DNA from: an uncultured Oscillospiraceae bacterium
Lineage (GTDB): Bacteria > Bacillota > Clostridia > Oscillospirales > Oscillospiraceae
DNA length: 64,000 nucleotides
Direction of reading: 5' to 3'
Assembly: GCA_947626495.1 (NCBI GenBank)
Contig: CANQSJ010000004.1
Span: 33,069 to 97,068 of the forward strand
Shown: in pieces, positions 1-64,000 of the stretch
Numbering within the stretch: position 1 is the stretch's first letter
Layout of the letters: the number at the start of each line of letters is the position of its first letter
The notes under the pieces: generated by a model
The model's database searches: none
Told to the model about the DNA's origin: nothing
What the model saw: only the letters and a program-made list of their open reading frames with translations
Program-made: the position numbers and the translations under genes

Positions 1-182
1 GCGGCGGTGATCTTTTTCAGCTCCTCGCCCTGCACCCGGCGGGGCAGCTGCAGCCAGCCGGTAAACTCAGCGCCCGCTCCTTTCCCTTCCGCCAGGGCCC
101 TGTGGGCCTGGCCGGCGGCGCCGTAATCCGGTCCCACGCTGTCCAAAAATCCCAGCGCGCCGGATAGATCGACCTTGACCAT
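1..182 (-). CDS. pgi: glucose-6-phosphate isomerase, N-terminal ~60 codons (gene runs off the left edge)
   Basis: ATG at 182-180 preceded by GAAGGAG. Translation MVKVDLSGALGFLDSV...GKGAGAEFTGWLQLP...EELKKITA fits the G-x-G-x-(D/E)F-x-GW-x-x-LP N-terminal signature of Firmicutes Pgi. Not in the ORF track because it is open at the window edge. Confidence 0.55.
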   Translation of the reverse strand, partial: MVKVDLSGALGFLDSVGPDYGAAGQAHRALAEGKGAGAEFTGWLQLPRRVQGEELKKITA

Positions 183-336
183 GATCAGCACTCCTTCGTT
201 CATTCGTGTTTTGGCCGCACATCGCGGCTATTTTAAGGGAATTATATCCCATTTCCCGCCGTTTTTCAAGTCATGGGGCTCCCAAGTGGGGCAGCCAGGG
301 CGAAAAACGGCGTTATTTCCGTTCAAAATGGGGCCC

Positions 337-1485
337 TCAGTCCTTCCAGCCGATGAGCGAGCCCAGCAGCCGGCCGTATACCGCCCGGAAACTCAGCCGC
401 TCCACGCTGCCGGCGGCCACGATCTCCACCGTCGCCAGCTCCTTCTCCCCTGCCCGGACGGTCATGGTCCCCAGGACCTGGCCCTCGACCACCGGCGCGG
501 AGAGCTGCTCCGGCAGCTCCACCGCGTAGCTCAGCTCCGTCAGCGCCCCCTTCTCCTGCAGCAGCCACTCCCCGCCGGTGAACGCCGGCTGGACGCTGTC
601 GGCCGTGCCCATGACCACCGGAATGGGCGGCAGGGCCTGCCCGGGCCGCAGCGATGCCAGGCCGTAGTTGGCGAAGGCGTAGTTGAGAAGCGTCCGGGCG
701 TCCTCGAACCGCTCCTGGGAGGTCTGGCCGTGGAGGACCACGGCGATGTATTCCACTCCGTCCCGCTCCGCCGTGGCGGCCAGGCAGTACATGGCCTTGC
801 TGGTGAACCCGGTCTTCAAACCGGTGGCCCCCTCGTATCCGTAGATGAGCCGGTTGGTGTTGGACAGGCCGAATTCACCGTCCCGGATGGAGTCCATCCA
901 GATGGTGGTATACTCCTTGATCATGTCGTGGCCGATCAGCTCCCGGCTCATGAGGGCGATATCATAAGCGGAGGTGTAGTGCTCGTCGTCGTCATGCAGG
1001 CCCGTGCAGTTGGTAAAATGCGTATCGACCATCCCCAACTCGCCGGCCCGCTGGTTCATCTTCTGTACGAAGGCCTCCTCGGAGCCGGCGATGAGCTCCG
1101 CCAGCGCCACGGCGCAGTCGTTGGCGCTCACCACCGCCACGCACTTGAGCATCTCCGACACCGTCATCCGCTCCCCCGGCTCCAGCCAGATCTGGCTGCC
1201 GCCCATGGAGCAGGCACTCTCCGACGCCGTCACCACCGTGTCCCTGGAGATGGTGCCGGCCTCGATGGCCTCCGCCACCAGCAGCATGGTCATCACCTTC
1301 GTCACGCTGGCCGGCGGGCAGCGCGTGTGGGCGTCCTTTTCATAGATCACCTCGCCGGTGGTCTTTTCCATCAGCACCGCATGGGGCGCCTGGATGGTGA
1401 TCGCTTCCGCCGGCAGGGTGTCCACCGCCAGCGCGGGCGTGGTCAGCAGGATGGCCGACAGGATGAATGCCAGTATTTTTCTCAC
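337..1485 (-). CDS. D-alanyl-D-alanine carboxypeptidase (serine type, PBP5/DacB-like)
   Basis: ORF 337..1527 with SVTKVMT (SxxK) motif and S11-peptidase-like sequence. Best start is GTG at 1485 (GGAGG 8 nt upstream), giving signal peptide MRKILAFILSAILLTTPALA. Confidence 0.85.
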   Translation of the reverse strand: MRKILAFILSAILLTTPALAVDTLPAEAITIQAPHAVLMEKTTGEVIYEKDAHTRCPPASVTKVMTMLLVAEAIEAGTISRDTVVTASESACSMGGSQIWLEPGERMTVSEMLKCVAVVSANDCAVALAELIAGSEEAFVQKMNQRAGELGMVDTHFTNCTGLHDDDEHYTSAYDIALMSRELIGHDMIKEYTTIWMDSIRDGEFGLSNTNRLIYGYEGATGLKTGFTSKAMYCLAATAERDGVEYIAVVLHGQTSQERFEDARTLLNYAFANYGLASLRPGQALPPIPVVMGTADSVQPAFTGGEWLLQEKGALTELSYAVELPEQLSAPVVEGQVLGTMTVRAGEKELATVEIVAAGSVERLSFRAVYGRLLGSLIGWKD

Positions 1486-1636
1486 AAAAAACACCTCCAT
1501 ATCCCATGGATATGGAGGCCTGGTCACGATTATGATGCCGCCGGGGCAAAAGCCCTAAAACCGCCGGTTTCAGACAGCGCCAACAGTTTTGTGAACAAAA
1601 ACCGCCCTTCCGCCGGTCGGACGGTGTCGAACGTCG

Positions 1637-1876
1637 TCAGATCTCCCGATACATGGCGGGCGCGTCGGCCTTGGATACCGTCTCGGCCACGGACACCACC
1701 TCCACCCGGGTGGCGCGCTCGCCGAAGCGGATCTCGATCACATCCCCCGCCTTTACCTCCCGGGAGGCCTTGGCCGGGGCGCCGTTGACGGTCACCCGGC
1801 CGCCGTCGCAGGCCTCGTTGGCCACGGTACGGCGCTTGATGAGCCGGGACACCTTCAAAAACTTGTCCAGTCGCAT
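1637..1876 (-). CDS. S4-domain RNA-binding protein (YabO/Hsp15-like)
   Basis: MRLDKFLKVSRLIKRRTVA... is a typical S4 domain. ATG at 1876 has a GAGGAAGG RBS. Sits in a yabM-mazG-yabO-like gene order. Confidence 0.8.
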   Translation of the reverse strand: MRLDKFLKVSRLIKRRTVANEACDGGRVTVNGAPAKASREVKAGDVIEIRFGERATRVEVVSVAETVSKADAPAMYREI

Positions 1877-1942
1877 AAATCCTTCCTCACAAAATGCCCG
1901 CGGCGCGGGAAGACCCGCGCCGCGTTTGCAGTATAGAGGCAA

Positions 1943-2218
1943 TCAGTCCGCCACAGCGTCCTTCAGGGCCTTGCCGGCTTTGAACTGAGGGATCTTGGAT
2001 GCGGGGATCTTGATCTCCTTCTTGGTCTGGGGGTTGCGGCCGATGCGAGCGGCGCGCTCCTTCACATCGAAAGCGCCGAAGCCAACGATCTGGACCTTGT
2101 CGCCCTTCTTCAGGGTATCGGTGATGGTCTCGATGGCGGCGGTGACAGCCTTCTCGGCATCCTTCTTGCTCAGATCGGTCTTCTCGGCAACAGCCGCGAT
2201 GAGTTCTGCCTTGTTCAT
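1943..2218 (-). CDS. hup: DNA-binding protein HU
   Basis: [25 protein letters not shown]...[30 protein letters not shown] is canonical HU. ATG at 2218 with GGAGG RBS. Confidence 0.92.
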
Positions 2219-2304
2219 ACGTTTACCTCCTGATTTTTGGCGTGGTTTCCGCCTCTTTTGTGTTTGTGTTATCAAAAGCCGCTTGATGCGGATTTCTCAC
2301 GATG

Positions 2305-3096
2305 TTATTCTTCCCGTTTTGCCTGCTGCCAGAGGGTCTCCTGGCTCGCCAGGTCCATTTCCGAGAGGGCCTGTCCCTCCCGGCCCGCCAGCTCCTCCAT
2401 CCGGGTGTACCGGCGGATGAACCGGTCGGTGGAGCCGTTCAGCGCGCTCTCCGGGTCAATCTTCAAAAGCCGGGCCAGATTCACCGCCGCGGCCAGCACG
2501 TCTCCCAGTTCCTCCTCGATCCGCTCGCCGGAGGCCAGCGCCTCGTCCAGCTCGCCGATCTCCTCGGTCAGCTTTTCCCGGGCTCCCTTCCAGTCGGGCC
2601 AGTCAAAGCCGTCCTTCGCGGCCTTCTTCTGGACCTTTTCCGCCCGCCACAGGGCCGGCAGCCCCGCCGCCACGCTCTGCATGGCCTGGGCGGTGGACTT
2701 CTGGTCCTTCTCCTGGCGCTTCACCTCGTCCCAAGTGGCCAGGACCTCCTCGGGCGTGTCCAGCTCCATCTTGCCGAATACATGGGGATGACGGCGGATC
2801 AGCTTCTTGCAGGCACCGTCACAGATATCCTCAAAGGTGAAGCCGCCCTTTTCCTCCTCAATCCGGGCGTGAAACAAGACCTGCATTTGCAGGTCACCCA
2901 ATTCCTCCAGAAGGTTCTCCGTGTCGCCGCTGTCGATGGCGGTCACGGTCTCATAAGCCTCCTCCAGCAGGTCCCGCCGGATAGACTGGTGCGTCTGTAC
3001 CCGGTCCCAGGGGCAGCCGTTCTCGCCGCGGAGAATGGCCATGATCGTCCGAAAGTCTTCCAGACCGTATTTTTCCTTGTACTGAAAATTTACCAT
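2305..3096 (-). CDS. mazG: MazG nucleoside triphosphate pyrophosphohydrolase
   Basis: 263 aa. Motifs LRGENGCPWDRVQTHQSIRRDLLEEAYE and RHPHVFG, with tandem MazG domains. Confidence 0.85.
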   Translation of the reverse strand: MVNFQYKEKYGLEDFRTIMAILRGENGCPWDRVQTHQSIRRDLLEEAYETVTAIDSGDTENLLEELGDLQMQVLFHARIEEEKGGFTFEDICDGACKKLIRRHPHVFGKMELDTPEEVLATWDEVKRQEKDQKSTAQAMQSVAAGLPALWRAEKVQKKAAKDGFDWPDWKGAREKLTEEIGELDEALASGERIEEELGDVLAAAVNLARLLKIDPESALNGSTDRFIRRYTRMEELAGREGQALSEMDLASQETLWQQAKREE

Positions 3097-3163
3097 ATAT
3101 TCTGGCCCTCTGCAAGTATTAAATTCACCAAATCAAGCATTTGCCATGATTTTTCGGACAATT

Positions 3164-4789
3164 TCAGCGAATATGCAGCTTTTTCGCGATTTTCTCCCCC
3201 TTGGGGAACAGTTTCATGTCCTCCAGCGTGATGGCCCGCAGGGCGATGGCCATCACCACATAGACGATAACGCCCGTCCCCACCGCCGCCATGAAGGGCA
3301 GCAGCAGGCTCAGCGGCCGGCCGGCGATGGAGCCGCCCATGCCGCCCATCAGCGCGCTCAGCAGATTCCACACCGCCCAGGCCGCCACGGCCATGATGGC
3401 GCAGCTGACGCCGGACCGCCCGGCGATCCGCCACAGGTTCATGGGCCGGGCCATGTGCCGGGCCATGTTGAACAGGTTCACCCCCAGCATCACCAGGTAG
3501 CAGCACAGCGTCCCCAGAGGCGCGCCGTAGATGTTGATCCGGGGATTGCCCACCAGGGCAAAGGTGACGGCTACCTTCGTCAGCCCGCCCAGCACGATGG
3601 CCACCAGGGGCAGCCGCTCGTTGCCGTTAGCCGGCAGGATGGAGTTGGTCATCAGACTCATGGTCATAAAATAGCAGGTGATGCCCAGCTCAAACAGCAG
3701 CAGCGGCCCCTGGCTCGAGGCCTCGGGATAGAGCACGTCCATGCAGGGCTCGGCAAGCACCGCCATGCCGATGGCCATGGGCAGGCACAGCAGCGTGCAC
3801 ATACGCATCGCGCTCTCGGCGGTGGCGCACACCTCCTCCCGGGCGTTGCGCACCCGGGCCGCGGCGATGGCCGGGACCACGCTGGCCAAAAACGGCACCA
3901 CGAAGGAGCTGGGGACGTTGTAGACCGTCATGGCCTTGTCATACACCCCGAACAGGGTGCTGGCCGCGATGTCGTTGTACCCGGCGGCCCGCTGGAGTTG
4001 GTTAAGGGTGATGACGCCGTCCAGCAGCTGGATCACGCTCATGACGGAGGTGGAGATGGTGATGGGGATGCCGATGCGGATGAGATCCCAGAGGATCTTC
4101 TTATAGCGCTCCGGCACATCCTTCGCCCCGGGGCCGGGCTTCACCTGATACTTGCGGTGGACCGCGATCTGCATATAGAGCATGGCGGCCAGGGAGCTGA
4201 CGGTGGTTCCCAGGATGGCGCCCGCCGCGCAGATGTCCATGCTGTAGCCGCTCTTATAAAGCCACCCGGCGCAGGCCAGGCCCACCAGCACCTTCACGCC
4301 GGTCTCGATCACCTGGCTGACGGTGGTGGGGATCATGTCCGAGTGACCCTGGGCATAGCCCCGGTAGGTCGCCGTGACGCACACCAGCAGGACGCTGGGC
4401 GCCATGATGAAGATGGACCGGGCCGCCTGTACGTCGCCGGCCATCGCCGCCATCTCCGCGGGGAAGGCCATCATCACCGCCGTTCCCACCGCGCCCAGCG
4501 CCAGGAAGCTCCAGATGCCCACCCGGAACACCCGGTAGACCTGGTTCTCCCGGTCCAGAGAATCGGACTCGGATATGAGCCGGCTCATGGCCACAGGGAA
4601 GCCTGCCGTGGAGATGGTGAGGAAGAAATTATAGATCCGGTAGGTCATGCCGAAGTGGGCATACCCGACGTTGCCTAAAATGTTCCCCAGCGGTATTTTG
4701 TATACCGCGCCCAGGATCTTCACCAGGATGATGCCCACGGTGTAGATGGCAGCTCCATGCAGAAAGTTTTGACCTTTTTTCTCGGACAT
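3164..4789 (-). CDS. MOP-superfamily polysaccharide/lipid II flippase (SpoVB/YabM/MurJ-like)
   Basis: About 540 aa, multi-TM. Start MSEKKGQNFLHGAAIYTVGIILVKILG at 4789 with AAGGAG RBS. Located upstream of mazG as in Bacillus yabM. Confidence 0.75.
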   Translation of the reverse strand: MSEKKGQNFLHGAAIYTVGIILVKILGAVYKIPLGNILGNVGYAHFGMTYRIYNFFLTISTAGFPVAMSRLISESDSLDRENQVYRVFRVGIWSFLALGAVGTAVMMAFPAEMAAMAGDVQAARSIFIMAPSVLLVCVTATYRGYAQGHSDMIPTTVSQVIETGVKVLVGLACAGWLYKSGYSMDICAAGAILGTTVSSLAAMLYMQIAVHRKYQVKPGPGAKDVPERYKKILWDLIRIGIPITISTSVMSVIQLLDGVITLNQLQRAAGYNDIAASTLFGVYDKAMTVYNVPSSFVVPFLASVVPAIAAARVRNAREEVCATAESAMRMCTLLCLPMAIGMAVLAEPCMDVLYPEASSQGPLLLFELGITCYFMTMSLMTNSILPANGNERLPLVAIVLGGLTKVAVTFALVGNPRINIYGAPLGTLCCYLVMLGVNLFNMARHMARPMNLWRIAGRSGVSCAIMAVAAWAVWNLLSALMGGMGGSIAGRPLSLLLPFMAAVGTGVIVYVVMAIALRAITLEDMKLFPKGEKIAKKLHIR

Positions 4790-4918
4790 AAGCGCTCCTT
4801 GCCTGTGCTGGATAAACGAATATATGCGGGGACATCTTATATGATGAACCGCCCCGGGATGCCGTCCCCCGGTAAAGCACAAGGGCGGCTTTCGCCGCCC
4901 TTGCGTCAAAAGAGATGA

Positions 4919-5944
<1,026 letters not shown>

Positions 5945-6008
5945 CTAAAAGAATTTGTTCTTTCGTGTGTCGGCCCCGATCTCTCCCGTCCGGAGGCCGA
6001 CCGGAGAT

Positions 6009-6016
6009 ATTATACA
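6009..6016 (-). promoter_or_regulatory. extended -10 element (TGTATAAT) upstream of gap
   Basis: Minus strand reads TGTATAAT about 75 nt upstream of the gap ATG. No good -35. A GC hairpin lies in the leader. Confidence 0.3.
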
Positions 6017-6211
6017 CCAACGTTCCCTGTATTTCCAGCATTATTTGAAAAAAAGAGGGATTTCCCATGATTATTTTGCACACTTGCTATATCGTTCCCC
6101 GCCGTCGCCGGTGGGGATTGCGCTTTCCGCCCATTTCTGGTATGATATCGACATGCACAACGGAAGTCCGTCCACGAATATGCGCGCCTGTGGGCACATA
6201 AAAGAGAGAGT

Positions 6212-7306
6212 ATGGATAAAGATATGAGCATACCGTCAGAGGCCCTGGGGGCGCTGTTCGAGATGAGCCGCGACCCTGTGATCGGCATCGACAGGACGGA
6301 CACCGTCGTGTTCGCCAACCCGCCTGCCGCCGCGTTTTTGAAGGTGGGCCCCGGCGCGTCCGCAAGGGATGTGGTGCCGGAGCACATCCTGGCCGAGCGG
6401 GCGGACCGGTTTTTGGCCACCGCCCGGATCGGCGGCTGCCGGTCCAGCGTATCGGTGGTGCGCATGGAGGGGATCGCCGCATGCACCTTCTCCCTGCCCC
6501 GGGAGCCGGCCGCCGTCGATCCCGGCGCCGGCGCGCTGCGGGAGCTGTCCTCCAGTCTGATGTCCGCGCGGCTGGCTATCGACGCGCTGGTGGGCCACAC
6601 CAATGCGGAGAGCGATCCCGTCCTGCGGGAGACCAGCGCCATCCTGTACAAGGAATATTACCGGCTGCTGCGGACCTGCCGGCACATGACCCTGGCCGCC
6701 GGGGTGGCGGCGGATGACCTGCCCTACAAGCCCCGGGTGACGGACCTGCGGGAGATGTGCCGCCAGCTGTGCGACACGGTGGGACGCCTCACCGACAGCC
6801 GCGGGGTATCGGTGGTGTTCCAGACCGATCCCGGGCTGCACCTGACCATGGCGGACCAGGACCTGCTGGAGATCATGCTTCTGAACCTGATGACCAACAG
6901 CCTGTTCCACTGCCGGGCCGGAGACACCATCCGCGTGGAGCTCACCCGCCGGGACGACCGGTTCATCCTGGCGGTGGAAGACCCGGGCAGCGGAATGTCG
7001 CCGGAGCAGCTCTCCCGGGTGTTCAGCCGGAGCCCCGGATCCGACGGCGTCGATCCCGGCGCCGGCGCGGGCCTTGGGCTCTATATCGCCCGGGGCATCG
7101 CCGAGCGCCACGGGGGCTCCGTGATTCTGGAGAGCCGCCCCGGCAGGGGCACGGCGGTGCGCATCTCCATCCCCTACCGGCAGTCGGAGGACATGACGGC
7201 GCACAGTCCTGCCCCCCTATATCGCAGCGACGGGATGAACAGCGTGCTGATGGAGCTATCCACGCTGCTGGACAAGAGCTATTACAACCGAAAGATGTTT
7301 GACTGA
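6212..7306 (+). CDS. soluble sensor histidine kinase (PAS-like N-terminus, HATPase_c C-terminus)
   Basis: N box LLNLMTNSLFH, G1 VEDPGSGM, G2 GAGLGLYIARGIAERHGGSV. No TM segment and no adjacent response regulator. Confidence 0.7.
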   Translation: MDKDMSIPSEALGALFEMSRDPVIGIDRTDTVVFANPPAAAFLKVGPGASARDVVPEHILAERADRFLATARIGGCRSSVSVVRMEGIAACTFSLPREPAAVDPGAGALRELSSSLMSARLAIDALVGHTNAESDPVLRETSAILYKEYYRLLRTCRHMTLAAGVAADDLPYKPRVTDLREMCRQLCDTVGRLTDSRGVSVVFQTDPGLHLTMADQDLLEIMLLNLMTNSLFHCRAGDTIRVELTRRDDRFILAVEDPGSGMSPEQLSRVFSRSPGSDGVDPGAGAGLGLYIARGIAERHGGSVILESRPGRGTAVRISIPYRQSEDMTAHSPAPLYRSDGMNSVLMELSTLLDKSYYNRKMFD

Positions 7307-7310
7307 AAAA

Positions 7311-7341
7311 CCGGGGAGCCGCGCTCCCCGGTTTGCCTTTT
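7311..7341. terminator. bidirectional rho-independent terminator between convergent HK and blaR1-like genes
   Basis: CCGGGGAGC-cgc-GCTCCCCGG followed by TTTGCCTTTTT, with an A-run before it. Confidence 0.6.
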
Positions 7342-7345
7342 TGGT

Positions 7346-8440
7346 TCATTCCCCGATCCCCCGGTCCGTGGCCGGGTCCTCGCCGCCCTCCGCAGACGGA
7401 TCGGCGGGCGGGACGGTGTCCGGCTGCAGCTGGGCCCTGTCCTCGTTGTATGTCACGGTCATCACCGCGAAGGTCTGCCACCCGTCCTCCGTCCGGGGAC
7501 TGGTCATGAAGGCGGCCCCCGCCGCCAGAAACACCGCGATCGCCAGCCCGGCCAGCCACCGGGCGGGCTTTTTATACCCCAGCACCGCCTTCACCCGTCC
7601 CTTCACGTCGGACCGGCCGGAGGCCAGGGGACAGGCCCCCGCGCCCCGGACGGGCCCGGCCCAGTCCAGCAGGGTCTGGGCGTAGGCCGCCCGCCCCTCC
7701 CGGTCCATATCCCGGGCCGCCGCCTCGTCGCTGGCAAGCTCCATGTCCCGGCAAAAAAGGCCATAGCACACCCAGGCCAGGGGCTGGAACCAATACACCG
7801 CCAGCAGCGCGTAGCCCAGCGGCTTCCACACATGGTCTCCCCGCCGCAGATGGGCCCGCTCGTGGGCCAGCGCATAGTCCAGCGCCGGCGGCGCCAGGGA
7901 CGCGGGCACATAGATCCGCGGGCGGATAAGCCCCAGGAGGAAGGGCGCGCCGATTCGGTCCGAGACCCACACCCGTCCCTCCAGCCGGGCGGCGGTCCGC
8001 ACCCGGCGGCGCAGACGCAGCCAGCTGACCAGAGCGTACAGCGCCATGGCGGCCATGCCCCCCGCCCATGTCAGAGCGAGATAGGTGCTGGCCGGGGCGC
8101 TGTGGCTGATGAACACGTGCCCGCCGTTTTCCCGCTCCCAGGCGTTGACCTCCCGGTCCCGGAGCGTCTCAAATCCGATCTGGGGCAGGACCTGGTCCAG
8201 CGCCCGCACCCCCTCCGGAGAGGTGTACGCCTCCACCACCTGCTCCGCCTGGGGCGGGATCAGGCTCACGGCGCTGTACAGCGGCGCCGGTACCAGCAGC
8301 CGCGCCGCCACCAGCGCCCACAAAAGACCCCGGGTCCACTTGGGCGCGCCGCGAAAAAGCCGCCGGACCAGCAGCGCCGCCCCCATGATCCACCCGGCGG
8401 TGACGGCTGTGCCCGCGATCCGGATAAACAGCTCTATCAT
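7346..8440 (-). CDS. BlaR1/MecR1-family M56 peptidase, short form without penicillin-binding sensor domain
   Basis: HERAHLRRGDH (HExxH) in a multi-TM context. ATG at 8440 overlaps the blaI-like stop (ATGA). Confidence 0.8.
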   Translation of the reverse strand: MIELFIRIAGTAVTAGWIMGAALLVRRLFRGAPKWTRGLLWALVAARLLVPAPLYSAVSLIPPQAEQVVEAYTSPEGVRALDQVLPQIGFETLRDREVNAWERENGGHVFISHSAPASTYLALTWAGGMAAMALYALVSWLRLRRRVRTAARLEGRVWVSDRIGAPFLLGLIRPRIYVPASLAPPALDYALAHERAHLRRGDHVWKPLGYALLAVYWFQPLAWVCYGLFCRDMELASDEAAARDMDREGRAAYAQTLLDWAGPVRGAGACPLASGRSDVKGRVKAVLGYKKPARWLAGLAIAVFLAAGAAFMTSPRTEDGWQTFAVMTVTYNEDRAQLQPDTVPPADPSAEGGEDPATDRGIGE

Positions 8441-8808
8441 TCCGTCCCCTCCCGCCGATAGCCGTCGATGAGCGCCTGGATCTGGGCCGCCTCCTCCGCC
8501 GTCAGGCCCTTTCGGGCGGTGAAGGCCGCGATGAAGGCGGGCAGCGAGCCCTGAAAGGCCTCGTCCACCAGCCGCTCCCCCCGCTGGGCGTAGTATGCCT
8601 CCCTGCTCACCAGGGCCGTGACCGTGCCGCCGTCGTTGCGGAACAGTTCCCTCTGGCACAGCTTTTTCAGCACCGTGTAGGTGGTGGACTTCTTCCACCC
8701 CAGTTCCCCGGCCGCCAGGGCCACCAGCTCCGACGAGCGCAGGGGAGCGCGCTCCCATACGATATCCGCAAACCGCGCCTCCACGGCGCCCATTCTTCCG
8801 TCCTCCAT
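8437..8808 (-). CDS. BlaI/MecI/CopY-family transcriptional repressor
   Basis: 123 aa winged-helix (WKKSTTYTVLKKLCQRELF). AAGGAGGG RBS. Translationally coupled to the M56 gene. Confidence 0.8.
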   Translation of the reverse strand: MEDGRMGAVEARFADIVWERAPLRSSELVALAAGELGWKKSTTYTVLKKLCQRELFRNDGGTVTALVSREAYYAQRGERLVDEAFQGSLPAFIAAFTARKGLTAEEAAQIQALIDGYRREGTE

Positions 8809-8923
8809 AGCCGACCCTCCTTGGAACGATTTGGTCTATTCATAATAACCCCTTTTTGTTAGTCTATCATCAATAGACCCATTTGTCAACAAAAAGATCC
8901 GGGCGGTGTCGCCGCCCGGACGT

Positions 8924-9688
8924 TTATTCGATCCCAAAAAATCGCTTCCCGTTTTCCATACACACCTGCGCCACCAGCGCCGGGGTGGTGTGCCGCACCT
9001 GGGCGATCACCTCCGCCACCCGGGGCAGCTTTGTCGAATCGTTGCGCCGGCCGCCGGTCCGGGGCATGGGGGCCAGATAGGGGCAGTCCGTCTCCAGCAG
9101 CATCCGGTCCGTGGGCATCATGGCGATGGTCTCCAGCGCCCGGCGGGCCCCCTGCATGGTGATGGCCCCGTTGAAGCCCAGGTACCAGCCCCAGGAGAGG
9201 ATCTCCTTCGCCATCTCGGCGCTGCCGGAGTAGCAGTGAAACTCTCCCCGCACGTTGGGGTGCCGCCGCAGGATGTCCATGCAGTCCCCGTGGGCCTCCC
9301 GGTCGTGGATGATGACGGGCAGGTCCAGCTCCTCGGCCAGACACAGCTGCGCCTCCAGCACCTCATGCTGGGTCTGCTTCCAGTCCAGGTCGTAGTGGTA
9401 ATCCAGCCCGATCTCCCCGATGGCCACCACCTTGGGGTCCTTCGCCCAGGCGCGGATCAGATTCGCGCTGTCCGCCGTCCAGCTCTGGGCCTCATGGGGA
9501 TGCCAGCCCACCGCGGCGTAGACGTAGTCATACCGGCGGGAAAATCCGATGGACGTGCGGCTGGTGGCCTCGTCGCAGCCCACGTTCACCACCAGGTCCA
9601 CTCCCGCGCCGGGCAAGCTCTCCATAAGAGCCTCCCTGTCCGCGTCGAACCACTCGTCGTCATAATGGGCGTGGGTGTCGAAATACAT
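8924..9688 (-). CDS. TatD-family metal-dependent hydrolase
   Basis: MYFDTHAHYDD start at 9688, plus GEIGLDYH and ETDCPYL motifs. Confidence 0.85.
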   Translation of the reverse strand: MYFDTHAHYDDEWFDADREALMESLPGAGVDLVVNVGCDEATSRTSIGFSRRYDYVYAAVGWHPHEAQSWTADSANLIRAWAKDPKVVAIGEIGLDYHYDLDWKQTQHEVLEAQLCLAEELDLPVIIHDREAHGDCMDILRRHPNVRGEFHCYSGSAEMAKEILSWGWYLGFNGAITMQGARRALETIAMMPTDRMLLETDCPYLAPMPRTGGRRNDSTKLPRVAEVIAQVRHTTPALVAQVCMENGKRFFGIE

Positions 9689-9702
9689 CCTCTCTTCTCC
9701 TC

Positions 9703-10869
9703 TCACCGGTTCAGGACCCGGGCGATCACCGGCCGGACCACCTTCATGGCCCCCTTGGGGCAGAATTCCTGGCAGCAGAAGCAGCGGATGCACTTGCCCC
9801 GGTCGATACGGGGCAGCTTATCCCGCATCACGATGGCCTTGGCCGGACAGATCTTCTCGCACTGGCCGCAGCCCACGCATTCCTCCGCCGCCGGATCGGG
9901 CCGGGACCGGAGCGCCTTTTGCATGACCGTCGCCAGCGCCTTCTTGAAGGGATTGTTCCCCTTCCCCAGCAGCATGTCGCCGAAAAAGACCACGTCGTTT
10001 TTCTGGGCGATGCGGTCGAAATCCTCCACGAAAAAGGCGTCCACATCCCCGGAGATATCCAGATCCTTCCACTCCGCCGGGACCAGCCCCCGCTCACAGG
10101 CCGCCTCCAGGGTGGGCACATCCTCCCGCCGCAGGCCGATGAGCCGGGCGCATACCAGGTCCAGCGCATGGGGCGATGGGGACGCGGCCAGAAAGCCCAT
10201 GGGCTTGGCCTTGCCCATGGTGGGGCCATTGCCGTCCATGCCCACCACGGCGTCCGCGATGGAGAGGACCGGCTTGAAATACTCGTCCAGATCCACGATC
10301 ATGCGGGCAAAGTCGGCGGCGTTGGGGTATTTATAGTGATACTCCGGCTTGAGGGTGCCGGGGATGACTCCGAACATGTTTTTCGCCGCGCAGGTCATGG
10401 CCATCATACCGTGGCTCTTCAGCTTGCAGAAGTCGATAATGGCGTCACACCCGTCCAGCCAGCCGGTATAGGTGAAGTGCTTCGCCACCATCCCGGCGGG
10501 GTTGTCCGCCTCTTTCTGGGAGAAATCCATGTTGAGTTCCGCGCCGGCCTCCTCCGCCTGGTGCATCCCCGCGGCCCGGTAGACGTTCTTTACATAGGCG
10601 GCGGTGTACAGCCCGCCCGGACTGTCCCCGATCACCACCGACGACGCGCCCCGCTCCCGGAGCAGCTTTGTGAGCTCCGCCAGCAGCACAGGATGGGTGG
10701 TGGCCCCGGCCTCCGGCTTCAAAAAGGACACCAGGTTGGCCTTGATGCCCACCCGCATGCCCGGCTTGACAAAATCCAGCCCGCCCACCGGCTCCAGCAC
10801 CTGCAGCAGAGCCTCCCGGCACACCGCGGCGTCATAGCTTGGACAGGACACAATGGAAACCTGTGCCAT
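9703..10869 (-). CDS. DUF362-domain protein with C-terminal 2x[4Fe-4S] ferredoxin domain
   Basis: MAQVSIVSCPSYD... is DUF362-like. C-terminus has CVGCGQCEKICP and CIRCFCCQEFCP. Confidence 0.75.
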   Translation of the reverse strand: MAQVSIVSCPSYDAAVCREALLQVLEPVGGLDFVKPGMRVGIKANLVSFLKPEAGATTHPVLLAELTKLLRERGASSVVIGDSPGGLYTAAYVKNVYRAAGMHQAEEAGAELNMDFSQKEADNPAGMVAKHFTYTGWLDGCDAIIDFCKLKSHGMMAMTCAAKNMFGVIPGTLKPEYHYKYPNAADFARMIVDLDEYFKPVLSIADAVVGMDGNGPTMGKAKPMGFLAASPSPHALDLVCARLIGLRREDVPTLEAACERGLVPAEWKDLDISGDVDAFFVEDFDRIAQKNDVVFFGDMLLGKGNNPFKKALATVMQKALRSRPDPAAEECVGCGQCEKICPAKAIVMRDKLPRIDRGKCIRCFCCQEFCPKGAMKVVRPVIARVLNR

Positions 10870-10956
10870 ACTCCGCCTCCCCACGTCGTTTTCTCCCATC
10901 ATATACCATCTCCCCCGAACGCGCAAGGGAAACGGCTCCCGGCCCGGCGGGACCGG

Positions 10957-12339
10957 TCAATGCACCGTCTGCGCCTTTTTCCGCCAGGCGCCCCGGCGGT
11001 AGGCGATCCAGGTCAGCAGCGCGCCCATGGCCCAGGAGATCAGCAGCGAGCCGAACAGCGCCTGGGGCTGGCCCTTGGGGAAGGCCTCCGTGCGGGTGAG
11101 CCATGCCATGCCGTAGGCGATGGGCACCCGCAGCACGATGGTACTGATCATGGTGATCCACATCGGCGTGGCCGTGTCCCCCGCGCCCCGCATCACGCCG
11201 CCCAGCACCTGGGTCACGGCGACGCAGATGTAGCCCACCGCCAGGATGCGCATCATGCGCACCGCCATGTCCATCAGCTCCGGGGTGTCGGTAAACAGAT
11301 CGAAGAGATACCGTCCGGCGAACAGCAGGATCGCCGTGATGGTGGCGGAGACGGCCAGGGCCATGGCGCTGCCCTGCTTTGTCCCCTGCTCCACCCGGTC
11401 CAGCCGGCCCGCGCCCACGTTCTGCCCGGCAAAGACGCTCAGGGCCTGGCCGAAGCTCATGTTGGGCATCATGGCGAAGCCGTCCACCCGCATGATGATC
11501 ACGTTGCAGGCCATCACCATCTCCCCCATGGTGTTGGTCAGGGACTGCACCACCAGCATGGCCACGGACATGATGCCCTGGGTGATGCCGGAGGGCACGC
11601 CCAGCTTTATGATCCGCCAGGCCGTATCCTTGCGCATGCGCAGGGTGTGCCAGTTCAGGTCAAATACCTCCCGCATGTGCAGCAGCTTCACGAAGCACAG
11701 CGCCGCGGAGATGGCCTGGGCGATGATGGTGGCCAGGGCCACGCCGGGCACGCCCAGACCGAAGCTTGCCACGAACCACACGTCCAAAAAGATGTTCAGC
11801 ACCGTGGCCAACAGCAAAAAGCCCAGGGCGGAGAAGGAGTCTCCCAGGCCCCGGAGGATGCCGGAGAGGATGTTATAGTAAGTAAAGCCCGCCGCCCCCA
11901 GGAAGAAGATCTTCAGATACTGCGCGCACCAGTCGAACACGGAATCCGGCGTGCTCAAAAGCCGCAGCAGCGGCTCGGTGATGACCACGCCGATGATCAT
12001 GGTGGCCACCGCGGTGATGGCCGCCAGGGTGACGCAGTTGCCGATGGCCTTGGACAGGCCGTCCCGGTCGTCCGCGCCGAAGCGCTGGCTGATGACGATG
12101 CCCGCGCCGGTGGACACGCCCACAAACACGGCCAGCAGCAGGTTGAAGATGGGCATACAGGTCCCCACCGCCGCCAGGGCGTTGTCTCCCACGTACTTTC
12201 CCACCACGATGGAGTCCACCGTGTTATAAAGCTGCTGGGCCAGATTGCCGATGAGCATGGGCACGGCAAATTCCATGATGCGTTTCCAGGGCGTGCCCTC
12301 GGTCATGTCCCTGGCGGTAAAGAGCTCCCGGAGCTTCAT
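10957..12339 (-). CDS. MATE-family efflux transporter
   Basis: About 460 aa, 12 TM. FAVPMLIGNLAQQLYNTVDSIVVGKYVG is MATE-typical. ATG at 12339 with GGAAGGA RBS. Confidence 0.85.
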   Translation of the reverse strand: MKLRELFTARDMTEGTPWKRIMEFAVPMLIGNLAQQLYNTVDSIVVGKYVGDNALAAVGTCMPIFNLLLAVFVGVSTGAGIVISQRFGADDRDGLSKAIGNCVTLAAITAVATMIIGVVITEPLLRLLSTPDSVFDWCAQYLKIFFLGAAGFTYYNILSGILRGLGDSFSALGFLLLATVLNIFLDVWFVASFGLGVPGVALATIIAQAISAALCFVKLLHMREVFDLNWHTLRMRKDTAWRIIKLGVPSGITQGIMSVAMLVVQSLTNTMGEMVMACNVIIMRVDGFAMMPNMSFGQALSVFAGQNVGAGRLDRVEQGTKQGSAMALAVSATITAILLFAGRYLFDLFTDTPELMDMAVRMMRILAVGYICVAVTQVLGGVMRGAGDTATPMWITMISTIVLRVPIAYGMAWLTRTEAFPKGQPQALFGSLLISWAMGALLTWIAYRRGAWRKKAQTVH

Positions 12340-12440
12340 TGTATCCTTCCCTTCTATCAATCATGCGTTTTATTAGTATAACACACGGTATTTTTGCGCG
12401 CAATATGAAAGGTCACGTATTTTCCTGTAAAAAGATAGAC

Positions 12441-12839
12441 TTAATAGGCAACATGATCAAAGGCGCGTCCATTCTCCCGGCTCGGGCGGGTCACCTGACC
12501 ATGACCGGAGCAAAGCGGGGACCGAAGCGCCGCCAGCGCCATCCACAGGGCCGGCGTATTCTCATCCCCGGTCTCCGGGGCGTTGGGCCTGCCGGGCTGC
12601 ACGGGGCGGGCGGTGGGTCCCGGCGTTGCGCCGGGATCCGGCGTATACCAGGGCTCAGAGGTTGTCCCGGGTTCAGCCGTCGTGCCGGGTTCCGGCGAGG
12701 TGTCGGGATCCGGCGTGGCACTGGGCTCCGGCGTGGCACTGGGCTCCGGCGTAGAGACCGTTCCGGGGCCGCCGGGATTATAAGTCCTGTATGTATTGGT
12801 GAACGTGTCCGACCCGCTCACGTCTGCTGGCGAACCCAC
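12441..12839 (-). pseudogene. possible 3' remnant of a Pro/Thr-rich cell-wall-anchored surface protein
   Basis: (PEPSAT)n from an 18-bp tandem repeat at 12711-12752. APETGD sortase-like motif followed by ALWMALAAL. No RBS, no signal peptide, in-frame stop just upstream of the GTG. Confidence 0.3.
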
Positions 12840-12868
12840 GGTCAGATTATCGTAGGAAAAACAAAAAC

Positions 12869-12900
12869 AGCCGGAGGCGGTCTGACCGTCTCCGGCTTTT
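12869..12900. terminator. bidirectional terminator hairpin
   Basis: AGCCGGAG-n13-CTCCGGCT followed by TTTT, with an A-rich run before it. Confidence 0.5.
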
Positions 12901-12985
12901 AGTTAGCATTTTCGTGTGTAAAAAGTGCATTTCATGTGCAGAAATTGCATTTACGCAAAATCTGGCAAAGTAGCATGAACAAAGG

Positions 12986-13024
12986 AAAAACCCGGAAAGC
13001 ATTGAAAACTCAACACTTTCCGGG
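12986..13024 (-). terminator. rho-independent terminator directly downstream of the tRNA 3' fragment
   Basis: Minus strand: CCCGGAAAG-n16-CTTTCCGGG followed by TTTTT. Confidence 0.5.
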
Positions 13025-13052
13025 TGGCAGGGGAAGAAGGTTTCGAACTCCA
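13025..13052 (-). other. tRNA 3'-end fragment (T-loop half, acceptor 3' strand, GCCA; tRNA-Trp-like); candidate prophage att core
   Basis: Minus strand reads GGAGTTCGAAACCTTCTTCCCCTGCCA. No D arm, anticodon arm or 5' acceptor strand can be paired upstream, so only the 3' part is present. Confidence 0.4.
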
Positions 13053-13260
13053 TAAATCTTCCCTATTTTCAGGCACTCCAAGGCTCACTGTGTAGATTCT
13101 GTGTTTTTTGGTGTACCGGCAGCCCAAAAGGGCTGGCAGCTGGCCTCCAAATAGCTGAATTACGGAGGGCGGAATAATATTACCAAATTTGTTATAATGT
13201 GACAAATCTACGAAAAGGCTGCACACTTGCGTTAGATTATGACGTAAAGGAGAATGCGGC

Positions 13261-13512
13261 ATGATAAAGATTTTGCTTTCCACCCTGCTTGGCGAGCGGA
13301 GGTGGACCCAGGCAGACCTAGCCCGTATGACCGGCATACGCCCTGGCACGATCAACGATCTCTATAACGAGATGGCTGAACGGGTGAACCTCGAACACCT
13401 GGATTTGATTTGTGACGCGCTCGGCTGCGATCTCTCAGACCTACTTATCCGCATTCCCTCGAGCGAGCCACAGACCAAATTCCGTACCGGCGCCAACCGG
13501 CCCGACAAATAG
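13261..13512 (+). CDS. XRE-family HTH transcriptional regulator
   Basis: LLGERRWTQADLARMTGIRPGTINDLYN is a classic XRE HTH. AAAGGAG RBS. TATAAT at 13193-13198. Confidence 0.8.
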   Translation: MIKILLSTLLGERRWTQADLARMTGIRPGTINDLYNEMAERVNLEHLDLICDALGCDLSDLLIRIPSSEPQTKFRTGANRPDK

Positions 13513-13525
13513 GCCCCCGTCAACA

Positions 13526-13549
13526 CCCCGGACGTTCATTCGTCCGGGG
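13526..13549. terminator. bidirectional terminator between convergent XRE genes
   Basis: CCCCGGACG-ttcatt-CGTCCGGGG followed by CTCTTT. Confidence 0.55.
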
Positions 13550-13553
13550 CTCT

Positions 13554-13763
13554 TTATATCTTGGTGCCATCCGCAAAAACGAAGTGGCACTCCAGCGTCG
13601 CGTCCACGGCTGCAGCAATCTTCTCCAGGTCTGCCATGGTCATGGTGCCACGCTTGATCTTCTGATTCAGATTGGACGGCGTTGTGTTGAGCCGTCTGGC
13701 CAGCTCGATCTGTGTTATCCCGGCATAGGAGATCGCCGTCTTAATAAGATTCTCGGTCGTCAT
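13554..13763 (-). CDS. XRE-family HTH regulator (repressor candidate for the divergent 7-gene operon)
   Basis: MTTENLIKTAISYAGITQIELARRLNTTPSNLNQKIKRG. ATG at 13763 with AGAGGGGG RBS. Confidence 0.8.
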   Translation of the reverse strand: MTTENLIKTAISYAGITQIELARRLNTTPSNLNQKIKRGTMTMADLEKIAAAVDATLECHFVFADGTKI

Positions 13764-13784
13764 TCGTATCACCCCCTCTATTAC

Positions 13785-13813
13785 AAAATACATGATTTTC
13801 TAAATTTAGTCAA
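13785..13813 (-). promoter_or_regulatory. sigma-A-type promoter of the 13763 XRE gene
   Basis: Minus strand: TTGACT (13813-13808), 17 nt spacer, TATTTT (13790-13785). The spacer contains the palindrome CTAAATTTAG. Confidence 0.45.
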
Positions 13814-13924
13814 GCCCAGGCTTAAAAAAATTTAGAGATTTCTTAAAATTCCTATTGACACAGTTTAGCGGATAGTGTATATTATTAAGCGTAAGCTAAA
13901 TTAAATTTAGTTTTTGCTAAATTC
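13800..13924. promoter_or_regulatory. repeated operator-like motifs CTAAAT / AAATTTAG
   Basis: CTAAATTTAG at 13800-13809, AAATTTAG at 13828-13835, CTAAATTAAATTTAG at 13896-13910, GCTAAATTC at 13916-13924. They flank or overlap both divergent promoters. Confidence 0.4.
13855..13883 (+). promoter_or_regulatory. strong sigma-A-type promoter of the plus-strand 7-gene operon
   Basis: TTGACA (13855-13860), 17 nt spacer, TATATT (13878-13883), with TG at 13876-13877 (extended -10). Confidence 0.55.
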
Positions 13925-13939
13925 AAGGAGGATTTGAAA

Positions 13940-14197
13940 ATGAAGATCAAGGAATACAGATCATGGTCAGTCACCGATGTACGGGCAATGTGCATCCGCG
14001 AGAATCTCTACACCGAAGGGACCAACGAGCAGTACGGAGCGATGTTCCGGATGGTCAACGATCTCACCCCGACGGTCGAGAACATCTACAAGGTGGCGAA
14101 GGACATCAACAGCCACAGCGAATTTCAGACCATCGAGAACATCATGTGCATGCTGGCCAACGACGTTGTCCGCTACGGATACGAGATCGAGGAATAA
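13940..14197 (+). CDS. hypothetical small protein A (85 aa)
   Basis: AGGAGG 8 nt before ATG 13940. Coding-like composition. No recognised motif. Confidence 0.6.
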   Translation: MKIKEYRSWSVTDVRAMCIRENLYTEGTNEQYGAMFRMVNDLTPTVENIYKVAKDINSHSEFQTIENIMCMLANDVVRYGYEIEE

Positions 14198-14243
14198 GAA
14201 GGAATCCCCCCGCGGAGGTCACGACGGGAGAAAGGAAACGAAA

Positions 14244-14771
14244 ATGTGCAAATTCTGTGAAAACTTCAATTTTGGCTCCGTTGGATATGACTTCGCCCTG
14301 GGTATAGGAAACATCTACTTCCCCTCCCACGCAGGCGGCGTTCCCGAGGAGGAGCGGTTCAAGTTTTGCCCCGTCTGCGGGCGGGACCTCTCGGCGGCCG
14401 GCGCCGAGGAGATGAAGCTGGTGTTCATCAAGCACCAGGAGGCGGACCGGGACGAGAAGCATTACGCCCGCGATACTTATTCCATCGGCAAGTACGACGT
14501 CTTTGTGGACGACACGACCTACGAGGACACCAGAAAAACCTACCGCAGCATCAGCGTTGTCCGCCCCTTCGATCGCACTGGCGCGGATCGGTATATCCCG
14601 GAGATCAACTACTGCGATGGGTTCTGGGATCACAAGAAGCCGCGCTTTGAAATCCAGACCACGTCGTATGGAACCCTGGGCGCCGAGGAATACGAGCTGT
14701 TCCTGGCAGCTCAGAAGCAGGCCGCGAAGGTGGCCAAGATACTGACCAAAGAGCTGCTCGAGAAGCAGTGA
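14244..14771 (+). CDS. hypothetical protein B (175 aa) with N-terminal CxxC...CxxC zinc-ribbon-like motif
   Basis: MCKFCENF...FCPVCGRDL. RBS GGGAGAAAGGA. The upstream part of ORF 13977..14771 overlaps gene A out of frame. Confidence 0.6.
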   Translation: MCKFCENFNFGSVGYDFALGIGNIYFPSHAGGVPEEERFKFCPVCGRDLSAAGAEEMKLVFIKHQEADRDEKHYARDTYSIGKYDVFVDDTTYEDTRKTYRSISVVRPFDRTGADRYIPEINYCDGFWDHKKPRFEIQTTSYGTLGAEEYELFLAAQKQAAKVAKILTKELLEKQ

Positions 14772-14788
14772 CCAGGGAGGTGGCGCGG

Positions 14789-14992
14789 ATGGATCGGTAC
14801 ATCGTTTCCTTGAAGGTCCTCGACACCCGGTATTATGACGGGACCCCCGCCGGATGGGAGCGGGCATACGAGGCAGCGGAGACAGTGTTTCTTAAAGACG
14901 TGACAGACATTGATGCCGCTGTCGAGGAATACCGGGCGAAGCTGCCCGCCGGAAGATATGAAGTGGACGACGTGAAATGGAGGAAGATTTGA
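14789..14992 (+). CDS. hypothetical small protein C (67 aa)
   Basis: GGGAGG RBS and ATG at 14789. Tight spacing within the operon. Confidence 0.5.
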   Translation: MDRYIVSLKVLDTRYYDGTPAGWERAYEAAETVFLKDVTDIDAAVEEYRAKLPAGRYEVDDVKWRKI

Positions 14993-14994
14993 CA

Positions 14995-15351
14995 ATGAGA
15001 AACAGCATTATTCGGGTACGTAACAGCAAGGGCGAGGGATGGCTGCCGGTGGCAGAGAGCAGCGCCGAATCTATGGCGGCATCCTACAAGAAGATTCTTC
15101 GCCAGAGCGAGCCTGACACGGAGGCGGAGGTATACAAGTCGGGGCGCGTCCCGTTCGCCGATCTCCCGGCGGACGTGCAGAAGAAAGTGGCGGAGATTCT
15201 GGACGCATTCACCGAGTGCTATGTGGAGTACTCCCTCGGACAGTTTACCGCATCTGCCGCGCTCGCGCTTCGGTCCAGCTATCCGCAAGACGACTTCCTC
15301 GCCGGGGCCTATCGCAAGACCAGCGGCCAGATCACAGTAAGGGCAATCTGA
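14995..15351 (+). CDS. hypothetical protein D (118 aa)
   Basis: TGGAGGAAG RBS and ATG at 14995, 3 nt after the stop of gene C. Confidence 0.55.
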   Translation: MRNSIIRVRNSKGEGWLPVAESSAESMAASYKKILRQSEPDTEAEVYKSGRVPFADLPADVQKKVAEILDAFTECYVEYSLGQFTASAALALRSSYPQDDFLAGAYRKTSGQITVRAI

Positions 15352-15396
15352 CATATCGCCCGCCGCGGAGGTTACGACGGCAAAGGAGGACACGCA

Positions 15397-15789
15397 ATGC
15401 AGACCATTAAAAACGACCGGGATTTCCGCGTCGGCTATGAGCTTTTGAGCATGATGACGGAGGCCATCGCCCAGGACGGCATGACCATCGAACGCTACCG
15501 GCGCATCACGTCGCTGAAACGTAATCTGAGGCAGTATGCAAACCGCGATACGCGCTTCGACCGCCGGATCATCAAGGACGATGGCATGGATGGCTTCATC
15601 GCCCTTGAGCGTATCCCGGACGACATCAAGGACCTGGACGAGGCCAAGAAGTATTTTGACCGGTTCATGTCATTCCCACGCACCAACGGCATGTATGACT
15701 GCACTGGCCGGCCGGTCACAAACTGGTTTAAGGTGTTCCGGCGCCTCGGCAGGTATTACGCATACCACAGCGTCAGCTTTGACGTATGA
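15397..15789 (+). CDS. hypothetical protein E (130 aa)
   Basis: AAAGGAGGA RBS. The C-terminal WFKVFRRLGRYYAYHSVSFDV resembles small proteins seen on Firmicutes mobile elements (from memory, not verified). Confidence 0.6.
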   Translation: MQTIKNDRDFRVGYELLSMMTEAIAQDGMTIERYRRITSLKRNLRQYANRDTRFDRRIIKDDGMDGFIALERIPDDIKDLDEAKKYFDRFMSFPRTNGMYDCTGRPVTNWFKVFRRLGRYYAYHSVSFDV

Positions 15790-15835
15790 CGGATAGCCTG
15801 TCCTACCGGGCCAACGGGGAGAAAGGAAGTCAACG

Positions 15836-16207
15836 ATGGTCGACAGAACACTGATGCGCGAGATCAAAAAGCTCACCGGCGACGGGAGCCGCGATGCGAA
15901 GTTCGCGCTGCTCCATAAGGTAGACGCCGCGGCGAAGGATTTGGCCGACCACCCCCGCGACCGTTTCCAGGACTGCATCAATACCCATGGCCGGGCGGTG
16001 GTGGCCATCTGCGTGGCAGCTACGCTCTATGAGCGGCGCGACAGACTGGACCACTGGCAGTTCAAATGGGCACAGGAAGTCCTGGGTATTCTTCCCGGAT
16101 GGACAGACGGGAACAGGCGCCGGGCCTACATAGACGACTGGGAAATGCACCCGACGGCAATATGCGACTACGCCGGGAAGACTATCAAACTCTGGACCGA
16201 ACAATAA
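15836..16207 (+). CDS. hypothetical protein F (123 aa), DUF3849-like
   Basis: GGGGAGAAAGGAA RBS. The pattern ...VAATLYERRDRLDHWQFKWAQEVL...MHPTAICDY resembles DUF3849-type domains of phage/ICE accessory proteins (recognition by eye). Confidence 0.55.
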   Translation: MVDRTLMREIKKLTGDGSRDAKFALLHKVDAAAKDLADHPRDRFQDCINTHGRAVVAICVAATLYERRDRLDHWQFKWAQEVLGILPGWTDGNRRRAYIDDWEMHPTAICDYAGKTIKLWTEQ

Positions 16208-16251
16208 ACAGGACCTGTCCTATCGGGATGACGGGGAGAAAGGAATGTACA

Positions 16252-16527
16252 ATGGCAACGAGGAAGAACCCGGCGGCACCCGCCCTCACTCATGCGGAAA
16301 TCCTGACCCTGGCGATCCACCAAGCGTATGAGAGGTACAAGGAGTACGCCGACAAAGCGAAGCCCGGGATGCCGGAGGAAACGCTGAACATCATCGAGAG
16401 CGTGGCCGCCCCCTGGCGTGAGAAAATCCTGGTGCTGCTGCAGCTCTACACCATTGAGACCGGCTCCGACTTCGGGCTGGACCTCGACCTCGGCGGGGGC
16501 GGCTCCCCGGCAGCTCCCAGCGCGTGA
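16252..16527 (+). CDS. hypothetical protein G (91 aa)
   Basis: GGGGAGAAAGGAA RBS. Last gene of the operon, followed by a terminator. Confidence 0.55.
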   Translation: MATRKNPAAPALTHAEILTLAIHQAYERYKEYADKAKPGMPEETLNIIESVAAPWREKILVLLQLYTIETGSDFGLDLDLGGGGSPAAPSA

Positions 16528-16545
16528 CCATTCCCACGATCCGAT

Positions 16546-16580
16546 CCGGCGGGCCGACGCATAAGCGCCGGCCCTTTTTG
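16546..16580 (+). terminator. rho-independent terminator of the 7-gene operon
   Basis: CCGGCG-n14-CGCCGG followed by CCCTTTTTG. Confidence 0.5.
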
Positions 16581-16710
16581 CGGCAGCTGCCAGCCTCGCC
16601 CCTGACAGCGCACAGGAAGGCCCAGGAGCGCGCCCAGCCGCAGTAATGATGGTATATGCCCCGCCGGTGATCTGCCCGCCTGCGCCCAGGACAGCTCTGG
16701 AGAACGAAAA

Positions 16711-16748
16711 AGCGCCCACCCCCGGGATGTTCCCAAGGGGTGGGCGCT
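16711..16748. terminator. bidirectional terminator at the end of the lysis cassette
   Basis: AGCGCCCACCCC-n14-GGGGTGGGCGCT with AAAAA before and TTT after. Confidence 0.65.
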
Positions 16749-16760
16749 TTCGTCCGCTGT

Positions 16761-17015
16761 TCAGTTTTCGGCCAGCCGCTCCCGTTGGAGCTCCTGGACC
16801 TCTTGAAGATCGTCCTGCAGGTCGCTGATCTGTTCCTGGATTCCTTCGGCCACATTCGCCAGCAGCTCCACTGGCAGGCTATCCCACAGCTCCCGGCCGG
16901 ACAGGGGTACAGCTGGAGGCGCCGGATCGGGCACCTGCCGCCCGCCGGTATCAAAGCCGAGGACAAAGGCGGCGGTCACCAGCAGGACCACCGCCAGCAC
17001 CCGGGCGGCTTTCAT
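16761..17015 (-). CDS. small membrane-anchored protein downstream of the endolysin
   Basis: MKAARVLAVVLLVTAAFVLG signal anchor plus an acidic coiled C-terminus. ATGA overlap with the endolysin stop. Confidence 0.55.
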   Translation of the reverse strand: MKAARVLAVVLLVTAAFVLGFDTGGRQVPDPAPPAVPLSGRELWDSLPVELLANVAEGIQEQISDLQDDLQEVQELQRERLAEN

Positions 17016-17911
17016 TTCTTGAACACTTCCTCAATGAGGGCTGCCAAGGTGTCGGCCCCGACCTCGCCGTCAGCACCCAGTCCGTGATCCTTCTGGAAGG
17101 CCTTGACAGCCGTCTCCATTCCCGCGCCAAACTCACCATCAAAGCCGTTGGGATCATACCCGGCGGCGTAGAGCAGCCCCTGGATGCAGCGCACGTAATC
17201 GCCCTTGTCCCCGATCTTCGCAGGATGGGCTTTCACCAGCGCCACGAAAATGCGCTGGAAGTTGGCGTCCTCGGTCTTGGTGCCGGGATCACCGTCCGGG
17301 TCCACGGCCAGCCACCGCTGCCAGTCCTTCACATATTCGGTCAGATCCTTCACGGACTCCGGGGTCGGGGCCGGCTCCTTCCCGCCACCAGACGAGCTGC
17401 CGCCATCATCATCGTACAGAGGATGGCCATACCCGGCGATATAAGAATCATTCCGGGAGTAGGTGTGCTGCTTTACGGCGTCGCCGCTGTTCCCCTCAAC
17501 GGTGCTGATGGTCGTTGCCGTCACCCCCACGCAAAGGCCGGTGTGCTCGAAGTCGCCGAAGAATACCTGATCGCCATACTTCGGCGTCTTATCGAACCTG
17601 CCCTTTGCCTTGAAGTAGTCTGCGCTGTTCGGGCAGGCGGCGCCCAGGTCACCACTCTGGCACTGCACCTTCTCGGCGGCGGCCTTGGAGCCATACGCCT
17701 TGAAGAAGCACCAGTCCACGAAGGAATCACACCAGGCGTACCCGTTCTTGTTGCCGTTGTAATACCCAGCGGCCGCGAGATCGCGGGCATACTTCGTCCA
17801 GTTGCCGCTGCCAGAATTGGCGGTGGGGTTATCCAGGTTGTTGTTGCTGGCCTTCTCGTGATACCCTACTTCCGCCAGGGCAATAGAAACGACTCTCTGT
17901 GCATTACTCAT
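17012..17911 (-). CDS. endolysin: N-terminal CHAP amidase/peptidase plus two C-terminal peptidoglycan-binding repeats
   Basis: GNWTKYARD...YAWCDSFVDW and FEHTGLCVG (Cys/His of CHAP). PG_binding_1-like ...GEFGAGMETAVKAFQKDHGLGADGEVG. ATG at 17911. Confidence 0.8.
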   Translation of the reverse strand: MSNAQRVVSIALAEVGYHEKASNNNLDNPTANSGSGNWTKYARDLAAAGYYNGNKNGYAWCDSFVDWCFFKAYGSKAAAEKVQCQSGDLGAACPNSADYFKAKGRFDKTPKYGDQVFFGDFEHTGLCVGVTATTISTVEGNSGDAVKQHTYSRNDSYIAGYGHPLYDDDGGSSSGGGKEPAPTPESVKDLTEYVKDWQRWLAVDPDGDPGTKTEDANFQRIFVALVKAHPAKIGDKGDYVRCIQGLLYAAGYDPNGFDGEFGAGMETAVKAFQKDHGLGADGEVGADTLAALIEEVFKK

Positions 17912-17970
17912 AAATACACCTCCAAAAAAAGATACCTGCACCTTTTTGAAAAAGATGCAGGTATGAAAAA

Positions 17971-18390
17971 TCACTCCTCCTGCGGCTCAGGCAGTTTGTC
18001 GCCCTCGACCTCGGGCAGGTTGGACATATTACTGAACACGCACGCCACCACGGAATAGCCCACGGTGGACGCCACCATGACCCAGTTTACGTCCGTGAAC
18101 AGAGCCGCGCTCCCGATGGCGCCGATGGCCGCCTGAGCCGCGGTGCGGATCACGCGCATACCCAGCGCACCCCAGTAGGTCTTGGCCCACTTCTCGCTGA
18201 ACTCGGGCAGGCTCACCACGCTGGTCAGCAGGGACACGATGCCCGCCAGCAGCGCAGCCAGTCCGCACTGAGGCCAGTTGACGCCGCCGATGGTGGACGC
18301 GCCGGCGATGCTGGACAGGCCCACCTGCCCGATGGTCTTGATGGCGCGGATGCCTGCGTCCTTCAGCCACTTCAAGAGCTTTTCTTTCAT
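17971..18390 (-). CDS. multi-TM membrane protein (second holin/antiholin candidate)
   Basis: 139 aa, 3-4 hydrophobic segments, GAGGAGG RBS. Lies between the holin and the endolysin. Confidence 0.5.
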   Translation of the reverse strand: MKEKLLKWLKDAGIRAIKTIGQVGLSSIAGASTIGGVNWPQCGLAALLAGIVSLLTSVVSLPEFSEKWAKTYWGALGMRVIRTAAQAAIGAIGSAALFTDVNWVMVASTVGYSVVACVFSNMSNLPEVEGDKLPEPQEE

Positions 18391-18425
18391 GGTAGAAATA
18401 CCTCCTCAAAAAATTTCAACGGCGA

Positions 18426-18860
18426 TCATTCATCGCCGCTGTTTTCATGCTTGGTCGCTTTCGCCGTCAGGATGTCGATGGCCTTGGTGATGGCTGCCGG
18501 GAGCGGCAGCCCCATGAGGCCGGCGTTCTCCACGATGGATATGACCTCGTTGGCCACGAAGCCGATCACCACGCTATCCCGGATATAATTCGTCCCGGCC
18601 AGCAGGTCCAGCCTGCAGGCGATCAGGACAATAAGCAGCGTCATTCCTTTCCGACACAGCCCTTTCCACCCGGCCCGGCTTTCCAGGGCCCCGTTCTCGC
18701 TTTTTTTCGAGGCGTGGAAAACCCCCGCCACAACAAGCCCGGATATGTAGTCGATGGCCATGCAGATCACGAGCGTCGTCAAGGCTGTGTCCCATCCTCC
18801 AAAAAGTGCCGCTATAGCGCCGCCGATGACGCCGGCGGCTGTGCAGATCGCAGTTTTCAT
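18426..18860 (-). CDS. phage holin (holin_4_1 family-like)
   Basis: MAIDYISGLVVAG...SKKSENG...GWKGLCRKG...VANEVISIVENAGLMGLPLP matches the conserved family pattern. Confidence 0.75.
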   Translation of the reverse strand: MKTAICTAAGVIGGAIAALFGGWDTALTTLVICMAIDYISGLVVAGVFHASKKSENGALESRAGWKGLCRKGMTLLIVLIACRLDLLAGTNYIRDSVVIGFVANEVISIVENAGLMGLPLPAAITKAIDILTAKATKHENSGDE

Positions 18861-18936
18861 TCTCCCCGTCCTTTCCCGGCATAGAAAAGGCGGCCCCGCG
18901 TCATGCGGGGTCGCCGTCATTTCCTGTTGTTCCTTA

Positions 18937-19611
18937 TCACTCCGCGAGCTCCACATAGAGTCCGACCAGGTCCTTCAGGTCGTTATACACCGGTATCCCG
19001 GTGTCGCGGTTGCAGTAATACGTCACACCGTCCTGGGAGTAATACTTGCCGTTCTCCAGGATCATGTTGCCGCTGTAGGGGATGGGGTCGTCCTTCGTGC
19101 CGGCGTGGGTCTCGTCGATCTTGGTCCAGAGGCTGGCAGGCACGTCCGGGGTGTGCGTGGCGATCACGTCGAAGGGGGCCTGAATGCTCTTATAGAGCTG
19201 CTCCTTGTACTGGCATTTCAGCCCAACCTTCTCCACGCGGGTGCCGACCAGGGACTCCCATGTGGGATAATACCGCCGCCAGCGCAGGGCCGTGTTGTCG
19301 TCCACGTCGATGGTGTTGATCTGGGCGGTGACCAAGGCGGCCTGTATCTCCTGCTGCACCTTGGTCTCGGGGTCGACATACTCCGGGTCGGCCATCATGG
19401 CCTGCTGGAAGTACACGTCGAAGTTGCCCTCGATGTCCACCAGCAGCCCGCCGGTGTCCGGGAGCTCCAGGTGATACTCGTCATACTCCCAGCCGCTTTC
19501 CTCGAAGGGCACGGCGTTGGCATAGAACCGGGCGAGGCACATCCCGGGCCGGTTCGGTATCGGCTCCACAGAGAAGGATGCGCTGGGCTGTCTGTCGCCT
19601 CTTACTCTCAT
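18937..19611 (-). CDS. hypothetical tail-fibre-associated protein (224 aa)
   Basis: GGGAGGA RBS 8 nt before ATG 19611. Lies between the DGR RT and the holin. Confidence 0.55.
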   Translation of the reverse strand: MRVRGDRQPSASFSVEPIPNRPGMCLARFYANAVPFEESGWEYDEYHLELPDTGGLLVDIEGNFDVYFQQAMMADPEYVDPETKVQQEIQAALVTAQINTIDVDDNTALRWRRYYPTWESLVGTRVEKVGLKCQYKEQLYKSIQAPFDVIATHTPDVPASLWTKIDETHAGTKDDPIPYSGNMILENGKYYSQDGVTYYCNRDTGIPVYNDLKDLVGLYVELAE

Positions 19612-19638
19612 GTCAGATTCCTCCCATGTTGTAAGTTC

Positions 19639-20838
19639 TCATGCGGCCGCCAAAAGGAGGCGGCTCTTTATGCGTACCACGTCCTTCAGCCGTCCCAGGC
19701 CGATCACGTCCACATACTTCTGCCGGGCCCGGAGGCTGTCGCAATGCTTCAGCTGCCCCGCCCGGCTCAGGAACCCGGCCGCTTGGGAGAAGGATATAGG
19801 CCGCCCGGCGGCGAGCCGTTTTTGGATACGTCGGCTCTGCCGGGTCAGGCGAAGAAAGTTCCGCTTTCTCAGCATCGTTTTTCCGTGGGCGAAGCGATAG
19901 CCCACCGCCGCCACCATGCGGGGCTTGCAGCGGGCCCTCTTGGCCTCGTCCCAGTTCTGGTGCGCCCGCTCCGCCGCGGGCGTGAAGGTCGTGCGGTATA
20001 TCTGCCAGTCGTCCTTCACGTCCAGGTCCAGCTCCTCCCGGAGGAATGCCCGGACCTCTTCGATTGCCCGGTGGAGCTTCCGCTTGTTCGGCCCCAGGAG
20101 GACCAGGTTGTCCATGTGCCGGGTGTGATACTTCACGCCCCGCGAGGGGTTCAAGAGGCGGTCCACAGGCTCCAGGTAGAAGTTGGCCAGCCACTGATTG
20201 ACATAGAAGCCGATCAGGAGCCCCCGGCGGTCGCCCACGACGTCCTCCCAGGTGAGGCTCATAACCTCTGCTTCCAGCAGGGTCAGGGGCTCGCAGGTGA
20301 TGATGATGGCCACCAGAAGCAGGAACTCCTTGTCCTTGATCTTCTGGGCCAGAGCCGTCATCAGCCGCCGCAGGGGGATGGAGCCATAAAAGGATTTCAC
20401 GTCCGCCTCCCCGGCGTACCGGGTCCCCTTGGGATCCCGGCGCATGACCGAGCATAGCCGCTTCCGAACACGAGCCCCGCCCCGGTTCGGGACGGAGGCA
20501 CAGGACCATGGGTCCATGCCGCGCATGAGCACGTCCATCATGGCCTGTGTCACCATGATGTGCATGAGCCCATCCGGGAAGAACGGAACGCTGTTCGTCT
20601 CCCGGACCTTCTGGCTGCTGGCGTCGTAGACCGTCCGCCCGTGAGCGGGCCGGGGCTTGAAACTCCGCTCCCTGACGATCTCCGCCATGACGTCGACGTA
20701 GAAGTCCTCGTGGTCCAGGACCTTCTTCACGTCACGCCGCCGGCGCTTTTCGCTGTCCATGGTCCCCACCCTTATGCAGTGGTGGATAAAGGCCGGGTCA
20801 GCCATCCGCGCATAGATGTTGCCTACTCTCTTCGGCAT
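19639..20838 (-). CDS. diversity-generating retroelement reverse transcriptase (399 aa)
   Basis: Start MPKRVGNIYARM (AAGGAG RBS). GLLIGFYVNQWLANFYLEPVDRLL aligns to the Brt motif GIPIGSLTSQLFANVYGGAVDRLL. TRHMDNLVLLG sits at the YMDD box. The TR lies directly upstream. Confidence 0.9.
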   Translation of the reverse strand: MPKRVGNIYARMADPAFIHHCIRVGTMDSEKRRRRDVKKVLDHEDFYVDVMAEIVRERSFKPRPAHGRTVYDASSQKVRETNSVPFFPDGLMHIMVTQAMMDVLMRGMDPWSCASVPNRGGARVRKRLCSVMRRDPKGTRYAGEADVKSFYGSIPLRRLMTALAQKIKDKEFLLLVAIIITCEPLTLLEAEVMSLTWEDVVGDRRGLLIGFYVNQWLANFYLEPVDRLLNPSRGVKYHTRHMDNLVLLGPNKRKLHRAIEEVRAFLREELDLDVKDDWQIYRTTFTPAAERAHQNWDEAKRARCKPRMVAAVGYRFAHGKTMLRKRNFLRLTRQSRRIQKRLAAGRPISFSQAAGFLSRAGQLKHCDSLRARQKYVDVIGLGRLKDVVRIKSRLLLAAA

Positions 20839-20970
20839 CAGGATATCACGCTCCTTGTTTGCCTTCGGCCCCGTCCGAACCCTTGCGGGCCTACTAGGTT
20901 CCGTCCTGATGGCAATATTTTCGCCATGTGGCGAGGAAAAGCCTGTGCGCGTAATCTGGAGCGTCCAAAC

Positions 20971-21106
20971 AAGGGGGCGGGCGCCGATGTTCGAGTTCGA
21001 GTTCGACGAGTCGTTGTTCGCGTTGAAATACCACCAGCCGCAATTCGAGCCATTGTTCCAGTTGCCACCGACGTGGAGCACGCGCCAACCGGAGTTGTAG
21101 TTCGCG
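20971..21106 (-). repeat. DGR template repeat (TR)
   Basis: 136 bp matching 21347-21482 at a constant offset of 376. It differs at 15 positions that are all A on the minus (coding) strand, plus one position in the GC-rich 3' end. Confidence 0.9.
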
Positions 21107-21305
21107 GCAGAAAGAGCACCGGCACCACTGCACAGACAGTCCCTTCCGAGGATTATATTCTTTTCCCTAGTGTCCATCCGAAAAACGTCATAAAATAACG
21201 TATTTCGTCATTTTTAAAACTCGTCACCGGGGCTTCGCCCCGGATCCCATGCGGCCCGGCGGCCCGCCGGTGGTCTTGCGCTGGCGGGCTACCGCTGCCA
21301 CAGCC

Positions 21306-21325
21306 CCGGGGGCTGCGGCCCCCGG
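21306..21325 (-). promoter_or_regulatory. GC hairpin 7 nt downstream of the target-gene stop (DGR homing hairpin/cruciform candidate)
   Basis: Minus strand: CCGGGGGC-CGCA-GCCCCCGG, a perfect 8-bp stem with a 4-nt loop. Confidence 0.5.
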
Positions 21326-21331
21326 TCCCCC

Positions 21332-24100
21332 TCAGGGGTCACGATAAAGGAGGCGGGCGCCGAGGTACGAGTTCGAGTACGACGAGCCGCCGCTCGCGCC
21401 GAAATACCACCAGCCGCAATACGAGCCATCGTTCCAGCCGCCACCGACGTGGAGCACGCGCCAACCGGAGCTGTAGTACGCGTAATCGGGAACATAGGTC
21501 GTCTCGCTGCCTCCCGTCTCGGAGGGATAGAACGCCCAGGGCATTTCCTCCGACATGCCGAGCGCCTTGATATAGCCATTGGACTGTGCCTTCGTGCCGA
21601 TCTCGGTGTAGTTCTCGTTGGTGTCGTCCTTGAATTTGGACGGATCGAGGCAGACGTAGACCTTGCCGTCGTTGAAGTTGACGCCGTCGATCCACCGGTA
21701 TATCGTGCCCCAGGGTGCTTCGATGTGCCGATACTGTACGGGCACCTTGTCGTCGGTCCCGTCTGGACGGCCTGTGTGGTAGGCCATGGCGTCCGTGCCG
21801 CCGGTGTTTATGGCGCCGGAGTTGCTGCTGTTGGAGTAGCCCTTGCCGATCTTCTCTTGGCAGTTGAAGTCTGCATACTCCACCAGGTAGAGCAAGCACT
21901 GGGCGGCCCAAGCGGCAAAATCTTCAATCTGCCAGCCGGTGCCCTTCTTGGCGCTCTCCTCCCGGGCGGTCTTCCTGGTGATGTTCACCAGCGGCGCCTT
22001 TGCGGAGATCGACACATAGCCGCTGCTGATATGATACCTGCCCACATAGCAGTTGCTGCCGGGGTGAAGGGTGACGCCATCCTTGGCCCCGTCCGCTATG
22101 TAGAAATACCGCTTTTTCTCGTTGGAGACATCCTTGACGGCGAAGTAGAACGTGGGGATATAGACCATCACGTCCTTCTCCGTCCGGGAGAAGCCCTCGG
22201 TCCCGCTCTTGGTCTTGACGCCCTCGGGGGTGATGTTGTACTCCTCCATGCCGGACCAGGGCATACAGGTGTCAAAGGGGGAGCTGCCGACCGAGGAACC
22301 GACGGCGGCCTGGGGCTCCTCCGACACCTCCGCGGTGACCAGGTTGTTCGGGTCGTCGTCCTTCTTGAGCCTGGTCAGGGCCGTGGACTCGGCGCCGTAG
22401 TTCCAGCAGACGCCCCAGATCTTCACATAGTCCAGCTTGATCTCATAGCCCTTGTACTCGGTGGCCTCGACAGTTCCTTCCGCGGTCTCCTCGTTGAGCG
22501 TGACCGTGACCTTCCAGGTCCCCAGCTTCGGCAGATACCACTTCCGGGAGCCCAGCGTGACCAGGCCGGTCAGCTGCGTCCCTTCGCATTCCAGGGCGGC
22601 GTTGGATCCAGCCGTGGCGGTGACGGTGATCGTGGGGAAGGTGACCTCGGCCGAGTAGCTGTGGCCCTTCTCGTTCACGTCCACTGTTTCCTGAGAGGAC
22701 GTGGCACCCTCCTTCGTGGCCTTCACGGTGTAGGTGCCGGCCTTGGTGATGGTGAACTCCACCGTCCCGCCGTCCTTGACCGTGTCCTCGTAGCTCTCGC
22801 CGCCGTCCGCGCTCGCCGTGACGACGGCGTCCTTTTCAGCCGTCACGGTCAGCGTGGCAGTGAAATAGGTGATGGTGACCTCATAGGCTTTGTACTCCTC
22901 GACCGTCACCGTGTCTTCGGCGGTGTCCCCGTCCTTCTCGGCCTTGACGGTCCACTCGCCCAGCTCGGGCAGCCAGAAGGTCACCGGATCGCCGGTGCTC
23001 TCTTTTTCAATGCTGGTCTCGCCCTTGCTGACAGTGATCGTGCTGCCGGACTCCACGGTGACCGCCAGGGTGATGAACGCGACCTCGGCGGTGTACTGGC
23101 CGCCATTCGAGTCGACCTCGACGCTGGCATCGTTGGAGGTGGCGCCGGAATACTCGGCCGTGACCTCCCATGTCCCGGATTTATAGAGTTGCAGCGTGAC
23201 CTTGCCGCCCTCTTCGGCGCGGCCGGTCGCTGTCTCGTCGCCGCAGGTGGCCGTCACCTCCGCGCCGTCCACCGCCGTCACTTCCAGCGTGGCGGCGAAC
23301 ATTTCCAGGTGCACGCTCTGCATGCCGAAGTACGGGCCCGTGACCACCTTCACGGCGTAGTCATGGCCATTGCTGCCCTGGGCCTTCACCGTGTAGGTGG
23401 TGCTCGGCATGTGGCAGTTCACGAACGCCTCCAACTCCTCCGGGACGGTCCCTGTGTAGGTCTCATCCTGGCCATCCGTGACGGTGTATTCCTTGCCCTT
23501 GAAGCCCTCGTCAAAGGTGATGGTGAGCCCGCAGCGCACCGCGTTCTTGGCTGCCTCTTCTGCCTCCTGGACGGACTTATCCAGCTCGGCTTTGTAGTCC
23601 TCGAACCGGCCGTCGAACTCGTCATAGAAGCCCTGCATGGCCTTCTCCATAGCCTCCATGGTGACGCAGTTGCTCGGGTCGATCACCACCGTGATCTCGG
23701 CGTCGTTCTTCAGGGACACGATGCCATAGAAGGTATACAGGAAGTCGGGAGTCTGGGAGGCCGCGGGGATGTCCACGCCCTCCTCATACTGATAAAGGCA
23801 CACCAGAGTAAGCTCGCCATCTTCCCCGGCCTTTCCCCAGAAGCCGATCTGATTGGCCTTGTACTCCTCCGTGTGACCGCGCACCTGCACACCGATCCGC
23901 CGGCCACCCTCCACCGCGTTGTTGGCCATGATGGACGCTTCCTGTTTCTCGTTCACCAGGGACGTCTGTTCCTTCAGCTCCTCAGCTGAAACGGTGCCGG
24001 TGCCGAAGGTGGCCTTGCATATACTGATCTTCTCCCCGTTAAGGGCCCTGGCAATGAGGTCGTCACCGGTGTTGGTCACGCACCCTATCCATCTGCTCAT
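21332..24100 (-). CDS. tail fibre / receptor-binding protein, DGR target (922 aa)
   Basis: N-terminus resembles the phage tail-collar fibre domain. Five ~70-aa beta-rich tandem repeats follow. The C-terminal Trp/Gly/Tyr-rich CLec-like domain ends in the VR. AGGAGGA RBS. Confidence 0.9.
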   Translation of the reverse strand: MSRWIGCVTNTGDDLIARALNGEKISICKATFGTGTVSAEELKEQTSLVNEKQEASIMANNAVEGGRRIGVQVRGHTEEYKANQIGFWGKAGEDGELTLVCLYQYEEGVDIPAASQTPDFLYTFYGIVSLKNDAEITVVIDPSNCVTMEAMEKAMQGFYDEFDGRFEDYKAELDKSVQEAEEAAKNAVRCGLTITFDEGFKGKEYTVTDGQDETYTGTVPEELEAFVNCHMPSTTYTVKAQGSNGHDYAVKVVTGPYFGMQSVHLEMFAATLEVTAVDGAEVTATCGDETATGRAEEGGKVTLQLYKSGTWEVTAEYSGATSNDASVEVDSNGGQYTAEVAFITLAVTVESGSTITVSKGETSIEKESTGDPVTFWLPELGEWTVKAEKDGDTAEDTVTVEEYKAYEVTITYFTATLTVTAEKDAVVTASADGGESYEDTVKDGGTVEFTITKAGTYTVKATKEGATSSQETVDVNEKGHSYSAEVTFPTITVTATAGSNAALECEGTQLTGLVTLGSRKWYLPKLGTWKVTVTLNEETAEGTVEATEYKGYEIKLDYVKIWGVCWNYGAESTALTRLKKDDDPNNLVTAEVSEEPQAAVGSSVGSSPFDTCMPWSGMEEYNITPEGVKTKSGTEGFSRTEKDVMVYIPTFYFAVKDVSNEKKRYFYIADGAKDGVTLHPGSNCYVGRYHISSGYVSISAKAPLVNITRKTAREESAKKGTGWQIEDFAAWAAQCLLYLVEYADFNCQEKIGKGYSNSSNSGAINTGGTDAMAYHTGRPDGTDDKVPVQYRHIEAPWGTIYRWIDGVNFNDGKVYVCLDPSKFKDDTNENYTEIGTKAQSNGYIKALGMSEEMPWAFYPSETGGSETTYVPDYAYYSSGWRVLHVGGGWNDGSYCGWWYFGASGGSSYSNSYLGARLLYRDP
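21347..21482 (-). repeat. DGR variable repeat (VR) at the 3' end of the tail-fibre gene
   Basis: See TR. Encodes YSSGWRVLHVGGGWNDGSYCGWWYFGASGGSSYSNSYLGAR, versus TR-encoded NSGWRVLHVGGNWNNGSNCGWWYFNANNDSSNSNSNIGAR. Confidence 0.9.
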
Positions 24101-24113
24101 GCTCGTTGTCCTC

Positions 24114-24719
24114 CTATATCATGTCGTCTGCCGCACAGGAATCCACCATCGCACAGCCAGCGAGGGCCGCCCCGGTATGGAGGATGGCGTCTTCGCTGTG
24201 GTCGTAGTAGTCGATGACGTCCAGAACGGACCGATAGCTCTTGTTGTAGAGCACCCGCTCCCACACCTTCCGGTAGATGGACGTGGCGGACGACTCGCCG
24301 CCGCCGGCCTCCTCCGCCGGTATCTCGACCTTGAAGTGGTACGGCTGGCCGCCGTATTCGAACCACTCATAGACGTTGGCCCCGGGAAAGAACGTCGTCA
24401 CCTCGTTCATGACGGCGCTCTTCGTCCCCAGGTGCCGATGTACCTGGAAGTTGTTTTTGATCTGGGCCCGCTTCGTCTCGATATCCGCGTCGTAGGCGTA
24501 CCAGTCCACCTTGAAGTCATAGGCCAGGGCGTCCAGCAGCGGCTCCGGGAGCTTGTCGATGTTGATGTATATCATGGCGGCGTCAGTGGCCACGGCCTGG
24601 GCAGCCAGGGCGTCGACGATGGCTGCCGCCAGGTCCTTCATGTTCTGGCTTCTGGCCAGAGCATCCGGGAGGCCGTTCAGAATGTTCTCAGCCGTCAGTC
24701 CGTTCTCATTCATCTTCAT
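24114..24719 (-). CDS. tail protein I-like (P2 gpI / XkdU-like)
   Basis: Position after baseplate J. LPEPLLDALAYDFKVDWY is a typical gpI-family motif. Confidence 0.65.
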   Translation of the reverse strand: MKMNENGLTAENILNGLPDALARSQNMKDLAAAIVDALAAQAVATDAAMIYINIDKLPEPLLDALAYDFKVDWYAYDADIETKRAQIKNNFQVHRHLGTKSAVMNEVTTFFPGANVYEWFEYGGQPYHFKVEIPAEEAGGGESSATSIYRKVWERVLYNKSYRSVLDVIDYYDHSEDAILHTGAALAGCAMVDSCAADDMI

Positions 24720-25842
24720 ACCCCCCGTTGGTGATCGTCTTCTTGGAGCACTGGGCCACCTGGGGGACGTCGCCCTCCGTGGACCCATCCTTCAGCTCCG
24801 TGAAGGCAGGCTCCTTGACCACCACGCGCTTCACCCCGGCCTCCATAAGAAGCTGTATCAGGTATGACGGGTTGATGTCCCTGCCCAGGGCCGTGGACTG
24901 CCAGATGGTGTATTTCTCCACCGCCTCGTTGACGGCAGCCTCGATATCGGAGGCGGACGTCGCCGACGCCTTGGATATGTAGTAGGTCACGTCCAGGTTG
25001 TACTCGACCTTGTCCGGGTCCTCAACAGATACCTTGTCCGTGAGTGGGCGAACCGTGTCGTCGTTGCAAGCTTCCAGCACCAGCCGCTTCGTTTCCTCAT
25101 TGGCAATGGTGCCGTCGTTCATCAGCACGTAGAGCTTCACCACGCCCGCCTCCGGGGTGGTGGGGACCACATCGGCGATATCCGTGGACACCTTCTTGGC
25201 GTGGTAGATGTAGGCCCCGCGTGGGCCGGCGGTGGAATAGGCGTCCTGGCTCGTCCGCAGAATCTCGTAATATTCCTCGTCCGTGGCCCGGTCGGAACCG
25301 CCGCCGCTGACGGTGATATTTTCGCAGGACTGGTAGTAGTCGAACACGTCCACCAGCTGCGTGATGGAGCCGGCAGCATATCCATTCCCCAGGGAGCCGG
25401 GGGTCTGGCACCGAACCTGCGCCTCCACTTCGGTGCTGCCCATTTCCACATACACATCTTCCAGCGTGGCCCAGACAAGGGTCCGCTTATCATCCGTGAC
25501 ACGGGTCCCGCGGGGGACAAGGATGGATGTTTCCTGCGCCTCGGAGATCGTGAATTTCATGGTGCACACCGCTGCCGTGGCCTCCGGGCGCTCCAAGGCA
25601 AAGAAAAGCCCGCCAAGCGCGTCCAGATTCTCTCCTTCGGCGCGGGCGGGGATATTCTGATTGGCGGCGTAGTTTATCAGGGCCCGCTCTTGAATGAGCA
25701 CCCCGGCCACCCACTGGATGAACAGCTTCTCCGGGCTGGCCGGAAGAACGGTCGTTCCCGTGATCTCTGCGTACATGGCCTCCAAGCTGGCCACCAGCTC
25801 GTCGGCATCCACGGGCACAAACTGATAATCGCTCCTACTCAA
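24706..25842 (-). CDS. baseplate J-like protein
   Basis: 378 aa with J-family-like sequence. TTG start at 25842 with GGAGGTGA 6 nt upstream. Confidence 0.8.
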   Translation of the reverse strand: MSRSDYQFVPVDADELVASLEAMYAEITGTTVLPASPEKLFIQWVAGVLIQERALINYAANQNIPARAEGENLDALGGLFFALERPEATAAVCTMKFTISEAQETSILVPRGTRVTDDKRTLVWATLEDVYVEMGSTEVEAQVRCQTPGSLGNGYAAGSITQLVDVFDYYQSCENITVSGGGSDRATDEEYYEILRTSQDAYSTAGPRGAYIYHAKKVSTDIADVVPTTPEAGVVKLYVLMNDGTIANEETKRLVLEACNDDTVRPLTDKVSVEDPDKVEYNLDVTYYISKASATSASDIEAAVNEAVEKYTIWQSTALGRDINPSYLIQLLMEAGVKRVVVKEPAFTELKDGSTEGDVPQVAQCSKKTITNGGYEDE

Positions 25843-26149
25843 GGATCGTCACCTCCACAGTCGGAATTATGGAGCCGTCGTTCTCCGCCTGTTCAATGAC
25901 GACATTATCAACGCGGACACGGGGCTCGTATTTTTCCACCTTCTCCCGGATGTCAGCGTACAGCATTGGGAGAACGGTATGAATAGCCCTACCCCTGTGG
26001 TCACGGGACAGGCCGAAGTCTCTATACATGGGCACGGTTCCCTGGATGGTGGTCAGGATGATGCGGACATTTTGAAGAACCGACGCCACAACGTTGCTTT
26101 CGTTGAGCGTCAGCTCTGCCCCGTCGTTGGCAGAAATCGTATATCTCAT
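25835..26149 (-). CDS. baseplate wedge protein W / gp25-like
   Basis: 104 aa. ...VLQNVRIILTTIQGTVPMYRDFG... is the gp25/GPW pattern. Confidence 0.7.
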   Translation of the reverse strand: MRYTISANDGAELTLNESNVVASVLQNVRIILTTIQGTVPMYRDFGLSRDHRGRAIHTVLPMLYADIREKVEKYEPRVRVDNVVIEQAENDGSIIPTVEVTILE

Positions 26150-26158
26150 GGATTCACC

Positions 26159-26545
26159 TCACGACAAAAGGTATTCCTGCAGGGTGAGGGATACCGTGGC
26201 CGTCCCCGGTCCATTGGTCTGGATCTGGGCGCTGAACGCGGTGATGGTCCACCTGTACCGCCCGTAGCTTTTCGTGCCTATCACCAGGGGCATCGTCCGG
26301 GCCGTCTCCATGGCTGTGCGGATTTCCTCGATCTCGCTGTCCGGGTCGGCTCCAAGAGCCGAGGACAGCTCAACATCAAAGGTGATCTTCTCGGGCTCCA
26401 GTCCTGTAAACTCCGTGAGCGAGCTGGCCATGTGCCGCTTATGCGTGGCATAGGAAGCCGAGCCGGAATACTTCATGTTGTTGAGTGTCTTGATGGTGTA
26501 TGAGGACACGGAAAAAACGATGTCCCCGAGGCATCCAACGATCAT
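26159..26545 (-). CDS. phage tail protein (GpU-like by eye)
   Basis: 128 aa. ATGA coupling to the upstream gene. Weak resemblance to the P2 GpU family. Confidence 0.45.
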   Translation of the reverse strand: MIVGCLGDIVFSVSSYTIKTLNNMKYSGSASYATHKRHMASSLTEFTGLEPEKITFDVELSSALGADPDSEIEEIRTAMETARTMPLVIGTKSYGRYRWTITAFSAQIQTNGPGTATVSLTLQEYLLS

Positions 26546-26811
26546 GTCACTACCACCCCCAAAATATAGCCGTCTGCATTGAAGATCGGCGGGTAAAGGC
26601 ACAGCACCATTTCATTCACCTTCGGCATCCAGTATCCCGCCGAGGCTCCGTGCGTGTGCCCGTCGGCCGGGTTCACGGACACGACCGCCCGCGGATGCTG
26701 AAGGACCGGCAGCCACCCGGACGTCATATCCTCGTCCAGGAATTTCACGCGGGCCAAATACTTCCCGGCATCAATGGCCGTGACCTTGCCAGGCCTCACG
26801 ATGCTACCCAT
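26542..26811 (-). CDS. baseplate assembly protein V-like (small spike/OB-fold protein)
   Basis: GKVTAIDAGKYLARVKFLDEDMTSGWLPVLQ is the gpV-type N-terminal motif. Confidence 0.55.
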   Translation of the reverse strand: MGSIVRPGKVTAIDAGKYLARVKFLDEDMTSGWLPVLQHPRAVVSVNPADGHTHGASAGYWMPKVNEMVLCLYPPIFNADGYILGVVVT

Positions 26812-28169
26812 CAGATCCCCTCCAATACTTTGCGGAGGTCGATCTGCGTCGTGTATCCGCTCTTGGATACGCTGTGCTTTGCCTCCTTCACGATATATTT
26901 CCCGTCGAACATCCCGAAATCCTCCAGCATGACGGTCACGCCGGATACCATGGCCGTGTCGCCGGGGAGAGTGAAGGACGCCGTCTGCTCGTACTTATTC
27001 CGCATCCGCAGCATCTTTTTGGCGAGGGTTATAGCCTCGCTGGCGTTGGCCACCTTCGCGTTGATCTCCAACTGCTGATTGGAGTCCTTGTCCTCCTCGT
27101 AGTCCTCCACGTAGGCCGTCGCCTCGATCAGCTTCCCGGACGGGGGCGTATACCGAACGCGGCAGGAAGAATACTCCTTGTCAGCCTTGCCGGTCTGCAG
27201 CTTCTTCTTCGTGTAGTCGGCGGTGCGATTCCGAATGGTCTTGACCGGCGGCTTCGCCTCATATTCCGCCTGATCGAAAAGGACCAGGATATTATTGTTC
27301 GCTTTGAGCGAGATACCCGCGTTGTGGCACAGTGTGGATAAAAACTGGATATCGCTGATCCAGCTTTGCTCTACGCGCTCATAATACGGATCGTCAGCTG
27401 CGGAATACAGGCAGGCCATGCCGTTCTCCTGGGCCATCTGCTGGGCGATCTTGGAGAGCGAATACGCTTCCCACGCCCGGCTCTTTATGGTCTGCCGGAT
27501 CGTGGCGTTGAAAGGAAGGGCCGTCGCCTTGATAGTGATGGTGTCGGGCGGCCCGTCCACCTGGACGGAATCAAGCTCAAACTGGCCGCATGAGAGCATA
27601 TCGTCGGCGCCGTCCCCGTGCCAATTCTCCCGGAGGATAACCGCCTGCACCTTCATCCCGGGAACCTCGGTCTCCTCGGTCACGGTCTTTGTGACCGCCT
27701 CGGCCTTGGCCTCCTTGCCGGATATCTTGGTGAGGTATGACGTCCAGCTCCACCCGGTTTTCCCGCTGCCGTATTTTACCTGCGTCCAGCTCCCGCTCGT
27801 TTTTCCTGTGCTGCGGATTTTCTGGCCGTAGGCGAACACGCCAACGACGCCATATCCCATGCCGGGGCCGCTCCTGATGTTCAGGCCGATGTTGCAGTTT
27901 ACCTTATGGGTATAGTCGTCAGATTCGGTCACGGTCTTGGTGACCATCTCCATCTTCGTAGAAGCGGAGGCGTCAACCGCGCCTTTTATCCACGACTGCT
28001 GCCACACTTCATCCCGGTCTTGGAGCTTCAACTGCAGGTCGTCGGCCTCGTCCTCCTCGGAATCCGTGTATGTGAGGCTTATGAGATAGGGGCGGATGTC
28101 CTCGGTGATATCCGCCCCGTCAAAGCATATCTGCGCGAGCGTTCGCCGCGCAAGGTCCTTCTGGCTCAT
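26811..28169 (-). CDS. baseplate hub / late control D-like protein (XkdQ-like) with inserted SH3b domain
   Basis: About 452 aa, gpD-like ends. Internal NIGLNIRSGPGMGYGVVGVFAYGQKIRSTGKTSGSWTQVKYGSGKTGWSWTSYL is a bacterial SH3 signature. Confidence 0.65.
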   Translation of the reverse strand: MSQKDLARRTLAQICFDGADITEDIRPYLISLTYTDSEEDEADDLQLKLQDRDEVWQQSWIKGAVDASASTKMEMVTKTVTESDDYTHKVNCNIGLNIRSGPGMGYGVVGVFAYGQKIRSTGKTSGSWTQVKYGSGKTGWSWTSYLTKISGKEAKAEAVTKTVTEETEVPGMKVQAVILRENWHGDGADDMLSCGQFELDSVQVDGPPDTITIKATALPFNATIRQTIKSRAWEAYSLSKIAQQMAQENGMACLYSAADDPYYERVEQSWISDIQFLSTLCHNAGISLKANNNILVLFDQAEYEAKPPVKTIRNRTADYTKKKLQTGKADKEYSSCRVRYTPPSGKLIEATAYVEDYEEDKDSNQQLEINAKVANASEAITLAKKMLRMRNKYEQTASFTLPGDTAMVSGVTVMLEDFGMFDGKYIVKEAKHSVSKSGYTTQIDLRKVLEGI

Positions 28170-28378
28170 CCCGCCACCTGCTTCCACGGGGGCAGGGAAT
28201 TGGGCGTACTGTACGCGGGGCCTTCGGGCACTTCGAGTTCAACGCCCGCCGGGAATACATAGGTCCCGGCCAGATCGGCATTGATGGACAGCAGATCACC
28301 AACCCGCGACGTGCTCCCCAGCAGGTTATAAGCTATGGTGTCCCACATATCGCCCTGCTTCGTGATATATACGCTCAC
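28166..28378 (-). CDS. tail protein X-like (LysM-like small protein)
   Basis: YITKQGDMWDTIAYNLLGS...LLSINADL resembles gpX/LysM. GTG at 28378 lies 8 nt after GAAGGAGG. Confidence 0.5.
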   Translation of the reverse strand: MSVYITKQGDMWDTIAYNLLGSTSRVGDLLSINADLAGTYVFPAGVELEVPEGPAYSTPNSLPPWKQVAG

Positions 28379-28380
28379 GA

Positions 28381-31300
28381 TCAATACCTCCTTCTGACAA
28401 GGTCTGCAGCCGCGTCGTCCATAATGTCCTGGATATAATCGCGGAAGGATTCTTCATGGCCACGCAGGATCGCTTCAAGATCGGTTACGCCTTCCACACC
28501 CTCGATCTTGTAAGACGGGGAGTATGTGATCTGGAAGGGGGCGCTGCCATATCCGCCGCCGTCGGCGGCCTCGATGCTGGCAGGCTGCGTGGATATGGGG
28601 AATGCGGCCTGCGCCGCCATTTCGCGCTGCATGGCCGCCGTCTCCGTGGCATTCAGCACTTCCTCGCCGCCATGGAAGAAGATCAGCTCTGGGCCGTTCT
28701 CGCCCACGTAGGCGAAGCCGGGTTCAGCAGATTTTGTACCTGTGGCATACCCACCAAACCCAATGCTCCCGGTTACGGAGTTGAGGCCAGCCATCAATCT
28801 GCTGCCCATGTTCACGCCGGCCTGATATGCCAACGCCTGATACGAGTTGAAGGTGCTGATATAGGAGCTCGCGGTGCTGCCGGCGGCTGCAGATGCGTCG
28901 CCGGATCGGTTCAGCTCTGCCACGAAGGAATCCATGTCGCCCTGCATGGTGGCCAGCGCGGCGGCGAAGTCGGTCTGCAGAGAAGCCGTGCTCGACGCCG
29001 TTTCCCCCTGCTTCCCCATCAGCTCGTCATACTTCGCGCCCATGCTGGCAAGGTCGGTCTCGCTGGAGGACGCCATGGCCGCGATAGCCCCGGCCGCCTC
29101 CGGCGAACCGTCGTTGATGGTGTTCAAGTAGGTCTGGATATTGGTGGTGTCGATACCCTGGGATTCCAGCGATGCGATCTTGTCCATGACGGTCTGAAGG
29201 TTCGCGTTGTAGTCAGTCCAGTACGAAATCTGGCTGTCCAGGTTACCCATCAGATCGGAGACGGACGTCTGTGATACTTCGCCGGCCTGCTCCAAAAGGG
29301 AGAACTGCCCCTGGTAGGATTCCAGGGCTGCCGCAAATACTTCATCGTATTTATCAGCGAGCTCCTGCTGGGCCTGTGCGAGCTGTTCTGTGTAATCGGC
29401 GGCATCGGATGTCGTGCTGGAAGCCTGGGCCTGCGCGGCGTCGTAGGCGTCAAGCTCTGCATCCAGCTGGGCGTATTCCTCCCGCTCAGAATCAAGCTGT
29501 TCTGTCAGCTCCTGTACTTTCAGAGTGTAGGCGGCTATATCCATGTCGATAAAGCCAATCTCGCCGCCGGAGCTTACAAGGCCCTCTTTGTTCTTTTGGA
29601 GCCGTTCGAGCTCAGCGTTCGCATCTGCCAGGGCTGCCTCGGTTTTGCTAATATCACCACCGAGGAAATTGTAGCGGGACGCCTTTTCCTGCATTTCGGC
29701 GGCTTCGGTCATCTGCGCGACGTACTCACGAATGCTGCCGGAATACCCGGTGAGCTTATCGCTCTCCTGGTCGTACTGCAGACCCAGCTCCGGGAGGGCG
29801 GTGTTCAGCTGATTAACAATGTCCACCATCCGCATTTTCTCGGTGGCGGTCTTGTCGGTCTTATCTTTGAGGCTGTCCAGCTCGTCCAGCAGGCCGGTAA
29901 TGCTCCCCTCCTGATCTGCGAGGGACTGCATATTGGCCAAGTAGTCCTGGGTGTCCTGGTCATATCCATCGAGGACGGCATTGTACGTGGCCAGCTCGTC
30001 CTGCATGGCCTTTTCCTGGGCAGCCACGCCGCCCACTATGGCAGCCGTTGCAAGGGCCACAATACCGGGTATGCCAGTGAACACCTTTCCAAGCTCCAGT
30101 GTTTTCATCACTTTCGCCGCTGCGGTGTATGCGGTTATCCCAGCGGTGGCCACGCCGAGCACGCCCACAAAGGCAGTGACGCCGGCGACCAACTCCGGGT
30201 TGGCCTGCACCATATCGTTCACCCAGGTAAGGACCTCGGTACCCTTTTCATAAAGGCCGGTGAGGGCGGGGGTGAACTGTTCGCCGACAGAGATCGTTAC
30301 GGCGTCCCAGGCGGACTTCATGAGCGTCAACTGGCCGTTCATGTTGTCCATCTTGATATTGGCCATGCTCTGGGCGGCACCAGAGCAATTCTGGATACTC
30401 TCGGTCAGGGAGGCGTAGTCCTCGTCAGACGCATTGAGTATAGCGAGCAGGCCGTTGTAGGACCGCTTACCAGCGATAGCCTGGGCGTTGCTTACCTTCT
30501 CGGCCTCGCTCATTTGGTCGAAGTAATACCGCAGCTCGTCGATGGTGCTGGAAAAGTCCTTCATCGTGCCGTCGGCCTGCAGGGCGGAGAACTCGTATTC
30601 TCCAAAGGCGTCACTGGTGAGGGTGGCGCCCTCCAGCAGCCCGTTGAAGGTGTTCTTCAAGGCGGTGCCGGCTATGCTGCCTTTGACGCCAGCGTTGGCC
30701 ATGAGGCCCACGGCCACGGCCACGTCGTCCACGGAGTATCCCAAGGCACCCGCAATAGACGCGGACTGCTTGAAGGTCTCGCCCATGATGGACACGTTGG
30801 TGTTGGAGTTGGTGGCCGCGGCAGCCAGCACATCGGAGAAGTGGGCCGTGTCGGATGCTTTCAGCCCGAACGCGGTCAGGTTGTCGGTGACGATGTCCGA
30901 GGTCCGCGCCAGATCCTCCCCGGATGCGGCCGCCAGGGAAAGTACGCCATCCATGCCTTTGAGCATATCCTGCGCGTCCCAGCCGGCCATGCCCATGTAG
31001 GTCATGGCCTCTGCCGCTTCGTTGGCGGTGAACTTGGTGGAGGCGCCCAGGCGCTTTGCCTCCTCGGACAGGGCGTTCATTTCCTCGCCGCTCGCCCCGG
31101 ACAGGGCCTCGACCGTGGACATCGTTTCCTCAAACTCGGCGGCGTTGTTGATGCAGGTCATATAGGCCTCGCCGATCTTTTTGAGGGCGGTCACGATTCC
31201 GGCGGCCGCGAGCGCGGAGGCAATGGCATTGGCGGCGTCCACGCCACTCTCGCCCATATTGGCGGCGTTCTCCGCCACCTGCTCCTCCTCGGTCTTGAGC

Positions 31301-31734
31301 TCCTCGATCTCAGTTGTCAGGCGATCAGATTCAGAGGACAGTTTATTCGTATCAACGCCCGCGTCCCGGAGGGCATTACCCATGGTATCCAGCTTTTGGG
31401 TCTGCTTGTCCAGGGACGCGGAGGTTTTATCGATCTGCTGCTGCTTGCTCAACAGCTGATTTTCCAGCGAGGACGAAAAGCCTTCTGTCTCCTTTATTTC
31501 CTGCTGGATATTGTCATACTGCTTCTGCAAGGTCTCCAGCTTACTCCGGGTCGCTTCGACGGCGGACTGCTGCTTCTCATAGGCGGCTATATCAGACTGG
31601 GTCCGGTTCAGGTCCGTGATCTTCTGCTGCATGGTCTGCAGCGTGGTCTGGGCCGACCGAAAAGCGCCGCTGAATCCGCTGCTCGTCTTGGCCTGCAGCT
31701 GGAACATCATCTGATACTCTTTCAAGCTCGCCAC
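28381..31734 (-). CDS. tail tape measure protein (1117 aa)
   Basis: Size, coiled-coil/Ala-Gln-rich composition, central TMP core, position after the chaperone pair. GTG start with AAAGGAGG. Confidence 0.9.
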   Translation of the reverse strand: MASLKEYQMMFQLQAKTSSGFSGAFRSAQTTLQTMQQKITDLNRTQSDIAAYEKQQSAVEATRSKLETLQKQYDNIQQEIKETEGFSSSLENQLLSKQQQIDKTSASLDKQTQKLDTMGNALRDAGVDTNKLSSESDRLTTEIEELKTEEEQVAENAANMGESGVDAANAIASALAAAGIVTALKKIGEAYMTCINNAAEFEETMSTVEALSGASGEEMNALSEEAKRLGASTKFTANEAAEAMTYMGMAGWDAQDMLKGMDGVLSLAAASGEDLARTSDIVTDNLTAFGLKASDTAHFSDVLAAAATNSNTNVSIMGETFKQSASIAGALGYSVDDVAVAVGLMANAGVKGSIAGTALKNTFNGLLEGATLTSDAFGEYEFSALQADGTMKDFSSTIDELRYYFDQMSEAEKVSNAQAIAGKRSYNGLLAILNASDEDYASLTESIQNCSGAAQSMANIKMDNMNGQLTLMKSAWDAVTISVGEQFTPALTGLYEKGTEVLTWVNDMVQANPELVAGVTAFVGVLGVATAGITAYTAAAKVMKTLELGKVFTGIPGIVALATAAIVGGVAAQEKAMQDELATYNAVLDGYDQDTQDYLANMQSLADQEGSITGLLDELDSLKDKTDKTATEKMRMVDIVNQLNTALPELGLQYDQESDKLTGYSGSIREYVAQMTEAAEMQEKASRYNFLGGDISKTEAALADANAELERLQKNKEGLVSSGGEIGFIDMDIAAYTLKVQELTEQLDSEREEYAQLDAELDAYDAAQAQASSTTSDAADYTEQLAQAQQELADKYDEVFAAALESYQGQFSLLEQAGEVSQTSVSDLMGNLDSQISYWTDYNANLQTVMDKIASLESQGIDTTNIQTYLNTINDGSPEAAGAIAAMASSSETDLASMGAKYDELMGKQGETASSTASLQTDFAAALATMQGDMDSFVAELNRSGDASAAAGSTASSYISTFNSYQALAYQAGVNMGSRLMAGLNSVTGSIGFGGYATGTKSAEPGFAYVGENGPELIFFHGGEEVLNATETAAMQREMAAQAAFPISTQPASIEAADGGGYGSAPFQITYSPSYKIEGVEGVTDLEAILRGHEESFRDYIQDIMDDAAADLVRRRY

Positions 31735-31764
31735 GGCGCATACCTCCTTTCAAGCGACACGCTC

Positions 31765-31968
31765 TTACTTTTTCCTGCGGCTTTTCCTTGCCTTCTCCCG
31801 TTCTGCCACCAGAACATTGTTGGCCTCGCGCCACTGAGCAAATTCACGGAGCGGAAGGGACAGCCAGAACGGGATCGGCGTCACGTTGTTCTGCGCCATA
31901 ATCAATATCTCCCGCCGGAGGCCCTTGCCGTTCCCGACCTCGCTCAGAGCGATTTCATTAAAAAATTT
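31765..31968 (-). CDS. -1 frameshift extension of the tail assembly chaperone (gpE'/gpT-like)
   Basis: Slippery T_TTT_TTA (minus strand, 31959-31965 region) 5 codons before the 0-frame stop. The -1 frame stays open for ~62 codons (FFNEIALSEVGNG...MAQNNVTPIPFWLSLPLREFAQWREANN...RKK*), ending at 31765. Confidence 0.55.
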   Translation of the reverse strand, partial: KFFNEIALSEVGNGKGLRREILIMAQNNVTPIPFWLSLPLREFAQWREANNVLVAEREKARKSRRKK

Positions 31969-32330
31969 CGCGTCTTGTTCCTGATCTTGTTGAAGTCTTT
32001 GAGCGACATCAGATCAAAGGCGTCAATGCCGATCTTCGGTTCACAGGCCCGCGCAGAAGCGCGGACAATATAATCAACAGAAGCGGCGGGCAAAAAGACG
32101 TTGATCCCCATGCGGGCCAGCTCGTTCTCGATGGCGATGCCGTCCGCGCCGGTCAGACGGCCATAGTCGAACGTGAGCTTCTTGATGTCCTTCCCCTCAT
32201 ACTTGACAGGCCGGGAGAGCTCCACTTCCACAACATCAGGGGATTTCGCCGCCTCTTTTTCAGCCTCGTCGAACAGCTCCTCCTCGGAGATATTTTCATC
32301 TATCTTGGTCTCATTGGTATCTGCAGCCAT
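31944..32330 (-). CDS. tail assembly chaperone (0-frame product)
   Basis: 128 aa acidic protein between the tube and tape-measure genes. Confidence 0.7.
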   Translation of the reverse strand: MAADTNETKIDENISEEELFDEAEKEAAKSPDVVEVELSRPVKYEGKDIKKLTFDYGRLTGADGIAIENELARMGINVFLPAASVDYIVRASARACEPKIGIDAFDLMSLKDFNKIRNKTRNFLMKSL

Positions 32331-32386
32331 GGTGTTCTCCTTTCAAAAAATAGGCCCAGGACGATTACCGCCCTGGGCCGGATGTG

Positions 32387-32902
32387 TCACATGCCGAGGG
32401 CCTTGCGGATCTGGGCCATATAGTCGACGCCGTTCACGTAGAAGATCATGTTCAGAGGATCGATCTCGCGGACGCGCTCGTTGTTGATGTACGTCGCCCA
32501 GTAGCGGACAGCGTACTCGCCGGAACCGGCGGACGGGGTCGCGGGTTCCACGCCGCCGGCCTTGTCGCTCTTGGGAGTGACGATGAACACGTGCTTGACG
32601 TTGGAATACGACAGCACGCCAGCCGAGGTATCCTCGCCCTGCTGGGATACCAGAAGGGTGAGGTTATGGCGCCGGGGCTCAGAGAGCTTGATCTGCTCGC
32701 GGCTGAAGGTCTGCCAGTCGATGGCCAGGGTCATGGCGTCGAGCTGCCCGGGGATCGAATACTCGATGTTGCCCGGAATGCCGATGCCCTTCAGCGTCTG
32801 GGTCAGATAGGTAAGGTCAGGCAGCGTGACCTTGACGGCGCCCATAAAGAGGGTGTTGTCCTCATAGAGCCGACCGTTGACGACAGTTTCTTCAACGTAC
32901 AT
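32387..32902 (-). CDS. tail tube protein
   Basis: 171 aa directly downstream of the sheath gene. GGAGGTGG RBS. Confidence 0.75.
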   Translation of the reverse strand: MYVEETVVNGRLYEDNTLFMGAVKVTLPDLTYLTQTLKGIGIPGNIEYSIPGQLDAMTLAIDWQTFSREQIKLSEPRRHNLTLLVSQQGEDTSAGVLSYSNVKHVFIVTPKSDKAGGVEPATPSAGSGEYAVRYWATYINNERVREIDPLNMIFYVNGVDYMAQIRKALGM

Positions 32903-32917
32903 TCAGTCCACCTCCTG

Positions 32918-34084
32918 TTAAGAGCCGAGCGCGGCGGCCACGTAGCTGGCGTCGTACTCAACGATGAAGTCGATCTCCTGCATGGGGCTGGGCGGCGTGA
33001 TGTAGAGGTGGAACTTGATGATACCCGCCATAAGGTTGGTATCAGGATTTTCCGCCTCGTTCCACTCGGCACGGGCACCCAGCAGATACCCGCCGCCCAC
33101 CAGACCGTTGAGCCAGATGTTGCAGGTGTCCAGGATGGTGTTCACGTACCGGCGGCTCATGGGCCGGCCCACATGAGACCAAAAGGTCTTGATCATGGTG
33201 TTGCCGATCCAGCCGAACATCCGGGAGATAGGGATGAAGTAATTCTTCACGTCGGTATCCTTGGGATACGCGCCCGTGTAGCTGCCCCAGGTGACGAAGC
33301 CGCCCATGAAATTCAGCGCGGTAAGGATGCCGGCGTTGTTCAGCAGGTCCGCCTGTCCCTTGGTCAGGTTGATCTCCTTGCCGCTCTTGTCGATGAGGCA
33401 GTCGATGGAGATACTCTTGTTGTCCGGGGATTCATAGGGCACGTTGCCATTATCGGTGTCGGTGGCAGCGAGCCGCCCGGCAACGATGGTGGACAGATGG
33501 AACTTCATCTTGCCCAGGCCGCACATGGGCCAGCACACGATGTGGGCGTCCGTGTAGGAACCGCTGTTCTTGGCCTCGATGGCCGAGTTGTAGTCCTCCG
33601 AATCGAGGTCCACGACGGCCTTGGCCTTGAACATACCGTTGATGGCCCCGGCCTTGGCAGCCAGCGCCGCCGCGACGGTGGTCTTATCGGAGAAGCCGGG
33701 GGCCAGCAGAAGATCGGGGACAATGCCGAACTTGGTCAGGCACAGCTCCACGTTCTCCACGGCGCCGGCTATCTCCTCCTCGGTCAGCTCCTCGGAGGCG
33801 GGGGTGATGGGAAGGAAGATGGCGGGCTGCCGGTTGAACAGCTTGAAGTGGGAGTACATGGCCTCATAGAGGGTGTACTTGTCCCAGTCGTCGTCCGAGT
33901 AGCCCAGCTTGTCCACCGCCTCGTCCCAAGACGTGCAGAGCACAGGGACGCCGGAGGTGGCCGCGTTCTCTGCGGAGCCCAGGTTCGCGCCACCGATGAA
34001 GAACGGGATGCCGGATTCCGCGACAACAGGCGTGGAAAGGCTGGTATCAGCCTGCGTGACGAACACGCCGTGATTGGTAGGCAT
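32918..34084 (-). CDS. contractile tail sheath protein
   Basis: 388 aa with sheath-family-like sequence (MPTNHGVFV...IPFFIGGA...). AAGGAGGA RBS. Confidence 0.85.
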   Translation of the reverse strand: MPTNHGVFVTQADTSLSTPVVAESGIPFFIGGANLGSAENAATSGVPVLCTSWDEAVDKLGYSDDDWDKYTLYEAMYSHFKLFNRQPAIFLPITPASEELTEEEIAGAVENVELCLTKFGIVPDLLLAPGFSDKTTVAAALAAKAGAINGMFKAKAVVDLDSEDYNSAIEAKNSGSYTDAHIVCWPMCGLGKMKFHLSTIVAGRLAATDTDNGNVPYESPDNKSISIDCLIDKSGKEINLTKGQADLLNNAGILTALNFMGGFVTWGSYTGAYPKDTDVKNYFIPISRMFGWIGNTMIKTFWSHVGRPMSRRYVNTILDTCNIWLNGLVGGGYLLGARAEWNEAENPDTNLMAGIIKFHLYITPPSPMQEIDFIVEYDASYVAAALGS

Positions 34085-34097
34085 TTTTCATTCCTCC

Positions 34098-34388
34098 TTA
34101 CAGAGACCGGGCCAGCCGCTCGTATGCCTTGAAAAGCGGCTCGCCCGGGGTTTTTACTTTGATCAGGCCAGCCCCCAGCTCTTCGCCGGAAACGATCAGA
34201 TCCTTGATGCCGGGGTACTTCGCCAGTGCCTTGGCCACGACCGGAGTCTTCAGCGCCTCATTCTTGGGGCACGGGTAGATCGTGGCTTTCTGTATCACGC
34301 CGAGGATGTTCGGCCCGATATAGCAGCTGATCCCCGAAGCGGCGACAGGGGCCGCGGCTTTCTCGGTGGAAGTCTTGCTCACTCCCAT
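34098..34388 (-). CDS. hypothetical phage structural-module protein
   Basis: ATG at 34388, overlapping the upstream gene end. No motif recognised. Confidence 0.4.
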   Translation of the reverse strand: MGVSKTSTEKAAAPVAASGISCYIGPNILGVIQKATIYPCPKNEALKTPVVAKALAKYPGIKDLIVSGEELGAGLIKVKTPGEPLFKAYERLARSL

Positions 34389-34879
34389 GGAACCTCTCTT
34401 TCTACCGCAGGAACACTCCATACGGATTTCATTTCGCCTTTGTGGTATGGCAAGGTGGTCTCTATGTCTGGATAAATCAAATATTCCAGCTGTTGCTCCT
34501 CTCCGAGCTGCAGCTGGAACCGTTTATCCAATACCTGCCGTTTAAGCCAGGACACCCGCACCCGCTCGAACAGGTTAAGGAGCATCATCTGCCCCTCTTG
34601 CGGGTCCTCTGACCATACGCAGAATACCGATCGCACCGTTGCGTATGACCTCGGCCGGGAACCGGGCTGGTGTATGTCAGCACTGGTCACGACCTGATGG
34701 CATATATACGGGGCCTTCCTGACATCCGAACGGACATCAGGGACGGCCCCGGTATATGACTTTGCCGCGCGCCTCGCGGGCGTCGGCTCCTCCTGTGTCG
34801 GCTGCACCGGGAAAAGAAGGTCTTTTGTGACCTCGTCCGTGTCAGCTGCCAAGACATCCAGTAGTTGAGCTTTTACCAT
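34379..34879 (-). CDS. hypothetical tail-completion/neck protein
   Basis: 166 aa, AAAGGAGG RBS. Position between the head-tail genes and the sheath. Confidence 0.5.
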   Translation of the reverse strand: MVKAQLLDVLAADTDEVTKDLLFPVQPTQEEPTPARRAAKSYTGAVPDVRSDVRKAPYICHQVVTSADIHQPGSRPRSYATVRSVFCVWSEDPQEGQMMLLNLFERVRVSWLKRQVLDKRFQLQLGEEQQLEYLIYPDIETTLPYHKGEMKSVWSVPAVEREVPWE

Positions 34880-34890
34880 GTGGGCCTCCT

Positions 34891-35454
34891 TTACCAGCCG
34901 CTCAGGACGCGGAGGATTTCGTGTTCGAGCCTGGATTCAAAGGTCTTGCTGATCTCCTCGTCCATCTTCTGCACGACCTCCTCGTTGCCCATCATCTTGG
35001 ACGTGCCAGGGCCAAACAGTGCTTCAATCGGGACCCGCTCTGGGCCAAGCCTGTGCATGACGGCCATACCGTATGCCTGGGCGATGAACGCTCTGGCCAG
35101 CACACCGCCGCCGGTGTCCCGCCGGACCTTCGCCGTCAGGGCCCCACCACGGGAATACCTGACGTTGAAGGTCCTCAGCGGGAGCGGAGATCCTGCAAAG
35201 CTGATGCGCATAGACGCCACGCCACCAAATCCGCCGGATAACTCCGTCTTCATGCTGACGTGGCTCATGAACGTGCCTTTGCTGATGGTGTACTGCGCCG
35301 CGGCGAACTGTCCGCTCTTGGTCTTGGCGGATTCTCCGGCGCGTTTCAACGCAGAGTTGGCGGCTTTAAGTGCCCCGCCAGGGACGCCACGAAGGACCTT
35401 GTTTACACGGTCCAATGATGTGGCGCCGACGGAATCAACGCTTACATGGATCAC
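34891..35454 (-). CDS. minor tail protein Z-like / head-tail joining protein
   Basis: 187 aa with GPZ-like pattern by eye. GTGA overlap with the upstream gene. Confidence 0.45.
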   Translation of the reverse strand: MIHVSVDSVGATSLDRVNKVLRGVPGGALKAANSALKRAGESAKTKSGQFAAAQYTISKGTFMSHVSMKTELSGGFGGVASMRISFAGSPLPLRTFNVRYSRGGALTAKVRRDTGGGVLARAFIAQAYGMAVMHRLGPERVPIEALFGPGTSKMMGNEEVVQKMDEEISKTFESRLEHEILRVLSGW

Positions 35455-35813
35455 TCTTCTATCGCCTCCAATTCCACCCGCAGCATACCGAGCTCGCAGT
35501 CAGACTTGGCAACCCAGAATGTCTGGAAGAAATTCTTATTACCCTGGGTGCTGATCCTGATTTTCTGGCCCTTCTCCGGCTGTTTGCCTCCGAGATCGTC
35601 TATGGAGCAGTGCAGCGTGGCGGACACACGGTACAGCCCCATGGCGTGGTCCTGGACGGTTGGCTGGCGGTCCTTCTCCTTTACGCCGGATATGACCACC
35701 ATGATGTCCTCGTAGCGCTGGCCATCGTAGATGATGGTCCGCTCCTCGCCGAACTCCATGCCATTCAAGAACACGTTCTTGATGTCGGCTGCGACCGCGT
35801 CCTTAAAGCTCAT
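35451..35813 (-). CDS. hypothetical head-tail connector protein
   Basis: 120 aa with ATGA coupling. Confidence 0.5.
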   Translation of the reverse strand: MSFKDAVAADIKNVFLNGMEFGEERTIIYDGQRYEDIMVVISGVKEKDRQPTVQDHAMGLYRVSATLHCSIDDLGGKQPEKGQKIRISTQGNKNFFQTFWVAKSDCELGMLRVELEAIEE

Positions 35814-36445
35814 TCTGTCACCGGCGCCTCCACGTGCAGATCAGGGAGAACATCGTCGTCCTCGGTGGGCGGCTCTACTGCCGGGCCGGGGGTGGCAGGG
35901 ATCGCCGCAATGGCGTCGATCAGATCACCCTTCTTCTGGCTGGCCGGTTTGGCGTCTATGTCGGCCGCGAGCTTCTTCAGCTCGTTGTACCCCATGGCTT
36001 CCAGTTGGGCGCGGTCAAGGGTGCCTGCCCCGGCCGTGGCGACCATTGTGGGCTTCGCCTTAATCGCCGCAGCTGCAGCTGCGGCAGGGTCCGCTTCCAG
36101 CGTCAGGCCGCTGGCCCTGTATTCCGTGGTGGTGGACTCGCCATCATGCTTCACGGTCACGCTAAGCGTCTTGCTGGTGTCCTCCACGCGCCAGACGAGG
36201 GTACGGTCTTCGGGTTCCAGCTTGCCATTGGGAACAGCTTCACTCTTATATGTGACCTCATCCTCTGCGGGCGCATCCACGGCCATGGCCACAAAGTGGC
36301 CCGAGGCTCCCTTCGCGTAGCCGTCAAAGTCCTTCACATGGTGGAGATTGCCGTGAAGGACGTGCTTGCCGTCAATCGTGACGTTCGACTGCAGCCTGCT
36401 TACCTCCATGCCGTACACTTTGACGCCAGACGGCATGGAGGACAT
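35810..36445 (-). CDS. hypothetical protein with poly-Ala linker and Rho-N/HeH-like motif
   Basis: LEAMGYNELKKLAADIDAKPASQKKGDLIDAI. Start uncertain (TGATG overlap with the capsid stop, no SD). Confidence 0.45.
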   Translation of the reverse strand: MSSMPSGVKVYGMEVSRLQSNVTIDGKHVLHGNLHHVKDFDGYAKGASGHFVAMAVDAPAEDEVTYKSEAVPNGKLEPEDRTLVWRVEDTSKTLSVTVKHDGESTTTEYRASGLTLEADPAAAAAAAIKAKPTMVATAGAGTLDRAQLEAMGYNELKKLAADIDAKPASQKKGDLIDAIAAIPATPGPAVEPPTEDDDVLPDLHVEAPVTE

Positions 36446-37542
36446 CAAGGGTCCTGGCCAGAGAGGACCTTTTTCGCCACGCACCAGGGGTTCTTGCGCA
36501 GAGGCACGAACAGGGGCTTAGAGGTCAGCTGGGTCTCCTTTACGGGAGGCCGCACGGTGAAGATGTGCTGGGGTACACGCATACCGGCGTAGGTGTGATA
36601 CTCGCCGTCGTTCTCCAGCTGGGTGACGCCGCCATACAGGCCCTTGCCGCAGGCAGGGGCGGTGACGATGACGGACTCGTCATCCAGGAAAGGCTTGTCC
36701 TCGCCGTTCTCGTCCTCATAGGTGCCGTCGCTGACCAGCAGCTCCAGCTGGCGGCCCTTGAAGTTGAACACGCCCAGGCTGGTGACAAATTCGGTCAGCT
36801 CCGTGGGAGCGATGCGGCCCATCTCCACGCGCCGGTTGTCCAACATGGCAATGAGCCAGGGGTCCTCCATGAGGAACTCGCCGACATCAGAGGACACGAT
36901 GATCTCGCGGGCAGGACGGCCGGCCTGGACCAGGAAATTCACCATCTTGCAGATGTCGGCATACCAGGAGCCGATCTCCCAGCCGTTGTCGGTGTACTTG
37001 CTGTGGGTCCAGCCGGCGGTGATCTTCATCGCGGCGGGGTTCACATCGCCGTCGTAGAACGTGACGGGGATATCCTCATACACGCCCTTCACGCCGGTCT
37101 CATGGCGCATGGTGCAGCCGTTGTTGAGCATGGTCTGGACCGCCAGCCATTCCTCACGGCGGGAAATGCGGGCGGACAGCTCTGCCAGATCGTTGATCTG
37201 CATCTGACGGGCGCGGTCGGCGGGGGTCATGGTGGACATGAGGCTTTCGCCAAAGCCACGGTTCCGCAGCTGGTCCTCAGTCAGAGGCATGGACAGGCAG
37301 ATGTTGCCGGGCTCCAGCTCATAGGTGCTGAAGCCATCGCGTCCAACGGAAATGCCGCCAACGCGGGGCAGAACGAAGGGAGCCATCTTGCGGTGGCCCT
37401 CCTTATAATCGGCCAGGACCTTGGCGGTCCCGAAGATGTCCATGGTCGTGTTGGTGGGGAAGTAGCGGTCACGGAAGAAGGTGTGCTCCAGAGGAAGCTC
37501 CTCGACCGCAGCCAGCAGATAGTAGGTGCTGTAAATATCCAT
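36445..37542 (-). CDS. major capsid protein (lambda gpE-like)
   Basis: 365 aa, follows the decoration protein. E-family-like N-terminus MDIYSTYYLLAAVEELP. AAGGAGG RBS. Confidence 0.85.
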   Translation of the reverse strand: MDIYSTYYLLAAVEELPLEHTFFRDRYFPTNTTMDIFGTAKVLADYKEGHRKMAPFVLPRVGGISVGRDGFSTYELEPGNICLSMPLTEDQLRNRGFGESLMSTMTPADRARQMQINDLAELSARISRREEWLAVQTMLNNGCTMRHETGVKGVYEDIPVTFYDGDVNPAAMKITAGWTHSKYTDNGWEIGSWYADICKMVNFLVQAGRPAREIIVSSDVGEFLMEDPWLIAMLDNRRVEMGRIAPTELTEFVTSLGVFNFKGRQLELLVSDGTYEDENGEDKPFLDDESVIVTAPACGKGLYGGVTQLENDGEYHTYAGMRVPQHIFTVRPPVKETQLTSKPLFVPLRKNPWCVAKKVLSGQDP

Positions 37543-37553
37543 AATGGACCTCC

Positions 37554-37925
37554 TTACTCCTGCACTTCGGACAGGATGATGTTGTAGTGGCGAAGCGCAT
37601 CCTGGACCTTGAAGGAGATGTCGACCTCCTCCGCAGGCTTGCCCGCCACCGCATTGATGTTGAAGTTGCCGGTGATGTAGGCAGCGGCCACCACGTCGGC
37701 GTCGGTCGCGTCCACTTCATCACACAGGATGCAGTTGGCCTTGTCCTCGCTGCCGGAGGCCAGGGCGCTGTAAGTGGTGCCGTCCTCGGTGGTCAGAATG
37801 GTGCCGCGGGGCAGAACGCCCTCGCCGGACTTGATCTTCACACCGGTGGTCAGAGCGTGGGGATAGGGATGGGCAATCAGGTTGTCCTGCCCGATCTCCC
37901 CGACCTTTTTGCAGAGATTCGCCAT
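37554..37925 (-). CDS. head decoration protein (lambda gpD-like)
   Basis: 123 aa with the pattern GQDNLIA...LPRGTIL...AAAYITGNFN. Confidence 0.7.
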   Translation of the reverse strand: MANLCKKVGEIGQDNLIAHPYPHALTTGVKIKSGEGVLPRGTILTTEDGTTYSALASGSEDKANCILCDEVDATDADVVAAAYITGNFNINAVAGKPAEEVDISFKVQDALRHYNIILSEVQE

Positions 37926-37926
37926 G

Positions 37927-39186
37927 TTATTTACCCTCCTTCATCTTCAGGTACTTCGCGGCGTCTGCCTTGGCCTGGGCGATTGTGGCGGCCTTCTCGT
38001 CCGCCTTGTCGTAGATGCCGCCATCACTGACGGACGCGCCAACGCCCTGAGCGCCGGAGGCCTTGTTGTCGTCCTCCAGGTCCCTCAAAAAGGCGCGGCC
38101 CTGCCCAGCGGCCTTCTGCGCGGCGCGGTAGGCCATCTCCTGGGCGGTGCAGGGGTGGTCCCCATACTTCGCCTCGTTGATGGTCTCGTCATCGAACAGA
38201 CTGGCCAGAGCGTCGATGTCGCGGATGCGCTGGCGCTCAGCGGCGACAGGATCACCGCTGCCCGCGCCATCGCCGGCGGGGGTCTCGGCAGCCGCCCTCG
38301 CCTGGGCCTCGATCTGCGCGACCGGCTCCGGGCATTCCGCCCGAAGCTCCTCAATGGTATTTGCCATAGGTTCGTTTCCTCCTTCATGGCTGCCGGAGTT
38401 CACCGGCGAATTTGTATTGTCAGCCGGGGCCGACGCCTCGGGCTTGACCGTGGGAATGCTCTCCGGGATGGTCATGCCCGGAGCGAGGTGTACCTGCCGT
38501 CCGCAAACGAACAGCGAGCGCCGGTCTGCGCTCGCTGCGATATTGCTGGGTTCAGCATCTTCGATAACCTCGTCTGCGAAGCCTTTTTCCAAGGCCTCGC
38601 GGCCCGTCATATAGGTGGTCTCGGCCATCAGCACCAGGATTTCCTCGGCGGAAAGGCCGGTCTTGCGGGTGTATATCTCCACCTGCATCTTGTCCCAGGC
38701 GTCCATCCTGGTCGCCTCGTCGCGCATCTGGTTTGCGTTGTACCCGCCCCAAAGCAGCTCCCATGCGTTGTGTATCATGATGAGGCTGGACGGGTTCACC
38801 CGCACCGTGTCGCAGGCGCACATGATGAGAGAGCCGCCGGACATAGCCACGCCGTCCACCACGCAGGTAAGCGACGCGCCGTTCCTGGCCAGCTCACGGA
38901 GGCGGTTGTGGATGGTGTTCGCCACGCCGGCATCGCCGCCCAAGCTGTCCATACGGATCGTGATGTTCTTGCACCCTGCGATTTTTTCCAGGTCGGCCAA
39001 AAATTCGTCCAGAACTATAAACTGCCCTTCAACGGGCTCGTCAGTCCACCAGTCCGTAGGGCGGCTCTCGCAGATATCGCCGTACATGGTGATCTCGGCA
39101 TTGGTGCCGTCGGCAGTGGCCATGGCGTAGGCCGGCTTTTTGATGCTGACGGCCACGCCCTTGGTCCGCTTTGAAAAGATGTTCAT
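37927..39186 (-). CDS. head maturation protease (ClpP/S49-like) fused to a scaffold-like C-terminus
   Basis: ITIRMDSLGGDAGVANTIHNRL...VDGVAMSGGSLIM...LIMIHNAW. ATGA overlap with the portal stop. Confidence 0.85.
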   Translation of the reverse strand: MNIFSKRTKGVAVSIKKPAYAMATADGTNAEITMYGDICESRPTDWWTDEPVEGQFIVLDEFLADLEKIAGCKNITIRMDSLGGDAGVANTIHNRLRELARNGASLTCVVDGVAMSGGSLIMCACDTVRVNPSSLIMIHNAWELLWGGYNANQMRDEATRMDAWDKMQVEIYTRKTGLSAEEILVLMAETTYMTGREALEKGFADEVIEDAEPSNIAASADRRSLFVCGRQVHLAPGMTIPESIPTVKPEASAPADNTNSPVNSGSHEGGNEPMANTIEELRAECPEPVAQIEAQARAAAETPAGDGAGSGDPVAAERQRIRDIDALASLFDDETINEAKYGDHPCTAQEMAYRAAQKAAGQGRAFLRDLEDDNKASGAQGVGASVSDGGIYDKADEKAATIAQAKADAAKYLKMKEGK

Positions 39187-40820
39187 TGATTTTCGCCCTC
39201 CTTATTGTTCGTGTCGTCGTCCTCAGACGCCCGGATCACCTGGACGCGCCCGCCACCGGCCTCCTTCAGCACTTGATTTTCCCGGGTGAGCTGTTCCACG
39301 TTCTCCTCCCAGTCTCGCCCGGTCGTCTCCATCGTGACCTGCTCATGGGTCTTGATGCCGTGGTCGATCATAATGACAGCCGCCTCGGCCTCCTTCTTCG
39401 GATCAAGGGAGACCTGGACCGGGCCAATCCACCGGGCGCCGCTCCATGCCGCGCGGACAAGCGGATCGTCAAAAAATCCCGGGGCCTTGATACGGCCTCT
39501 GGCGACTGCCTCTGCGAGGAACACTTCATATATCGGCTGGCAGAAGTCGTCCACGAACCACTTCCGCCTCATGCGAAAATCCTCCCATGCGTCCTGCAGG
39601 GCAGCTCTGGACGCAGAATACGAGGCGTTGTATTCCTTTATGAGCACGTCATAAGGAATACTGAGCCCTGCGCCTATCAGCTTGCAGAAGGTCTTGACGA
39701 AAGAATCAAAGCCAGCCGTCGGAATATTCGGTGAGCCGAATTTTATGTCCTCGTTCTCAGCCAGGGTGGTGACCGTGCCGGGGCCCATTTCGTACTCGTT
39801 GATGCTTCTGGACAGGTTGCTGTCGGCGGGGTTCGCAGTAGGAACAGCGCCGGCAATATCCCCGCTTCCCACTTCGTTCATCGGGAACTCGCTCGGGTTC
39901 TCCTTGGTGACGATCCACGCTGTGAAGAAGCTCTGGACCAGGGCGGCCATCAGCTCGCTTTCCGTATACCGGCGAAGCTGCAGCAGAGGCTCAATGACCG
40001 GCGCGAGGTAGGACACGCCCCGGTACTGGTCCGGACGTTCGCTGCTCATGACGTGGATGATGTTCGGCAGTTCGGTCTTTTCCCCGTAGGCCTCCACGCG
40101 GACCCACTTCGTTTCCTCGCTGGTGACCTGCCAGGGATAGGTGTTGCGGATGTGATAGGCCACCACCATACCGCTGCCGTCAACCTCGATGCCGTCATAG
40201 ATTTTGTTCTTGGTCTTGGGGTTCACGCCATCGGTGATGGTCGGCCAGGACAACCCGCTCCCATAGTCGCCGGGAGTGCTTACCCGGTCTGCCTCAATAA
40301 GGTGGAGGCGAAGCGTGTACGGGCGCATGGTCGTGGATTTTTGCCGCTTGAAAACCGTGATCACGTCGCCGCTCATGAGCCACGACACCAGCGCGAGCTG
40401 CTGCAGGGAGGCGAAGTTGTTCATGCCGGTTGCGTCACAGGACGCCTTATCGTCGGCCCACAGCCGGAACTCGGCCTCGGCTTTGAGCTGCCAATCCTTC
40501 GCGGCCTCCAGGGACAGCCCCAGGACCTCCCGATTGATCGCGCTTTTCATCGTGAGCCCCACGCCCACAACCTTCGTTCGGTTGGTATTCACCGCTGACG
40601 TGGCCAGCGGGGAGGACATATACAGCATCCGGCCCCGCATCCTGAGCGTGGTGTTGTTCCAGTCAATATCCTCCCGCGGGCTGCCGCTCCTGGGGTTGAA
40701 GCCCCGCATGGCCCGGCGGGTGGTGCTGGCCCCGGCCTCGCTGTATCCTTTCGCCTGCGGCCGGACGCCTCCCGGCAGGAACAGCCCTGTTTTTTTATCC
40801 TGGATGTAAATGCCGTCCAC
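39183..40820 (-). CDS. portal protein (lambda gpB family)
   Basis: 545 aa following TerL and the W-like gene. GTG start. Confidence 0.85.
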   Translation of the reverse strand: MDGIYIQDKKTGLFLPGGVRPQAKGYSEAGASTTRRAMRGFNPRSGSPREDIDWNNTTLRMRGRMLYMSSPLATSAVNTNRTKVVGVGLTMKSAINREVLGLSLEAAKDWQLKAEAEFRLWADDKASCDATGMNNFASLQQLALVSWLMSGDVITVFKRQKSTTMRPYTLRLHLIEADRVSTPGDYGSGLSWPTITDGVNPKTKNKIYDGIEVDGSGMVVAYHIRNTYPWQVTSEETKWVRVEAYGEKTELPNIIHVMSSERPDQYRGVSYLAPVIEPLLQLRRYTESELMAALVQSFFTAWIVTKENPSEFPMNEVGSGDIAGAVPTANPADSNLSRSINEYEMGPGTVTTLAENEDIKFGSPNIPTAGFDSFVKTFCKLIGAGLSIPYDVLIKEYNASYSASRAALQDAWEDFRMRRKWFVDDFCQPIYEVFLAEAVARGRIKAPGFFDDPLVRAAWSGARWIGPVQVSLDPKKEAEAAVIMIDHGIKTHEQVTMETTGRDWEENVEQLTRENQVLKEAGGGRVQVIRASEDDDTNNKEGENQ

Positions 40821-40826
40821 CCCCCG

Positions 40827-41084
40827 TCACCAGTCGCGGGGGAAGATGCCCACGGCGCGGCGGGCTTTCGCCCCGCTCAGCTGCGCCTCCAGCTCGTCGA
40901 TCTCCCGCTCCATAGTCCGTATTTCCTCCGCCAAATCCGGGATGCTCTGATATGTCAGCTGGCGGTCGTCGATCATATAGCTCTTGACGCGGCCCGATAT
41001 GAGCGCCTCGTATGCGTCATACAGCTTCTCAATCGTCGATCTGCGAAATGCAAGCCTGCGCTCGATCGTCTTTTTGCTCGCCAT
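40827..41084 (-). CDS. gpW-like head completion protein (positional call)
   Basis: 85 aa between TerL and the portal, as lambda W. Confidence 0.45.
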   Translation of the reverse strand: MASKKTIERRLAFRRSTIEKLYDAYEALISGRVKSYMIDDRQLTYQSIPDLAEEIRTMEREIDELEAQLSGAKARRAVGIFPRDW

Positions 41085-41093
41085 ATTCCCACC

Positions 41094-43055
41094 TCACCAA
41101 TCATCATAAAAGTCGGTCAGCCGCTGTCTGGGCGGCCTCGTTATCTGCCTCGGCGCTGGCGTTGCGCTGACAGCCGTTGCAACGGCCCCTGTGGGCTTGC
41201 GGCCCTTAGAGGCAAGTAACCGCATTTCCACGGCATCCATGTCAACAGAAAGCGCCTTGAACGCCGCCATAGCGTAGTTACGGATATCCAAAGGCTCGTT
41301 CCGTTCATGGCCCGGTATCTTCTCCCACACCCAGGGCTGGCGCTTATTCTCCATGTACACGAGCCGTTCAGAGAGCAGGCCGGTAAAATACCGGTGCCCG
41401 TAGTCCTCCCGCAGGGGGAAGTGGCAATACTTCGGGCCGTACCGTTTCTCGCGCAGGTTGTCCATGATGATCTGCTTCCCGGAGTCAACGCCGATCTGAT
41501 ACTGCCAGCAGGAACCGACGGGCCGGCCGTTCGACATGATGTTCTGCTTCTTCGGCGGTGCCACATACGGTCTGTTGGGTCCGGCCATACCCTTGATGCA
41601 GAACACCTTTTTGCCGATCCGCTCCCGGCAGCGGGAGCGGACATCCATGGTGAAGTGACCGCCTTCATCCACGAAGGTCATGCTGATCTTCAGACCGATC
41701 CCATCCTCGAACCGATAAACGCGGTCTATGATTTCATCCAGCGCGGCCCAGACCGCATCGGAATCCGGGCGGCCCAGTATCTCGCCCTTTTTGATGCCCC
41801 AGGTCTCGCCGAACTTCCCGTGGCCAAGGACCTCATATTCAAGGCGGTCGTCCTGGGTATCCACGCCGCAGGTGAGTACCAAGACGCCCTCCGGCAGCTC
41901 TGCGGAGTATTCCTCCCGGCGGGCCAGCAGGCCGTCCTCGTCCTCCAGATCGCCCCGGTCCTCCCAGAGCTGCCCGAAGCAGGTGTTGTAGACCACCTGC
42001 ATTTTCCGGGTGTCGCCCTTGGCCGCCAGGTATTTCTTGACGATGGTCTTCCATTCCACCCACTGTGAGACAAAGGCGTTCAGCCAGAACGAGCGCGTAC
42101 CCTCCTCCAGGGCGGCGGGGTTGTCCGCCTCCCAGCGGGCCGGCTGGCGCTTCATGGTGATCTCGTCCGAGACGCAGCCGCAATCCGGGCACACATACCA
42201 GGCTTTTTTGACCGTGTATGTGACCTTCTCGTTGACCTCGGTCTCGTCGTAGTCGTACTTGATATCCTCCCAGCTGATTTCGTTGAACGCTCCACAGTGG
42301 GGGCACTGGCTTTTCCAGCGCTCCATCGTCCCGGTGTTGTAGGCGTCCTCGATGGCGCTGGCCCCCTTTACGGTGGGGGTGCTCACCTGGACGGACTTCG
42401 CGTTCCAAAACGTGGTCTGTCTCGCCATGGCGAGTTCCCACGGGTCGCCCTCTTTACCAGCGGACCGGGCCCAGCGGTCCCGCTCGTCGCCCATCACATA
42501 GCGGATGGGCTTAGACGCCAGGTTGTGCGCCTCGGTAGAGCCGCACATCGTGAGGATGCCGCCTGGGTATGTTTTCTGCAGGATGGTGTTGCCGGAGTCC
42601 CTGCTTTTGGGCGACACCACCTTCCGGCGGAGAACAGGACAGTCGCGAATCATCGGCGCGACGCGGAGCTTGGAGTAGTCCTTGGCGTCGATGGTCGTAG
42701 GGTGGACGAACAGAATGGAGCCGGGGTCTTCGTCGATGATGTATCCGATGATGTTGTTTATCAGCTCGCTTTTACCCACCTGAGACGCGGCCACCATAAC
42801 GATGTGCCGCACCTTCGGATCGGTAAAGGCGTCCATTGGCTCGCGTAGATATGGCGTCCGGCTCGTCCTCCACGGGCCGGGCTCGGCGTTGGTCTCCGGC
42901 GACAGGCGCCGCTTCTTCTCAGCCCACTGGGATACCGTGTAATCCTCGGGAGGCCGCGCCCCGGCCAGGGCTTTTGCGATAGCCTGATTCAGATTCTCCA
43001 CGCGGATGGCGGCCTGCCGGGATTCTTCCAGCCGCCGCTGCTCCTCATTCATCAT
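41094..43055 (-). CDS. terminase large subunit (lambda GpA family)
   Basis: 653 aa. Walker A VAASQVGKSE. GpA-like zinc-finger region CPHCGAF...CPDCG. Confidence 0.9.
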   Translation of the reverse strand: MMNEEQRRLEESRQAAIRVENLNQAIAKALAGARPPEDYTVSQWAEKKRRLSPETNAEPGPWRTSRTPYLREPMDAFTDPKVRHIVMVAASQVGKSELINNIIGYIIDEDPGSILFVHPTTIDAKDYSKLRVAPMIRDCPVLRRKVVSPKSRDSGNTILQKTYPGGILTMCGSTEAHNLASKPIRYVMGDERDRWARSAGKEGDPWELAMARQTTFWNAKSVQVSTPTVKGASAIEDAYNTGTMERWKSQCPHCGAFNEISWEDIKYDYDETEVNEKVTYTVKKAWYVCPDCGCVSDEITMKRQPARWEADNPAALEEGTRSFWLNAFVSQWVEWKTIVKKYLAAKGDTRKMQVVYNTCFGQLWEDRGDLEDEDGLLARREEYSAELPEGVLVLTCGVDTQDDRLEYEVLGHGKFGETWGIKKGEILGRPDSDAVWAALDEIIDRVYRFEDGIGLKISMTFVDEGGHFTMDVRSRCRERIGKKVFCIKGMAGPNRPYVAPPKKQNIMSNGRPVGSCWQYQIGVDSGKQIIMDNLREKRYGPKYCHFPLREDYGHRYFTGLLSERLVYMENKRQPWVWEKIPGHERNEPLDIRNYAMAAFKALSVDMDAVEMRLLASKGRKPTGAVATAVSATPAPRQITRPPRQRLTDFYDDW

Positions 43056-43614
43056 CGCTGTCAGTGTCGTTCACGTCCCAGGACAAACGCTCCCGGACCC
43101 GCGCCTCATATTTGGCGGGATCATAGGTATACTCAGACAGCTCTTGGAGGATGTGGTACGTCTCTTTACGGACGATCTCGGCTGTCTCGGAGGGGGTCGT
43201 AGCCGCCGCCGTGTCCCTGGCCACCCGCCCGGGCAGGCCCAGAAGCATACCCCGGATGGTATATATCAGGTCCTCGGTCATCTTGGCCACGTCCTCGCTG
43301 CGGTGCATTTTGCCCTGTAGCTCCTGGGCGTTCAGCCGGGCGATCGTGGCCTTGCTGGCTTTCAGAATTGCCTCCGACTGCCGGCGGGATTCCTCGTTCT
43401 TCCGCGCGGCCTTTCGCTCGGCGTCGGTCATTCCGTCCGTGGATACCGTCTTGATATACCGCTGAACGGAATCTGCGAGCATGAGCTTTCCTTTTGCCAC
43501 GGTCGGAAAAACGCCGTCCTGAATGAGCTGCTGGACACGCCGGACACTCAGCCCAAGAACAGCCGCAAGCTCGGTGGTGCTTACCTGTGTCTCAACGCTG
43601 ACCTTTTCCGGCAT
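43045..43614 (-). CDS. terminase small subunit (Nu1-like, N-terminal HTH)
   Basis: TTELAAVLGLSVRRVQQLIQDGVFP. AAAGGAGAG RBS. 11-nt overlap with TerL. Confidence 0.65.
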   Translation of the reverse strand: MPEKVSVETQVSTTELAAVLGLSVRRVQQLIQDGVFPTVAKGKLMLADSVQRYIKTVSTDGMTDAERKAARKNEESRRQSEAILKASKATIARLNAQELQGKMHRSEDVAKMTEDLIYTIRGMLLGLPGRVARDTAAATTPSETAEIVRKETYHILQELSEYTYDPAKYEARVRERLSWDVNDTDSDDE

Positions 43615-43765
43615 GACGATCTCTCCTTTCGTGTAGTACCGGCTCACCAGAATTGCACTGGAGCACCGCCCGCATACGGTCCATAAGCCCGTCATTTTCT
43701 TATTGCGGCGTGACCCTTACCGGCTTGTGGTCATATATAGCTGAAAGGAGATACCCTCATGCCCG

Positions 43766-43980
43766 GAAGCAAAACCGGCCCGCACCTTCCCCAAAAGGGC
43801 GGGCCGAAGGGGTATGTATAAGAATTGCTTAACAACGTAGCGAAATGGGCTAATTTTTCCTCACTGACTAGGCGTTTTTCGGGGCTCAGGGAACCGCAAA
43901 AGACGGGGTCCGGCCCCGGCAGGACCCAAAATCCGGGTCGGATCGCCTGCGTGGAGGTATCAAAAGCCGCTTTCGGCTTT
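43766..43980 (-). terminator. three consecutive terminator-like hairpins upstream of terS
   Basis: Minus strand: AAAGCCG-aaag-CGGCTTT (43963-43980); GGGTCC-n10-GGACCC followed by GTCTTTTG (43893-43927); CGGCCCGC-n15-GCGGGCCG followed by GTTTTGCTT (43766-43806). Confidence 0.45.
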
Positions 43981-44274
43981 GCTGTGAGGTTGTTGATGAA
44001 AGATTCGCTCGCGCAAGGGCGGCTCGTCGGCTGCGCTGGAGCGGTGGCAGGGCGGGCAGGGGGGCAGGCGCAGGCAGGCATATAGGATCATGCCCCGCCT
44101 TATATCTGCGCACTACGCGCTTCCTGTGCGCTGGTGGACGCGCTGGCGCCGATGCTGGCGCTGCCGCGCCATATCCAGCGCGCCCCCATGTCTTTCGCTT
44201 TTTATACACACGCCCCCGCCCGCGCTACGCATGGACACCCACCCTTGTTTCTCTCCGGCACCCACATGGGTGCC

Positions 44275-44802
44275 TCATGTGTGGGTGTATACGACGGCCC
44301 GGCTGTAGCTTTCGTGGCCCTTGGTCATCAGGTCCAGGAACTCTTCGCGGGTGAAGCCAGACAGCCTGAACACTTCTTCGGGCTTCATTCCAAGCTGCTT
44401 GCCGATGTCCTGCACTGTCTTTCCTTCATCGAGAAGTTTTTTCACGATGGCCTTCATCGGTTCCAGCAGATGCTGGCCACGGGCCCTGTTATGGGTGATG
44501 GTCCCGTAGACGTCGGCGCTTTCGTCCCCGGCGTGGTCCACGATCACCACGGGCACCTTGCCGCCCAGCTTGGTCAGCAGCGGCTCGCGGCCGGCCACCG
44601 TCCAGCGGTGGAAGCCGTCGATGATGGTGAAGTCCGGGCGTACCACGATGGGCAGCGTCCAGCCGTTGGTGAGGATGGACTGGGTCAGCAGCTTCAAATT
44701 CTCCTCGCTGACCTTGTTGGGGTTATAGTCATTGGCCGTCAGCCGCGAGCGGTCCACCCACTGCAGCGAGCCAAGAGGCGCGAACAGATCCATTTCCTTC
44801 AT
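44275..44802 (-). CDS. ParB-like nuclease-domain protein (IbrB-like)
   Basis: RLTANDYNPNKVSEENLKLLTQSILTNGWTLPIVV...IIDGFHRW. GGAGG RBS. ATGA overlap with the PAPS-reductase gene. Confidence 0.7.
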   Translation of the reverse strand: MKEMDLFAPLGSLQWVDRSRLTANDYNPNKVSEENLKLLTQSILTNGWTLPIVVRPDFTIIDGFHRWTVAGREPLLTKLGGKVPVVIVDHAGDESADVYGTITHNRARGQHLLEPMKAIVKKLLDEGKTVQDIGKQLGMKPEEVFRLSGFTREEFLDLMTKGHESYSRAVVYTHT

Positions 44803-45929
44803 GCTCTCACCTCCTTTGACGTGGAATTGTATTCGTTGAATATCTCTATCCACAGGATTCGGAGGATTCGCATTTTGGGATCGCCGTATAGCAGCGCCTC
44901 GTACATGGTCTTGTAATGCCGCTGGGTGGCGAAGCCATAGCTCTTTTTGAACAGGTTCCGCCACTTGGCCAAGTTGGCCTTGGTGTCCGGGGCTATGGTG
45001 TACCGCTCCGTGTGCAGGAAAAGAAGGTCCTTGCACATGGCGCAGTAGTCCTTGGGCGCCTCGTCGGCTTCCATCTCCCGGCGCTTCTTTGACGACCGGC
45101 GGAACATTTCGCTGTCCCAGTACAGCAGCACGAGGTAGGCGTTTGGCTCCCGCTTCTCGATCCGGGCCCAGAGGTCCGGGTTCGTCTCCGCGATCCAACG
45201 GAGGCCCTGGGTCCCGTTGTCGCCGAAGAACGCGCACAGGCGCAGGTTTTTCTTCGTGACCCCGGCTTCGTACAGCCGCATATATATCTCGGGAAATTCC
45301 AGCCCGCGCTCCTTGATGTAGAGCCACACGTCCTGGTCCTTCCAGTCGTAGATGGGATAGAACTTCCCGCCGGGGCTTTTCATGTCCGCCCGGCTCACGG
45401 CCATAAGCCGTGTCAGGGATTCCACCGTCCGCAGGCCCACCATCTGGATACCGTCAGCGAAGGCCTTGGCACAGAAGGTCTGGTAGTTCATCTGGCCGGG
45501 GTATTTCAGGTAGGGGCTGGTGAAGATGGCGTCCTTCGGGGGATCGCGTATCCACACGTCCTCCTTCCCCGGCTCCCATGTGATCCAGCTCTCCGAAGCG
45601 GAAAGGTGGTCGATCACGGATACCTGCTTGAAGGGCAGGCAAAACCAGAGGAAGGGGACGCCCACGCCGCGGAACAGCTTTTTCCACCGCTCGGCGGCGT
45701 CCACCATGGAGGGGAACAGCCCCTCCTCGTCGATGAACACCACCGTCAGCAGCTTCCCATCGATCTCGCCGGCGCGGATCAGATCGTAGGTGATGGAGGC
45801 CATGCAAAGGCTGTCCTTGCCCGAGGAAAAGCTGAGATAGACCTTGCAGCCGTTGGAGAACAGGTTCTTAATGCGGAGCTTGGCCGCCTCGAGCACGTTC
45901 AGGGTGCCCTCCCGTTTCTTCACAGGCAT
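44799..45929 (-). CDS. PAPS-reductase-family PP-loop ATPase with C-terminal DUF3440-like extension (IbrA/DndC-like)
   Basis: VYLSFSSGKDSLCM PP-loop (SGGxDS type). 376 aa. Confidence 0.8.
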   Translation of the reverse strand: MPVKKREGTLNVLEAAKLRIKNLFSNGCKVYLSFSSGKDSLCMASITYDLIRAGEIDGKLLTVVFIDEEGLFPSMVDAAERWKKLFRGVGVPFLWFCLPFKQVSVIDHLSASESWITWEPGKEDVWIRDPPKDAIFTSPYLKYPGQMNYQTFCAKAFADGIQMVGLRTVESLTRLMAVSRADMKSPGGKFYPIYDWKDQDVWLYIKERGLEFPEIYMRLYEAGVTKKNLRLCAFFGDNGTQGLRWIAETNPDLWARIEKREPNAYLVLLYWDSEMFRRSSKKRREMEADEAPKDYCAMCKDLLFLHTERYTIAPDTKANLAKWRNLFKKSYGFATQRHYKTMYEALLYGDPKMRILRILWIEIFNEYNSTSKEVRA

Positions 45930-46501
45930 ATCCGCTCACCGCACTTCGGGCAGATGATGACCCGCTCCGTCCCGGCCGGAGGTTCCGCGCCGGCCACCGG
46001 GGCCGGGGCGGCGGGCTGGGCCGCGTGATCCACGCGCTCCCGGCTGTTCACCGTCTCGACCTGGGCGGGCTCATACACGCCGTAGCTTTCCAGCTCCTCG
46101 TTGGTATCCGCGGCGGAGGAATTGAGCATGGCCAGAAGGTCCTCGTCCCATCCGGGCACGTCGATGTCGCCTTCCAGCCCCCGGATGATCTCGTCGAACA
46201 CGTTCATGTCCGTCACGCCCAGCTCGTACACCCGGTTATCGGCCAGCATCAGCTTCCGGCGCTGCTTGGCGTCCAGGCCGGCCACCACGCAGCACTCGCA
46301 GCTCTCGGCGCCCATTTCTTTCAGCGCCAAATATAGGCCGTTGCCCGCCAGTATCTCGCCGTCCTCGGCGACCACCAGGGGCTTGATCTGGCCGAACATC
46401 CGAATGCTGCGGACGTACTCTTTGATCTGCTTGTCCGTATGCCGCCGGATGTTCGTCTCGGTCATGTGCAGGTCGGCCAGCGCCTTGGTGACGATCTTCA
46501 T
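45920..46501 (-). CDS. ParB-like nuclease-domain protein with C-terminal zinc ribbon
   Basis: IRRHTDKQIKEYVRSIRMFGQIKPLVVAEDGEILAGNGLYLAL. C-terminal CPKCGERIC. Confidence 0.7.
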   Translation of the reverse strand: MKIVTKALADLHMTETNIRRHTDKQIKEYVRSIRMFGQIKPLVVAEDGEILAGNGLYLALKEMGAESCECCVVAGLDAKQRRKLMLADNRVYELGVTDMNVFDEIIRGLEGDIDVPGWDEDLLAMLNSSAADTNEELESYGVYEPAQVETVNSRERVDHAAQPAAPAPVAGAEPPAGTERVIICPKCGERICL

Positions 46502-47500
46502 TCCTGCAGCGCCCCCTTCCGCACCCGGTATCGCCGGATGAAGGAGAGGACAAGGCAGATGGCCACCACGATGGCCCGGTATTCGGCCATGGCCTGCCAG
46601 ATGCCCATGACGCCCATGGGGATGGCCACCTGCCAGAGCACTGCGGCGCCCATGTCGACCGCGAGGCCCACTTTACGCCCCCCACAGGATGTACTCGGAA
46701 TACAGGAAGCTGGACAGCGTGGACACACCCACGAAGGCCACCAGGGCCGCCTTGATCAGGTTCAGCATCGGGGAAAACTCCACCAGCGCCAGCAGCCCCG
46801 CGAACACCATGTAGATGCCAAAGAAAAGACCGCCCAGGGCAAAGGCGGCGGTGATGTTGATATGGTCCGTGCTGTCCTCGTTGGATTCGTTGTAATCCAG
46901 CAGCTCGAAGAAATAGGCGAAGATGAACGGCCCAGGCAGCAGCAGGAAGCTCTTGTAGAAGCCCACGCCCAGGTTGGCCCGGTCCAGGCCCAGAGGCGCG
47001 TCGTTCATGGCGCCGCCGGATCGGATGTAGGCCAGGATCGTGACCAGCACCATCAGCCCGTACACCATGGCCCATGAGAAATCGTCCGTCAGGACGTTCC
47101 GTATCATGCCGTATTTGAGCAGCAGGAAGATGAAGAACAGGCACACGGCGTAGGCAATGATGGTCCCGCCGGTGATGCCGATGGGCGTGTCGGCGAATAT
47201 CTCCCGGATACCGTTCATGTTGAGCCAGACCTGACCCACGCCCATGAACCCCAGGAATATCTTCACCGGCTTCGTCCTCATGTAGTGGCGCATTTCCGGG
47301 ATATACAGAACGATGATCCCGAACAGGACGCAGGCCAGGGAATTTCCCAGACCCCAGATGATCGCCGGGACCAGCCCGTTCTCATAGGTGATGGTGCGGA
47401 AATTCATCAGCGACCCGACGCCCGCCCAGGACGCGGCGATGCTGACGGCGTAATACAACAGGGGATGCGCCTTGAAGCGGCGCGTGATCTTTGAAAACAT
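46498..47500 (-). pseudogene. multi-pass membrane protein (transporter-like) split by a frameshift in a G6 tract
   Basis: ORF 46673..47500 (strong AAAAAGGAGG RBS, 8+ TM) stops right after a G6 run (plus strand C6 at 46678-46683). Removing one G joins it to frame 46498..46728, which continues with a further TM segment and ends in an ATGA overlap with the next gene. Confidence 0.5.
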
Positions 47501-47610
47501 ATCGTTTTCCTCCTTTTTTAGTGGCCCCGCGGCGGGCCGGTTGGCGACCCGGCGCCCGCCCAGGGCAGACCGACGCGCAAAGGAGAAACGCGCCGGCTGT
47601 GACCTCCTTT

Positions 47611-47645
47611 CCAAAAAAGCTGGCGGCCCCACGCGGGGCCGCCCG
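47611..47645 (-). terminator. rho-independent terminator after the late-regulator gene
   Basis: Minus strand: GGCGGCCCC-gcgt-GGGGCCGCC followed by AGCTTTTTTGG. Confidence 0.6.
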
Positions 47646-47710
47646 GCATTTCAGATTTTGCGAGCTTACCATACCATGACCGTTGTCGAAACATCAAGCA
47701 TCAGAGCGTA

Positions 47711-48112
47711 TCAGTCCGTTGCAAGATTCAGATACCTATAGCACACGGATTTCACGCTGGCCTCCGTGTTCCCGCCGCCGATCACCTGCGCGACCTGCCG
47801 CCAGAGCAGCCCGCGCAGGAACCGCAGGCGGAATATCATCCGGGTCTGGTCGTCCCGTATGCCGTCTATAAAGGCGCCGATGACCACTTCCTCCCGGGCC
47901 AGCTGCTCCCGGAGGGCGTTGATGCGGCCCTCCATGTCGGCGATCTCCACCGCCAAGCTGCCGACCCGGTCATATACGCCCGGGGCGTGAGGCATCCCCG
48001 TAATGACCTGGGCGCCGGGAGTAGCCGCCGCCCGGAGGGACGCCAGGATTTCTTCGTCCTTCCTCAGCTGCTCCCGCAGGTCATAGTGTTGTGACAACTC
48101 CTGCAAAGTCAT
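47711..48112 (-). CDS. DUF1492 / sigma-70 region-4-like phage late transcription regulator
   Basis: MTLQELSQHYDLREQL...GMPHAPGVYDRVGSLAVEIADME...MIFRLRFLRGLLWRQVAQVIG fits the family layout. Confidence 0.55.
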   Translation of the reverse strand: MTLQELSQHYDLREQLRKDEEILASLRAAATPGAQVITGMPHAPGVYDRVGSLAVEIADMEGRINALREQLAREEVVIGAFIDGIRDDQTRMIFRLRFLRGLLWRQVAQVIGGGNTEASVKSVCYRYLNLATD

Positions 48113-48127
48113 GGTATGTAATCCCCG

Positions 48128-48277
48128 TCAAAGCTCCATTTTTGTCTGTTCGGGCCGCTCCTCCTCGATGGAAACGACCTTCGTATCCCCGAAGCCCTCC
48201 AAATACTGGGCCATGGCCTCCTTCACGCCCTGGACCAGCCACGAGGGACAGTCCACCGTCACTGTGATCCTGACCAT
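48128..48277 (-). CDS. small hypothetical protein (49 aa, below ORF-track cutoff)
   Basis: ATG at 48277 with a GGGAGGCGGAG RBS. Confidence 0.35.
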   Translation of the reverse strand: MVRITVTVDCPSWLVQGVKEAMAQYLEGFGDTKVVSIEEERPEQTKMEL

Positions 48278-48465
48278 ATCTCCGCCTCCCAGATGCGGCG
48301 CAGCGCCTCCCGGCGTACCTCGTTGGCGATCTCCACCCCGGTCTTTTTAGTCCCGAACACGTCCACCGTATCCACGGCAATCACCATTTCGTCCCCCGGT
48401 ATCAGCGCGGCCACCGCCGCCAGCTTCGGAAGGGCGGTGATCTTGTGCAGCTCCTCGATGTTCAT
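48259..48465 (-). CDS. hypothetical protein (68 aa)
   Basis: MNIEELHKITALP... ATGA overlap with the upstream gene. Confidence 0.45.
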   Translation of the reverse strand: MNIEELHKITALPKLAAVAALIPGDEMVIAVDTVDVFGTKKTGVEIANEVRREALRRIWEAEIWSGSQ

Positions 48466-48680
48466 ATCAGCGTCGCCCCCGCTTCTTCCTTCAGGACCGT
48501 TTTCAGATCGGGGATCGTCACCCGGCCCTCGTTCACCTCGGAGGCCAGCTTTTTGATCTCGCCCCAGAGGCGGTTCAGGTCCTCCGGCCCGAAGCCCTCC
48601 TTGTCGCGCAGGACCATGAACATGATGGACCACGAATAATCAATGAGCCTGTTCATGAGGTCCTTCTTGGCCTTCTCCAC
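48462..48680 (-). CDS. hypothetical protein (start uncertain: GTG 48680 or ATG 48656)
   Basis: Coding-like composition within the operon. Confidence 0.4.
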   Translation of the reverse strand: MEKAKKDLMNRLIDYSWSIMFMVLRDKEGFGPEDLNRLWGEIKKLASEVNEGRVTIPDLKTVLKEEAGATLI

Positions 48681-48712
48681 GTCGGCGACAGTCAGCGGCC
48701 GGCGCCGGGGGG

Positions 48713-49081
48713 TTAACCTTCTTTTTCTTCTTCTTCGCCATGGTCCGCTCCTTCCCCGGCGACAGCGGCGTTTGCCCGCTCCAAAAGCGCCGGCATCATC
48801 TTCTCCTGCTGGGCCTTGATCTTGTCCACCGCCCGCACATACTGGCGGATGGTCTTTTCCCGGAACTTGTTCGCCTGGGCCACTTTCAGCTTCTCCTGCA
48901 GCGCCCTCCGGCGGGTTATCAGCTCCCGCATAGGCACGTCGGAGGCAAAGGACACATACTTCTTGCCGCAGTAGGGGCAGGTGAAGTAGTCGATGTGCAG
49001 GTCCCCCTCCTCCACGTGGCCGATCTGCGCCCCGGTCAGGTAGATCATCTGCTTACAGCCGTTGCATTCAACGTACTTCAT
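48713..49081 (-). CDS. zinc-ribbon protein with coiled-coil tail
   Basis: MKYVECNGCKQ...FTCPYCGKKY. GGAGG RBS. Confidence 0.5.
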   Translation of the reverse strand: MKYVECNGCKQMIYLTGAQIGHVEEGDLHIDYFTCPYCGKKYVSFASDVPMRELITRRRALQEKLKVAQANKFREKTIRQYVRAVDKIKAQQEKMMPALLERANAAVAGEGADHGEEEEKEG

Positions 49082-49271
49082 CGGCGCCTCCGACCCCCAC
49101 ATACTTCCTGTAGAGGCCCGTTTCCGGGTCCTTCACCAGGGGCAGCTCCTTCCGGCGGGCCGCCTCGCTCCGATTGAAGCCGCAGGTCAGGCAGTCCGCC
49201 GGCCTGAACTCCTTGCACCCGCCCGCCAAGCAATAGCTGCGGGAGGTCTCGCCCTCTTTCCTCTTTCCCAT
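49068..49271 (-). CDS. small Cys-rich hypothetical protein
   Basis: ATG at 49271 with GGAGG 9 nt upstream. Confidence 0.45.
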   Translation of the reverse strand: MGKRKEGETSRSYCLAGGCKEFRPADCLTCGFNRSEAARRKELPLVKDPETGLYRKYVGVGGADEVR

Positions 49272-49287
49272 ATAAAACACCTCCGTA

Positions 49288-49452
49288 TCAAAAATAGCTC
49301 TTTACGACGTCGAAAATCGCCATGGCCCCGAAGGCCAGCGCCCCAATCACAAAGAACACCTGGAGCCTGTTGACCCTGCTCGGCGATGTCTCGGATTCAT
49401 GCGCCAGCACGATGAAGAAATACCCCAGCAGAACCAGTGCAATGGCCCTCAT
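49288..49452 (-). CDS. small two-TM membrane protein (54 aa, below cutoff)
   Basis: MRAIALVLLGYFFIVLA...VFFVIGALAFGAMAIF. ATGA overlap with the upstream stop. Confidence 0.4.
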   Translation of the reverse strand: MRAIALVLLGYFFIVLAHESETSPSRVNRLQVFFVIGALAFGAMAIFDVVKSYF

Positions 49453-49796
49453 TCAAACACCCCCGGAAAATCTTCTATCTCGAAGTCCCATGCCTTTTGA
49501 AACGACAGGCCCTCAGTATATCTGACGAGGTCCGCCAGCAGGTTCGCCACATTCCGAGGGTAGCCACGCCCCATGAGCAGCTTCACGAACCGCTTTCGGC
49601 TTCTACACCGATGGTGCTTCGGCACCGGCGCACTCTTGTACACTATACTGACCTCTTTTGGAACCGGGATCCCGGGCGGCCACGGGCTGGATTCATCCAT
49701 TATCCAGACCCCCGGCGGGGTCACGCTCGATACCTGCTCCGTGACGTCGTGCCCGTTCAGAAAGACCCGAACCGGCGTATGTTCATCTGGTCCCAT
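49449..49796 (-). CDS. hypothetical protein (115 aa)
   Basis: ATG at 49796 with a GGAGGCAGGAG RBS. Confidence 0.5.
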   Translation of the reverse strand: MGPDEHTPVRVFLNGHDVTEQVSSVTPPGVWIMDESSPWPPGIPVPKEVSIVYKSAPVPKHHRCRSRKRFVKLLMGRGYPRNVANLLADLVRYTEGLSFQKAWDFEIEDFPGVFE

Positions 49797-50502
49797 GCTC
49801 TCCTGCCTCCATTTCCCGCCGCAGCGATTCTTTGATGGTGTAGTCCAGGCCCAAAAACCTACATACTTTTTCTGCTCTCCGGCCAAAATCGGCCCAATCA
49901 ATATCGGATGGGTGGTAGTTGAGCTTGCCGATCTTTACCTTGTCCGCAAAGTTACCAAGCCTGCTGAGCGCCATAATAACGTCATCCGCATCCAGTACCG
50001 GCTCAAAAGAAATCCAGGTCTTGATGCCGAGGCCGTGCGCCCACATCAGTTTTCCCACGCGGTCTCTCTCCTTCACCGCGAAAGGTTCTGCGAGCACCGT
50101 TGGAGCTCCAGTGTATGTAATCCCGTACCAATCCTCGCCGTCCAGCAGGTCAAAGTCCCGGCTGCCGTCGCCCTTGGTGAGTATCTGGACGTGCGCCCCG
50201 GCTGCCTTGAGCCGCTTTATGACCTCCCGCGTCGGCGTGGTGTCACATCCGGTGGGGTAGGGGTCGCAGGTGAAACAGAGGTGGACGGTCTTGCCCGCAT
50301 AGTCCCCGGTGGCAAGCTGCTTCTCCAGCGGCACCAGGATGTTCCGGGGCTCCACCTTGCTGTGGAATTCCTCCTTTACCCGGTGGAGTACGCCCGGCGC
50401 AAAGCAATACCAGCACCGGTGCGGGCACCCCGTGTAGATGTTCAGCGCATAATCGCCGTACTCCTTCGCCGCGCCCCGCGGCTCATATATCGGTCCGCTC
50501 AT
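49783..50502 (-). CDS. radical SAM protein (small, SplB/DNA-photolyase-like class by eye)
   Basis: YTGCPHRCWYCFAP is the CxxxCxxC cluster. 239 aa. GGAGGAAG RBS. Confidence 0.8.
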   Translation of the reverse strand: MSGPIYEPRGAAKEYGDYALNIYTGCPHRCWYCFAPGVLHRVKEEFHSKVEPRNILVPLEKQLATGDYAGKTVHLCFTCDPYPTGCDTTPTREVIKRLKAAGAHVQILTKGDGSRDFDLLDGEDWYGITYTGAPTVLAEPFAVKERDRVGKLMWAHGLGIKTWISFEPVLDADDVIMALSRLGNFADKVKIGKLNYHPSDIDWADFGRRAEKVCRFLGLDYTIKESLRREMEAGEHGTR

Positions 50503-50507
50503 AGCCG

Positions 50508-50777
50508 TTACACTTCCTCCTTTTCGGCGATTTTGGCCACCAGCTTTTTCAGCCCTCTGGACCCCATGTATTCCGCAGCCCGTGGGATGGCCTTCTCAAG
50601 CAGTTCATCTTCGTGCTCTCTGACGGCGGCTTTGACCGCCTCAGCCAGCTCCTTTTTGTATGACCGTTCATCCCTGCCCCAGCGTTCTGTGAAGATCTCG
50701 TTGGCCAGCCGGCTGGTGAGCAGGTTGAACACCTCCTGCCGGATCTCTTCGTCCGGGATTTCGATGGTGATCTTCAT
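50508..50777 (-). CDS. hypothetical protein (89 aa)
   Basis: ATGA coupling. Helical, charged. Confidence 0.5.
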   Translation of the reverse strand: MKITIEIPDEEIRQEVFNLLTSRLANEIFTERWGRDERSYKKELAEAVKAAVREHEDELLEKAIPRAAEYMGSRGLKKLVAKIAEKEEV

Positions 50778-51187
50778 GCTGTGCCTCCTGCCGGCGAGCG
50801 GCGGTAGAGCGTCATCCCATCTTCCAGTCCTTCATCGAACGTGTACTCGCTCCGGCCGCCCAGGCTATTCGTGAGCCATATCCCCTCGTCCTCCGAATCG
50901 ACCTCCACCAGCGCCCAGCCCTCAAGCGGCCCGCCTTCGCCGTCATACACCATGTAGACCGGCTCACCATCCATATACCGCAGTTCCTCCAGCGTCAGCG
51001 GCTCGTTCTTCTTCGCCTTCTGCTGGGAGCGGAGAATGTTGATTGCTGTCTGGTAGGCGGATATTACAAGCTCGTCCGGGAGAACGAGGTCGCAGGCGGC
51101 GCAGTTTCTATCGCATCCTGGTCCAGTCTGCCGCTTTACGCAGGCCAACTCATTGGATAAAACTTTAATCGTCTCTTTGATGCTCAT
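50774..51187 (-). CDS. hypothetical protein (137 aa)
   Basis: GAGGAGGAA RBS. Confidence 0.5.
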   Translation of the reverse strand: MSIKETIKVLSNELACVKRQTGPGCDRNCAACDLVLPDELVISAYQTAINILRSQQKAKKNEPLTLEELRYMDGEPVYMVYDGEGGPLEGWALVEVDSEDEGIWLTNSLGGRSEYTFDEGLEDGMTLYRRSPAGGTA

Positions 51188-51767
51188 ACTGTTCCTCCTC
51201 TCCCTCGGGCGCGTCCACCGCAGCGTCCTCGCCGAATATCTCGGACATCATGCGGTTGTATTCCTTGAAGATGGCCTCGAACGCCGCCTCCCACCGTTCG
51301 CCATGCTCCGGCTCACCCGGCGCTGGCTCACCCACGGCGACGTGCGCCAGCTCGTGAGCGAATATCTCCGTGGCCTGATTCACGTCCAGACCGACCGCGC
51401 CGACCAGGACCGTTACCTCGCCGGTGTTCTTGTCAAAGTCCGTGACGCCGTATGCCTGGGAGCCGTCCGGGCCTATCAGGTCCTCCTTCTGGGGCGTCCA
51501 GTAGCAAGCGCAGTTCTTCTCCGGGTAAAGGTTCTTAAAGGCCACCCAGATTGCTCCGAACGGGTCATTCACAAAAGGGCTTGGAAACATCGACATCCCG
51601 CTCACCCCCGATTCACGGCTCTCACGACAAGCCGCGGCGTCCCGCTCCTTCTGCAGGGCCAGGTGGGCGGCAGCCAACTCCCGTATCTGTGCCATGGCCC
51701 GGAGCGGGTCGTTCTGGAAGTCCTCCAGCGTCCACTCGGCCATGGCCGTAATCTGCTCATTCGTCAT
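51165..51767 (-). CDS. HExxH zinc-metallopeptidase-like protein
   Basis: IFAHELAHVAVG motif. 200 aa. Confidence 0.55.
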   Translation of the reverse strand: MTNEQITAMAEWTLEDFQNDPLRAMAQIRELAAAHLALQKERDAAACRESRESGVSGMSMFPSPFVNDPFGAIWVAFKNLYPEKNCACYWTPQKEDLIGPDGSQAYGVTDFDKNTGEVTVLVGAVGLDVNQATEIFAHELAHVAVGEPAPGEPEHGERWEAAFEAIFKEYNRMMSEIFGEDAAVDAPEGEEEQYEHQRDD

Positions 51768-51930
51768 ATCCGATCAACTCCTTTGCTTTTTCGTAGGTGA
51801 CGCCGCGCCCGACGGCGACCACAAGCGTGTTGATTACCTCGCCCAGGGCGATTCTCCCGGCGTCCGTCTTGCGCATCTCGTCACGGAGCTGGCACAGCCG
51901 GCAGATCAGTTCTCCGTAAGTTTCAGCCAT
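51757..51930 (-). CDS. small hypothetical protein (57 aa, below cutoff)
   Basis: ATG at 51930 with AAAGGAGGAG. Overlaps both neighbouring genes. Confidence 0.45.
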   Translation of the reverse strand: MAETYGELICRLCQLRDEMRKTDAGRIALGEVINTLVVAVGRGVTYEKAKELIGYDE

Positions 51931-52318
51931 TACGCTCCTCCTTTTCTGATACCACGGTCATATACCGCTCGTACATATCCACGGGCCAGGGCTTCCGCTC
52001 ACGCTCCCAATCGCACACCAGGGAAGGGGATACACCCAGCTCCCTGGCCATGGACAGGCCCGTGATCTCCGCGTCTCTCCGGTCCTGGACTGCAATGCTG
52101 GGGTCGATGCCGTTGGCGGCGTTTATCATTCGGGCCTCTCTATGTGCCGCCATTTCCCTCTCGTGGGCGGCCTGGGCCTCCAATGCCTCCGGGCAGGTCT
52201 GGCTCTCGCAGGTGTACCAAACACCGCCCTCCAGGGTGCCGTCCGGTAGGGCTCTGTCATAAAATCCCGCCGGCCGCTTCGTCGGTTCCTGGCAGCCCTG
52301 GCACTTTTCAATATTCAC
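51923..52318 (-). CDS. zinc-ribbon plus HTH protein
   Basis: GTG at 52318 with GAGGAG 6 nt upstream. CQGCQ...CESQTC, then ITGLSMARELGVSPSLVCDWE. Confidence 0.5.
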   Translation of the reverse strand: MNIEKCQGCQEPTKRPAGFYDRALPDGTLEGGVWYTCESQTCPEALEAQAAHEREMAAHREARMINAANGIDPSIAVQDRRDAEITGLSMARELGVSPSLVCDWERERKPWPVDMYERYMTVVSEKEERNG

Positions 52319-52757
52319 GGCCTGCTCCTCCCCCCGGGAAGAACGTCTCCCGGACATTCAGCTTCGGTGCAAATGCAGCCTCCCGCATATCCTTGTCCCG
52401 GCTCATGCGTCGGAGCATCTGATCTCGGTATTCCGGGTCTGAAATGCTCCGGCACATGAAGTATCTGCAGAGTGCCGGCCGGACCGGATAGATCGTGCAT
52501 TTCTTGGCCGGCTTCTTGTCGTCCAGAAAGGGGCAACACATATCCACGAAATCGCCGGCGAACGGCGCCTTGAAGTGGGAGATGGGCTTGATGCCGTGGT
52601 GCTTTATGTAGGCCCTGATTCTGGATATTTCAGCGTCCGACATTGCCATGACGTTGATGCAGCACTCGCCGCAGCCGGTGCACTGGCCATCGACGCTTAG
52701 GTCCTTGGGCGTTGCATCCAGGTCTTTAAGCTGGACGCCCTGCAGAAACTCCGGCAT
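52308..52757 (-). CDS. YkgJ-family Cys-cluster (Zn/Fe-binding) protein
   Basis: CTGCGECC...CCPFL...CTIYPVRPALCRYFMC signature. Confidence 0.7.
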   Translation of the reverse strand: MPEFLQGVQLKDLDATPKDLSVDGQCTGCGECCINVMAMSDAEISRIRAYIKHHGIKPISHFKAPFAGDFVDMCCPFLDDKKPAKKCTIYPVRPALCRYFMCRSISDPEYRDQMLRRMSRDKDMREAAFAPKLNVRETFFPGGGAGREY

Positions 52758-52775
52758 GGTCTTCGCCTCCCTCGT

Positions 52776-53153
52776 TCACATCTGGGCCGCCCGACGCTCC
52801 TCCATCTGGGCGAGGGCGGCCTCTGCTTCATCCCGCGTGAGGAAGACGTTCTCCGGCTCAAGGTCATCGTATATCTCCAGGCCTGCCATGACCTCAACCT
52901 GCGGAGTGATGCGGCCGCAAAACACAACCTTCGTCACGCGCCCCTCGATCACACCCGGATTGCCCAAAGGCGGTACCGCGCTGATCAACCAAGCGGGCAG
53001 GCCAATCCACCCGGCAATTGCCGCTATCTCCGGAGGCAGACCGCTCTCCTCATAGGCGGCGAGGCGGGCGATGATGTTATTCTCCGGGCTCTGCGGCAGA
53101 TCCAGCCGCATGACGGGCACACCGTACTTGTTCCGCTCAGTCAGTCGTTCCAT
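52776..53153 (-). CDS. hypothetical phage protein
   Basis: ATG at 53153 with a GAAGGAGAA RBS. Confidence 0.5.
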   Translation of the reverse strand: MERLTERNKYGVPVMRLDLPQSPENNIIARLAAYEESGLPPEIAAIAGWIGLPAWLISAVPPLGNPGVIEGRVTKVVFCGRITPQVEVMAGLEIYDDLEPENVFLTRDEAEAALAQMEERRAAQM

Positions 53154-54513
53154 TGTTTTTCTCCTTCTTGTCCGGGTCCTTGTAGAGCGGGTGGGTACCG
53201 TCCTGGAGCATCTTTTCCTCGTCGGACATCTCATAGCCCAGAGGCACCAGCCAAGCGTACACAGCGCGAAGCTGGGCGCTCGGCGCGTAGATGGGATAGT
53301 CACCCTTGTAGGTGCTGAAATTCCCCAGCTCCTCGCTGTCGTTGAGCATGGAATATATCAGCTCCGGGGTTTTCGACCGCTCTACCTTTGTGATTGCGTC
53401 GATTACATCCAAGTATCGGCTGGCGTGATATGTGGTGGGGACGCCAAGAATCTTTTTCACCTTGTCTCGATCCAGAGTGTCATAGTTCACCGTATTTCCC
53501 ATGGCCAGCAGCGCGCCAAAGAGGATATCCCTCTCATTCGCCTTGGTGACGGTCAGGCCCTTCGCAAAAGCGGCGCGGGCCGTATAGGCTTTGATTGCCA
53601 TTTCCTTCATGGCCTTATGAGCCTCCCGGAGAACTTTGCCGCGTGCCAGCTCCTCCGACGTCTTTTTTACGGGAGGGGCTTTTTTCCGCTTAATGTGCAG
53701 ACTAAAATACGAGGGGCGCATATTGAAATACACCTGTTCGCCCTTATCATCAGGGAGTTTGACCTTCTCCGGGCCCCACTCGGCAATATAAACATTGCTC
53801 CCGATCTGGTCATACTTATGGCTCCATGCTTCATTGTTGGATATTTCCTTCGCTTTGATGTCCTTGAGGAATTTCATCACCGCCGGGCGGTTTTTCTTCT
53901 CGGCCTGCTCGCGGAGCTTCCAGGATATGTTTCTCTCAAAATCAGCCGTCCCGATCTTCTCCAAGCACTCATTTCGGGCCTTGATGTCCTCGATCTCGGC
54001 CAGTTTGTCGAAGTCCATGATGGAGAGCTGCCGCCCGGAGACCTCCTTCAAGGTATCCTGATCCAGCTCCATCATTTTCAGACGGCGGCGTACAGTGGTC
54101 GTGGAGAAGCCGGACTGCTGGGCTATATCTTCCACGGTGTCGCCCAGATCAAGCATCATCTGGAAGCCCTGGGCCTGCTCATAGACGGTCAGATCAGACC
54201 GCTGCATATTCTCCATGAGCATGGTGCGGGCCTGCTGCTTCTGGTCCATGTCCACCACCACGCAGGGCAGCTTATCCAGCCCGGCCAGCGCCGCGGCAGC
54301 CAGCCGCCGGTGGCCAATAATGACGGTGTACTGCTCATTCCCGACAGACGCGTCCGGGTCGTCCAGATCGACCAGGGGCACCACCGTCAGATTCTGCAGA
54401 ACGCCCTGGGCTTTGATGCTGTCGGCCAGCTCAGTGAGATCGCCCAGGTCTTTCCGGGGGTTGCCCGGATGGGGATGAAGCCTCGTGATCTCGATGTACT
54501 GCAAGTTTTCCAT
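53137..54513 (-). CDS. ParB/Spo0J-type N-terminal-domain protein with HTH (459 aa)
   Basis: IEITRLHPHPGNPRK...VIIGHRRLAAA (GxRR box). DIAQQSGFSTTTVRRRL is the HTH. GAAAGGAGAA RBS. Confidence 0.75.
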   Translation of the reverse strand: MENLQYIEITRLHPHPGNPRKDLGDLTELADSIKAQGVLQNLTVVPLVDLDDPDASVGNEQYTVIIGHRRLAAAALAGLDKLPCVVVDMDQKQQARTMLMENMQRSDLTVYEQAQGFQMMLDLGDTVEDIAQQSGFSTTTVRRRLKMMELDQDTLKEVSGRQLSIMDFDKLAEIEDIKARNECLEKIGTADFERNISWKLREQAEKKNRPAVMKFLKDIKAKEISNNEAWSHKYDQIGSNVYIAEWGPEKVKLPDDKGEQVYFNMRPSYFSLHIKRKKAPPVKKTSEELARGKVLREAHKAMKEMAIKAYTARAAFAKGLTVTKANERDILFGALLAMGNTVNYDTLDRDKVKKILGVPTTYHASRYLDVIDAITKVERSKTPELIYSMLNDSEELGNFSTYKGDYPIYAPSAQLRAVYAWLVPLGYEMSDEEKMLQDGTHPLYKDPDKKEKNNGTTD

Positions 54514-54676
54514 GGTATTTTTCTCCTTTCTTGATGTAGGGGCAGCCGGGTCCCATAAAATCCTCGGTGACAATCCAGTTGTCAACGACGACCTTTCCGG
54601 TCACGTCACACCAGCTGTCTCCATCGCCCGCATACATACAGTGCGGGCACTCGTTGGCACAGGTGATCTTCGCCAT
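54431..54676 (-). CDS. small Cys-rich protein
   Basis: CANECPHC...C...GCPY. AAGGTGAGGAA RBS. The 3' 83 nt overlap the ParB gene, so the C-terminus is doubtful. Confidence 0.4.
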   Translation of the reverse strand: MAKITCANECPHCMYAGDGDSWCDVTGKVVVDNWIVTEDFMGPGCPYIKKGEKYHGKLAVHRDHEASSPSGQPPERPGRSH

Positions 54677-54685
54677 TTCCTCACC

Positions 54686-56509
54686 TTAGCCCGCCGGGGC
54701 CATGAGCGCCGGTATCTTCTGGCTGGGATCGCCCAGGTAGAAATCAGAAGCCGCCAGGACTTCGCCGTATGCCTTGGCGCCGGAACCCGCGCCGCCGTCC
54801 CCGTGGAAGCTGTCAACGACGGCCTGCTCCCGCTCTCTCATATCCTCATACTTGACCCGGCCATAGTTTGGAGGCAGCCAGCCCTTCTTCCGGGAGGCGT
54901 AAATGTTCAGCCGCTCCACTAGGCGCATGGTCCCAGGGTAAAATTTGATGTGCATTGTGCCCTTCTTGAAAAAGTCCACGAAGAAATACCGGCAGCGGAT
55001 GTTCTTGGTCTCTCCCGTCTCAGCGGCCACCTTAAGCCGGTGCCGGAGATCGAAGTCATCTTCCTTCTTCCCATCCAGATAATCAAAAGCCTTTTCAAGA
55101 TCGGATATCACCTCATAGGCCTTGTCAGTATTAAACGCCTCGCCGCTCCCACGGTAGTAGAACATATTGACCGGGACTATGGATTTCTTACCGATTTTGT
55201 GGGCCTTGTTGGTGGCCCAGCCATTGTAATAATGCCGGTTCTGTGTGCATTCGGGATACCAGCTGTGCTCTTCCGTCAGCTCGTCAAAGAGCCCCAAAAT
55301 GGCATCCTCGACACCCTGGGTCATGGAGGCATTCATATCCACCAGGACCTGCTTGATATTAAAGGCCGAAAATTCATAGTCCGCCATCTTGTCCACTTGC
55401 CGCTTGAATTTCTCCTGCAGCTCACTGGTCAGGCGGCCGATGAATTTCTCATTGGAGAACAGGGCCCGCCAATATTTCAGCCGGACGATCCTCATGTAGT
55501 CCTGGATGTTGAAGTCAGTGGGCCGCCAGCTGGAATCCAGCCCGCAGCCGCTCCCGAAGTTGATCCGCAGAATCGGCTCATGGCCGTGGAATTTGTCGTT
55601 CTCGTCCAGCGTGACGTACATATACGGGACAAGGGCCTGATACTGCCGCACCAGCTCCATCGTGGCGGCCACTTCGACCTGATACATCTGGATAGCCTGA
55701 TCGATGTAATTTCCGGGAACAAGCGCCTGTATTTCCGGGTCCGGGATATATTCGGGCTCCACGGCCTTCTTCATCCGCTCGTAGATGTCGCTCTCGAATT
55801 TGGCCTCCGGGATCGTGATCTTGATGATGGCCACGTCTACATCGGCCCTGCGCTCCGCGGACGAAAAGGCACCGTCCAGGAATGTGATATCCGCGTCCAG
55901 GCGGTCCAGCTCCCGGAGAAGGTGGCGCCGCTCCTCTGAAAACGGGTTGCGAATCGTCTCGGCGTTGAGCAGGCAGCAGATGCTCCCGCCGTATTTCTGC
56001 ATATCCAGCGCCTTTAGGAGGTGGGCCGCCCCCTCGTTGAAGGGCGGGTTCATCACGATCAGGTCATACCGCTTGAAGCTCTTGTAGGACAGGAAATCGT
56101 CGTGGACCAGATGGGGGCTGATGCACTTCCTGACGCTGGATTCATACTCAAAGGCCCGAAGCCTGCTTCGCTGTTCATAGGTAAGCTCGCCGGAGGACAG
56201 CCGCCGCAGCGGTTCCAGGTCCTTTTCTATCTCCGCAACCTTCCCGGCGAAGTTGTACTTGCACACCTCCCGGAGGGCCGGGTCGATCTCGCAATAATCC
56301 ACGTCCAGCTTCCTGTCGTGATATCCCCGGTTGACGTGATAACTCTTGGCGATCTGGTACATCAGGTCACCCTTGCCGGCCTCCGGCTCCAGGACTGTAT
56401 CGATGTACAGCCATTTGATGCCGGCCAGCATTTTCTCCGCCACGGAGGGCGGGGTAGGGTAAAAGCCCTCCCGCGCCTCCTTGGTCACTGTCAGCCCCGC
56501 AACGTTCAT
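54686..56509 (-). CDS. N6-adenine DNA methyltransferase with C-terminal DUF4942-like domain
   Basis: Motif I VLEPEAGKGDL, motif IV DLIVMNPPF. 607 aa. No cognate nuclease adjacent. Confidence 0.85.
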   Translation of the reverse strand: MNVAGLTVTKEAREGFYPTPPSVAEKMLAGIKWLYIDTVLEPEAGKGDLMYQIAKSYHVNRGYHDRKLDVDYCEIDPALREVCKYNFAGKVAEIEKDLEPLRRLSSGELTYEQRSRLRAFEYESSVRKCISPHLVHDDFLSYKSFKRYDLIVMNPPFNEGAAHLLKALDMQKYGGSICCLLNAETIRNPFSEERRHLLRELDRLDADITFLDGAFSSAERRADVDVAIIKITIPEAKFESDIYERMKKAVEPEYIPDPEIQALVPGNYIDQAIQMYQVEVAATMELVRQYQALVPYMYVTLDENDKFHGHEPILRINFGSGCGLDSSWRPTDFNIQDYMRIVRLKYWRALFSNEKFIGRLTSELQEKFKRQVDKMADYEFSAFNIKQVLVDMNASMTQGVEDAILGLFDELTEEHSWYPECTQNRHYYNGWATNKAHKIGKKSIVPVNMFYYRGSGEAFNTDKAYEVISDLEKAFDYLDGKKEDDFDLRHRLKVAAETGETKNIRCRYFFVDFFKKGTMHIKFYPGTMRLVERLNIYASRKKGWLPPNYGRVKYEDMREREQAVVDSFHGDGGAGSGAKAYGEVLAASDFYLGDPSQKIPALMAPAG

Positions 56510-57243
56510 TCGCCGTCACCATCAACCGCCTGGGTCTTGACCATACCCAGCACTTCCCGTGGGGCAGCGCCGTTGTAGGGACCCACCACCCCGGCCTTCT
56601 CCATGGCTTCCATCAGAAGCTCGGCCCGGGCGTGGCCGATCTTGAGCGCCCGCTGCAGGTGGGACAGAGAGGCGGACCCGGCCTCCCGGACGGCGGCCAC
56701 CGCCTTGTCGTAGAGCGGGTCCGGCTCGGTAAACGCCTCCACCTCTACGTCCTCGACATCGGGCATTTCGCCCAGGTCGTCGCCGCCGTTGAACATATCA
56801 TCGTCCAGCTCCGGCTCATAGTCCTCGATAGGTTCCGCATCCTCGGGGAGGGCGGTGCTGGTGGCCGGCGTTGGCAGCCGCTCCGCCTGGATCAGATTCC
56901 GGCTCACCACTTCCCGGAAGAAATGGCCCTGCCAGCAGCGGGTCATGTTTACGAACAGGTTTTTCATCTTCGTGAGCAGAGCGTCGCTGACGTTGATCCC
57001 GCCGGTGACCTCATAGGCCACGTCGCCGTCCTTCATGGTGAAGCGCAGGCGGGCCTCCGTGGCCAGGACGCGCCCATCCTCGGCGTTGGCCAGAATGCTC
57101 AGCTGCTCCCCCACGCCCATGTTGGGCGTCACCGAAAGGGCGATGGGATAGTCTGTTGATTTGAAGTTGGCCACCAGTCCATGCTCGTCACACAGGCCGT
57201 CCAGCTTCTTTTTGTAAACCTCATACTTCGCAAGCTCGTTCAT
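56506..57243 (-). CDS. protein with C-terminal FtsK-gamma winged-helix domain
   Basis: DPLYDKAVAAVREAGSASLSHLQRALKIGHARAELLMEAMEKAGVVGP. Confidence 0.6.
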   Translation of the reverse strand: MNELAKYEVYKKKLDGLCDEHGLVANFKSTDYPIALSVTPNMGVGEQLSILANAEDGRVLATEARLRFTMKDGDVAYEVTGGINVSDALLTKMKNLFVNMTRCWQGHFFREVVSRNLIQAERLPTPATSTALPEDAEPIEDYEPELDDDMFNGGDDLGEMPDVEDVEVEAFTEPDPLYDKAVAAVREAGSASLSHLQRALKIGHARAELLMEAMEKAGVVGPYNGAAPREVLGMVKTQAVDGDGE

Positions 57244-57259
57244 GGTAGTGCTCCTTTCA

Positions 57260-57775
57260 TCAATCAAAAATTTTGGGGAATCCTGCTTGCGAGATCGGAA
57301 CCCGGTATTCCCCCAGGTCCGCCTCAGTGATGTACTTTCGACCGAAGTGGCTTCTCATATCGCGCCACACAGCCCACGGAATGCGGTACACGCCACCGGT
57401 GGAGAACCCGGCCACCACGAAGCACAGGGCGTTCATGGCGCTGTACTTTTCAAGGCTTTTCTCCTGTTCTTCCAGGACCCGGTCTTGCTCCATGCGGTCC
57501 GAGGATGTGAACTTCGCCTCGAAGATCACGGATCGGCCGCCCGCGATGGCGCCCTTGTAATCCGGCTGGGCCTGCTTTTCAAAACACGCCAGGAACCTGC
57601 CATTGCCCAGGGATTTCAAGATTTTCATAGGCTCCGGGGTTTTCTCTACCTTCACGAAGCCGATGGACTCGTAGTAATCCAACGCGTTGGTGATGTTCTC
57701 CTCGAACTGCTTCCCGCGGGCCCGGCTTATCAGGCCGATGAACTGCCGGCGGGGGTCCTTCGCCCCGGCGCTCAT
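57260..57775 (-). CDS. RecU-like Holliday junction resolvase
   Basis: QPDYKGAIAGGRSVIFEAKFT matches the RecU DY-G...FEAK-T catalytic motif. ATGA overlap at 57775. Confidence 0.65.
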   Translation of the reverse strand: MSAGAKDPRRQFIGLISRARGKQFEENITNALDYYESIGFVKVEKTPEPMKILKSLGNGRFLACFEKQAQPDYKGAIAGGRSVIFEAKFTSSDRMEQDRVLEEQEKSLEKYSAMNALCFVVAGFSTGGVYRIPWAVWRDMRSHFGRKYITEADLGEYRVPISQAGFPKIFD

Positions 57776-58053
57776 GGCCACCCGTCCTTCCAGGACTGCA
57801 CAAATTCCTCGGCGTGGTCGGGATACTGCTTCCCGTATTCCTGGGCAACGAACAGGCTGATCTTGCTATCCCGGAGATACTGCGCCAGCTCCTCGGCCGT
57901 CGGCTCCTCGGCCTCGGGCGGCGGCGGGTCTCTCACGAACACAGGCGAGGTCACAGCGGCCAGGATCGTCAGGACCATAGCCAGCACAAGGACCTTCCCA
58001 CGGCGCCGCCTGCGCCTTGCCCGCTGGTGTGGGCCGTCAGGATATTTCTTCAT
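57772..58053 (-). CDS. single-TM hypothetical protein
   Basis: MKKYPDGPHQRARRRRRRGKVLVLAMVLTILAAV... Confidence 0.45.
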   Translation of the reverse strand: MKKYPDGPHQRARRRRRRGKVLVLAMVLTILAAVTSPVFVRDPPPPEAEEPTAEELAQYLRDSKISLFVAQEYGKQYPDHAEEFVQSWKDGWP

Positions 58054-58238
58054 GGCCTGCGTATCCTCCCTCCGTATTTCTTCACCAACCGCCGGAACCA
58101 CGCTTTCCTCCACGGGATTTTCCACCAATGTTCCCGCTTCCAGGCCACCGGCCTGCCATGGTCGGGGCAGCTCCGGCAGGGCTCTGATAGAGCGTCAACG
58201 CTGAAATGTTGGCAGGTAAGGCACGACTTTTCGATCAT
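58050..58238 (-). CDS. small zinc-ribbon protein
   Basis: MIEKSCLTCQHF...CRSCPDHG. GGGGAGGG RBS. Confidence 0.45.
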   Translation of the reverse strand: MIEKSCLTCQHFSVDALSEPCRSCPDHGRPVAWKREHWWKIPWRKAWFRRLVKKYGGRIRRP

Positions 58239-58354
58239 CGGTCGTCCCTCCCCAGCGGCAGCTCCCGGATGAACCGCTCCACGGCGGGGATGTGCGGGCA
58301 AATGTGATCGGCCGCAACCGTTCCTATGGCCAGGATGAAATTCACCAAGATCAT
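58235..58354 (-). CDS. possible 39-aa ORF linking two ATGA overlaps
   Basis: The ATG at 58354 overlaps the upstream stop and its own stop overlaps the next ATG. Hydrophobic N-terminus. Confidence 0.3.
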   Translation of the reverse strand: MILVNFILAIGTVAADHICPHIPAVERFIRELPLGRDDR

Positions 58355-59124
58355 GTCTTTTTCTCTCCCATCTGTTTTTCGATCCGCTGCAGGCGGTCTC
58401 TTATGGCCGGCCAGTCCGGCCCCGGCTCAATGGCCCTGAGGATCACATTTTCCGGGAGGACCTTGCAGAAGCGTTTCAGCTCATCCCGCCCCTCGGTCCC
58501 AAGAATCAGGGAAACATTGCCGAGGTAACAGGAATAAGCGTGAAGCCACACAATGTCCTCCTGCTCACGCGGGGGCGCGGGCGCGCGCAGGCGCGCGGGT
58601 GGGTTATCTACACCAGTTTCATTTTCATATTCACCTTCACTTTCAGTATCAGTTTCACTTTCAGTTTCATATTCAGCGTTTGTAGCGGGTTTTGTAGGTA
58701 CAAAACCGCTTACAAACTCCTCTACAAAATCCTCGCTGTCTGTCTGGACTTTGTCGCGCCTTTGTTTTCGAGCCTCTTGGCGAATGGAGCTCAGCCGCCC
58801 ATCTTTCACCATTCGGCGCTGAAAAAGTTGGTCACCGTCCAGTGATAGGACTTCTTCTTCCAGCAGCTCCCGCAGGGACCGTTCAATCACATCGGCCGCA
58901 TAGGGCATCTGCCGGGCCAGCTTCACGGCGAAGTCTTTGGCGGCCTCGCCACTCTGCTTGTCCTTCTGCTTCAAGCGGATGGTCCCATATTCCTGGCTCT
59001 TGTGCATAAGGCACATCAGCCGGATATAGACCCCCGTGCTCTCGGCGCTGCACTCGTTCAGCCGCTCGTCCGTGAGGAAGTCCTGGACGTACAGGGGGAG
59101 GTATGGCTGATCCCGAAGCGCCAT
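58351..59124 (-). CDS. DUF1376 (YdaU-like) replication-module protein
   Basis: MALRDQPYLPLYVQDFLTDERL...STGVYIRLMCLM. Acidic ETESETDTESEGEYENE repeat. Confidence 0.6.
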   Translation of the reverse strand: MALRDQPYLPLYVQDFLTDERLNECSAESTGVYIRLMCLMHKSQEYGTIRLKQKDKQSGEAAKDFAVKLARQMPYAADVIERSLRELLEEEVLSLDGDQLFQRRMVKDGRLSSIRQEARKQRRDKVQTDSEDFVEEFVSGFVPTKPATNAEYETESETDTESEGEYENETGVDNPPARLRAPAPPREQEDIVWLHAYSCYLGNVSLILGTEGRDELKRFCKVLPENVILRAIEPGPDWPAIRDRLQRIEKQMGEKKT

Positions 59125-59137
59125 ATCATCCACCCCC

Positions 59138-59605
59138 TCAGAACGGCAGCTCGCCACTGTTCAGATCGTCGTCATCGTCCAGATCGGAAAAAGCACTCCC
59201 GCCAAAGGCTGGATCTGAATACGATCCGGCGGGCCCGGGCGCCGGGGCGGGTTGGTAGCTTCGCTGGCCGCCGCCCTGGTCGCTTTTCTTCTCGCAGAAG
59301 TAGATGCTATCCACGACGACCTCAGCCGCGGTGCGCTTGTTGTTGTCCCGGTCGGTCCAGTCGCGCATCTGCAGCCGTCCAGAAACGACCGCCATGCTGC
59401 CCTTGGCAAAATACTTGGACGCAAATTCAGCCGTCCCACGCCACGCCACGCAGTCGATGAAGTCCGTTTCCCGGTTGTTGGTGTTGCGGTCGATGAAGTC
59501 CCGATCCACCGCCAGCCTGAAGGACGCCACCGGCGTCTGGCTCTGGGTATAGCGCAGCTCCGGGTCGCGGGTCATACGGCCCTGCAGCACAATTCGATTC
59601 AGCAT
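59138..59605 (-). CDS. ssb: single-stranded DNA-binding protein
   Basis: MLNRIVLQGRMTRDPELRYT... OB fold with an acidic tail DDDDDLNSGELPF. Confidence 0.92.
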   Translation of the reverse strand: MLNRIVLQGRMTRDPELRYTQSQTPVASFRLAVDRDFIDRNTNNRETDFIDCVAWRGTAEFASKYFAKGSMAVVSGRLQMRDWTDRDNNKRTAAEVVVDSIYFCEKKSDQGGGQRSYQPAPAPGPAGSYSDPAFGGSAFSDLDDDDDLNSGELPF

Positions 59606-60001
59606 TTTGTATCACCGCCTTTCAGATTGCGGGACGAGGTGTTCACGACCTCGATCACCCGCTTGCATTGGGGGATGTCGAACATCCCGATATGGGTCCG
59701 CTTCACCGGAAGCCCCAGCATCCCGGCCAGCCACCGATAGGCGGCTTTGCGCTGGCCCTTGAAGGGCCCGGTCTGCCACAGCGGGTCAAAGCTCGCGTGA
59801 GCGGATATCCTATATTCCCGCAGCTCGGCATTGGCCAGGGTGCCCTTCGGCTTGGTCGATCCGCGGTGGGACACCCACGTAGGCGCCGCACTTCCGGCAG
59901 AGGTAAATCATCCCGTAGCTGCGGCCATAGATCACGGAGCTGTCAACGAACTCCGCCGGCTTCTCGCAGTAGGGGCATATCACGTTTCTCAATGGCTCCA
60001 T
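59599..60001 (-). pseudogene. DUF3268-like zinc-finger protein interrupted by a +1 frameshift
   Basis: ORFs 59810..60001 (CPYCEKPAEFVDSSVIYGRSYGMIYLCRKCGAYVGV) and 59599..59874 (HRGSTKPKGTLANAELREYR...FDPLWQ...HIGMFD..C) are two halves of one family. They rejoin if one C of the CCC run (plus strand GGG 59868-59870) is removed. Confidence 0.55.
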
Positions 60002-60516
60002 TCCTCCTTAAACCGGGCCAGCTGTTCCGGGGTGTCCGTTTCGATCCCCAGCTCCCGGGCCTCGGAAATGGCGCCGTCTATGAGCCGGGCCATTTCCTTG
60101 GTGTCCATGTCGCTGGTGTGCTTATAGAACAGATAGCAGTTGAACAGCTTCCCGTTCTCCTCGCGGGTCTCCACATATTTCACGTAGGGCCAGTATTTCG
60201 AAGGGTCCACGGCCTGCGGCAGCTTAAACCCGACCAGCTTCCCGTCCTTGTCCCGGTCGATGGTCCCATAGTCCAGGACCAGCCGGACCTTCACCGCATC
60301 GTCGCTCTCACCGGTCTCGGCGGCGATCTTGTTCACCAGGACGTGGAAGTAGGCGTTGGCGCTCAGGGACCGCCTCGCCCGGTGCTTCCTGATCTCGATG
60401 TCCAGCTGCACGTCTTTCAGCGCTTCCAGCTTGGCCAGGGGGTTCCCGTCCAGCTCCAGGGTGACGCGGGGGCGCCGGTTCATACCCATGGACATGTCGA
60501 TCAGCCGGCCGGTCAT
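59989..60516 (-). CDS. hypothetical recombination/replication-module protein
   Basis: 175 aa. KHRARRSLSANAYFHVLVNKIAAETG resembles a family annotated as putative HNHc nuclease (from memory, unverified). Confidence 0.45.
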   Translation of the reverse strand: MTGRLIDMSMGMNRRPRVTLELDGNPLAKLEALKDVQLDIEIRKHRARRSLSANAYFHVLVNKIAAETGESDDAVKVRLVLDYGTIDRDKDGKLVGFKLPQAVDPSKYWPYVKYVETREENGKLFNCYLFYKHTSDMDTKEMARLIDGAISEARELGIETDTPEQLARFKEEWSH

Positions 60517-61127
60517 CCGCGGGCACCCCATTTCTCGCGGTAGGTATCCATCAGGCCCTGCACCCGCAGGAAGGAAAAGAAATCCTGAATGGTGGGGATG
60601 ATGCTGGGCGTCTCCTCCCGCCGGTAGGTCTCGGTCCACACGTCCACGCCGTTGGATATACGGTATGTGAACAGCCGGGCCCCGGGGGTGATCTCGAAGT
60701 ATGTGGGGTGCTGAGTGCTGTTGATGTACTTCCCCCGGTCGTAGCTCTTGGAGAATTTGATGTCGGTAATCTCGCCAGCCTTCAGCGCGTCCAGGCGACC
60801 ATAAAGAACGATCTCATTCCCGTCCACGGTGAGGCGCTTCTTGGCCTTGTACTGCAGGACGCCGCCCCGGATGTCGTCGGCGATCTTCGCCGCGGCCTCG
60901 GCCCAGGGGGAAGATGTGTCGCCCCGGCCATAAACGAAGGCCGTGACCAGATTCTCGAAGTCGATCCCGTTCTGCATGGCCTCGTTGGTGGGGGTAGGCT
61001 CCCGGCGGAGGACCTGCAGGAACTCGGCGTAGGGGTCCCGCTCGGTGGTGGCGTCCTCGTAGGGGTTATCCCTCATGGCGTAAAGCCAGGACGCCAGGAG
61101 CGAGTGTGTCATCAGGTAAGCGGGCAT
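60513..61127 (-). CDS. PD-(D/E)xK (Cas4/RecB-like) nuclease
   Basis: GRLDAL...ITDIKFSK is a D...D-x-K core. Lies next to the Sak4-like ATPase. Confidence 0.6.
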   Translation of the reverse strand: MPAYLMTHSLLASWLYAMRDNPYEDATTERDPYAEFLQVLRREPTPTNEAMQNGIDFENLVTAFVYGRGDTSSPWAEAAAKIADDIRGGVLQYKAKKRLTVDGNEIVLYGRLDALKAGEITDIKFSKSYDRGKYINSTQHPTYFEITPGARLFTYRISNGVDVWTETYRREETPSIIPTIQDFFSFLRVQGLMDTYREKWGARG

Positions 61128-62098
61128 TACTGCGCCGCCCCCTTCGCTTCGCCGTCCTTCTTGGCCGGGGCGGGAGTGTGCTTTTTCAGAATGGGGTCCC
61201 AGAACAGACCCAGCTTCTTGACCGTCTCACCGTATACCGCCTGGAGCTCGGCTCTGGACGTGAGGACGTGGGGCAGGTTTGCGATGGCCTCGACTGCGCC
61301 GTCGGCGTCCTCCGGGGTCTTGACTTTCTCCAGGATGGCCTTGCCAGCAGCCACGACCTCGGCATACTTTTTCTGGTCCTCGCCGACCTTCTCGGACTCG
61401 GCGGCGATATTGGAGCAGTATTTTTTAAAAAGCCGGGTGAGGAAGTCGTTGGGGCTGTCCGGGCCTAGGGCGGGGATCTTCAACACGCCGTTGATACCAC
61501 GGGTGCCCTTGGCGAAATACCGCTCGCAGTTGGAGAAGCCGATGGTGCGGTCGTTGCCGATGACTTCCACGAAGCCGCCCAGGTCCATGTTCTCCCAGAC
61601 GTTGTTTTTGGTCTGGCCCTCGATCTTGATGCGCAGCCGGGTGTTCTCCCCGTCCTTCTCCTCCACCGCGTGAAAGACCATCACGATGTGCTTATGGAGA
61701 TCGTAGAAGCAGTGGTCCATGAGCCGGGCGAACTCGCGGCCCACGGCGCCGTACCCTTTGAGGGAGAGGCTGCCGTCCCGCTGGCCATACTTGGGGTCCT
61801 TCATGATGGCCCACAGGCTCATGAGGGTAAACAGCTTCCCGCCGGTGTCAAAAACCAGCGTGTCGAAGTCCTGGACGTTCACGGGGGTCAGGTCCCCCAG
61901 GAGCTCGTCATAGCTCTTGGGCTGGATGAACGGGACGCGGTACCGGGGCTCTATGCGGTCGATGCCGAAGTCCACGTCGATGTGCAGGGGGTTGGGGGCC
62001 GACAGCGCCAGGGTGGATTTGCCGATGCCGGGATAACCGGCAATGAGCATCCGTATGCGCTTGTCGTCCTCCTTGTAGTCGGTGGGCATTTTAATCAT
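61127..62098 (-). CDS. AAA_24/Sak4-like RecA-fold ATPase
   Basis: Walker A MLIAGYPGIGKST. HIDVDFG. ATG at 62098 with GAAAGGAGAA. Confidence 0.75.
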   Translation of the reverse strand: MIKMPTDYKEDDKRIRMLIAGYPGIGKSTLALSAPNPLHIDVDFGIDRIEPRYRVPFIQPKSYDELLGDLTPVNVQDFDTLVFDTGGKLFTLMSLWAIMKDPKYGQRDGSLSLKGYGAVGREFARLMDHCFYDLHKHIVMVFHAVEEKDGENTRLRIKIEGQTKNNVWENMDLGGFVEVIGNDRTIGFSNCERYFAKGTRGINGVLKIPALGPDSPNDFLTRLFKKYCSNIAAESEKVGEDQKKYAEVVAAGKAILEKVKTPEDADGAVEAIANLPHVLTSRAELQAVYGETVKKLGLFWDPILKKHTPAPAKKDGEAKGAAQ

Positions 62099-62144
62099 GT
62101 GCGTTTCTCCTTTCAGATTTTTGGCGGCCAGGGCCGCTGGATTA

Positions 62145-62573
62145 CTAGGCGCTGGGCTTTTCAAACGTAACGGTGACGGGCATTTTCCACTCGTTTTCGG
62201 CTTTGGACAGAACAGCTTTCAAAAAGCTCTCCGCCATCGTCTCCCGGAATTTCTTTTGCGATATCTGGCGTCTAATTTCCTCAACAAAGACATCCTTGTT
62301 TTCTTCGACCATTGCTTGAATCTGTGTCTGTACACTCTCAACAACGCACTTTCTGGCGAGGTAGTCGATGTAAGGGATGGCACCCCATGCAGTGCGGCTT
62401 GCGGGTTTGCCCTCTTTGGTGACGTATGAGGAAAGCACTTCCTCGATGGCCTTTTTTATGAGGGCGTCTTTGTCGCCCAGCGCATTTGCTATGGCGGCGG
62501 CAACAAGTTTGGTGACGTTTTCCTCAATGATGGCCTTGTCAACGTCAATTCCCATGGTCAGTTTTTCAGGCAT
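62145..62573 (-). CDS. hypothetical protein (142 aa)
   Basis: GAAAGGAGAA RBS. Confidence 0.5.
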   Translation of the reverse strand: MPEKLTMGIDVDKAIIEENVTKLVAAAIANALGDKDALIKKAIEEVLSSYVTKEGKPASRTAWGAIPYIDYLARKCVVESVQTQIQAMVEENKDVFVEEIRRQISQKKFRETMAESFLKAVLSKAENEWKMPVTVTFEKPSA

Positions 62574-62621
62574 TGTTTCTCCTTTCGGTCCTTTCGATAT
62601 TCTTGCGGCAGGAGCCGCTGA

Positions 62622-62879
62622 TTACGGGATGATCTCGCGGGTCACGGTGATGCGCTCCCAGCAGCCATGGCCACAGTTGCCTTTTGGCCCGCTCATGCTG
62701 GTGTTCTGGAAACCGGCCTCCGTGTAGGTCGAGCAGCAGTTGAGGAAGCCTTCGTACTTGTCCGGGTGGAACGCCCGGAAGACGGCGTTGGCGCTCTCGG
62801 GGTCCGGGGCCTCGATCTCGGTCCAGCCGCCCTCAAAGGGGTGGCCCTCCGAGCCGTAGGTGTAGATGAATTTCGGCAT
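62622..62879 (-). CDS. hypothetical protein (85 aa)
   Basis: ATG at 62879 with AAAGGAGAG. Confidence 0.45.
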   Translation of the reverse strand: MPKFIYTYGSEGHPFEGGWTEIEAPDPESANAVFRAFHPDKYEGFLNCCSTYTEAGFQNTSMSGPKGNCGHGCWERITVTREIIP

Positions 62880-62890
62880 TTGCTCTCCTT

Positions 62891-63088
62891 TCAGTCCTCC
62901 GTATAGGCGTCGGCGCTGGTGATGCACCGATCACAGCCGACAATTTCATGGGTGAAGTCGTTGGTGTAGAACGTATCGCAGACCTTTCCGCAGACGGGGC
63001 AAATGGGATCTGGCGCCGGCTCCTGCCAGGGCGCATATCCGTTGCGCTCCACGTACTGGATCAGGGGATCGTCAGGGAAGCCGCTCAC
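62891..63088 (-). CDS. small zinc-ribbon protein
   Basis: GTG at 63088 (GTGA overlap, GGAGG upstream). CPVCGK...CDRC. Confidence 0.45.
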   Translation of the reverse strand: MSGFPDDPLIQYVERNGYAPWQEPAPDPICPVCGKVCDTFYTNDFTHEIVGCDRCITSADAYTED

Positions 63089-63474
63089 GGTGCCGCCTCC
63101 GTTTCCGGCCGGCCGCTGAGGTAGTTTTTGACTATCTCCTCGAACCATTTCTGCATCGAGGCGTATCCGTCAGCCTTTATTGCCCGTTGCAACGCCGCGT
63201 GTGCGCTTTCATCGATCCGGCAATAACAGCGCACCCCCTTGGGCTTGCGTTTCTTGGCGGGCCGTTTCTCGCCCTCTGGCGGCGCTGTCGCCCCGACGTA
63301 CTCAACCAGGGCTTCCATGGCGTCCGGGCGAAGGTCCACGCCGTACAGATCGCCGTGCTCGCACTTGGACAGCAGGGGCTTGTCGAACTTGGGATAAAGC
63401 TCCCGGACCACCGCCACTATGTCCCGCGCCGGGAGATCGTTGTCCACGCGCAGGGCGTGTAAGTCGCCGCTCAT
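63085..63474 (-). CDS. hypothetical protein (129 aa), possible RHH-like C-terminus
   Basis: GAAAGGAGAT RBS. Confidence 0.5.
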   Translation of the reverse strand: MSGDLHALRVDNDLPARDIVAVVRELYPKFDKPLLSKCEHGDLYGVDLRPDAMEALVEYVGATAPPEGEKRPAKKRKPKGVRCYCRIDESAHAALQRAIKADGYASMQKWFEEIVKNYLSGRPETEAAP

Positions 63475-63493
63475 TCTGGTATCTCCTTTCTAC

Positions 63494-63694
63494 CTATCTG
63501 CTGCTCTCCTTTGCGATCACCCGAGCCAGCGTGACCTTGTTGATGTAACCGTCATGGAACGGGTATCGCTTGGCTGCCGTCTGCCGGCAGATGCCAAGGA
63601 TTCTTCCAACTTGTGTTTGAGAGAGCAGCTCCACGCCAGGGGCCTTTGCGTCCAGCCGCTCCAATATCGGCCGGAAATCTTCTGACTCTCTCAT
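63494..63694 (-). CDS. small HTH DNA-binding protein (Cro/excisionase-like)
   Basis: LSQTQVGRILGICRQTAAKRY. GAAGGAGGTG RBS. Confidence 0.55.
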   Translation of the reverse strand: MRESEDFRPILERLDAKAPGVELLSQTQVGRILGICRQTAAKRYPFHDGYINKVTLARVIAKESSR

Positions 63695-63733
63695 TTTTTC
63701 ACCTCCTTCATACCGTCTCAATTTTTGAGACTA

Positions 63734-63940
63734 TCAGGCCAAAAAAATTTCCGTGACCATATCCGCGGTCATGCGCAGGGCTTCGCGTATCTTGCGGACA
63801 TCCTTGACCGTCAGAGAGTCAGAATTGAGGCGACGGTACAGTGTAGCCCGGCTAATGCCCAGCTCACCGGCCAGGACATCGTTCGTCAGGCCGCACTCTA
63901 CGAGCCGCGCCTGCAGCTTCCGTCTGCTGGAATCGTTCAT
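63734..63940 (-). CDS. small HTH DNA-binding protein
   Basis: LTNDVLAGELGISRATLYRRLN. GAAAGGAGGTG RBS. Confidence 0.6.
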   Translation of the reverse strand: MNDSSRRKLQARLVECGLTNDVLAGELGISRATLYRRLNSDSLTVKDVRKIREALRMTADMVTEIFLA

Positions 63941-64000
63941 GTGGCACCTCCTTTCATCGTCGTACAGTCTCATTTTTTAATACCTTTTGTTGCGATACTA

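Follow-up and report, generated by a model that had tools for sequence, protein, structure and literature searches.

A compact diversity-generating retroelement without avd, predicted to rewrite the tail-fibre tip of an Oscillospiraceae prophage

Introduction

In a 64,000-nucleotide stretch of DNA from an uncultured Oscillospiraceae bacterium (the window), a reverse transcriptase (RT) gene adjoins two similar repeats, one of which lies at the 3' end of a prophage tail-fibre gene. Does this locus constitute a diversity-generating retroelement (DGR), and is the fibre still being rewritten? The earlier note, made from the sequence alone, read it as mutagenic retrohoming from a template repeat (TR) into the variable region (VR) of a receptor-binding protein. 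The analyses described here indicate, with a probability of about 0.9, a complete and compact DGR in a contractile-tailed prophage that rewrites the receptor-binding tip of the tail fibre; this copy may be active at present, as its lineage is. Tail-fibre DGRs of gut phages are already heavily catalogued, as far as the available text of two surveys goes (PMC8144416, PMC5758913). The element is an ordinary member of this well-surveyed class, but its RT belongs to a lineage that lacks avd and has an unusual active-site motif.

Results

A repeat search returned a single 136-nt direct repeat with a spacing of 376 and 88% identity between the copies (Table 1). Base-by-base realignment reproduced the coordinates and offset previously proposed for TR and VR together with their 16 differences. 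Fifteen of these lie on TR adenines of the coding strand (T on the plus strand), namely at 20988, 20991, 21003, 21011, 21014, 21015, 21017, 21023, 21024, 21045, 21054, 21062, 21063, 21095 and 21102, so that 15 of the 29 adenines are substituted. The probability of at least 15 of 16 differences falling on 29 adenines in 136 nt is 3.2e-11 (hypergeometric), and the claimed adenine-specific asymmetry is borne out. The VR carries G at ten of the substituted positions, T at four and C at one; the lone non-A difference is at 20975 (C in TR, T in VR), opposite VR 21351. All 29 TR adenines occupy codon position 1 or 2 of the VR frame, with 12 AAY codons; adenine substitution cannot turn any of the 17 variable codons into a stop, and the possible peptides number ∼1.3e17. 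The 922- and 399-residue open reading frames are as claimed, and the peptide strings quoted for TR and VR agree with the translations. Scored at non-A positions only, no further TR copy was found in the window. The TR of an 85%-identical relative (L124) is 94% identical to that of the window and keeps the 29 adenines.

Table 1. Features of the cassette; positions are those of the window.
Feature	Position	Strand	Remarks
DGR reverse transcriptase, 399 aa	19639-20838	-	Brt sequence and fold match; phrog_1423
TR-RT spacer, 'Sp' part of DGR RNA	20839-20970	-	Length conserved
Structured RNA, Rfam RF03021 RT-18	20851-20933	-	61.5 bits vs gathering score 41.3, full model
AACAAG, 3' strand of candidate long-range helix	20854-20859	-	Abuts RT Shine-Dalgarno GGAG (20851-20854)
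CUUGUU, 5' strand of candidate long-range helix	20968-20973	-	TR 3' boundary; RNAalifold
Template repeat (TR)	20971-21106	-	136 nt, 29 coding-strand adenines
GC hairpin CCGGGGGC-CGCA-GCCCCCGG	21306-21325	-	Just 3' of VR; recurs in relatives
Small hairpin CCCC-TGA-GGGG	21328-21338	-	Encloses fibre stop codon; conserved in relatives
IMH-like GC-rich VR 3' end, ACCTCGGCGCCCGCCTCCTT	21347-21366	-	TR end ..GCCCCCTT; one non-A difference (21351 vs 20975)
Variable region (VR)	21347-21482	-	Fibre codons ∼873-918; 3' end 12 nt short of stop codon
Target gene, 922-aa tail fibre	21332-24100	-	Gene order, PHROG matches, AF2 fold

On the minus strand the cassette reads fibre gene with VR, GC hairpin, ∼200 nt, TR, RT-18 RNA and RT; the window ends inside the prophage. 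The target gene occupies the position of P2 gpH, following GPW_gp25 (gp25-like), Baseplate_J and Tail_P2_I, and genes for the sheath, tube and tape measure lie earlier within the same minus-strand cluster. The protein comprises an N-terminal attachment domain, a repetitive β-sandwich shaft and, distally, a C-terminal receptor-binding domain of C-type-lectin fold within which the VR lies, with the TR adenines placed to avoid stops. PHROG tail fibre families match residues 8–167 and 8–255, and phrog_5302 ('tail protein') matches residues 532–920. An AF2 model of residues 533–922 (pLDDT 88) has TaqVP (E 6.5e-10), TvpA (2e-2) and Mtd (3.7e-4) as the top three distinct PDB fold matches of the C-terminal domain, at TM-scores of 0.3–0.5 and 10–15% sequence identity, values that point to a shared fold class without implying close similarity. 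The modelled fibre tip thus has the C-type-lectin fold known from variable proteins of DGRs. These data agree with the proposal that the VR target is a prophage tail fibre. The protein database held no relative of the fibre tip closer than 60% identity.

The lone non-A mismatch is position 5 counted from the 3' end of the repeat. A set of 82 related TR/VR pairs has 52 non-A mismatches, of which 18 fall 3–6 nt from that end. The mismatch therefore sits where those of the relatives cluster, supporting the earlier remark that IMH and IMH* are expected to diverge beside the GC-rich end. Two hairpins follow the VR. The smaller one is kept as CCCC-TAAT/TGA-GGGG in the loci printed out (L001, L008, L016, L029, L045 and L097). 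The GC hairpin motif occurs within 70 nt past the VR in 78/82 related loci and past the TR in 0/82, and is missing from a DGR-less relative (L122); by analogy it is a putative counterpart of the target-site hairpin or cruciform of the Bordetella phage DGR. A GC-rich IMH unlike IMH*, together with a hairpin after the VR only, would mark the target site.

The TR ends 132 nt before the start of the RT gene. Brt (8ub7) is the best PDB match of the RT by sequence (E 8.5e-7 with the single sequence, 5e-15 with a profile) and by fold (E 5.5e-17, TM 0.83), and group II intron, retron and DRT enzymes rank lower. phrog_1423, a PHROG RT family, matches the protein at 220 bits; Pfam RVT_1 scores 23.4 bits, under the gathering cut-off of 29.6. 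The likeness to Bordetella phage Brt noticed earlier thus stands for sequence and fold, but the enzyme is non-canonical: it has HMDN, no accompanying avd and a basic, helical C-terminal extension (residues 301–399, pI 12). The canonical DGR motifs [LIV]GxxxSQ and YxDD are not matched; motif 3 is E144-A-D146, motif 4 IGFYVNQ and motif 5 H-M-D243-N244. Both [YH]MDN and IGxYx[CN]Q are conserved throughout the 120 closest RT homologues, the motif 5 D-to-N change covaries with K-to-E in motif 3, and the window RT retains all family-invariant residues. HMDN (for YMDD) and IGxxxNQ (for IGxxxSQ) are lineage traits; the conserved HMDN is compatible with activity and no sign of decay.

Other assignments of the RT were tried and rejected. 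For a group II intron, Rfam gave no group II match in the window, TIGR04416 reached 51 bits against a cut-off of 300, and Brt was better by fold. For a retron, DRT or Abi enzyme, PADLOC gave generic RT matches of at most 57 bits and the retron model 15 bits against 235; genes for the phage tail and for lysis surround the RT gene.

The spacer between TR and RT has a median length of 126 nt in the relatives (range 110–160) and holds a structured RNA of the kind associated with DGRs, here Rfam RT-18. Compensatory changes were seen at 12/16 predicted RT-18 pairs among 53 distinct spacers. RNAalifold, applied to 36 TR-end-plus-spacer sequences, predicted a long-range CUUGUU/AACAAG helix that is 94% paired; sliding the partner strand lowers the pairing to 36–74%. 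There is weak covariation, GC>UA in 3 sequences. The helix is a candidate template:primer duplex. A search around the cassette gave neither a sigma-70-type promoter nor an intrinsic terminator.

Between VR and TR, the coding strand has no open reading frame of at least 26 residues apart from the ends of the neighbouring fibre and RT-frame ORFs that reach into the interval, and none of the 23 small ORFs scanned in the window had an Avd-like Pfam match. The accessory gene avd is present in ∼74% of DGRs. Cassettes without it are a recognised architecture, accounting for 29% of a curated set and including 'Architecture A' (PMC5758913). Avd's part as a scaffold may be played by the RT, through its strongly basic C-terminal extension, or by the RNA.

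The comparison set comprised 121 related loci from Oscillospiraceae, other Clostridia and gut viral contigs, across which the compact target-TR-RT layout recurs. Of the 80 loci with at least 700 nt of upstream sequence, 74 show this layout with an A-biased TR/VR pair. Mismatches fall on TR adenines in 1058/1109 cases (95%), a figure conditional on detection since repeat pairs below 75% A-bias were discarded by the DGR finder; because 74/80 loci yielded such a pair, this detection bias is limited. Mismatches are thus concentrated on one base and not spread over all four, in the relatives as in the window. Adenine specificity is equal for loci with xxDN RTs (679/712, 95.4%) and xxDD RTs (410/430, 95.3%). 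The earlier note had suggested looking in related genomes for VR polymorphism confined to TR adenines. For 133 pairs of loci whose TRs share at least 97% identity (TR-TR difference 0.28%), the VRs differ at 50.7% of TR-A positions and at 0.78% of the others. This divergence shows the lineage to be active in nature. This RT and TR occur on four contigs, and an identical fibre protein is likewise encoded on four; the only one of these contigs that was read (L123) matches the window at 100% identity, VR included. Of the proposed mutagenic retrohoming, the DGR anatomy and the diversification of the lineage were thus confirmed; VR change at this locus was not observed, the sole contig read being identical.

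Discussion

The question of whether these repeats need a DGR at all is readily answered. A duplication of the fibre 3' end could have diverged by point mutation or gene conversion beside an unrelated RT of a group II intron, retron or defence system, and the best NCBIfam match is indeed a group II intron RT, albeit far sub-threshold, with weak generic RT/DRT matches from PADLOC. Such divergence does not explain why 15/16 differences hit a single base in just one of the copies (P = 3e-11) or why the TR adenines are confined to codon positions 1 and 2. Moreover, Rfam gives RT-18 only, with no group II intron or retron RNA, Brt is best by fold and sequence, and the arrangement recurs in 74/80 relatives. 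The duplication reading is effectively refuted.

A DGR that diversified the fibre in the past may have become inactive in this copy, with HMDN/NQ crippling the polymerase or an accessory factor missing, and the VR frozen. This would fit the replacement of the second Asp of YxDD by Asn, the absence of avd and the identical VR in identical contigs. The last point says little about freezing, as the contigs may be one strain. The active-site motifs are conserved in the 120 closest homologues, xxDN loci are as adenine-specific as xxDD loci, and it is a mostly-xxDN locus set that shows VR-VR divergence at adenine positions. The RT frame with its family-invariant residues, RT-18, the hairpin and all 29 TR adenines are also intact, and we regard a relic as very unlikely. 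It is unlikely, too, that the element functions only if an accessory protein, Avd-like or not, is provided in trans by the prophage or the host genome beyond the scanned ORFs. Avd is essential in the Bordetella BPP-1 system (PMC6182149), and the scan covered 23 small ORFs of a window that ends inside the prophage. However, where a cassette lacked avd, Wu et al. detected no copy of it elsewhere in the genome (PMC5758913). In the 121 loci, VR, TR and RT are spaced too closely to fit another gene, and the gene directly downstream of the RT is a normal fibre neighbour that a DGR-less phage has too.

A self-contained, compact DGR is thus the favoured reading. By analogy with the Bordetella phage DGR (PMC6182149; bioRxiv 10.1101/2023.10.23.563531), the TR-spacer transcript would fold around the RT, and cDNA synthesis would be primed in cis from the spacer near the TR 3' end, possibly through CUUGUU/AACAAG. 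The RT would misincorporate opposite template adenines, and the cDNA would replace the VR in a direction set by the IMH-like end and flanking hairpin. New receptor specificities for the phage would be the expected outcome.

Like the Bordetella phage BPP-1 DGR (mtd-avd-TR-brt), the element is phage-encoded, with the VR at the 3' end of a receptor-binding gene of C-type-lectin fold and the TR just upstream of the RT behind a structured spacer of ∼130–140 nt. The two also share a GC-rich IMH-like end and flanking hairpin at the VR, adenine-specific mutagenesis and the RT fold. Unlike BPP-1, the window has no avd between VR and TR, and its IMH and IMH* differ by one base only. The RT is 399 residues long with its C-terminal extension, compared with 328 in BPP-1, and differs in motif 5 (HMDN vs YMDD), motif 4 (IGFYVNQ vs IGSLTSQ) and motif 3 (E-x-D vs K-x-D). 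C-terminal extensions are reported for ∼20% of DGR RTs (PMC5758913). The spacer RNA is RT-18 in the window and RT-10 in BPP-1, where it was shown between TR and brt (Weinberg et al., 2017, PMC5737381). In that study only RT-10 is tied to a DGR and the other RT motifs are merely speculated on; RT-18 occurs immediately upstream of an RT gene, as it does here.

Compared by description, the element resembles gut-virome DGR clades 1, 4 and 6 (Roux et al., 2021, PMC8144416), which are viral and belong to gut Firmicutes/Bacteroidetes phages. According to the available part of that paper, their targets are tail proteins whose VR domains have the C-type-lectin fold, and their activity is widespread in metagenomes; the same part yielded neither the term 'Avd' nor RT active-site variants. 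Lineage 3A with its CH1 accessory gene is Bacteroides-associated (PMC5758913), whereas the present clade is found in Oscillospiraceae and other Clostridia. Here, unlike in the solved Thermus aquaticus TaqVP, Treponema TvpA and Bordetella Mtd, the variable domain forms a single polypeptide with a long phage fibre shaft. In its target-TR-RT core, phage context and lack of an accessory gene, the cassette resembles 'Architecture A1' and the avd-lacking lineages (Wu, Gingery et al., 2018, PMC5758913).

Prophage setting and gene order

Read along the minus strand, the genes run GPW_gp25-like, Baseplate_J, Tail_P2_I, the 922-aa tail-fibre ORF, a 225-nt gap, the template repeat (TR), a 132-nt spacer, the 399-aa reverse transcriptase (RT) ORF, a 224-aa ORF, two holins and a CHAP/PG-binding endolysin. 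With the tail, capsid and terminase genes listed in the table, this gene set therefore identifies a contractile-tailed prophage with a P2-like baseplate. The first 12 kb or so are occupied by host genes, that for a MatE transporter among them, and the prophage continues past the right end of the window. Neither an integrase nor a tRNA was found in the window. The DGR/fibre module is followed directly by the lysis cassette, which carries holins of two families (Phage_holin_4_1 and r1t-type) and an endolysin with CHAP and PG_binding_1 domains.

Features of the diversity-generating retroelement (DGR) and its surroundings, in window coordinates
Feature	Position	Strand	Remark
GpU, tape measure, tube, sheath, major capsid protein E, decoration protein, lambda-type portal, gpA-type terminase	higher coordinates	-	earlier in gene cluster
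922-aa ORF (tail fibre)	21332-24100	-	carries VR
Fibre shaft modules	22400-23600	-	diverged tandem modules
Variable region (VR)	21347-21482	-	3′ end of fibre gene
Small hairpin CCCC-TGA-GGGG	21328-21338	-	immediately 3′ of VR; encloses fibre stop codon
GC hairpin CCGGGGGC-CGCA-GCCCCCGG	21306-21325	-	immediately 3′ of VR
GC hairpin CCGGGGC-GAA-GCCCCGG with short U-tract (GTTTTA)	21215-21246	-	between VR-side hairpin and TR
Template repeat (TR)	20971-21106	-	
CUUGUU	20968-20973		straddles TR 3′ boundary
AACAAG	20854-20859		just 3′ of RT-18 core
RT-18 RNA (RF03021)	20851-20933	-	
512-aa ORF	19639-21177	-	TR fused to RT
399-aa ORF (RT)	19639-20838	-	
224-aa ORF	18937-19611	-	
Lysis cassette	17012-18956	-	
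Small ORFs	13261-16207	+	probably lysogeny module
Host/prophage boundary	near 12.4-13.3 kb		
MatE transporter	10957-12360		host gene

Template adenines account for the differences between the repeats

The region contains one long direct repeat, two copies of 136 nt lying 376 nt apart with 88% identity. Base-by-base comparison gave 16 differences, 15 of which are T on the plus strand, and hence A on the coding (minus) strand, of the RT-side copy; the sole exception is a C/T difference at 20975/21351. Adenines make up 29 of the 136 TR positions, and the chance that at least 15 of 16 differences land on them is 3.2e-11. An earlier note had listed the same 16 positions and read the locus as a DGR. 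All of its coordinates were reproduced exactly, the asymmetry of 15 in 16 was confirmed in full on recomputation, and its reading is correct: the element is a real DGR. The substitutions comprise ten A>G, four A>T and one A>C, with 14 TR adenines unchanged. Further copies of TR or additional VRs, scored at the 107 non-A positions only, were absent from the 64 kb.

VR covers about codons 873–918 of the fibre. In the VR frame, 13 TR adenines occupy codon position 1, 16 occupy position 2 and none position 3. Of the 17 variable codons, 12 are AAC or AAT and none is able to mutate to a stop, so that the template is stop-proof; this layout is textbook DGR template design. The computed theoretical repertoire of VR is ∼1.3e17 peptides.

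The fibre N-terminus matches PHROG tail-fibre families and the last 390 residues match a PHROG tail-protein family. An AlphaFold2 model of these 390 residues (pLDDT 88, pTM 0.89) has as its best three distinct PDB neighbours Thermus TaqVP (E 6.5e-10), Bordetella Mtd (3.7e-4) and Treponema TvpA (0.02). These are the three classic DGR variable proteins, and the fibre tip is accordingly modeled as a lectin-fold target. The shaft contains direct-repeat families about 435–440 nt apart, and residues 424–479 give a weak CarboxypepD_reg-like match; together these suggest a string of β-sandwich domains.

The reverse transcriptase is Brt-like and no avd gene was found near it

General family models recognize the RT poorly: Pfam RVT_1 scores 23.4 bits, under the cut-off of 29.6, and NCBIfam and PADLOC give weak generic matches only. 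A PHROG phage-RT family matches at 220 bits. The closest solved structure by sequence is the RT of the Bordetella phage DGR, Brt (8ub7; E 8.5e-7 with the single sequence and 5e-15 with a family profile). The AlphaFold2 model of the RT (pLDDT 86.7) also finds the active state of Brt as its best fold match (E 5.5e-17, TM 0.83 on Brt, rmsd 3.3 Å), with G2L4, group II intron, DRT9 and retron RTs ranking lower, and Rfam matched no group II intron or retron RNA in the window. On these matches, the RT does not fall with the group II intron or retron enzymes, the grouping that the earlier note had named as contrary to its reading. A search of GenBank phages for relatives of the RT returned none above ∼35% identity.

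The prototype accessory gene avd was sought between VR and TR, where the coding strand holds no ORF of 26 aa or more, save the overlapping ends of the fibre and RT-frame ORFs; nor did any of 23 small ORFs in the window match an Avd-like family. Compared with Brt, the RT is about 70 residues longer. Its residues 301–399 contain 26 K/R against 3 D/E (pI 12), form four extra helices in the model and include some of the most conserved residues of the family. This basic C-terminal extension may stand in for the nucleic-acid scaffolding provided by Avd.

A structured spacer RNA and a hairpin confined to the variable side

The sole Rfam family above its gathering score in the window is RT-18, matched over the full-length model at 61.5 bits and ending in the Shine-Dalgarno GGAG of the RT. 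RNAalifold recovered its helices from 53 distinct TR–RT spacers of relatives, with compensatory changes in 12 of 16 pairs. In BPP-1, the phage that carries Brt, Weinberg et al. (PMC5737381) located RT-10 at the equivalent position; a link of other RT motifs to other DGRs was speculation on their part.

Two hairpins follow VR. A relaxed form of the GC-hairpin motif occurs within 70 nt after VR in 78 of 82 related elements and after TR in none of the 82, and this VR-only hairpin is inferred, by analogy, to match the role of the hairpin/cruciform that marks the BPP-1 recipient site (PMC3240598). Non-A mismatches between TR and VR of relatives also concentrate near the repeat end, 18 of 52 lying 3–6 nt from the 3′ end, and the single one in the window is at position 5. 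This agrees with the suggestion of the earlier note that the mismatch marks divergence between the 3′-end markers IMH of VR and IMH* of TR.

RNAalifold on alignments of the TR end and spacer also predicted a long-range helix of CUUGUU with AACAAG, 94% paired against 36–74% in slid controls. Covariation is thin, amounting to one G-C to U-A switch in three sequences, and the helix is offered with low confidence as a candidate template:primer duplex. Pairing of the GC-rich end of TR with a conserved spacer GCGCAGG was dropped, as neither inspection by eye nor duplex folding gave consistent covariation.

A promoter and terminator scan of 19400–21500 found none. The second GC hairpin, between the VR-side hairpin and TR, was not called by the consensus terminator scan, and the AT-rich stretch at 21150–21215 has no sigma-70 promoter match. 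This hairpin may end the fibre transcript or start the DGR RNA unit.

Open reading frames flanking and overlapping the cassette

The 512-aa ORF that fuses TR to the RT was rejected as fortuitous, since just 13 of 80 relatives keep this frame open and the true start is marked by RT-18, GGAG and ATG. It is nevertheless annotated as a gene in at least one public source (ENA; P0270), a trap by which TR is concealed within a CDS.

The 224-aa ORF is acidic. In 101 of 114 loci its N-terminal ∼100 aa come directly after the RT, and the ORF there usually measures only 121–140 aa; the copy in the window has an extra C-terminal domain. That C-terminal half matches 'carbohydrate binding domain' proteins of crAss-like and other gut phages. 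In phage MT835573.1, a 51%-identical fibre is followed 15 nt on by a homologue of the ORF, and TR, RT and GC hairpin are lacking. The ORF was considered as a lineage-specific accessory gene and rejected because this DGR-less phage carries it after the fibre and its C-terminal half matches proteins of unrelated gut phages. It is instead the normal neighbour of the fibre, with the TR–RT cassette sitting between the two, and may act as a chaperone for the fibre or as a second receptor-binding protein.

In the fetched piece of that phage (L122, MT835573.1 3787–16032), the fibre at 4289–5986 ends in a VR-like lectin tip (GYNSGWRVLSVGGGRDYGSSSGMFCF...) and the homologue lies at 6001–6345. No TR, RT or GC hairpin was found within 6 kb of this fibre. 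Either this is a relative with no DGR, or the cassette has been lost from it; the comparison shows that the GC hairpin goes with the cassette rather than the fibre.

Relatives of the element diversify in nature

A word-indexed search returned 684 RT homologues at E ≤ 1e-3, and 121 loci were fetched from species-representative genomes and IMG/VR; the genomes include Oscillospiraceae, Dysosmobacter, Flavonifractor, Lawsonibacter, Agathobaculum and other Clostridia. For one relative, P0001, no called gene is on record. A simple self-BLAST DGR finder requiring at least 75% A-bias detected a repeat pair in 74 of the 80 loci whose sequence extends 700 nt or more upstream of the RT. Their layout does not vary, with median gaps of 233 nt from VR to TR and 126 nt from TR to RT. 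When the loci that have both a detected pair and a mapped RT start are pooled, 1058 of 1109 mismatches (95.4%) fall at TR adenines, a figure conditional on detection at ≥75% bias. Independent of that filter, in 133 pairs of loci with a TR identity of at least 97%, the VRs differ from each other at 50.7% of TR-A positions and 0.78% elsewhere, and the TRs themselves differ at 0.28%. The lineage is therefore diversifying in nature.

The RT plus TR of the window (P0270) and the identical 922-aa fibre (P0271) are each present in four contigs. The one contig compared (L123) matches the window at 100% identity across 11.5 kb and has the same VR, and the other three were collapsed with it as similar; the nearest other fibre tip has 60% identity. 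The nearest RT relative (85% identity, P0002 contig) has a TR 94% identical with all 29 adenines kept, and its contig ends before VR. By its sequence, the window element appears to be an intact DGR, with diversification seen at the lineage level, from relatives.

An active-site variant with covarying residues

The RT departs from Brt at three motifs. In motif 5, Brt Y-M-D215-D216 aligns to H-M-D243-N244; in motif 4, IGSLTSQ aligns to IGFYVNQ; and in motif 3, where Brt has K136-x-D138 together with YMDD, the window RT has E144 and D146. Across the relatives P0001–P0269, the variant (E144, D146, N214-Q215 and H241-N244 in the window RT) reads [YH]MDN for YMDD and IGxYx[CN]Q for IGxxxSQ.

The HMDN motif might signify a dead RT. 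This was rejected because the trait is conserved and occurs alongside active diversification: [YHNQ]MDN is found in 120 of the 120 closest homologues, motif 5 ends in xxDN in 84 and xxDD in 35 of 121 loci, and mismatches lie at TR adenines in 95.4% of cases in xxDN loci and 95.3% in xxDD loci. The motif-3 residue two before the catalytic Asp varies together with the final residue of motif 5. The pairs counted in 144 diverse 50%-cluster representatives are K/D 90, E/N 23, Q/D 16, Q/N 5 and E/D 0 (Fisher P = 8e-21, a test that ignores phylogeny). The E/N pair is seen at several separate places on a rough NJ tree, apparently as independent co-occurrences. We read K-to-E with D-to-N as a coupled substitution that would keep the enzyme functional. 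In the literature that was searched, YMDN is mentioned neither alongside DGRs nor alongside reverse transcriptase.

The fuller reading is tentative, and we give it a probability of about 0.3: that the RT belongs to a large, naturally active, Avd-less DGR lineage combining a rewired active site (the second Asp of YxDD changed to Asn in step with motif-3 K-to-E), the pI-12 extension and RT-18. Should the Glu either provide the lost carboxylate or form a pair with the Asn, and should the extension substitute for Avd, the element would be a self-contained 1.9-kb TR–RNA–RT module. If true, the lineage would be a natural experiment on which RT active-site features set adenine infidelity.

Discussion

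By analogy with BPP-1, the TR–spacer RNA would wrap the RT, cDNA synthesis would be cis-primed from the spacer with misincorporation at template adenines, and the cDNA would replace VR, guided by IMH and the hairpin (PMC6182149; bioRxiv 10.1101/2023.10.23.563531).

A tail-fibre DGR in a gut prophage is one more of tens of thousands catalogued and alone changes nothing. For specialists, the points of interest are the E...MDN active-site variant, RT-18 as the spacer RNA of the lineage, the conserved VR-side hairpin and the minimal single-protein cassette. The clade offers a very compact cassette (VR end, hairpin, TR, RT-18 RNA and one protein) for studying Avd-independent retrohoming; natural sequence variants are plentiful, the structured RNA is defined and the conserved active-site variant is open to point mutants. 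A minimal single-protein DGR would also suit the DGR-based targeted mutagenesis tools under construction in E. coli.

The element is of a known kind, a phage tail-fibre DGR with a lectin-fold target and an Avd-less architecture, in the gut-virome setting described by Roux et al. (PMC8144416). The Avd-less layout corresponds to 'Architecture A', which accounts for 29% of the DGRs in a curated set; Wu et al. reasoned that some Avd-independent mechanism must exist, and in 2018 posed Avd-independent mutagenic retrohoming as an open mechanistic question (PMC5758913).

Follow-up and report, generated by a model that had tools for sequence, protein, structure and literature searches.

A conserved transporter, ParB and IbrA/IbrB-type gene set beside the DNA-packaging site of a gut phage

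The closest described relatives of the gene set analysed here are carried by the Faecalibacterium phages FP_Taranis (NC_047914, gp34–gp41) and Pioen (PP479940, orf75–78), in which a RinA-like regulator is followed by a transporter, a ParB, a PAPS reductase/IbrA, a ParB/IbrB, terS and terL. In Taranis these products are labelled “transporter membrane protein”, “ParB-like partition protein” or “nuclease protein”, and “co-activator of prophage gene expression IbrA/IbrB”. The IbrA/IbrB pairs (COG3969; PAPS_reduct and DUF3440 with an adjacent ParB-like protein) are named for the ibrAB island of E. coli ECOR-9. Sandt et al. reportedly described in 2002 that E. coli IbrAB activates the prophage eib genes, and this transcriptional effect is, to our knowledge, the sole experimental phenotype of the family. 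Triads of ParB, PAPS reductase and ParB are found directly upstream of the large terminase gene in actinobacteriophages, for example in Mycobacterium phage Heathcliff (gp1/gp4/gp5) and Arthrobacter phage Laroye (gp5–gp7), the latter beside a methyltransferase and a further ParB. A PAPS-reductase-clade PP-loop enzyme likewise accompanies a ParB-superfamily protein in the host defence loci of DNA phosphorothioation and type 4 BREX (DndB/DndC, SspD, BrxP). In two further systems a ParB-fold gene lies beside a DNA-modifying enzyme and is needed on double-stranded DNA: a phage ParB is required for the activity of the 5mYOX DNA thymine dioxygenase on this substrate (PMC13229309), and DpdB works together with DpdA (PMC12839542).

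The window examined here comprises 64,000 nucleotides from an uncultured Oscillospiraceae bacterium (GCA_947626495.1, contig CANQSJ010000004.1, positions 33,069 to 97,068 of the forward strand). It contains a cassette that is genuine and strongly conserved in gut phages, lies beside the DNA-packaging site and forms a single unit running from promoter to packaging site. ORF list and sequence agree with the initial annotation in placing four genes on the minus strand between 47500 and 44275. A membrane protein is encoded first, then a protein of ParB fold, the 376-aa PP-loop enzyme and, last, an IbrB-type ParB; a RinA-like late activator flanks the set on one side and terS (phrog_57, 8e-34 in the PHROG search) on the other. 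The reported 10-nt overlap between the PP-loop enzyme and ParB-1, the ATGA overlap between ParB-2 and the PP-loop enzyme, and the flanking hairpins are all present in the sequence. The features are as follows.

47668..47697, minus strand: conserved sigma-A-type promoter, hexamers kept and spacer variable in seven related loci
47501..47667, minus strand: conserved structured 5′ leader (RNAalifold and single-sequence fold)
46673..47500, minus strand: membrane protein part 1, 275 aa, start ATG at 47500, stop at 46673
46678..46683, minus strand: G6 run with one extra G (DNA alignment with related locus L003 and Taranis)
46498..46671, minus strand: 57-aa hydrophobic ORF, GTG at 46671 to TGA at 46498
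45920..46501, minus strand: ParB-1, 193 aa (PHROG, PADLOC, conservation in 102 homologues)
44799..45929, minus strand: IbrA-type PP-loop ATP pyrophosphatase, 376 aa (Pfam, PHROG, hhalign, AF2)
44275..44802, minus strand: IbrB-type ParB (ParB-2), 175 aa (Pfam, PHROG, conservation in 114 homologues)
about 43977–43962, 43918–43904 and 43806–43771, minus strand: three hairpin-plus-T-run elements (sequence and fold)
43836..43931, minus strand: conserved block, presumptive packaging start (pac/cos), kept in six loci

The gene order is that of Taranis and Pioen, with about 70% nucleotide identity across 60% of the region, and the components of the cassette are already annotated in related phages, FP_Taranis carrying the same genes with labels. 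Compared with these two phages, the transporter gene of the window is split by a frameshift, and where they carry two further small genes (DUF6275 and a hypothetical) between IbrB and the packaging site, it has non-coding DNA, in a ParB-2/terS spacer of 660 nt. The actinobacteriophage triads match the cassette in their three protein types and in the order of these (HMM comparison, 1e-40 to 1e-47 for IbrB and IbrA, 1e-12 to 1e-21 for ParB-1), but differ in their actinobacterial hosts and in having no transporter.

Judged by its sequence, the PP-loop enzyme is a divergent IbrA, combining PAPS_reduct with a remote DUF3440 homologue. The PAPS_reduct domain, with SFSSGKDS at residues 33–40, scored 43.1 bits against a Pfam cut-off of 22.5, and the PHROG match was phrog_2302 (5e-83). 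It is followed by a divergent DUF3440-like helical C-domain (about residues 226–376), the same arrangement as in IbrA/IbrB pairs. Both Pfam domains were found in 29 of 51 relatives, and the C-terminal extension is homologous to their DUF3440 region (hhalign 99.5%, E 4e-22). The Pfam DUF3440 model gave no scoring match on the window's own IbrA, since divergence in this clade is so great that it no longer scores; among the profiles proposed for this locus, PAPS_reduct and ParB_N exceeded their cut-offs whereas DUF3440 was recovered as remote homology by hhalign. Alignment of the 51 diverse relatives (22–49% identity) revealed 15 invariant columns (S35, K38, S40, D67, E69, W126, G165, E170, S171, R174, D200, W202, Y216, R230 and R260) and no invariant cysteine. 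All PP-loop/phosphate-binding residues of the PAPS-reductase/CysD clade are retained (SxSGGKDS, DEE, GxRxxESxxR). The AF2 model (pLDDT 91.8) retrieved only generic PP-loop enzymes from the PDB (Foldseek, best E about 1e-5, TMq 0.3–0.37), the nearest being nucleic-acid-modifying (NcsA, TtuA, TilS) or phosphate/sulfate-handling (PAPS/APS reductases, CysD, FAD synthase), with GMP synthase also among the matches. The best viral structural match was a COG3969 protein (TMq 0.61).

ParB-2 consists of a ParB/Srx N-domain with NPN, DGxHR (here within IIDGFHRW) and NRARGxH motifs, followed by a helix-turn-helix (HTH); the motifs are kept in at least 95% of 114 homologues. ParB_N scored 26.8 against a Pfam cut-off of 26.3, the PHROG match was phrog_2159 (9e-68), and the protein aligns to the N-domain and HTH of Spo0J. 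Its matches include the protein annotated as IbrB in Streptococcus phage CHPC1148 (E 8.5e-54), and those to this protein, Laroye gp7 and Heathcliff gp5 range from 1e-40 to 1e-54. The proposal that the last two genes form an IbrA/IbrB-type pair is upheld by the DUF3440 homology and the CHPC1148 match, the comparison being made via phage relatives rather than the E. coli proteins; an adjacent IbrB-type ParB with these motifs and carriage by phages and prophages are further traits in common with such pairs.

The N-domain of ParB-1 has a ParB/Srx fold of a type known to be fused to phage DNA methyltransferases (phrog_620, 3e-43; phrog_498, ParB-MTase, 2e-28; PADLOC MTase_II, 3e-15). Its Box II is degenerate (AGNGLY) while ADN is kept, and Laroye gp5 and Heathcliff gp1 are orthologue-like. 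Pfam and PHROG matches support the initial domain calls with one reservation: in place of the supposed zinc ribbon there is one CPxCG knuckle at the C-terminus, kept in at least 95% of 102 homologues, among which no second conserved cysteine pair was found.

Adequately flanked loci numbered 118, of which 115 carry all four genes (69/69 close and 46/49 diverse loci), and IbrA and IbrB are paired in all nine remote loci. Linkage of the PP-loop gene to ParB is conserved across phages, as these synteny counts show, and the IbrA–IbrB pairing is near-universal among the relatives compared. IbrA and IbrB are also the most conserved proteins of the region, with amino-acid identities to relatives of 71–83% and 80–90%, respectively, against 58–71% for the terminase large subunit. 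Relative to IbrA/IbrB pairs, the window's clade gained the second ParB and the transporter, the latter missing from remote pairs and actinobacteriophage triads. In fuller cassettes elsewhere there is also another PP-loop protein, a 260-aa paralogue missing from this phage.

The first gene had been read as a polytopic, transporter-like membrane protein. The protein is a shortened sodium:solute-symporter-family (LeuT-fold) transporter, but its gene is not one intact ORF: owing to one extra G in the run 46683–46678, it is split into a 275-aa ORF, equivalent to the N-terminal 274 residues of the 333-aa transporter, and a 57-aa ORF with its C-terminal helices (aligning to residues of about 276–333 of homologue P0121 and Taranis gp35). 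Its homologues are all about 333 aa long. The 57-aa ORF starts with GTG 1 nt past the upstream stop, and it is its stop codon, not that of the 275-aa ORF, that makes the ATGA overlap with the ParB-1 start codon. The same split was called in an independent 55-kb ENA assembly. An AF2 model of P0121, 98% identical to the membrane protein of the window (pLDDT 88.8), gave its best Foldseek overlay on human CHT1 (TMq 0.69), with other LeuT-fold/APC carriers ranking next. Longer positional homologues match Pfam SSF (5e-23 and 3e-26) and TIGR00813 (1e-32), in support of the transporter assignment.

Description of the cassette as “terminator-insulated” proved too simple. Its promoter, starting 14 nt past the stop codon of the RinA-like gene (47713–47711), comprises a −35 element TTGATG (47697–47692), an 18-nt spacer and an extended −10 element TGgTATGGT (47676–47668); a simple promoter scanner run on the region did not flag it. 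The leader opens with AAAATC, hairpin P1 (47643–47622), a U run (47618–47613) and GGAAAGGAGG (47612–47603), and continues with hairpin P2 (47597–47569; invariant loop UUUCUCCUUUG), a variable hairpin and the RBS AGGAGG (47514–47509). Its consensus fold is predicted to contain 20 pairs, with compensatory changes at 12 (RNAalifold, 16 non-redundant leaders), and it has no match in Rfam even at E ≤ 10. The upstream “terminator” at 47611–47645 is hairpin P1 of this leader; hairpin (9 G–C pairs) and T run are present, albeit 3′ of the cassette promoter. The scan counted 12 terminator-like sites in the region versus 4.9 ± 2.7 in shuffles. All three downstream hairpins are visible, though only the middle one (43918–43904) satisfied the scanner. 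It lies just 5′ of the position matching the Pioen genome terminus (about 43895|43894), and adjoins the equivalent of Pioen's predicted packaging start. The Pioen genome was reordered by PhageTerm to begin at its predicted pac/cos site (PMC11792537). Because the ends of that record, contiguous in Taranis, map inside block 43836..43931, the block is taken as the presumptive packaging start.

What the cassette does can be approached from the enzyme's usual label, “phosphoadenosine phosphosulfate reductase” (PHROG category “moron, auxiliary metabolic gene”), which would make it a phage CysH boosting host assimilatory sulfate reduction, in keeping with the literature view of viral cysH (bioRxiv 10.1101/2021.01.05.425418; PMC12323421; PMC11318856). 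CysH shares the Pfam PAPS_reduct domain and PP-loop fold; however, CysH/PAPS-reductase equivalogs score 16–21 bits against cut-offs of 154–254 (NCBIfam), i.e. the enzyme does not group with CysH. Moreover, IbrA has neither an ECGLH-type catalytic cysteine nor any conserved one, carries the additional DUF3440-like C-terminal domain, is obligately paired with ParB and belongs to a family borne by phages and prophages. This reading is barely credible, and IbrA is almost certainly not the sulfur-metabolism gene of its label. The initial suggestion of Dnd-like thio-modification was not borne out either. Phosphorothioation of the Dnd/Ssp/BREX-4 kind, in which a DndC/SspD-like enzyme would act together with a DndB-like ParB, has the same domain logic of a PP-loop PAPS-reductase-like enzyme and a ParB-fold protein, and BrxP is the only, if weak, PADLOC match of IbrA (E 1.4e-5, residues 4–216). 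Yet a three-Cys 4Fe–4S site and a Cys dyad define DndC (PMC10853773) and BrxP/SspD carry a Cys-rich region, whereas IbrA lacks Fe–S/persulfide cysteines. DndC, DndB, SspD and DGQHR models did not match the cassette proteins, and no homologue of a cysteine desulfurase (DndA), DndD/E or SspB/C was detected in the six genes that begin with the RinA-like regulator and end with terS. The module is, furthermore, phage-encoded and not a host defence locus. Lack of an invariant cysteine and unmatched CysH, DndC, DndB and SspD models are evidence against sulfate assimilation and phosphorothioation alike, and the latter is highly improbable.

A regulatory role is unlikely, though less so: IbrB, a ParB-fold NTP switch with HTH, would load near the late/packaging region as a late-gene co-activator or anti-silencer, with IbrA supplying or consuming a nucleotide cofactor and no covalent DNA mark. 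The “co-activator” labels in the Taranis and CHPC1148 records, the placement between RinA-like late activator and terS, the HTH and the intact NTP-binding motifs are in line with this, and ParB-family proteins, VirB and KorB among them, regulate transcription. The constant coupling of a fully conserved PP-loop catalytic site to ParB, and the joining of a solute transporter and a second PP-loop enzyme, would nevertheless be left unexplained, and the RinA-like regulator is already there as a separate gene. Slightly less likely is that IbrA, like CysD or FAD synthase, adenylylates an imported solute or nucleotide for counter-defence or supply, its ParB/Srx partners being kinases or NTPases on that molecule instead of DNA. 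The best local NCBIfam matches (CysD), the Foldseek matches to CysD, FAD synthase and GMP synthase, the “adenylyltransferase” annotation of Microbacterium phage homologues, the transporter heading the cassette and weak matches of ParB-2 to an Srx-fold free serine kinase point this way. Against it, the HTH of IbrB aligns with the part of ParB that binds DNA, ParB-1 has the kind of domain that occurs fused to DNA methyltransferases, and the core pair or triad has no transporter in most lineages. An accessory function in packaging, with ParB-fold proteins recognising or nicking DNA near pac/cos and IbrA acting on DNA ends or terminase, we regard as improbable. Every Taranis-like locus has the cassette directly 5′ of the packaging site and of terS/terL, the triad directly precedes terL in Heathcliff and Laroye (no small terminase being annotated between ParB and terL in Heathcliff), and Bacillus and Microbacterium phages have homologues close to their genome ends. 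Still, the phage already has terS, terL orthologues in near-identical contigs have GpA ATPase and nuclease domains, the CHPC1148 pair is far from terminase, and no GpA-type terL, the only type searched, lies within 5 kb of remote pairs.

We tentatively favour, at somewhat less than even confidence, an enzyme that transfers adenylyl groups at the expense of ATP and, guided by ParB, uses an imported solute to modify phage DNA, by analogy with the ParB partners of phage thymine dioxygenases and DpdA; where those systems have a dioxygenase or a transglycosylase, the enzyme beside ParB here is a PP-loop ATP pyrophosphatase. IbrB, with its NTP-binding ParB fold and HTH, and ParB-1 would bring IbrA onto double-stranded phage DNA or activate it there. 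IbrA would then spend ATP to adenylylate a DNA oxygen (a phosphate of the backbone or of a terminus, or the carbonyl of a base), and AMP would be displaced by a non-sulfur nucleophile whose precursor is imported by the symporter and may, in fuller cassettes, be processed by the 260-aa paralogue. Counted in favour of ParB-guided modification were the gene coupling, the 15 invariant non-Cys columns, the PP-loop fold, the IbrB motifs and HTH, the ParB-1 domain type, synteny, identities, the Heathcliff/Laroye triads, the transporter family, the experimental precedents of the thymine dioxygenase and DpdA, and adjacency to the packaging site. Counted against it were the distance of the nearest solved structures and characterised enzymes, the transcriptional nature of the E. 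coli IbrAB phenotype, the ability of ParB/Srx-fold proteins to act as kinases or nucleases on non-DNA substrates, the early-region location of the CHPC1148 pair, and the frameshifted transporter in this phage lineage. As the transporter is also absent from remote pairs and triads, an imported substrate cannot be essential to the core chemistry.

The resulting mark would protect or label phage DNA about when packaging occurs, and the last-packaged-end position, host-type promoter and structured leader may allow expression at once on entry. The cassette is best taken as a DNA-directed modification module rather than a metabolic gene.

Within its phage group the locus is unremarkable, and it holds a typical IbrAB-type ParB/PP-loop module. 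The same module is found in the Faecalibacterium phages FP_Taranis and Pioen, and is annotated already in the Taranis records. Its value lies in a family-level comparison, which covers an enzyme whose chemistry appears not to be that of sulfur, a ParB/PP-loop/ParB triad beside the terminase, a transporter added in one clade, and an unclassified leader RNA. The cassette and its flanking features are arranged as follows.

Features of the cassette and its surroundings
48112-47711, minus strand: RinA-like late regulator (phrog_36, 2e-7)
47501-47697, minus strand: putative sigma-A-type promoter and structured leader (from conservation among relatives)
47500-46673, minus strand: membrane-protein ORF, 275 aa
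46671-46498, minus strand: hydrophobic ORF, 57 aa
46501-45920, minus strand: ParB-1, 193 aa
45929-44799, minus strand: PP-loop enzyme (IbrA-type), 376 aa (Pfam PF01507, PAPS_reduct)
44802-44275, minus strand: ParB-2 (IbrB-type), 175 aa
43614-43045, minus strand: small terminase gene terS (phrog_57, 8e-34)
43055-41094, minus strand: large-terminase ORF (GpA-type orthologues in near-identical contigs)

The initial annotation described four coupled genes for a membrane protein, two ParB-domain proteins and a PAPS-reductase-family enzyme. All four are present, with overlaps read from the sequence exactly as described (ParB-1 and the enzyme share 10 nt, the enzyme and ParB-2 an ATGA); the motifs SFSSGKDS in the enzyme and DGFHRW in ParB-2 were both found, and the domain assignments reach significance in Pfam and PHROG profile searches. 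The 57-aa ORF at 46671-46498 had been overlooked.

The enzyme matches PAPS_reduct with 43.1 bits (cut-off 22.5) and belongs to a large family, with 1,939 matches at 90% clustering and 1,124 representatives at 50% clustering. Conservation was assessed over 51 relatives with 22-49% identity, all of which match PAPS_reduct (51/51) and 29/51 of which match DUF3440. Fifteen columns are invariant in this set (S35, K38, S40, D67, E69, W126, G165, E170, S171, R174, D200, W202, Y216, R230 and R260), including three positions of the SFSSGKDS motif (residues 33-40), and none of the fifteen is a cysteine. Direct Pfam matches to DUF3440 at E<0.01 were obtained neither for the window enzyme nor for five clade-mates. 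Still, comparison of the C-terminal domain of this clade with that of the DUF3440-positive clade by hhalign (99.5%, E 4e-22) indicates that the two are homologous. The AF2 model of the enzyme (pLDDT 91.8) adopts a PP-loop fold, for which Foldseek returned from the PDB generic PP-loop ATP pyrophosphatases only (E ~1e-5; NcsA, TtuA, TilS, PAPS/APS reductases, FAD synthase, CysD and LarE). No close solved relative was among these matches, DndC and SspD chains were absent from the top 50, and the C-terminal domain found no PDB counterpart; the best fold match among viral models is a COG3969 protein. When the three soluble proteins were compared with PDB sequences, the matches were marginal only (CysH, local, 0.004; Spo0J, 0.004-0.005; a designed HTH repeat). 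Judged by its sequence and by the IbrB-type ParB gene that adjoins it in the window, the enzyme is best classed as a divergent IbrA. No link by name to E. coli IbrA emerged among the top 120 relatives of the IbrA of Streptococcus phage CHPC1148, which were all named "DUF3440 domain-containing protein" and included no E. coli entry. In the literature searched, functional work on phage IbrAB did not turn up. Long proteins in which the IbrA domain is joined to segments of a portal, baseplate J, N6-methylase or SSF protein were considered as Rosetta stones and rejected, as they look like chimeric metagenome contigs.

ParB-2 scores just over the Pfam ParB_N cut-off (26.8 vs 26.3) and matches phrog_2159 at 9e-68. 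Among 114 homologues, its motifs NPN, DGxHR and NRARGxH show a conservation of at least 95%; its C-terminal segment aligns with the helix-turn-helix of ParB (Spo0J), and it matches the annotated IbrB of phage CHPC1148 at E 8.5e-54. These features identify ParB-2 as an IbrB-type ParB, in line with the IbrA/IbrB pairing proposed initially. ParB-1 matches phrog_498 (2e-28) and the PADLOC model MTase_II (3e-15), and its N-terminal domain is of the type fused to phage DNA methyltransferases. Box II of ParB-1 is degenerate (AGNG), and a C-terminal CPxCG knuckle is conserved; of the zinc ribbon ascribed to this protein, the one knuckle stands and the ribbon itself is not demonstrated. The canonical partition model TIGR00180 (parB_part) gave no match for ParB-1 and 25.8 for ParB-2 against a cut-off of 58.45.

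Homologues of the membrane protein are all ~333 aa long, among them P0121, an unsplit homologue with 98% identity, and their C-terminal part has its homologue in the 57-aa ORF. DNA alignment revealed that the G6 run at 46683-46678 (minus strand) has one extra G compared to relatives, which splits the transporter gene into the 275-aa and 57-aa ORFs. An independent 55-kb ENA assembly carries an identical enzyme and the same 275-aa/57-aa gene calls; thus, the frameshift is probably real in the window's phage lineage, and a sequencing error is less likely. Altogether, nine contigs encode an enzyme identical to that of the window, with similar neighbours. Restoring the frame makes the transporter gene end in an ATGA overlap with the start of ParB-1, and therefore all cassette genes are coupled. 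Neither the 275-aa protein nor P0121 was matched in Pfam or NCBIfam. The AF2 model of P0121 (pLDDT 88.8, pTM 0.87) resembles LeuT-fold carriers, the best Foldseek overlay being with the SSS member CHT1 (TMq 0.69). In related phages, the same place in the cassette is taken by longer proteins (~450-580 aa). Two of them, of 502 and 578 aa, were examined and match Pfam SSF (5e-23 and 3e-26); these positional homologues match NCBIfam TIGR00813 at 1e-32, with PanF and PutP weaker. Based on the model overlay and the longer positional homologues, the membrane protein, rightly called transporter-like in the initial annotation, is predicted to be a shortened member of the sodium:solute symporter (SSS/SLC5) family.

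Neighbourhoods were compared at loci with adequate flanks in three sets, namely close loci from IMG/VR and GenBank, diverse loci (IbrA 32-75% identical) and remote DUF3440-positive loci. The four genes stand together in 69/69 close loci, in the same order and between the RinA-like regulator and terS/terL, in 46/49 diverse loci, and in 0/9 remote loci, which are without the transporter. The linkage of enzyme and ParB is kept throughout, with the IbrA-IbrB pair in 69/69, 48/49 and 9/9 loci, respectively. A second PP-loop paralogue of ~260 aa (WSGGKDS, GRRxxDGN; Pfam PAPS_reduct 4e-11; no invariant cysteine) occurs in 25/49 diverse loci, placed between the transporter and ParB-1 in the related loci L007, L103 (3620-4405), L131 and many others; the window cassette is without it. 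In close IMG/VR loci, the large terminase (58-71% identity) is less conserved than IbrB (80-90%) and IbrA (71-83%). The close-clade hosts are gut Oscillospiraceae and other Clostridia, and tblastn found the enzyme in 206 phage records. The core recurs in cultured phages. In Mycobacterium phage Heathcliff, a ParB (gp1), a PAPS reductase (gp4) and an IbrB-type ParB (gp5) directly precede terL (L166, 1-2717); no small terminase is annotated between this triad and the large terminase. Arthrobacter phage Laroye has a ParB-1-type gp5, a PAPS reductase (gp6) and an IbrB-type gp7 (L167, 3276-5544); between these and terL come first a methyltransferase and then an HTH protein. Phage CHPC1148, in contrast, has its IbrA and IbrB in the early region.

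The spacer between ParB-2 and terS contains a conserved 96-nt block (43931-43836, minus strand) upstream of terS. It is within this block that the linear Pioen record has its two ends (break at ~43895/43894 in the window), and in Taranis these ends are contiguous; with virion reads, PhageTerm had been used to rearrange the Pioen record so that it opens at the predicted pac/cos site (PMC11792537). As the block coincides with these PhageTerm-oriented ends, it is regarded as a presumptive pac/cos site. The middle one of three downstream hairpins, taken initially for insulating terminators, is present at 43918-43904; since the Pioen ends lie in the same block, it abuts the presumptive packaging start, and the packaged genome would accordingly end with the cassette. 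PhageTerm classed Pioen as a headful packager (PMC11792537), although the terminase is of GpA (lambda) type. A 26-nt inverted repeat (43605-43630 / 43743-43768; 81% complementarity, 112 nt between the arms) joins a segment further upstream to the terS start codon and its ribosome-binding site, and may control the translation of terS. Elsewhere in the window, an RT-18 RNA (RF03021) match at 20851-20933 (minus strand; 61.5 bits, gathering score 41.3), together with the reported abundance of diversity-generating retroelements in Taranis/Pioen-like Faecalibacterium prophages (PMC11792537), indicates that such a retroelement may lie there.

At the other end of the cassette, the putative promoter begins 14 nt past the stop codon of the RinA-like gene (TTGATG, 18-nt spacer, TGgTATGGT); its hexamers are conserved among relatives and its spacer is variable. 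A hairpin with a U run (P1) lies ~25 nt downstream of the likely transcription start and is followed by GGAAAGGAGG, by another hairpin (P2), whose loop UUUCUCCUUUG is invariant, and by the ribosome-binding site; the P2 loop is complementary both to GGAAAGGAGG and to the ribosome-binding site. Compensatory changes were observed in 12/20 predicted leader pairs over 16 non-redundant leaders of related phages. P1 had been described as the upstream terminator of an insulated unit; hairpin and U run are there, and their position downstream of a conserved promoter speaks against a simple insulator. The leader may act as an attenuator or as a translational switch, or may give rise to a short RNA. A leader peptide was discarded, as short ORFs in the related loci L003 and L006 are in different frames and the window lacks a start codon, which argues for conservation at the RNA level. 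Rfam gave no match for the leader or for the ParB-2/terS spacer, at the gathering threshold or at E<=10. If the cassette does modify DNA with an imported substrate, the leader RNA might conceivably sense that substrate as its ligand.

Two sulfur-based explanations were weighed. The first is that the enzyme is a metabolic CysH. Its scores against CysH models are far under their cut-offs (NF002537, 21.4 bits vs 154; TIGR02057, 15.9 vs 254; TIGR02055, 17.6 vs 235), and the ECGLH motif with its C-terminal catalytic cysteine is absent, as is any conserved cysteine; the enzyme is thus distinct from assimilatory CysH, and this role is highly improbable. Phosphorothioation, suggested initially by the likeness to DndBC, is only slightly less so. 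DndC is defined by a three-cysteine 4Fe-4S site and a cysteine dyad (PMC10853773), which are missing from the window enzyme family (51 relatives), and in BrxP/SspD proteins the PAPS-reductase domain is accompanied by DUF4007 or by a Cys-rich region, with BREX/Ssp partner genes alongside (PMC12839542), whereas the window enzyme has no Cys-rich region and such partner genes were not detected at the locus. PADLOC returned neither DndC nor SspD for the enzyme, and only a weak BrxP match to its PP-loop domain (21.6 bits, E 1.4e-5). DndA, DndD and DndE were not detected among the six genes scanned from the RinA-like regulator to terS, and neither ParB matches the DndB/DGQHR models of NCBIfam or PADLOC at E<=0.01. 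Because CysH scores are low, DndC and SspD are unmatched and the DndC-defining cysteines are absent, both sulfate assimilation and phosphorothioation appear poorly supported.

We tentatively favour a DNA-directed modification system built on an ATP-pyrophosphatase, the mechanistic steps of which we infer throughout. It fits best because the PP-loop enzyme belongs to a phosphate/sulfate-handling clade without sulfur-relay cysteines, because it has an obligate ParB-plus-HTH partner and a second, methyltransferase-associated ParB, and because the position beside the packaging machinery recurs. Experimental precedent is provided by ParB proteins that activate a DNA-modifying enzyme on dsDNA (PMC13229309) and by DpdB, which works with DpdA (PMC12839542). 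By analogy to such ParB-dependent enzymes, the ParB-fold partner would activate or load IbrA on dsDNA, and the group added would derive from an imported solute, as the symporter and, where present, the second PP-loop enzyme suggest. In a more specific and rather unlikely version, the ParB-loaded enzyme would adenylylate DNA at a phosphate or at the carbonyl of a base, and AMP would be displaced by an amine or alcohol from outside the cell to leave a non-sulfur covalent mark of a kind not previously described, such as a phosphoramidate or phosphotriester in the backbone or the amination of a base. Against DNA modification, the transporter is split in the window and absent from many lineages. 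To our knowledge, the sole known phenotype of the IbrAB family is transcriptional, which counts against it as well. Among the rivals, a regulatory role as co-activator or anti-silencer is rather unlikely. A small-molecule or nucleotide enzyme appears quite unlikely, and a packaging accessory, next to the presumptive pac/cos site as the cassette is, decidedly so.

Phage "PAPS reductases" of IbrA type are among the auxiliary metabolic genes most often reported, especially from the human gut (bioRxiv 10.1101/2021.01.05.425418), and are routinely interpreted as sulfur metabolism (PMC12323421; PMC11318856). The lack of a conserved cysteine with constant ParB pairing, the recurrence of terminase or packaging-site adjacency in unrelated phage lineages, and the gain, in one large clade, of both a dedicated symporter and another PP-loop enzyme suggest a DNA-directed function for IbrA-type enzymes instead. 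The module is carried by Pioen, which was shown to be inducible from Faecalibacterium sp. HTF-238 (PMC11792537), by S. thermophilus phages and by cluster-B mycobacteriophages. If the DNA-directed function holds true, virome studies would have overestimated viral sulfur cycling, and the module would constitute a widespread and tractable phage system with its chemistry still to be solved; in the rather unlikely case of the non-sulfur covalent mark, the abundant "cysH" genes of gut viromes would represent a DNA-modification system.
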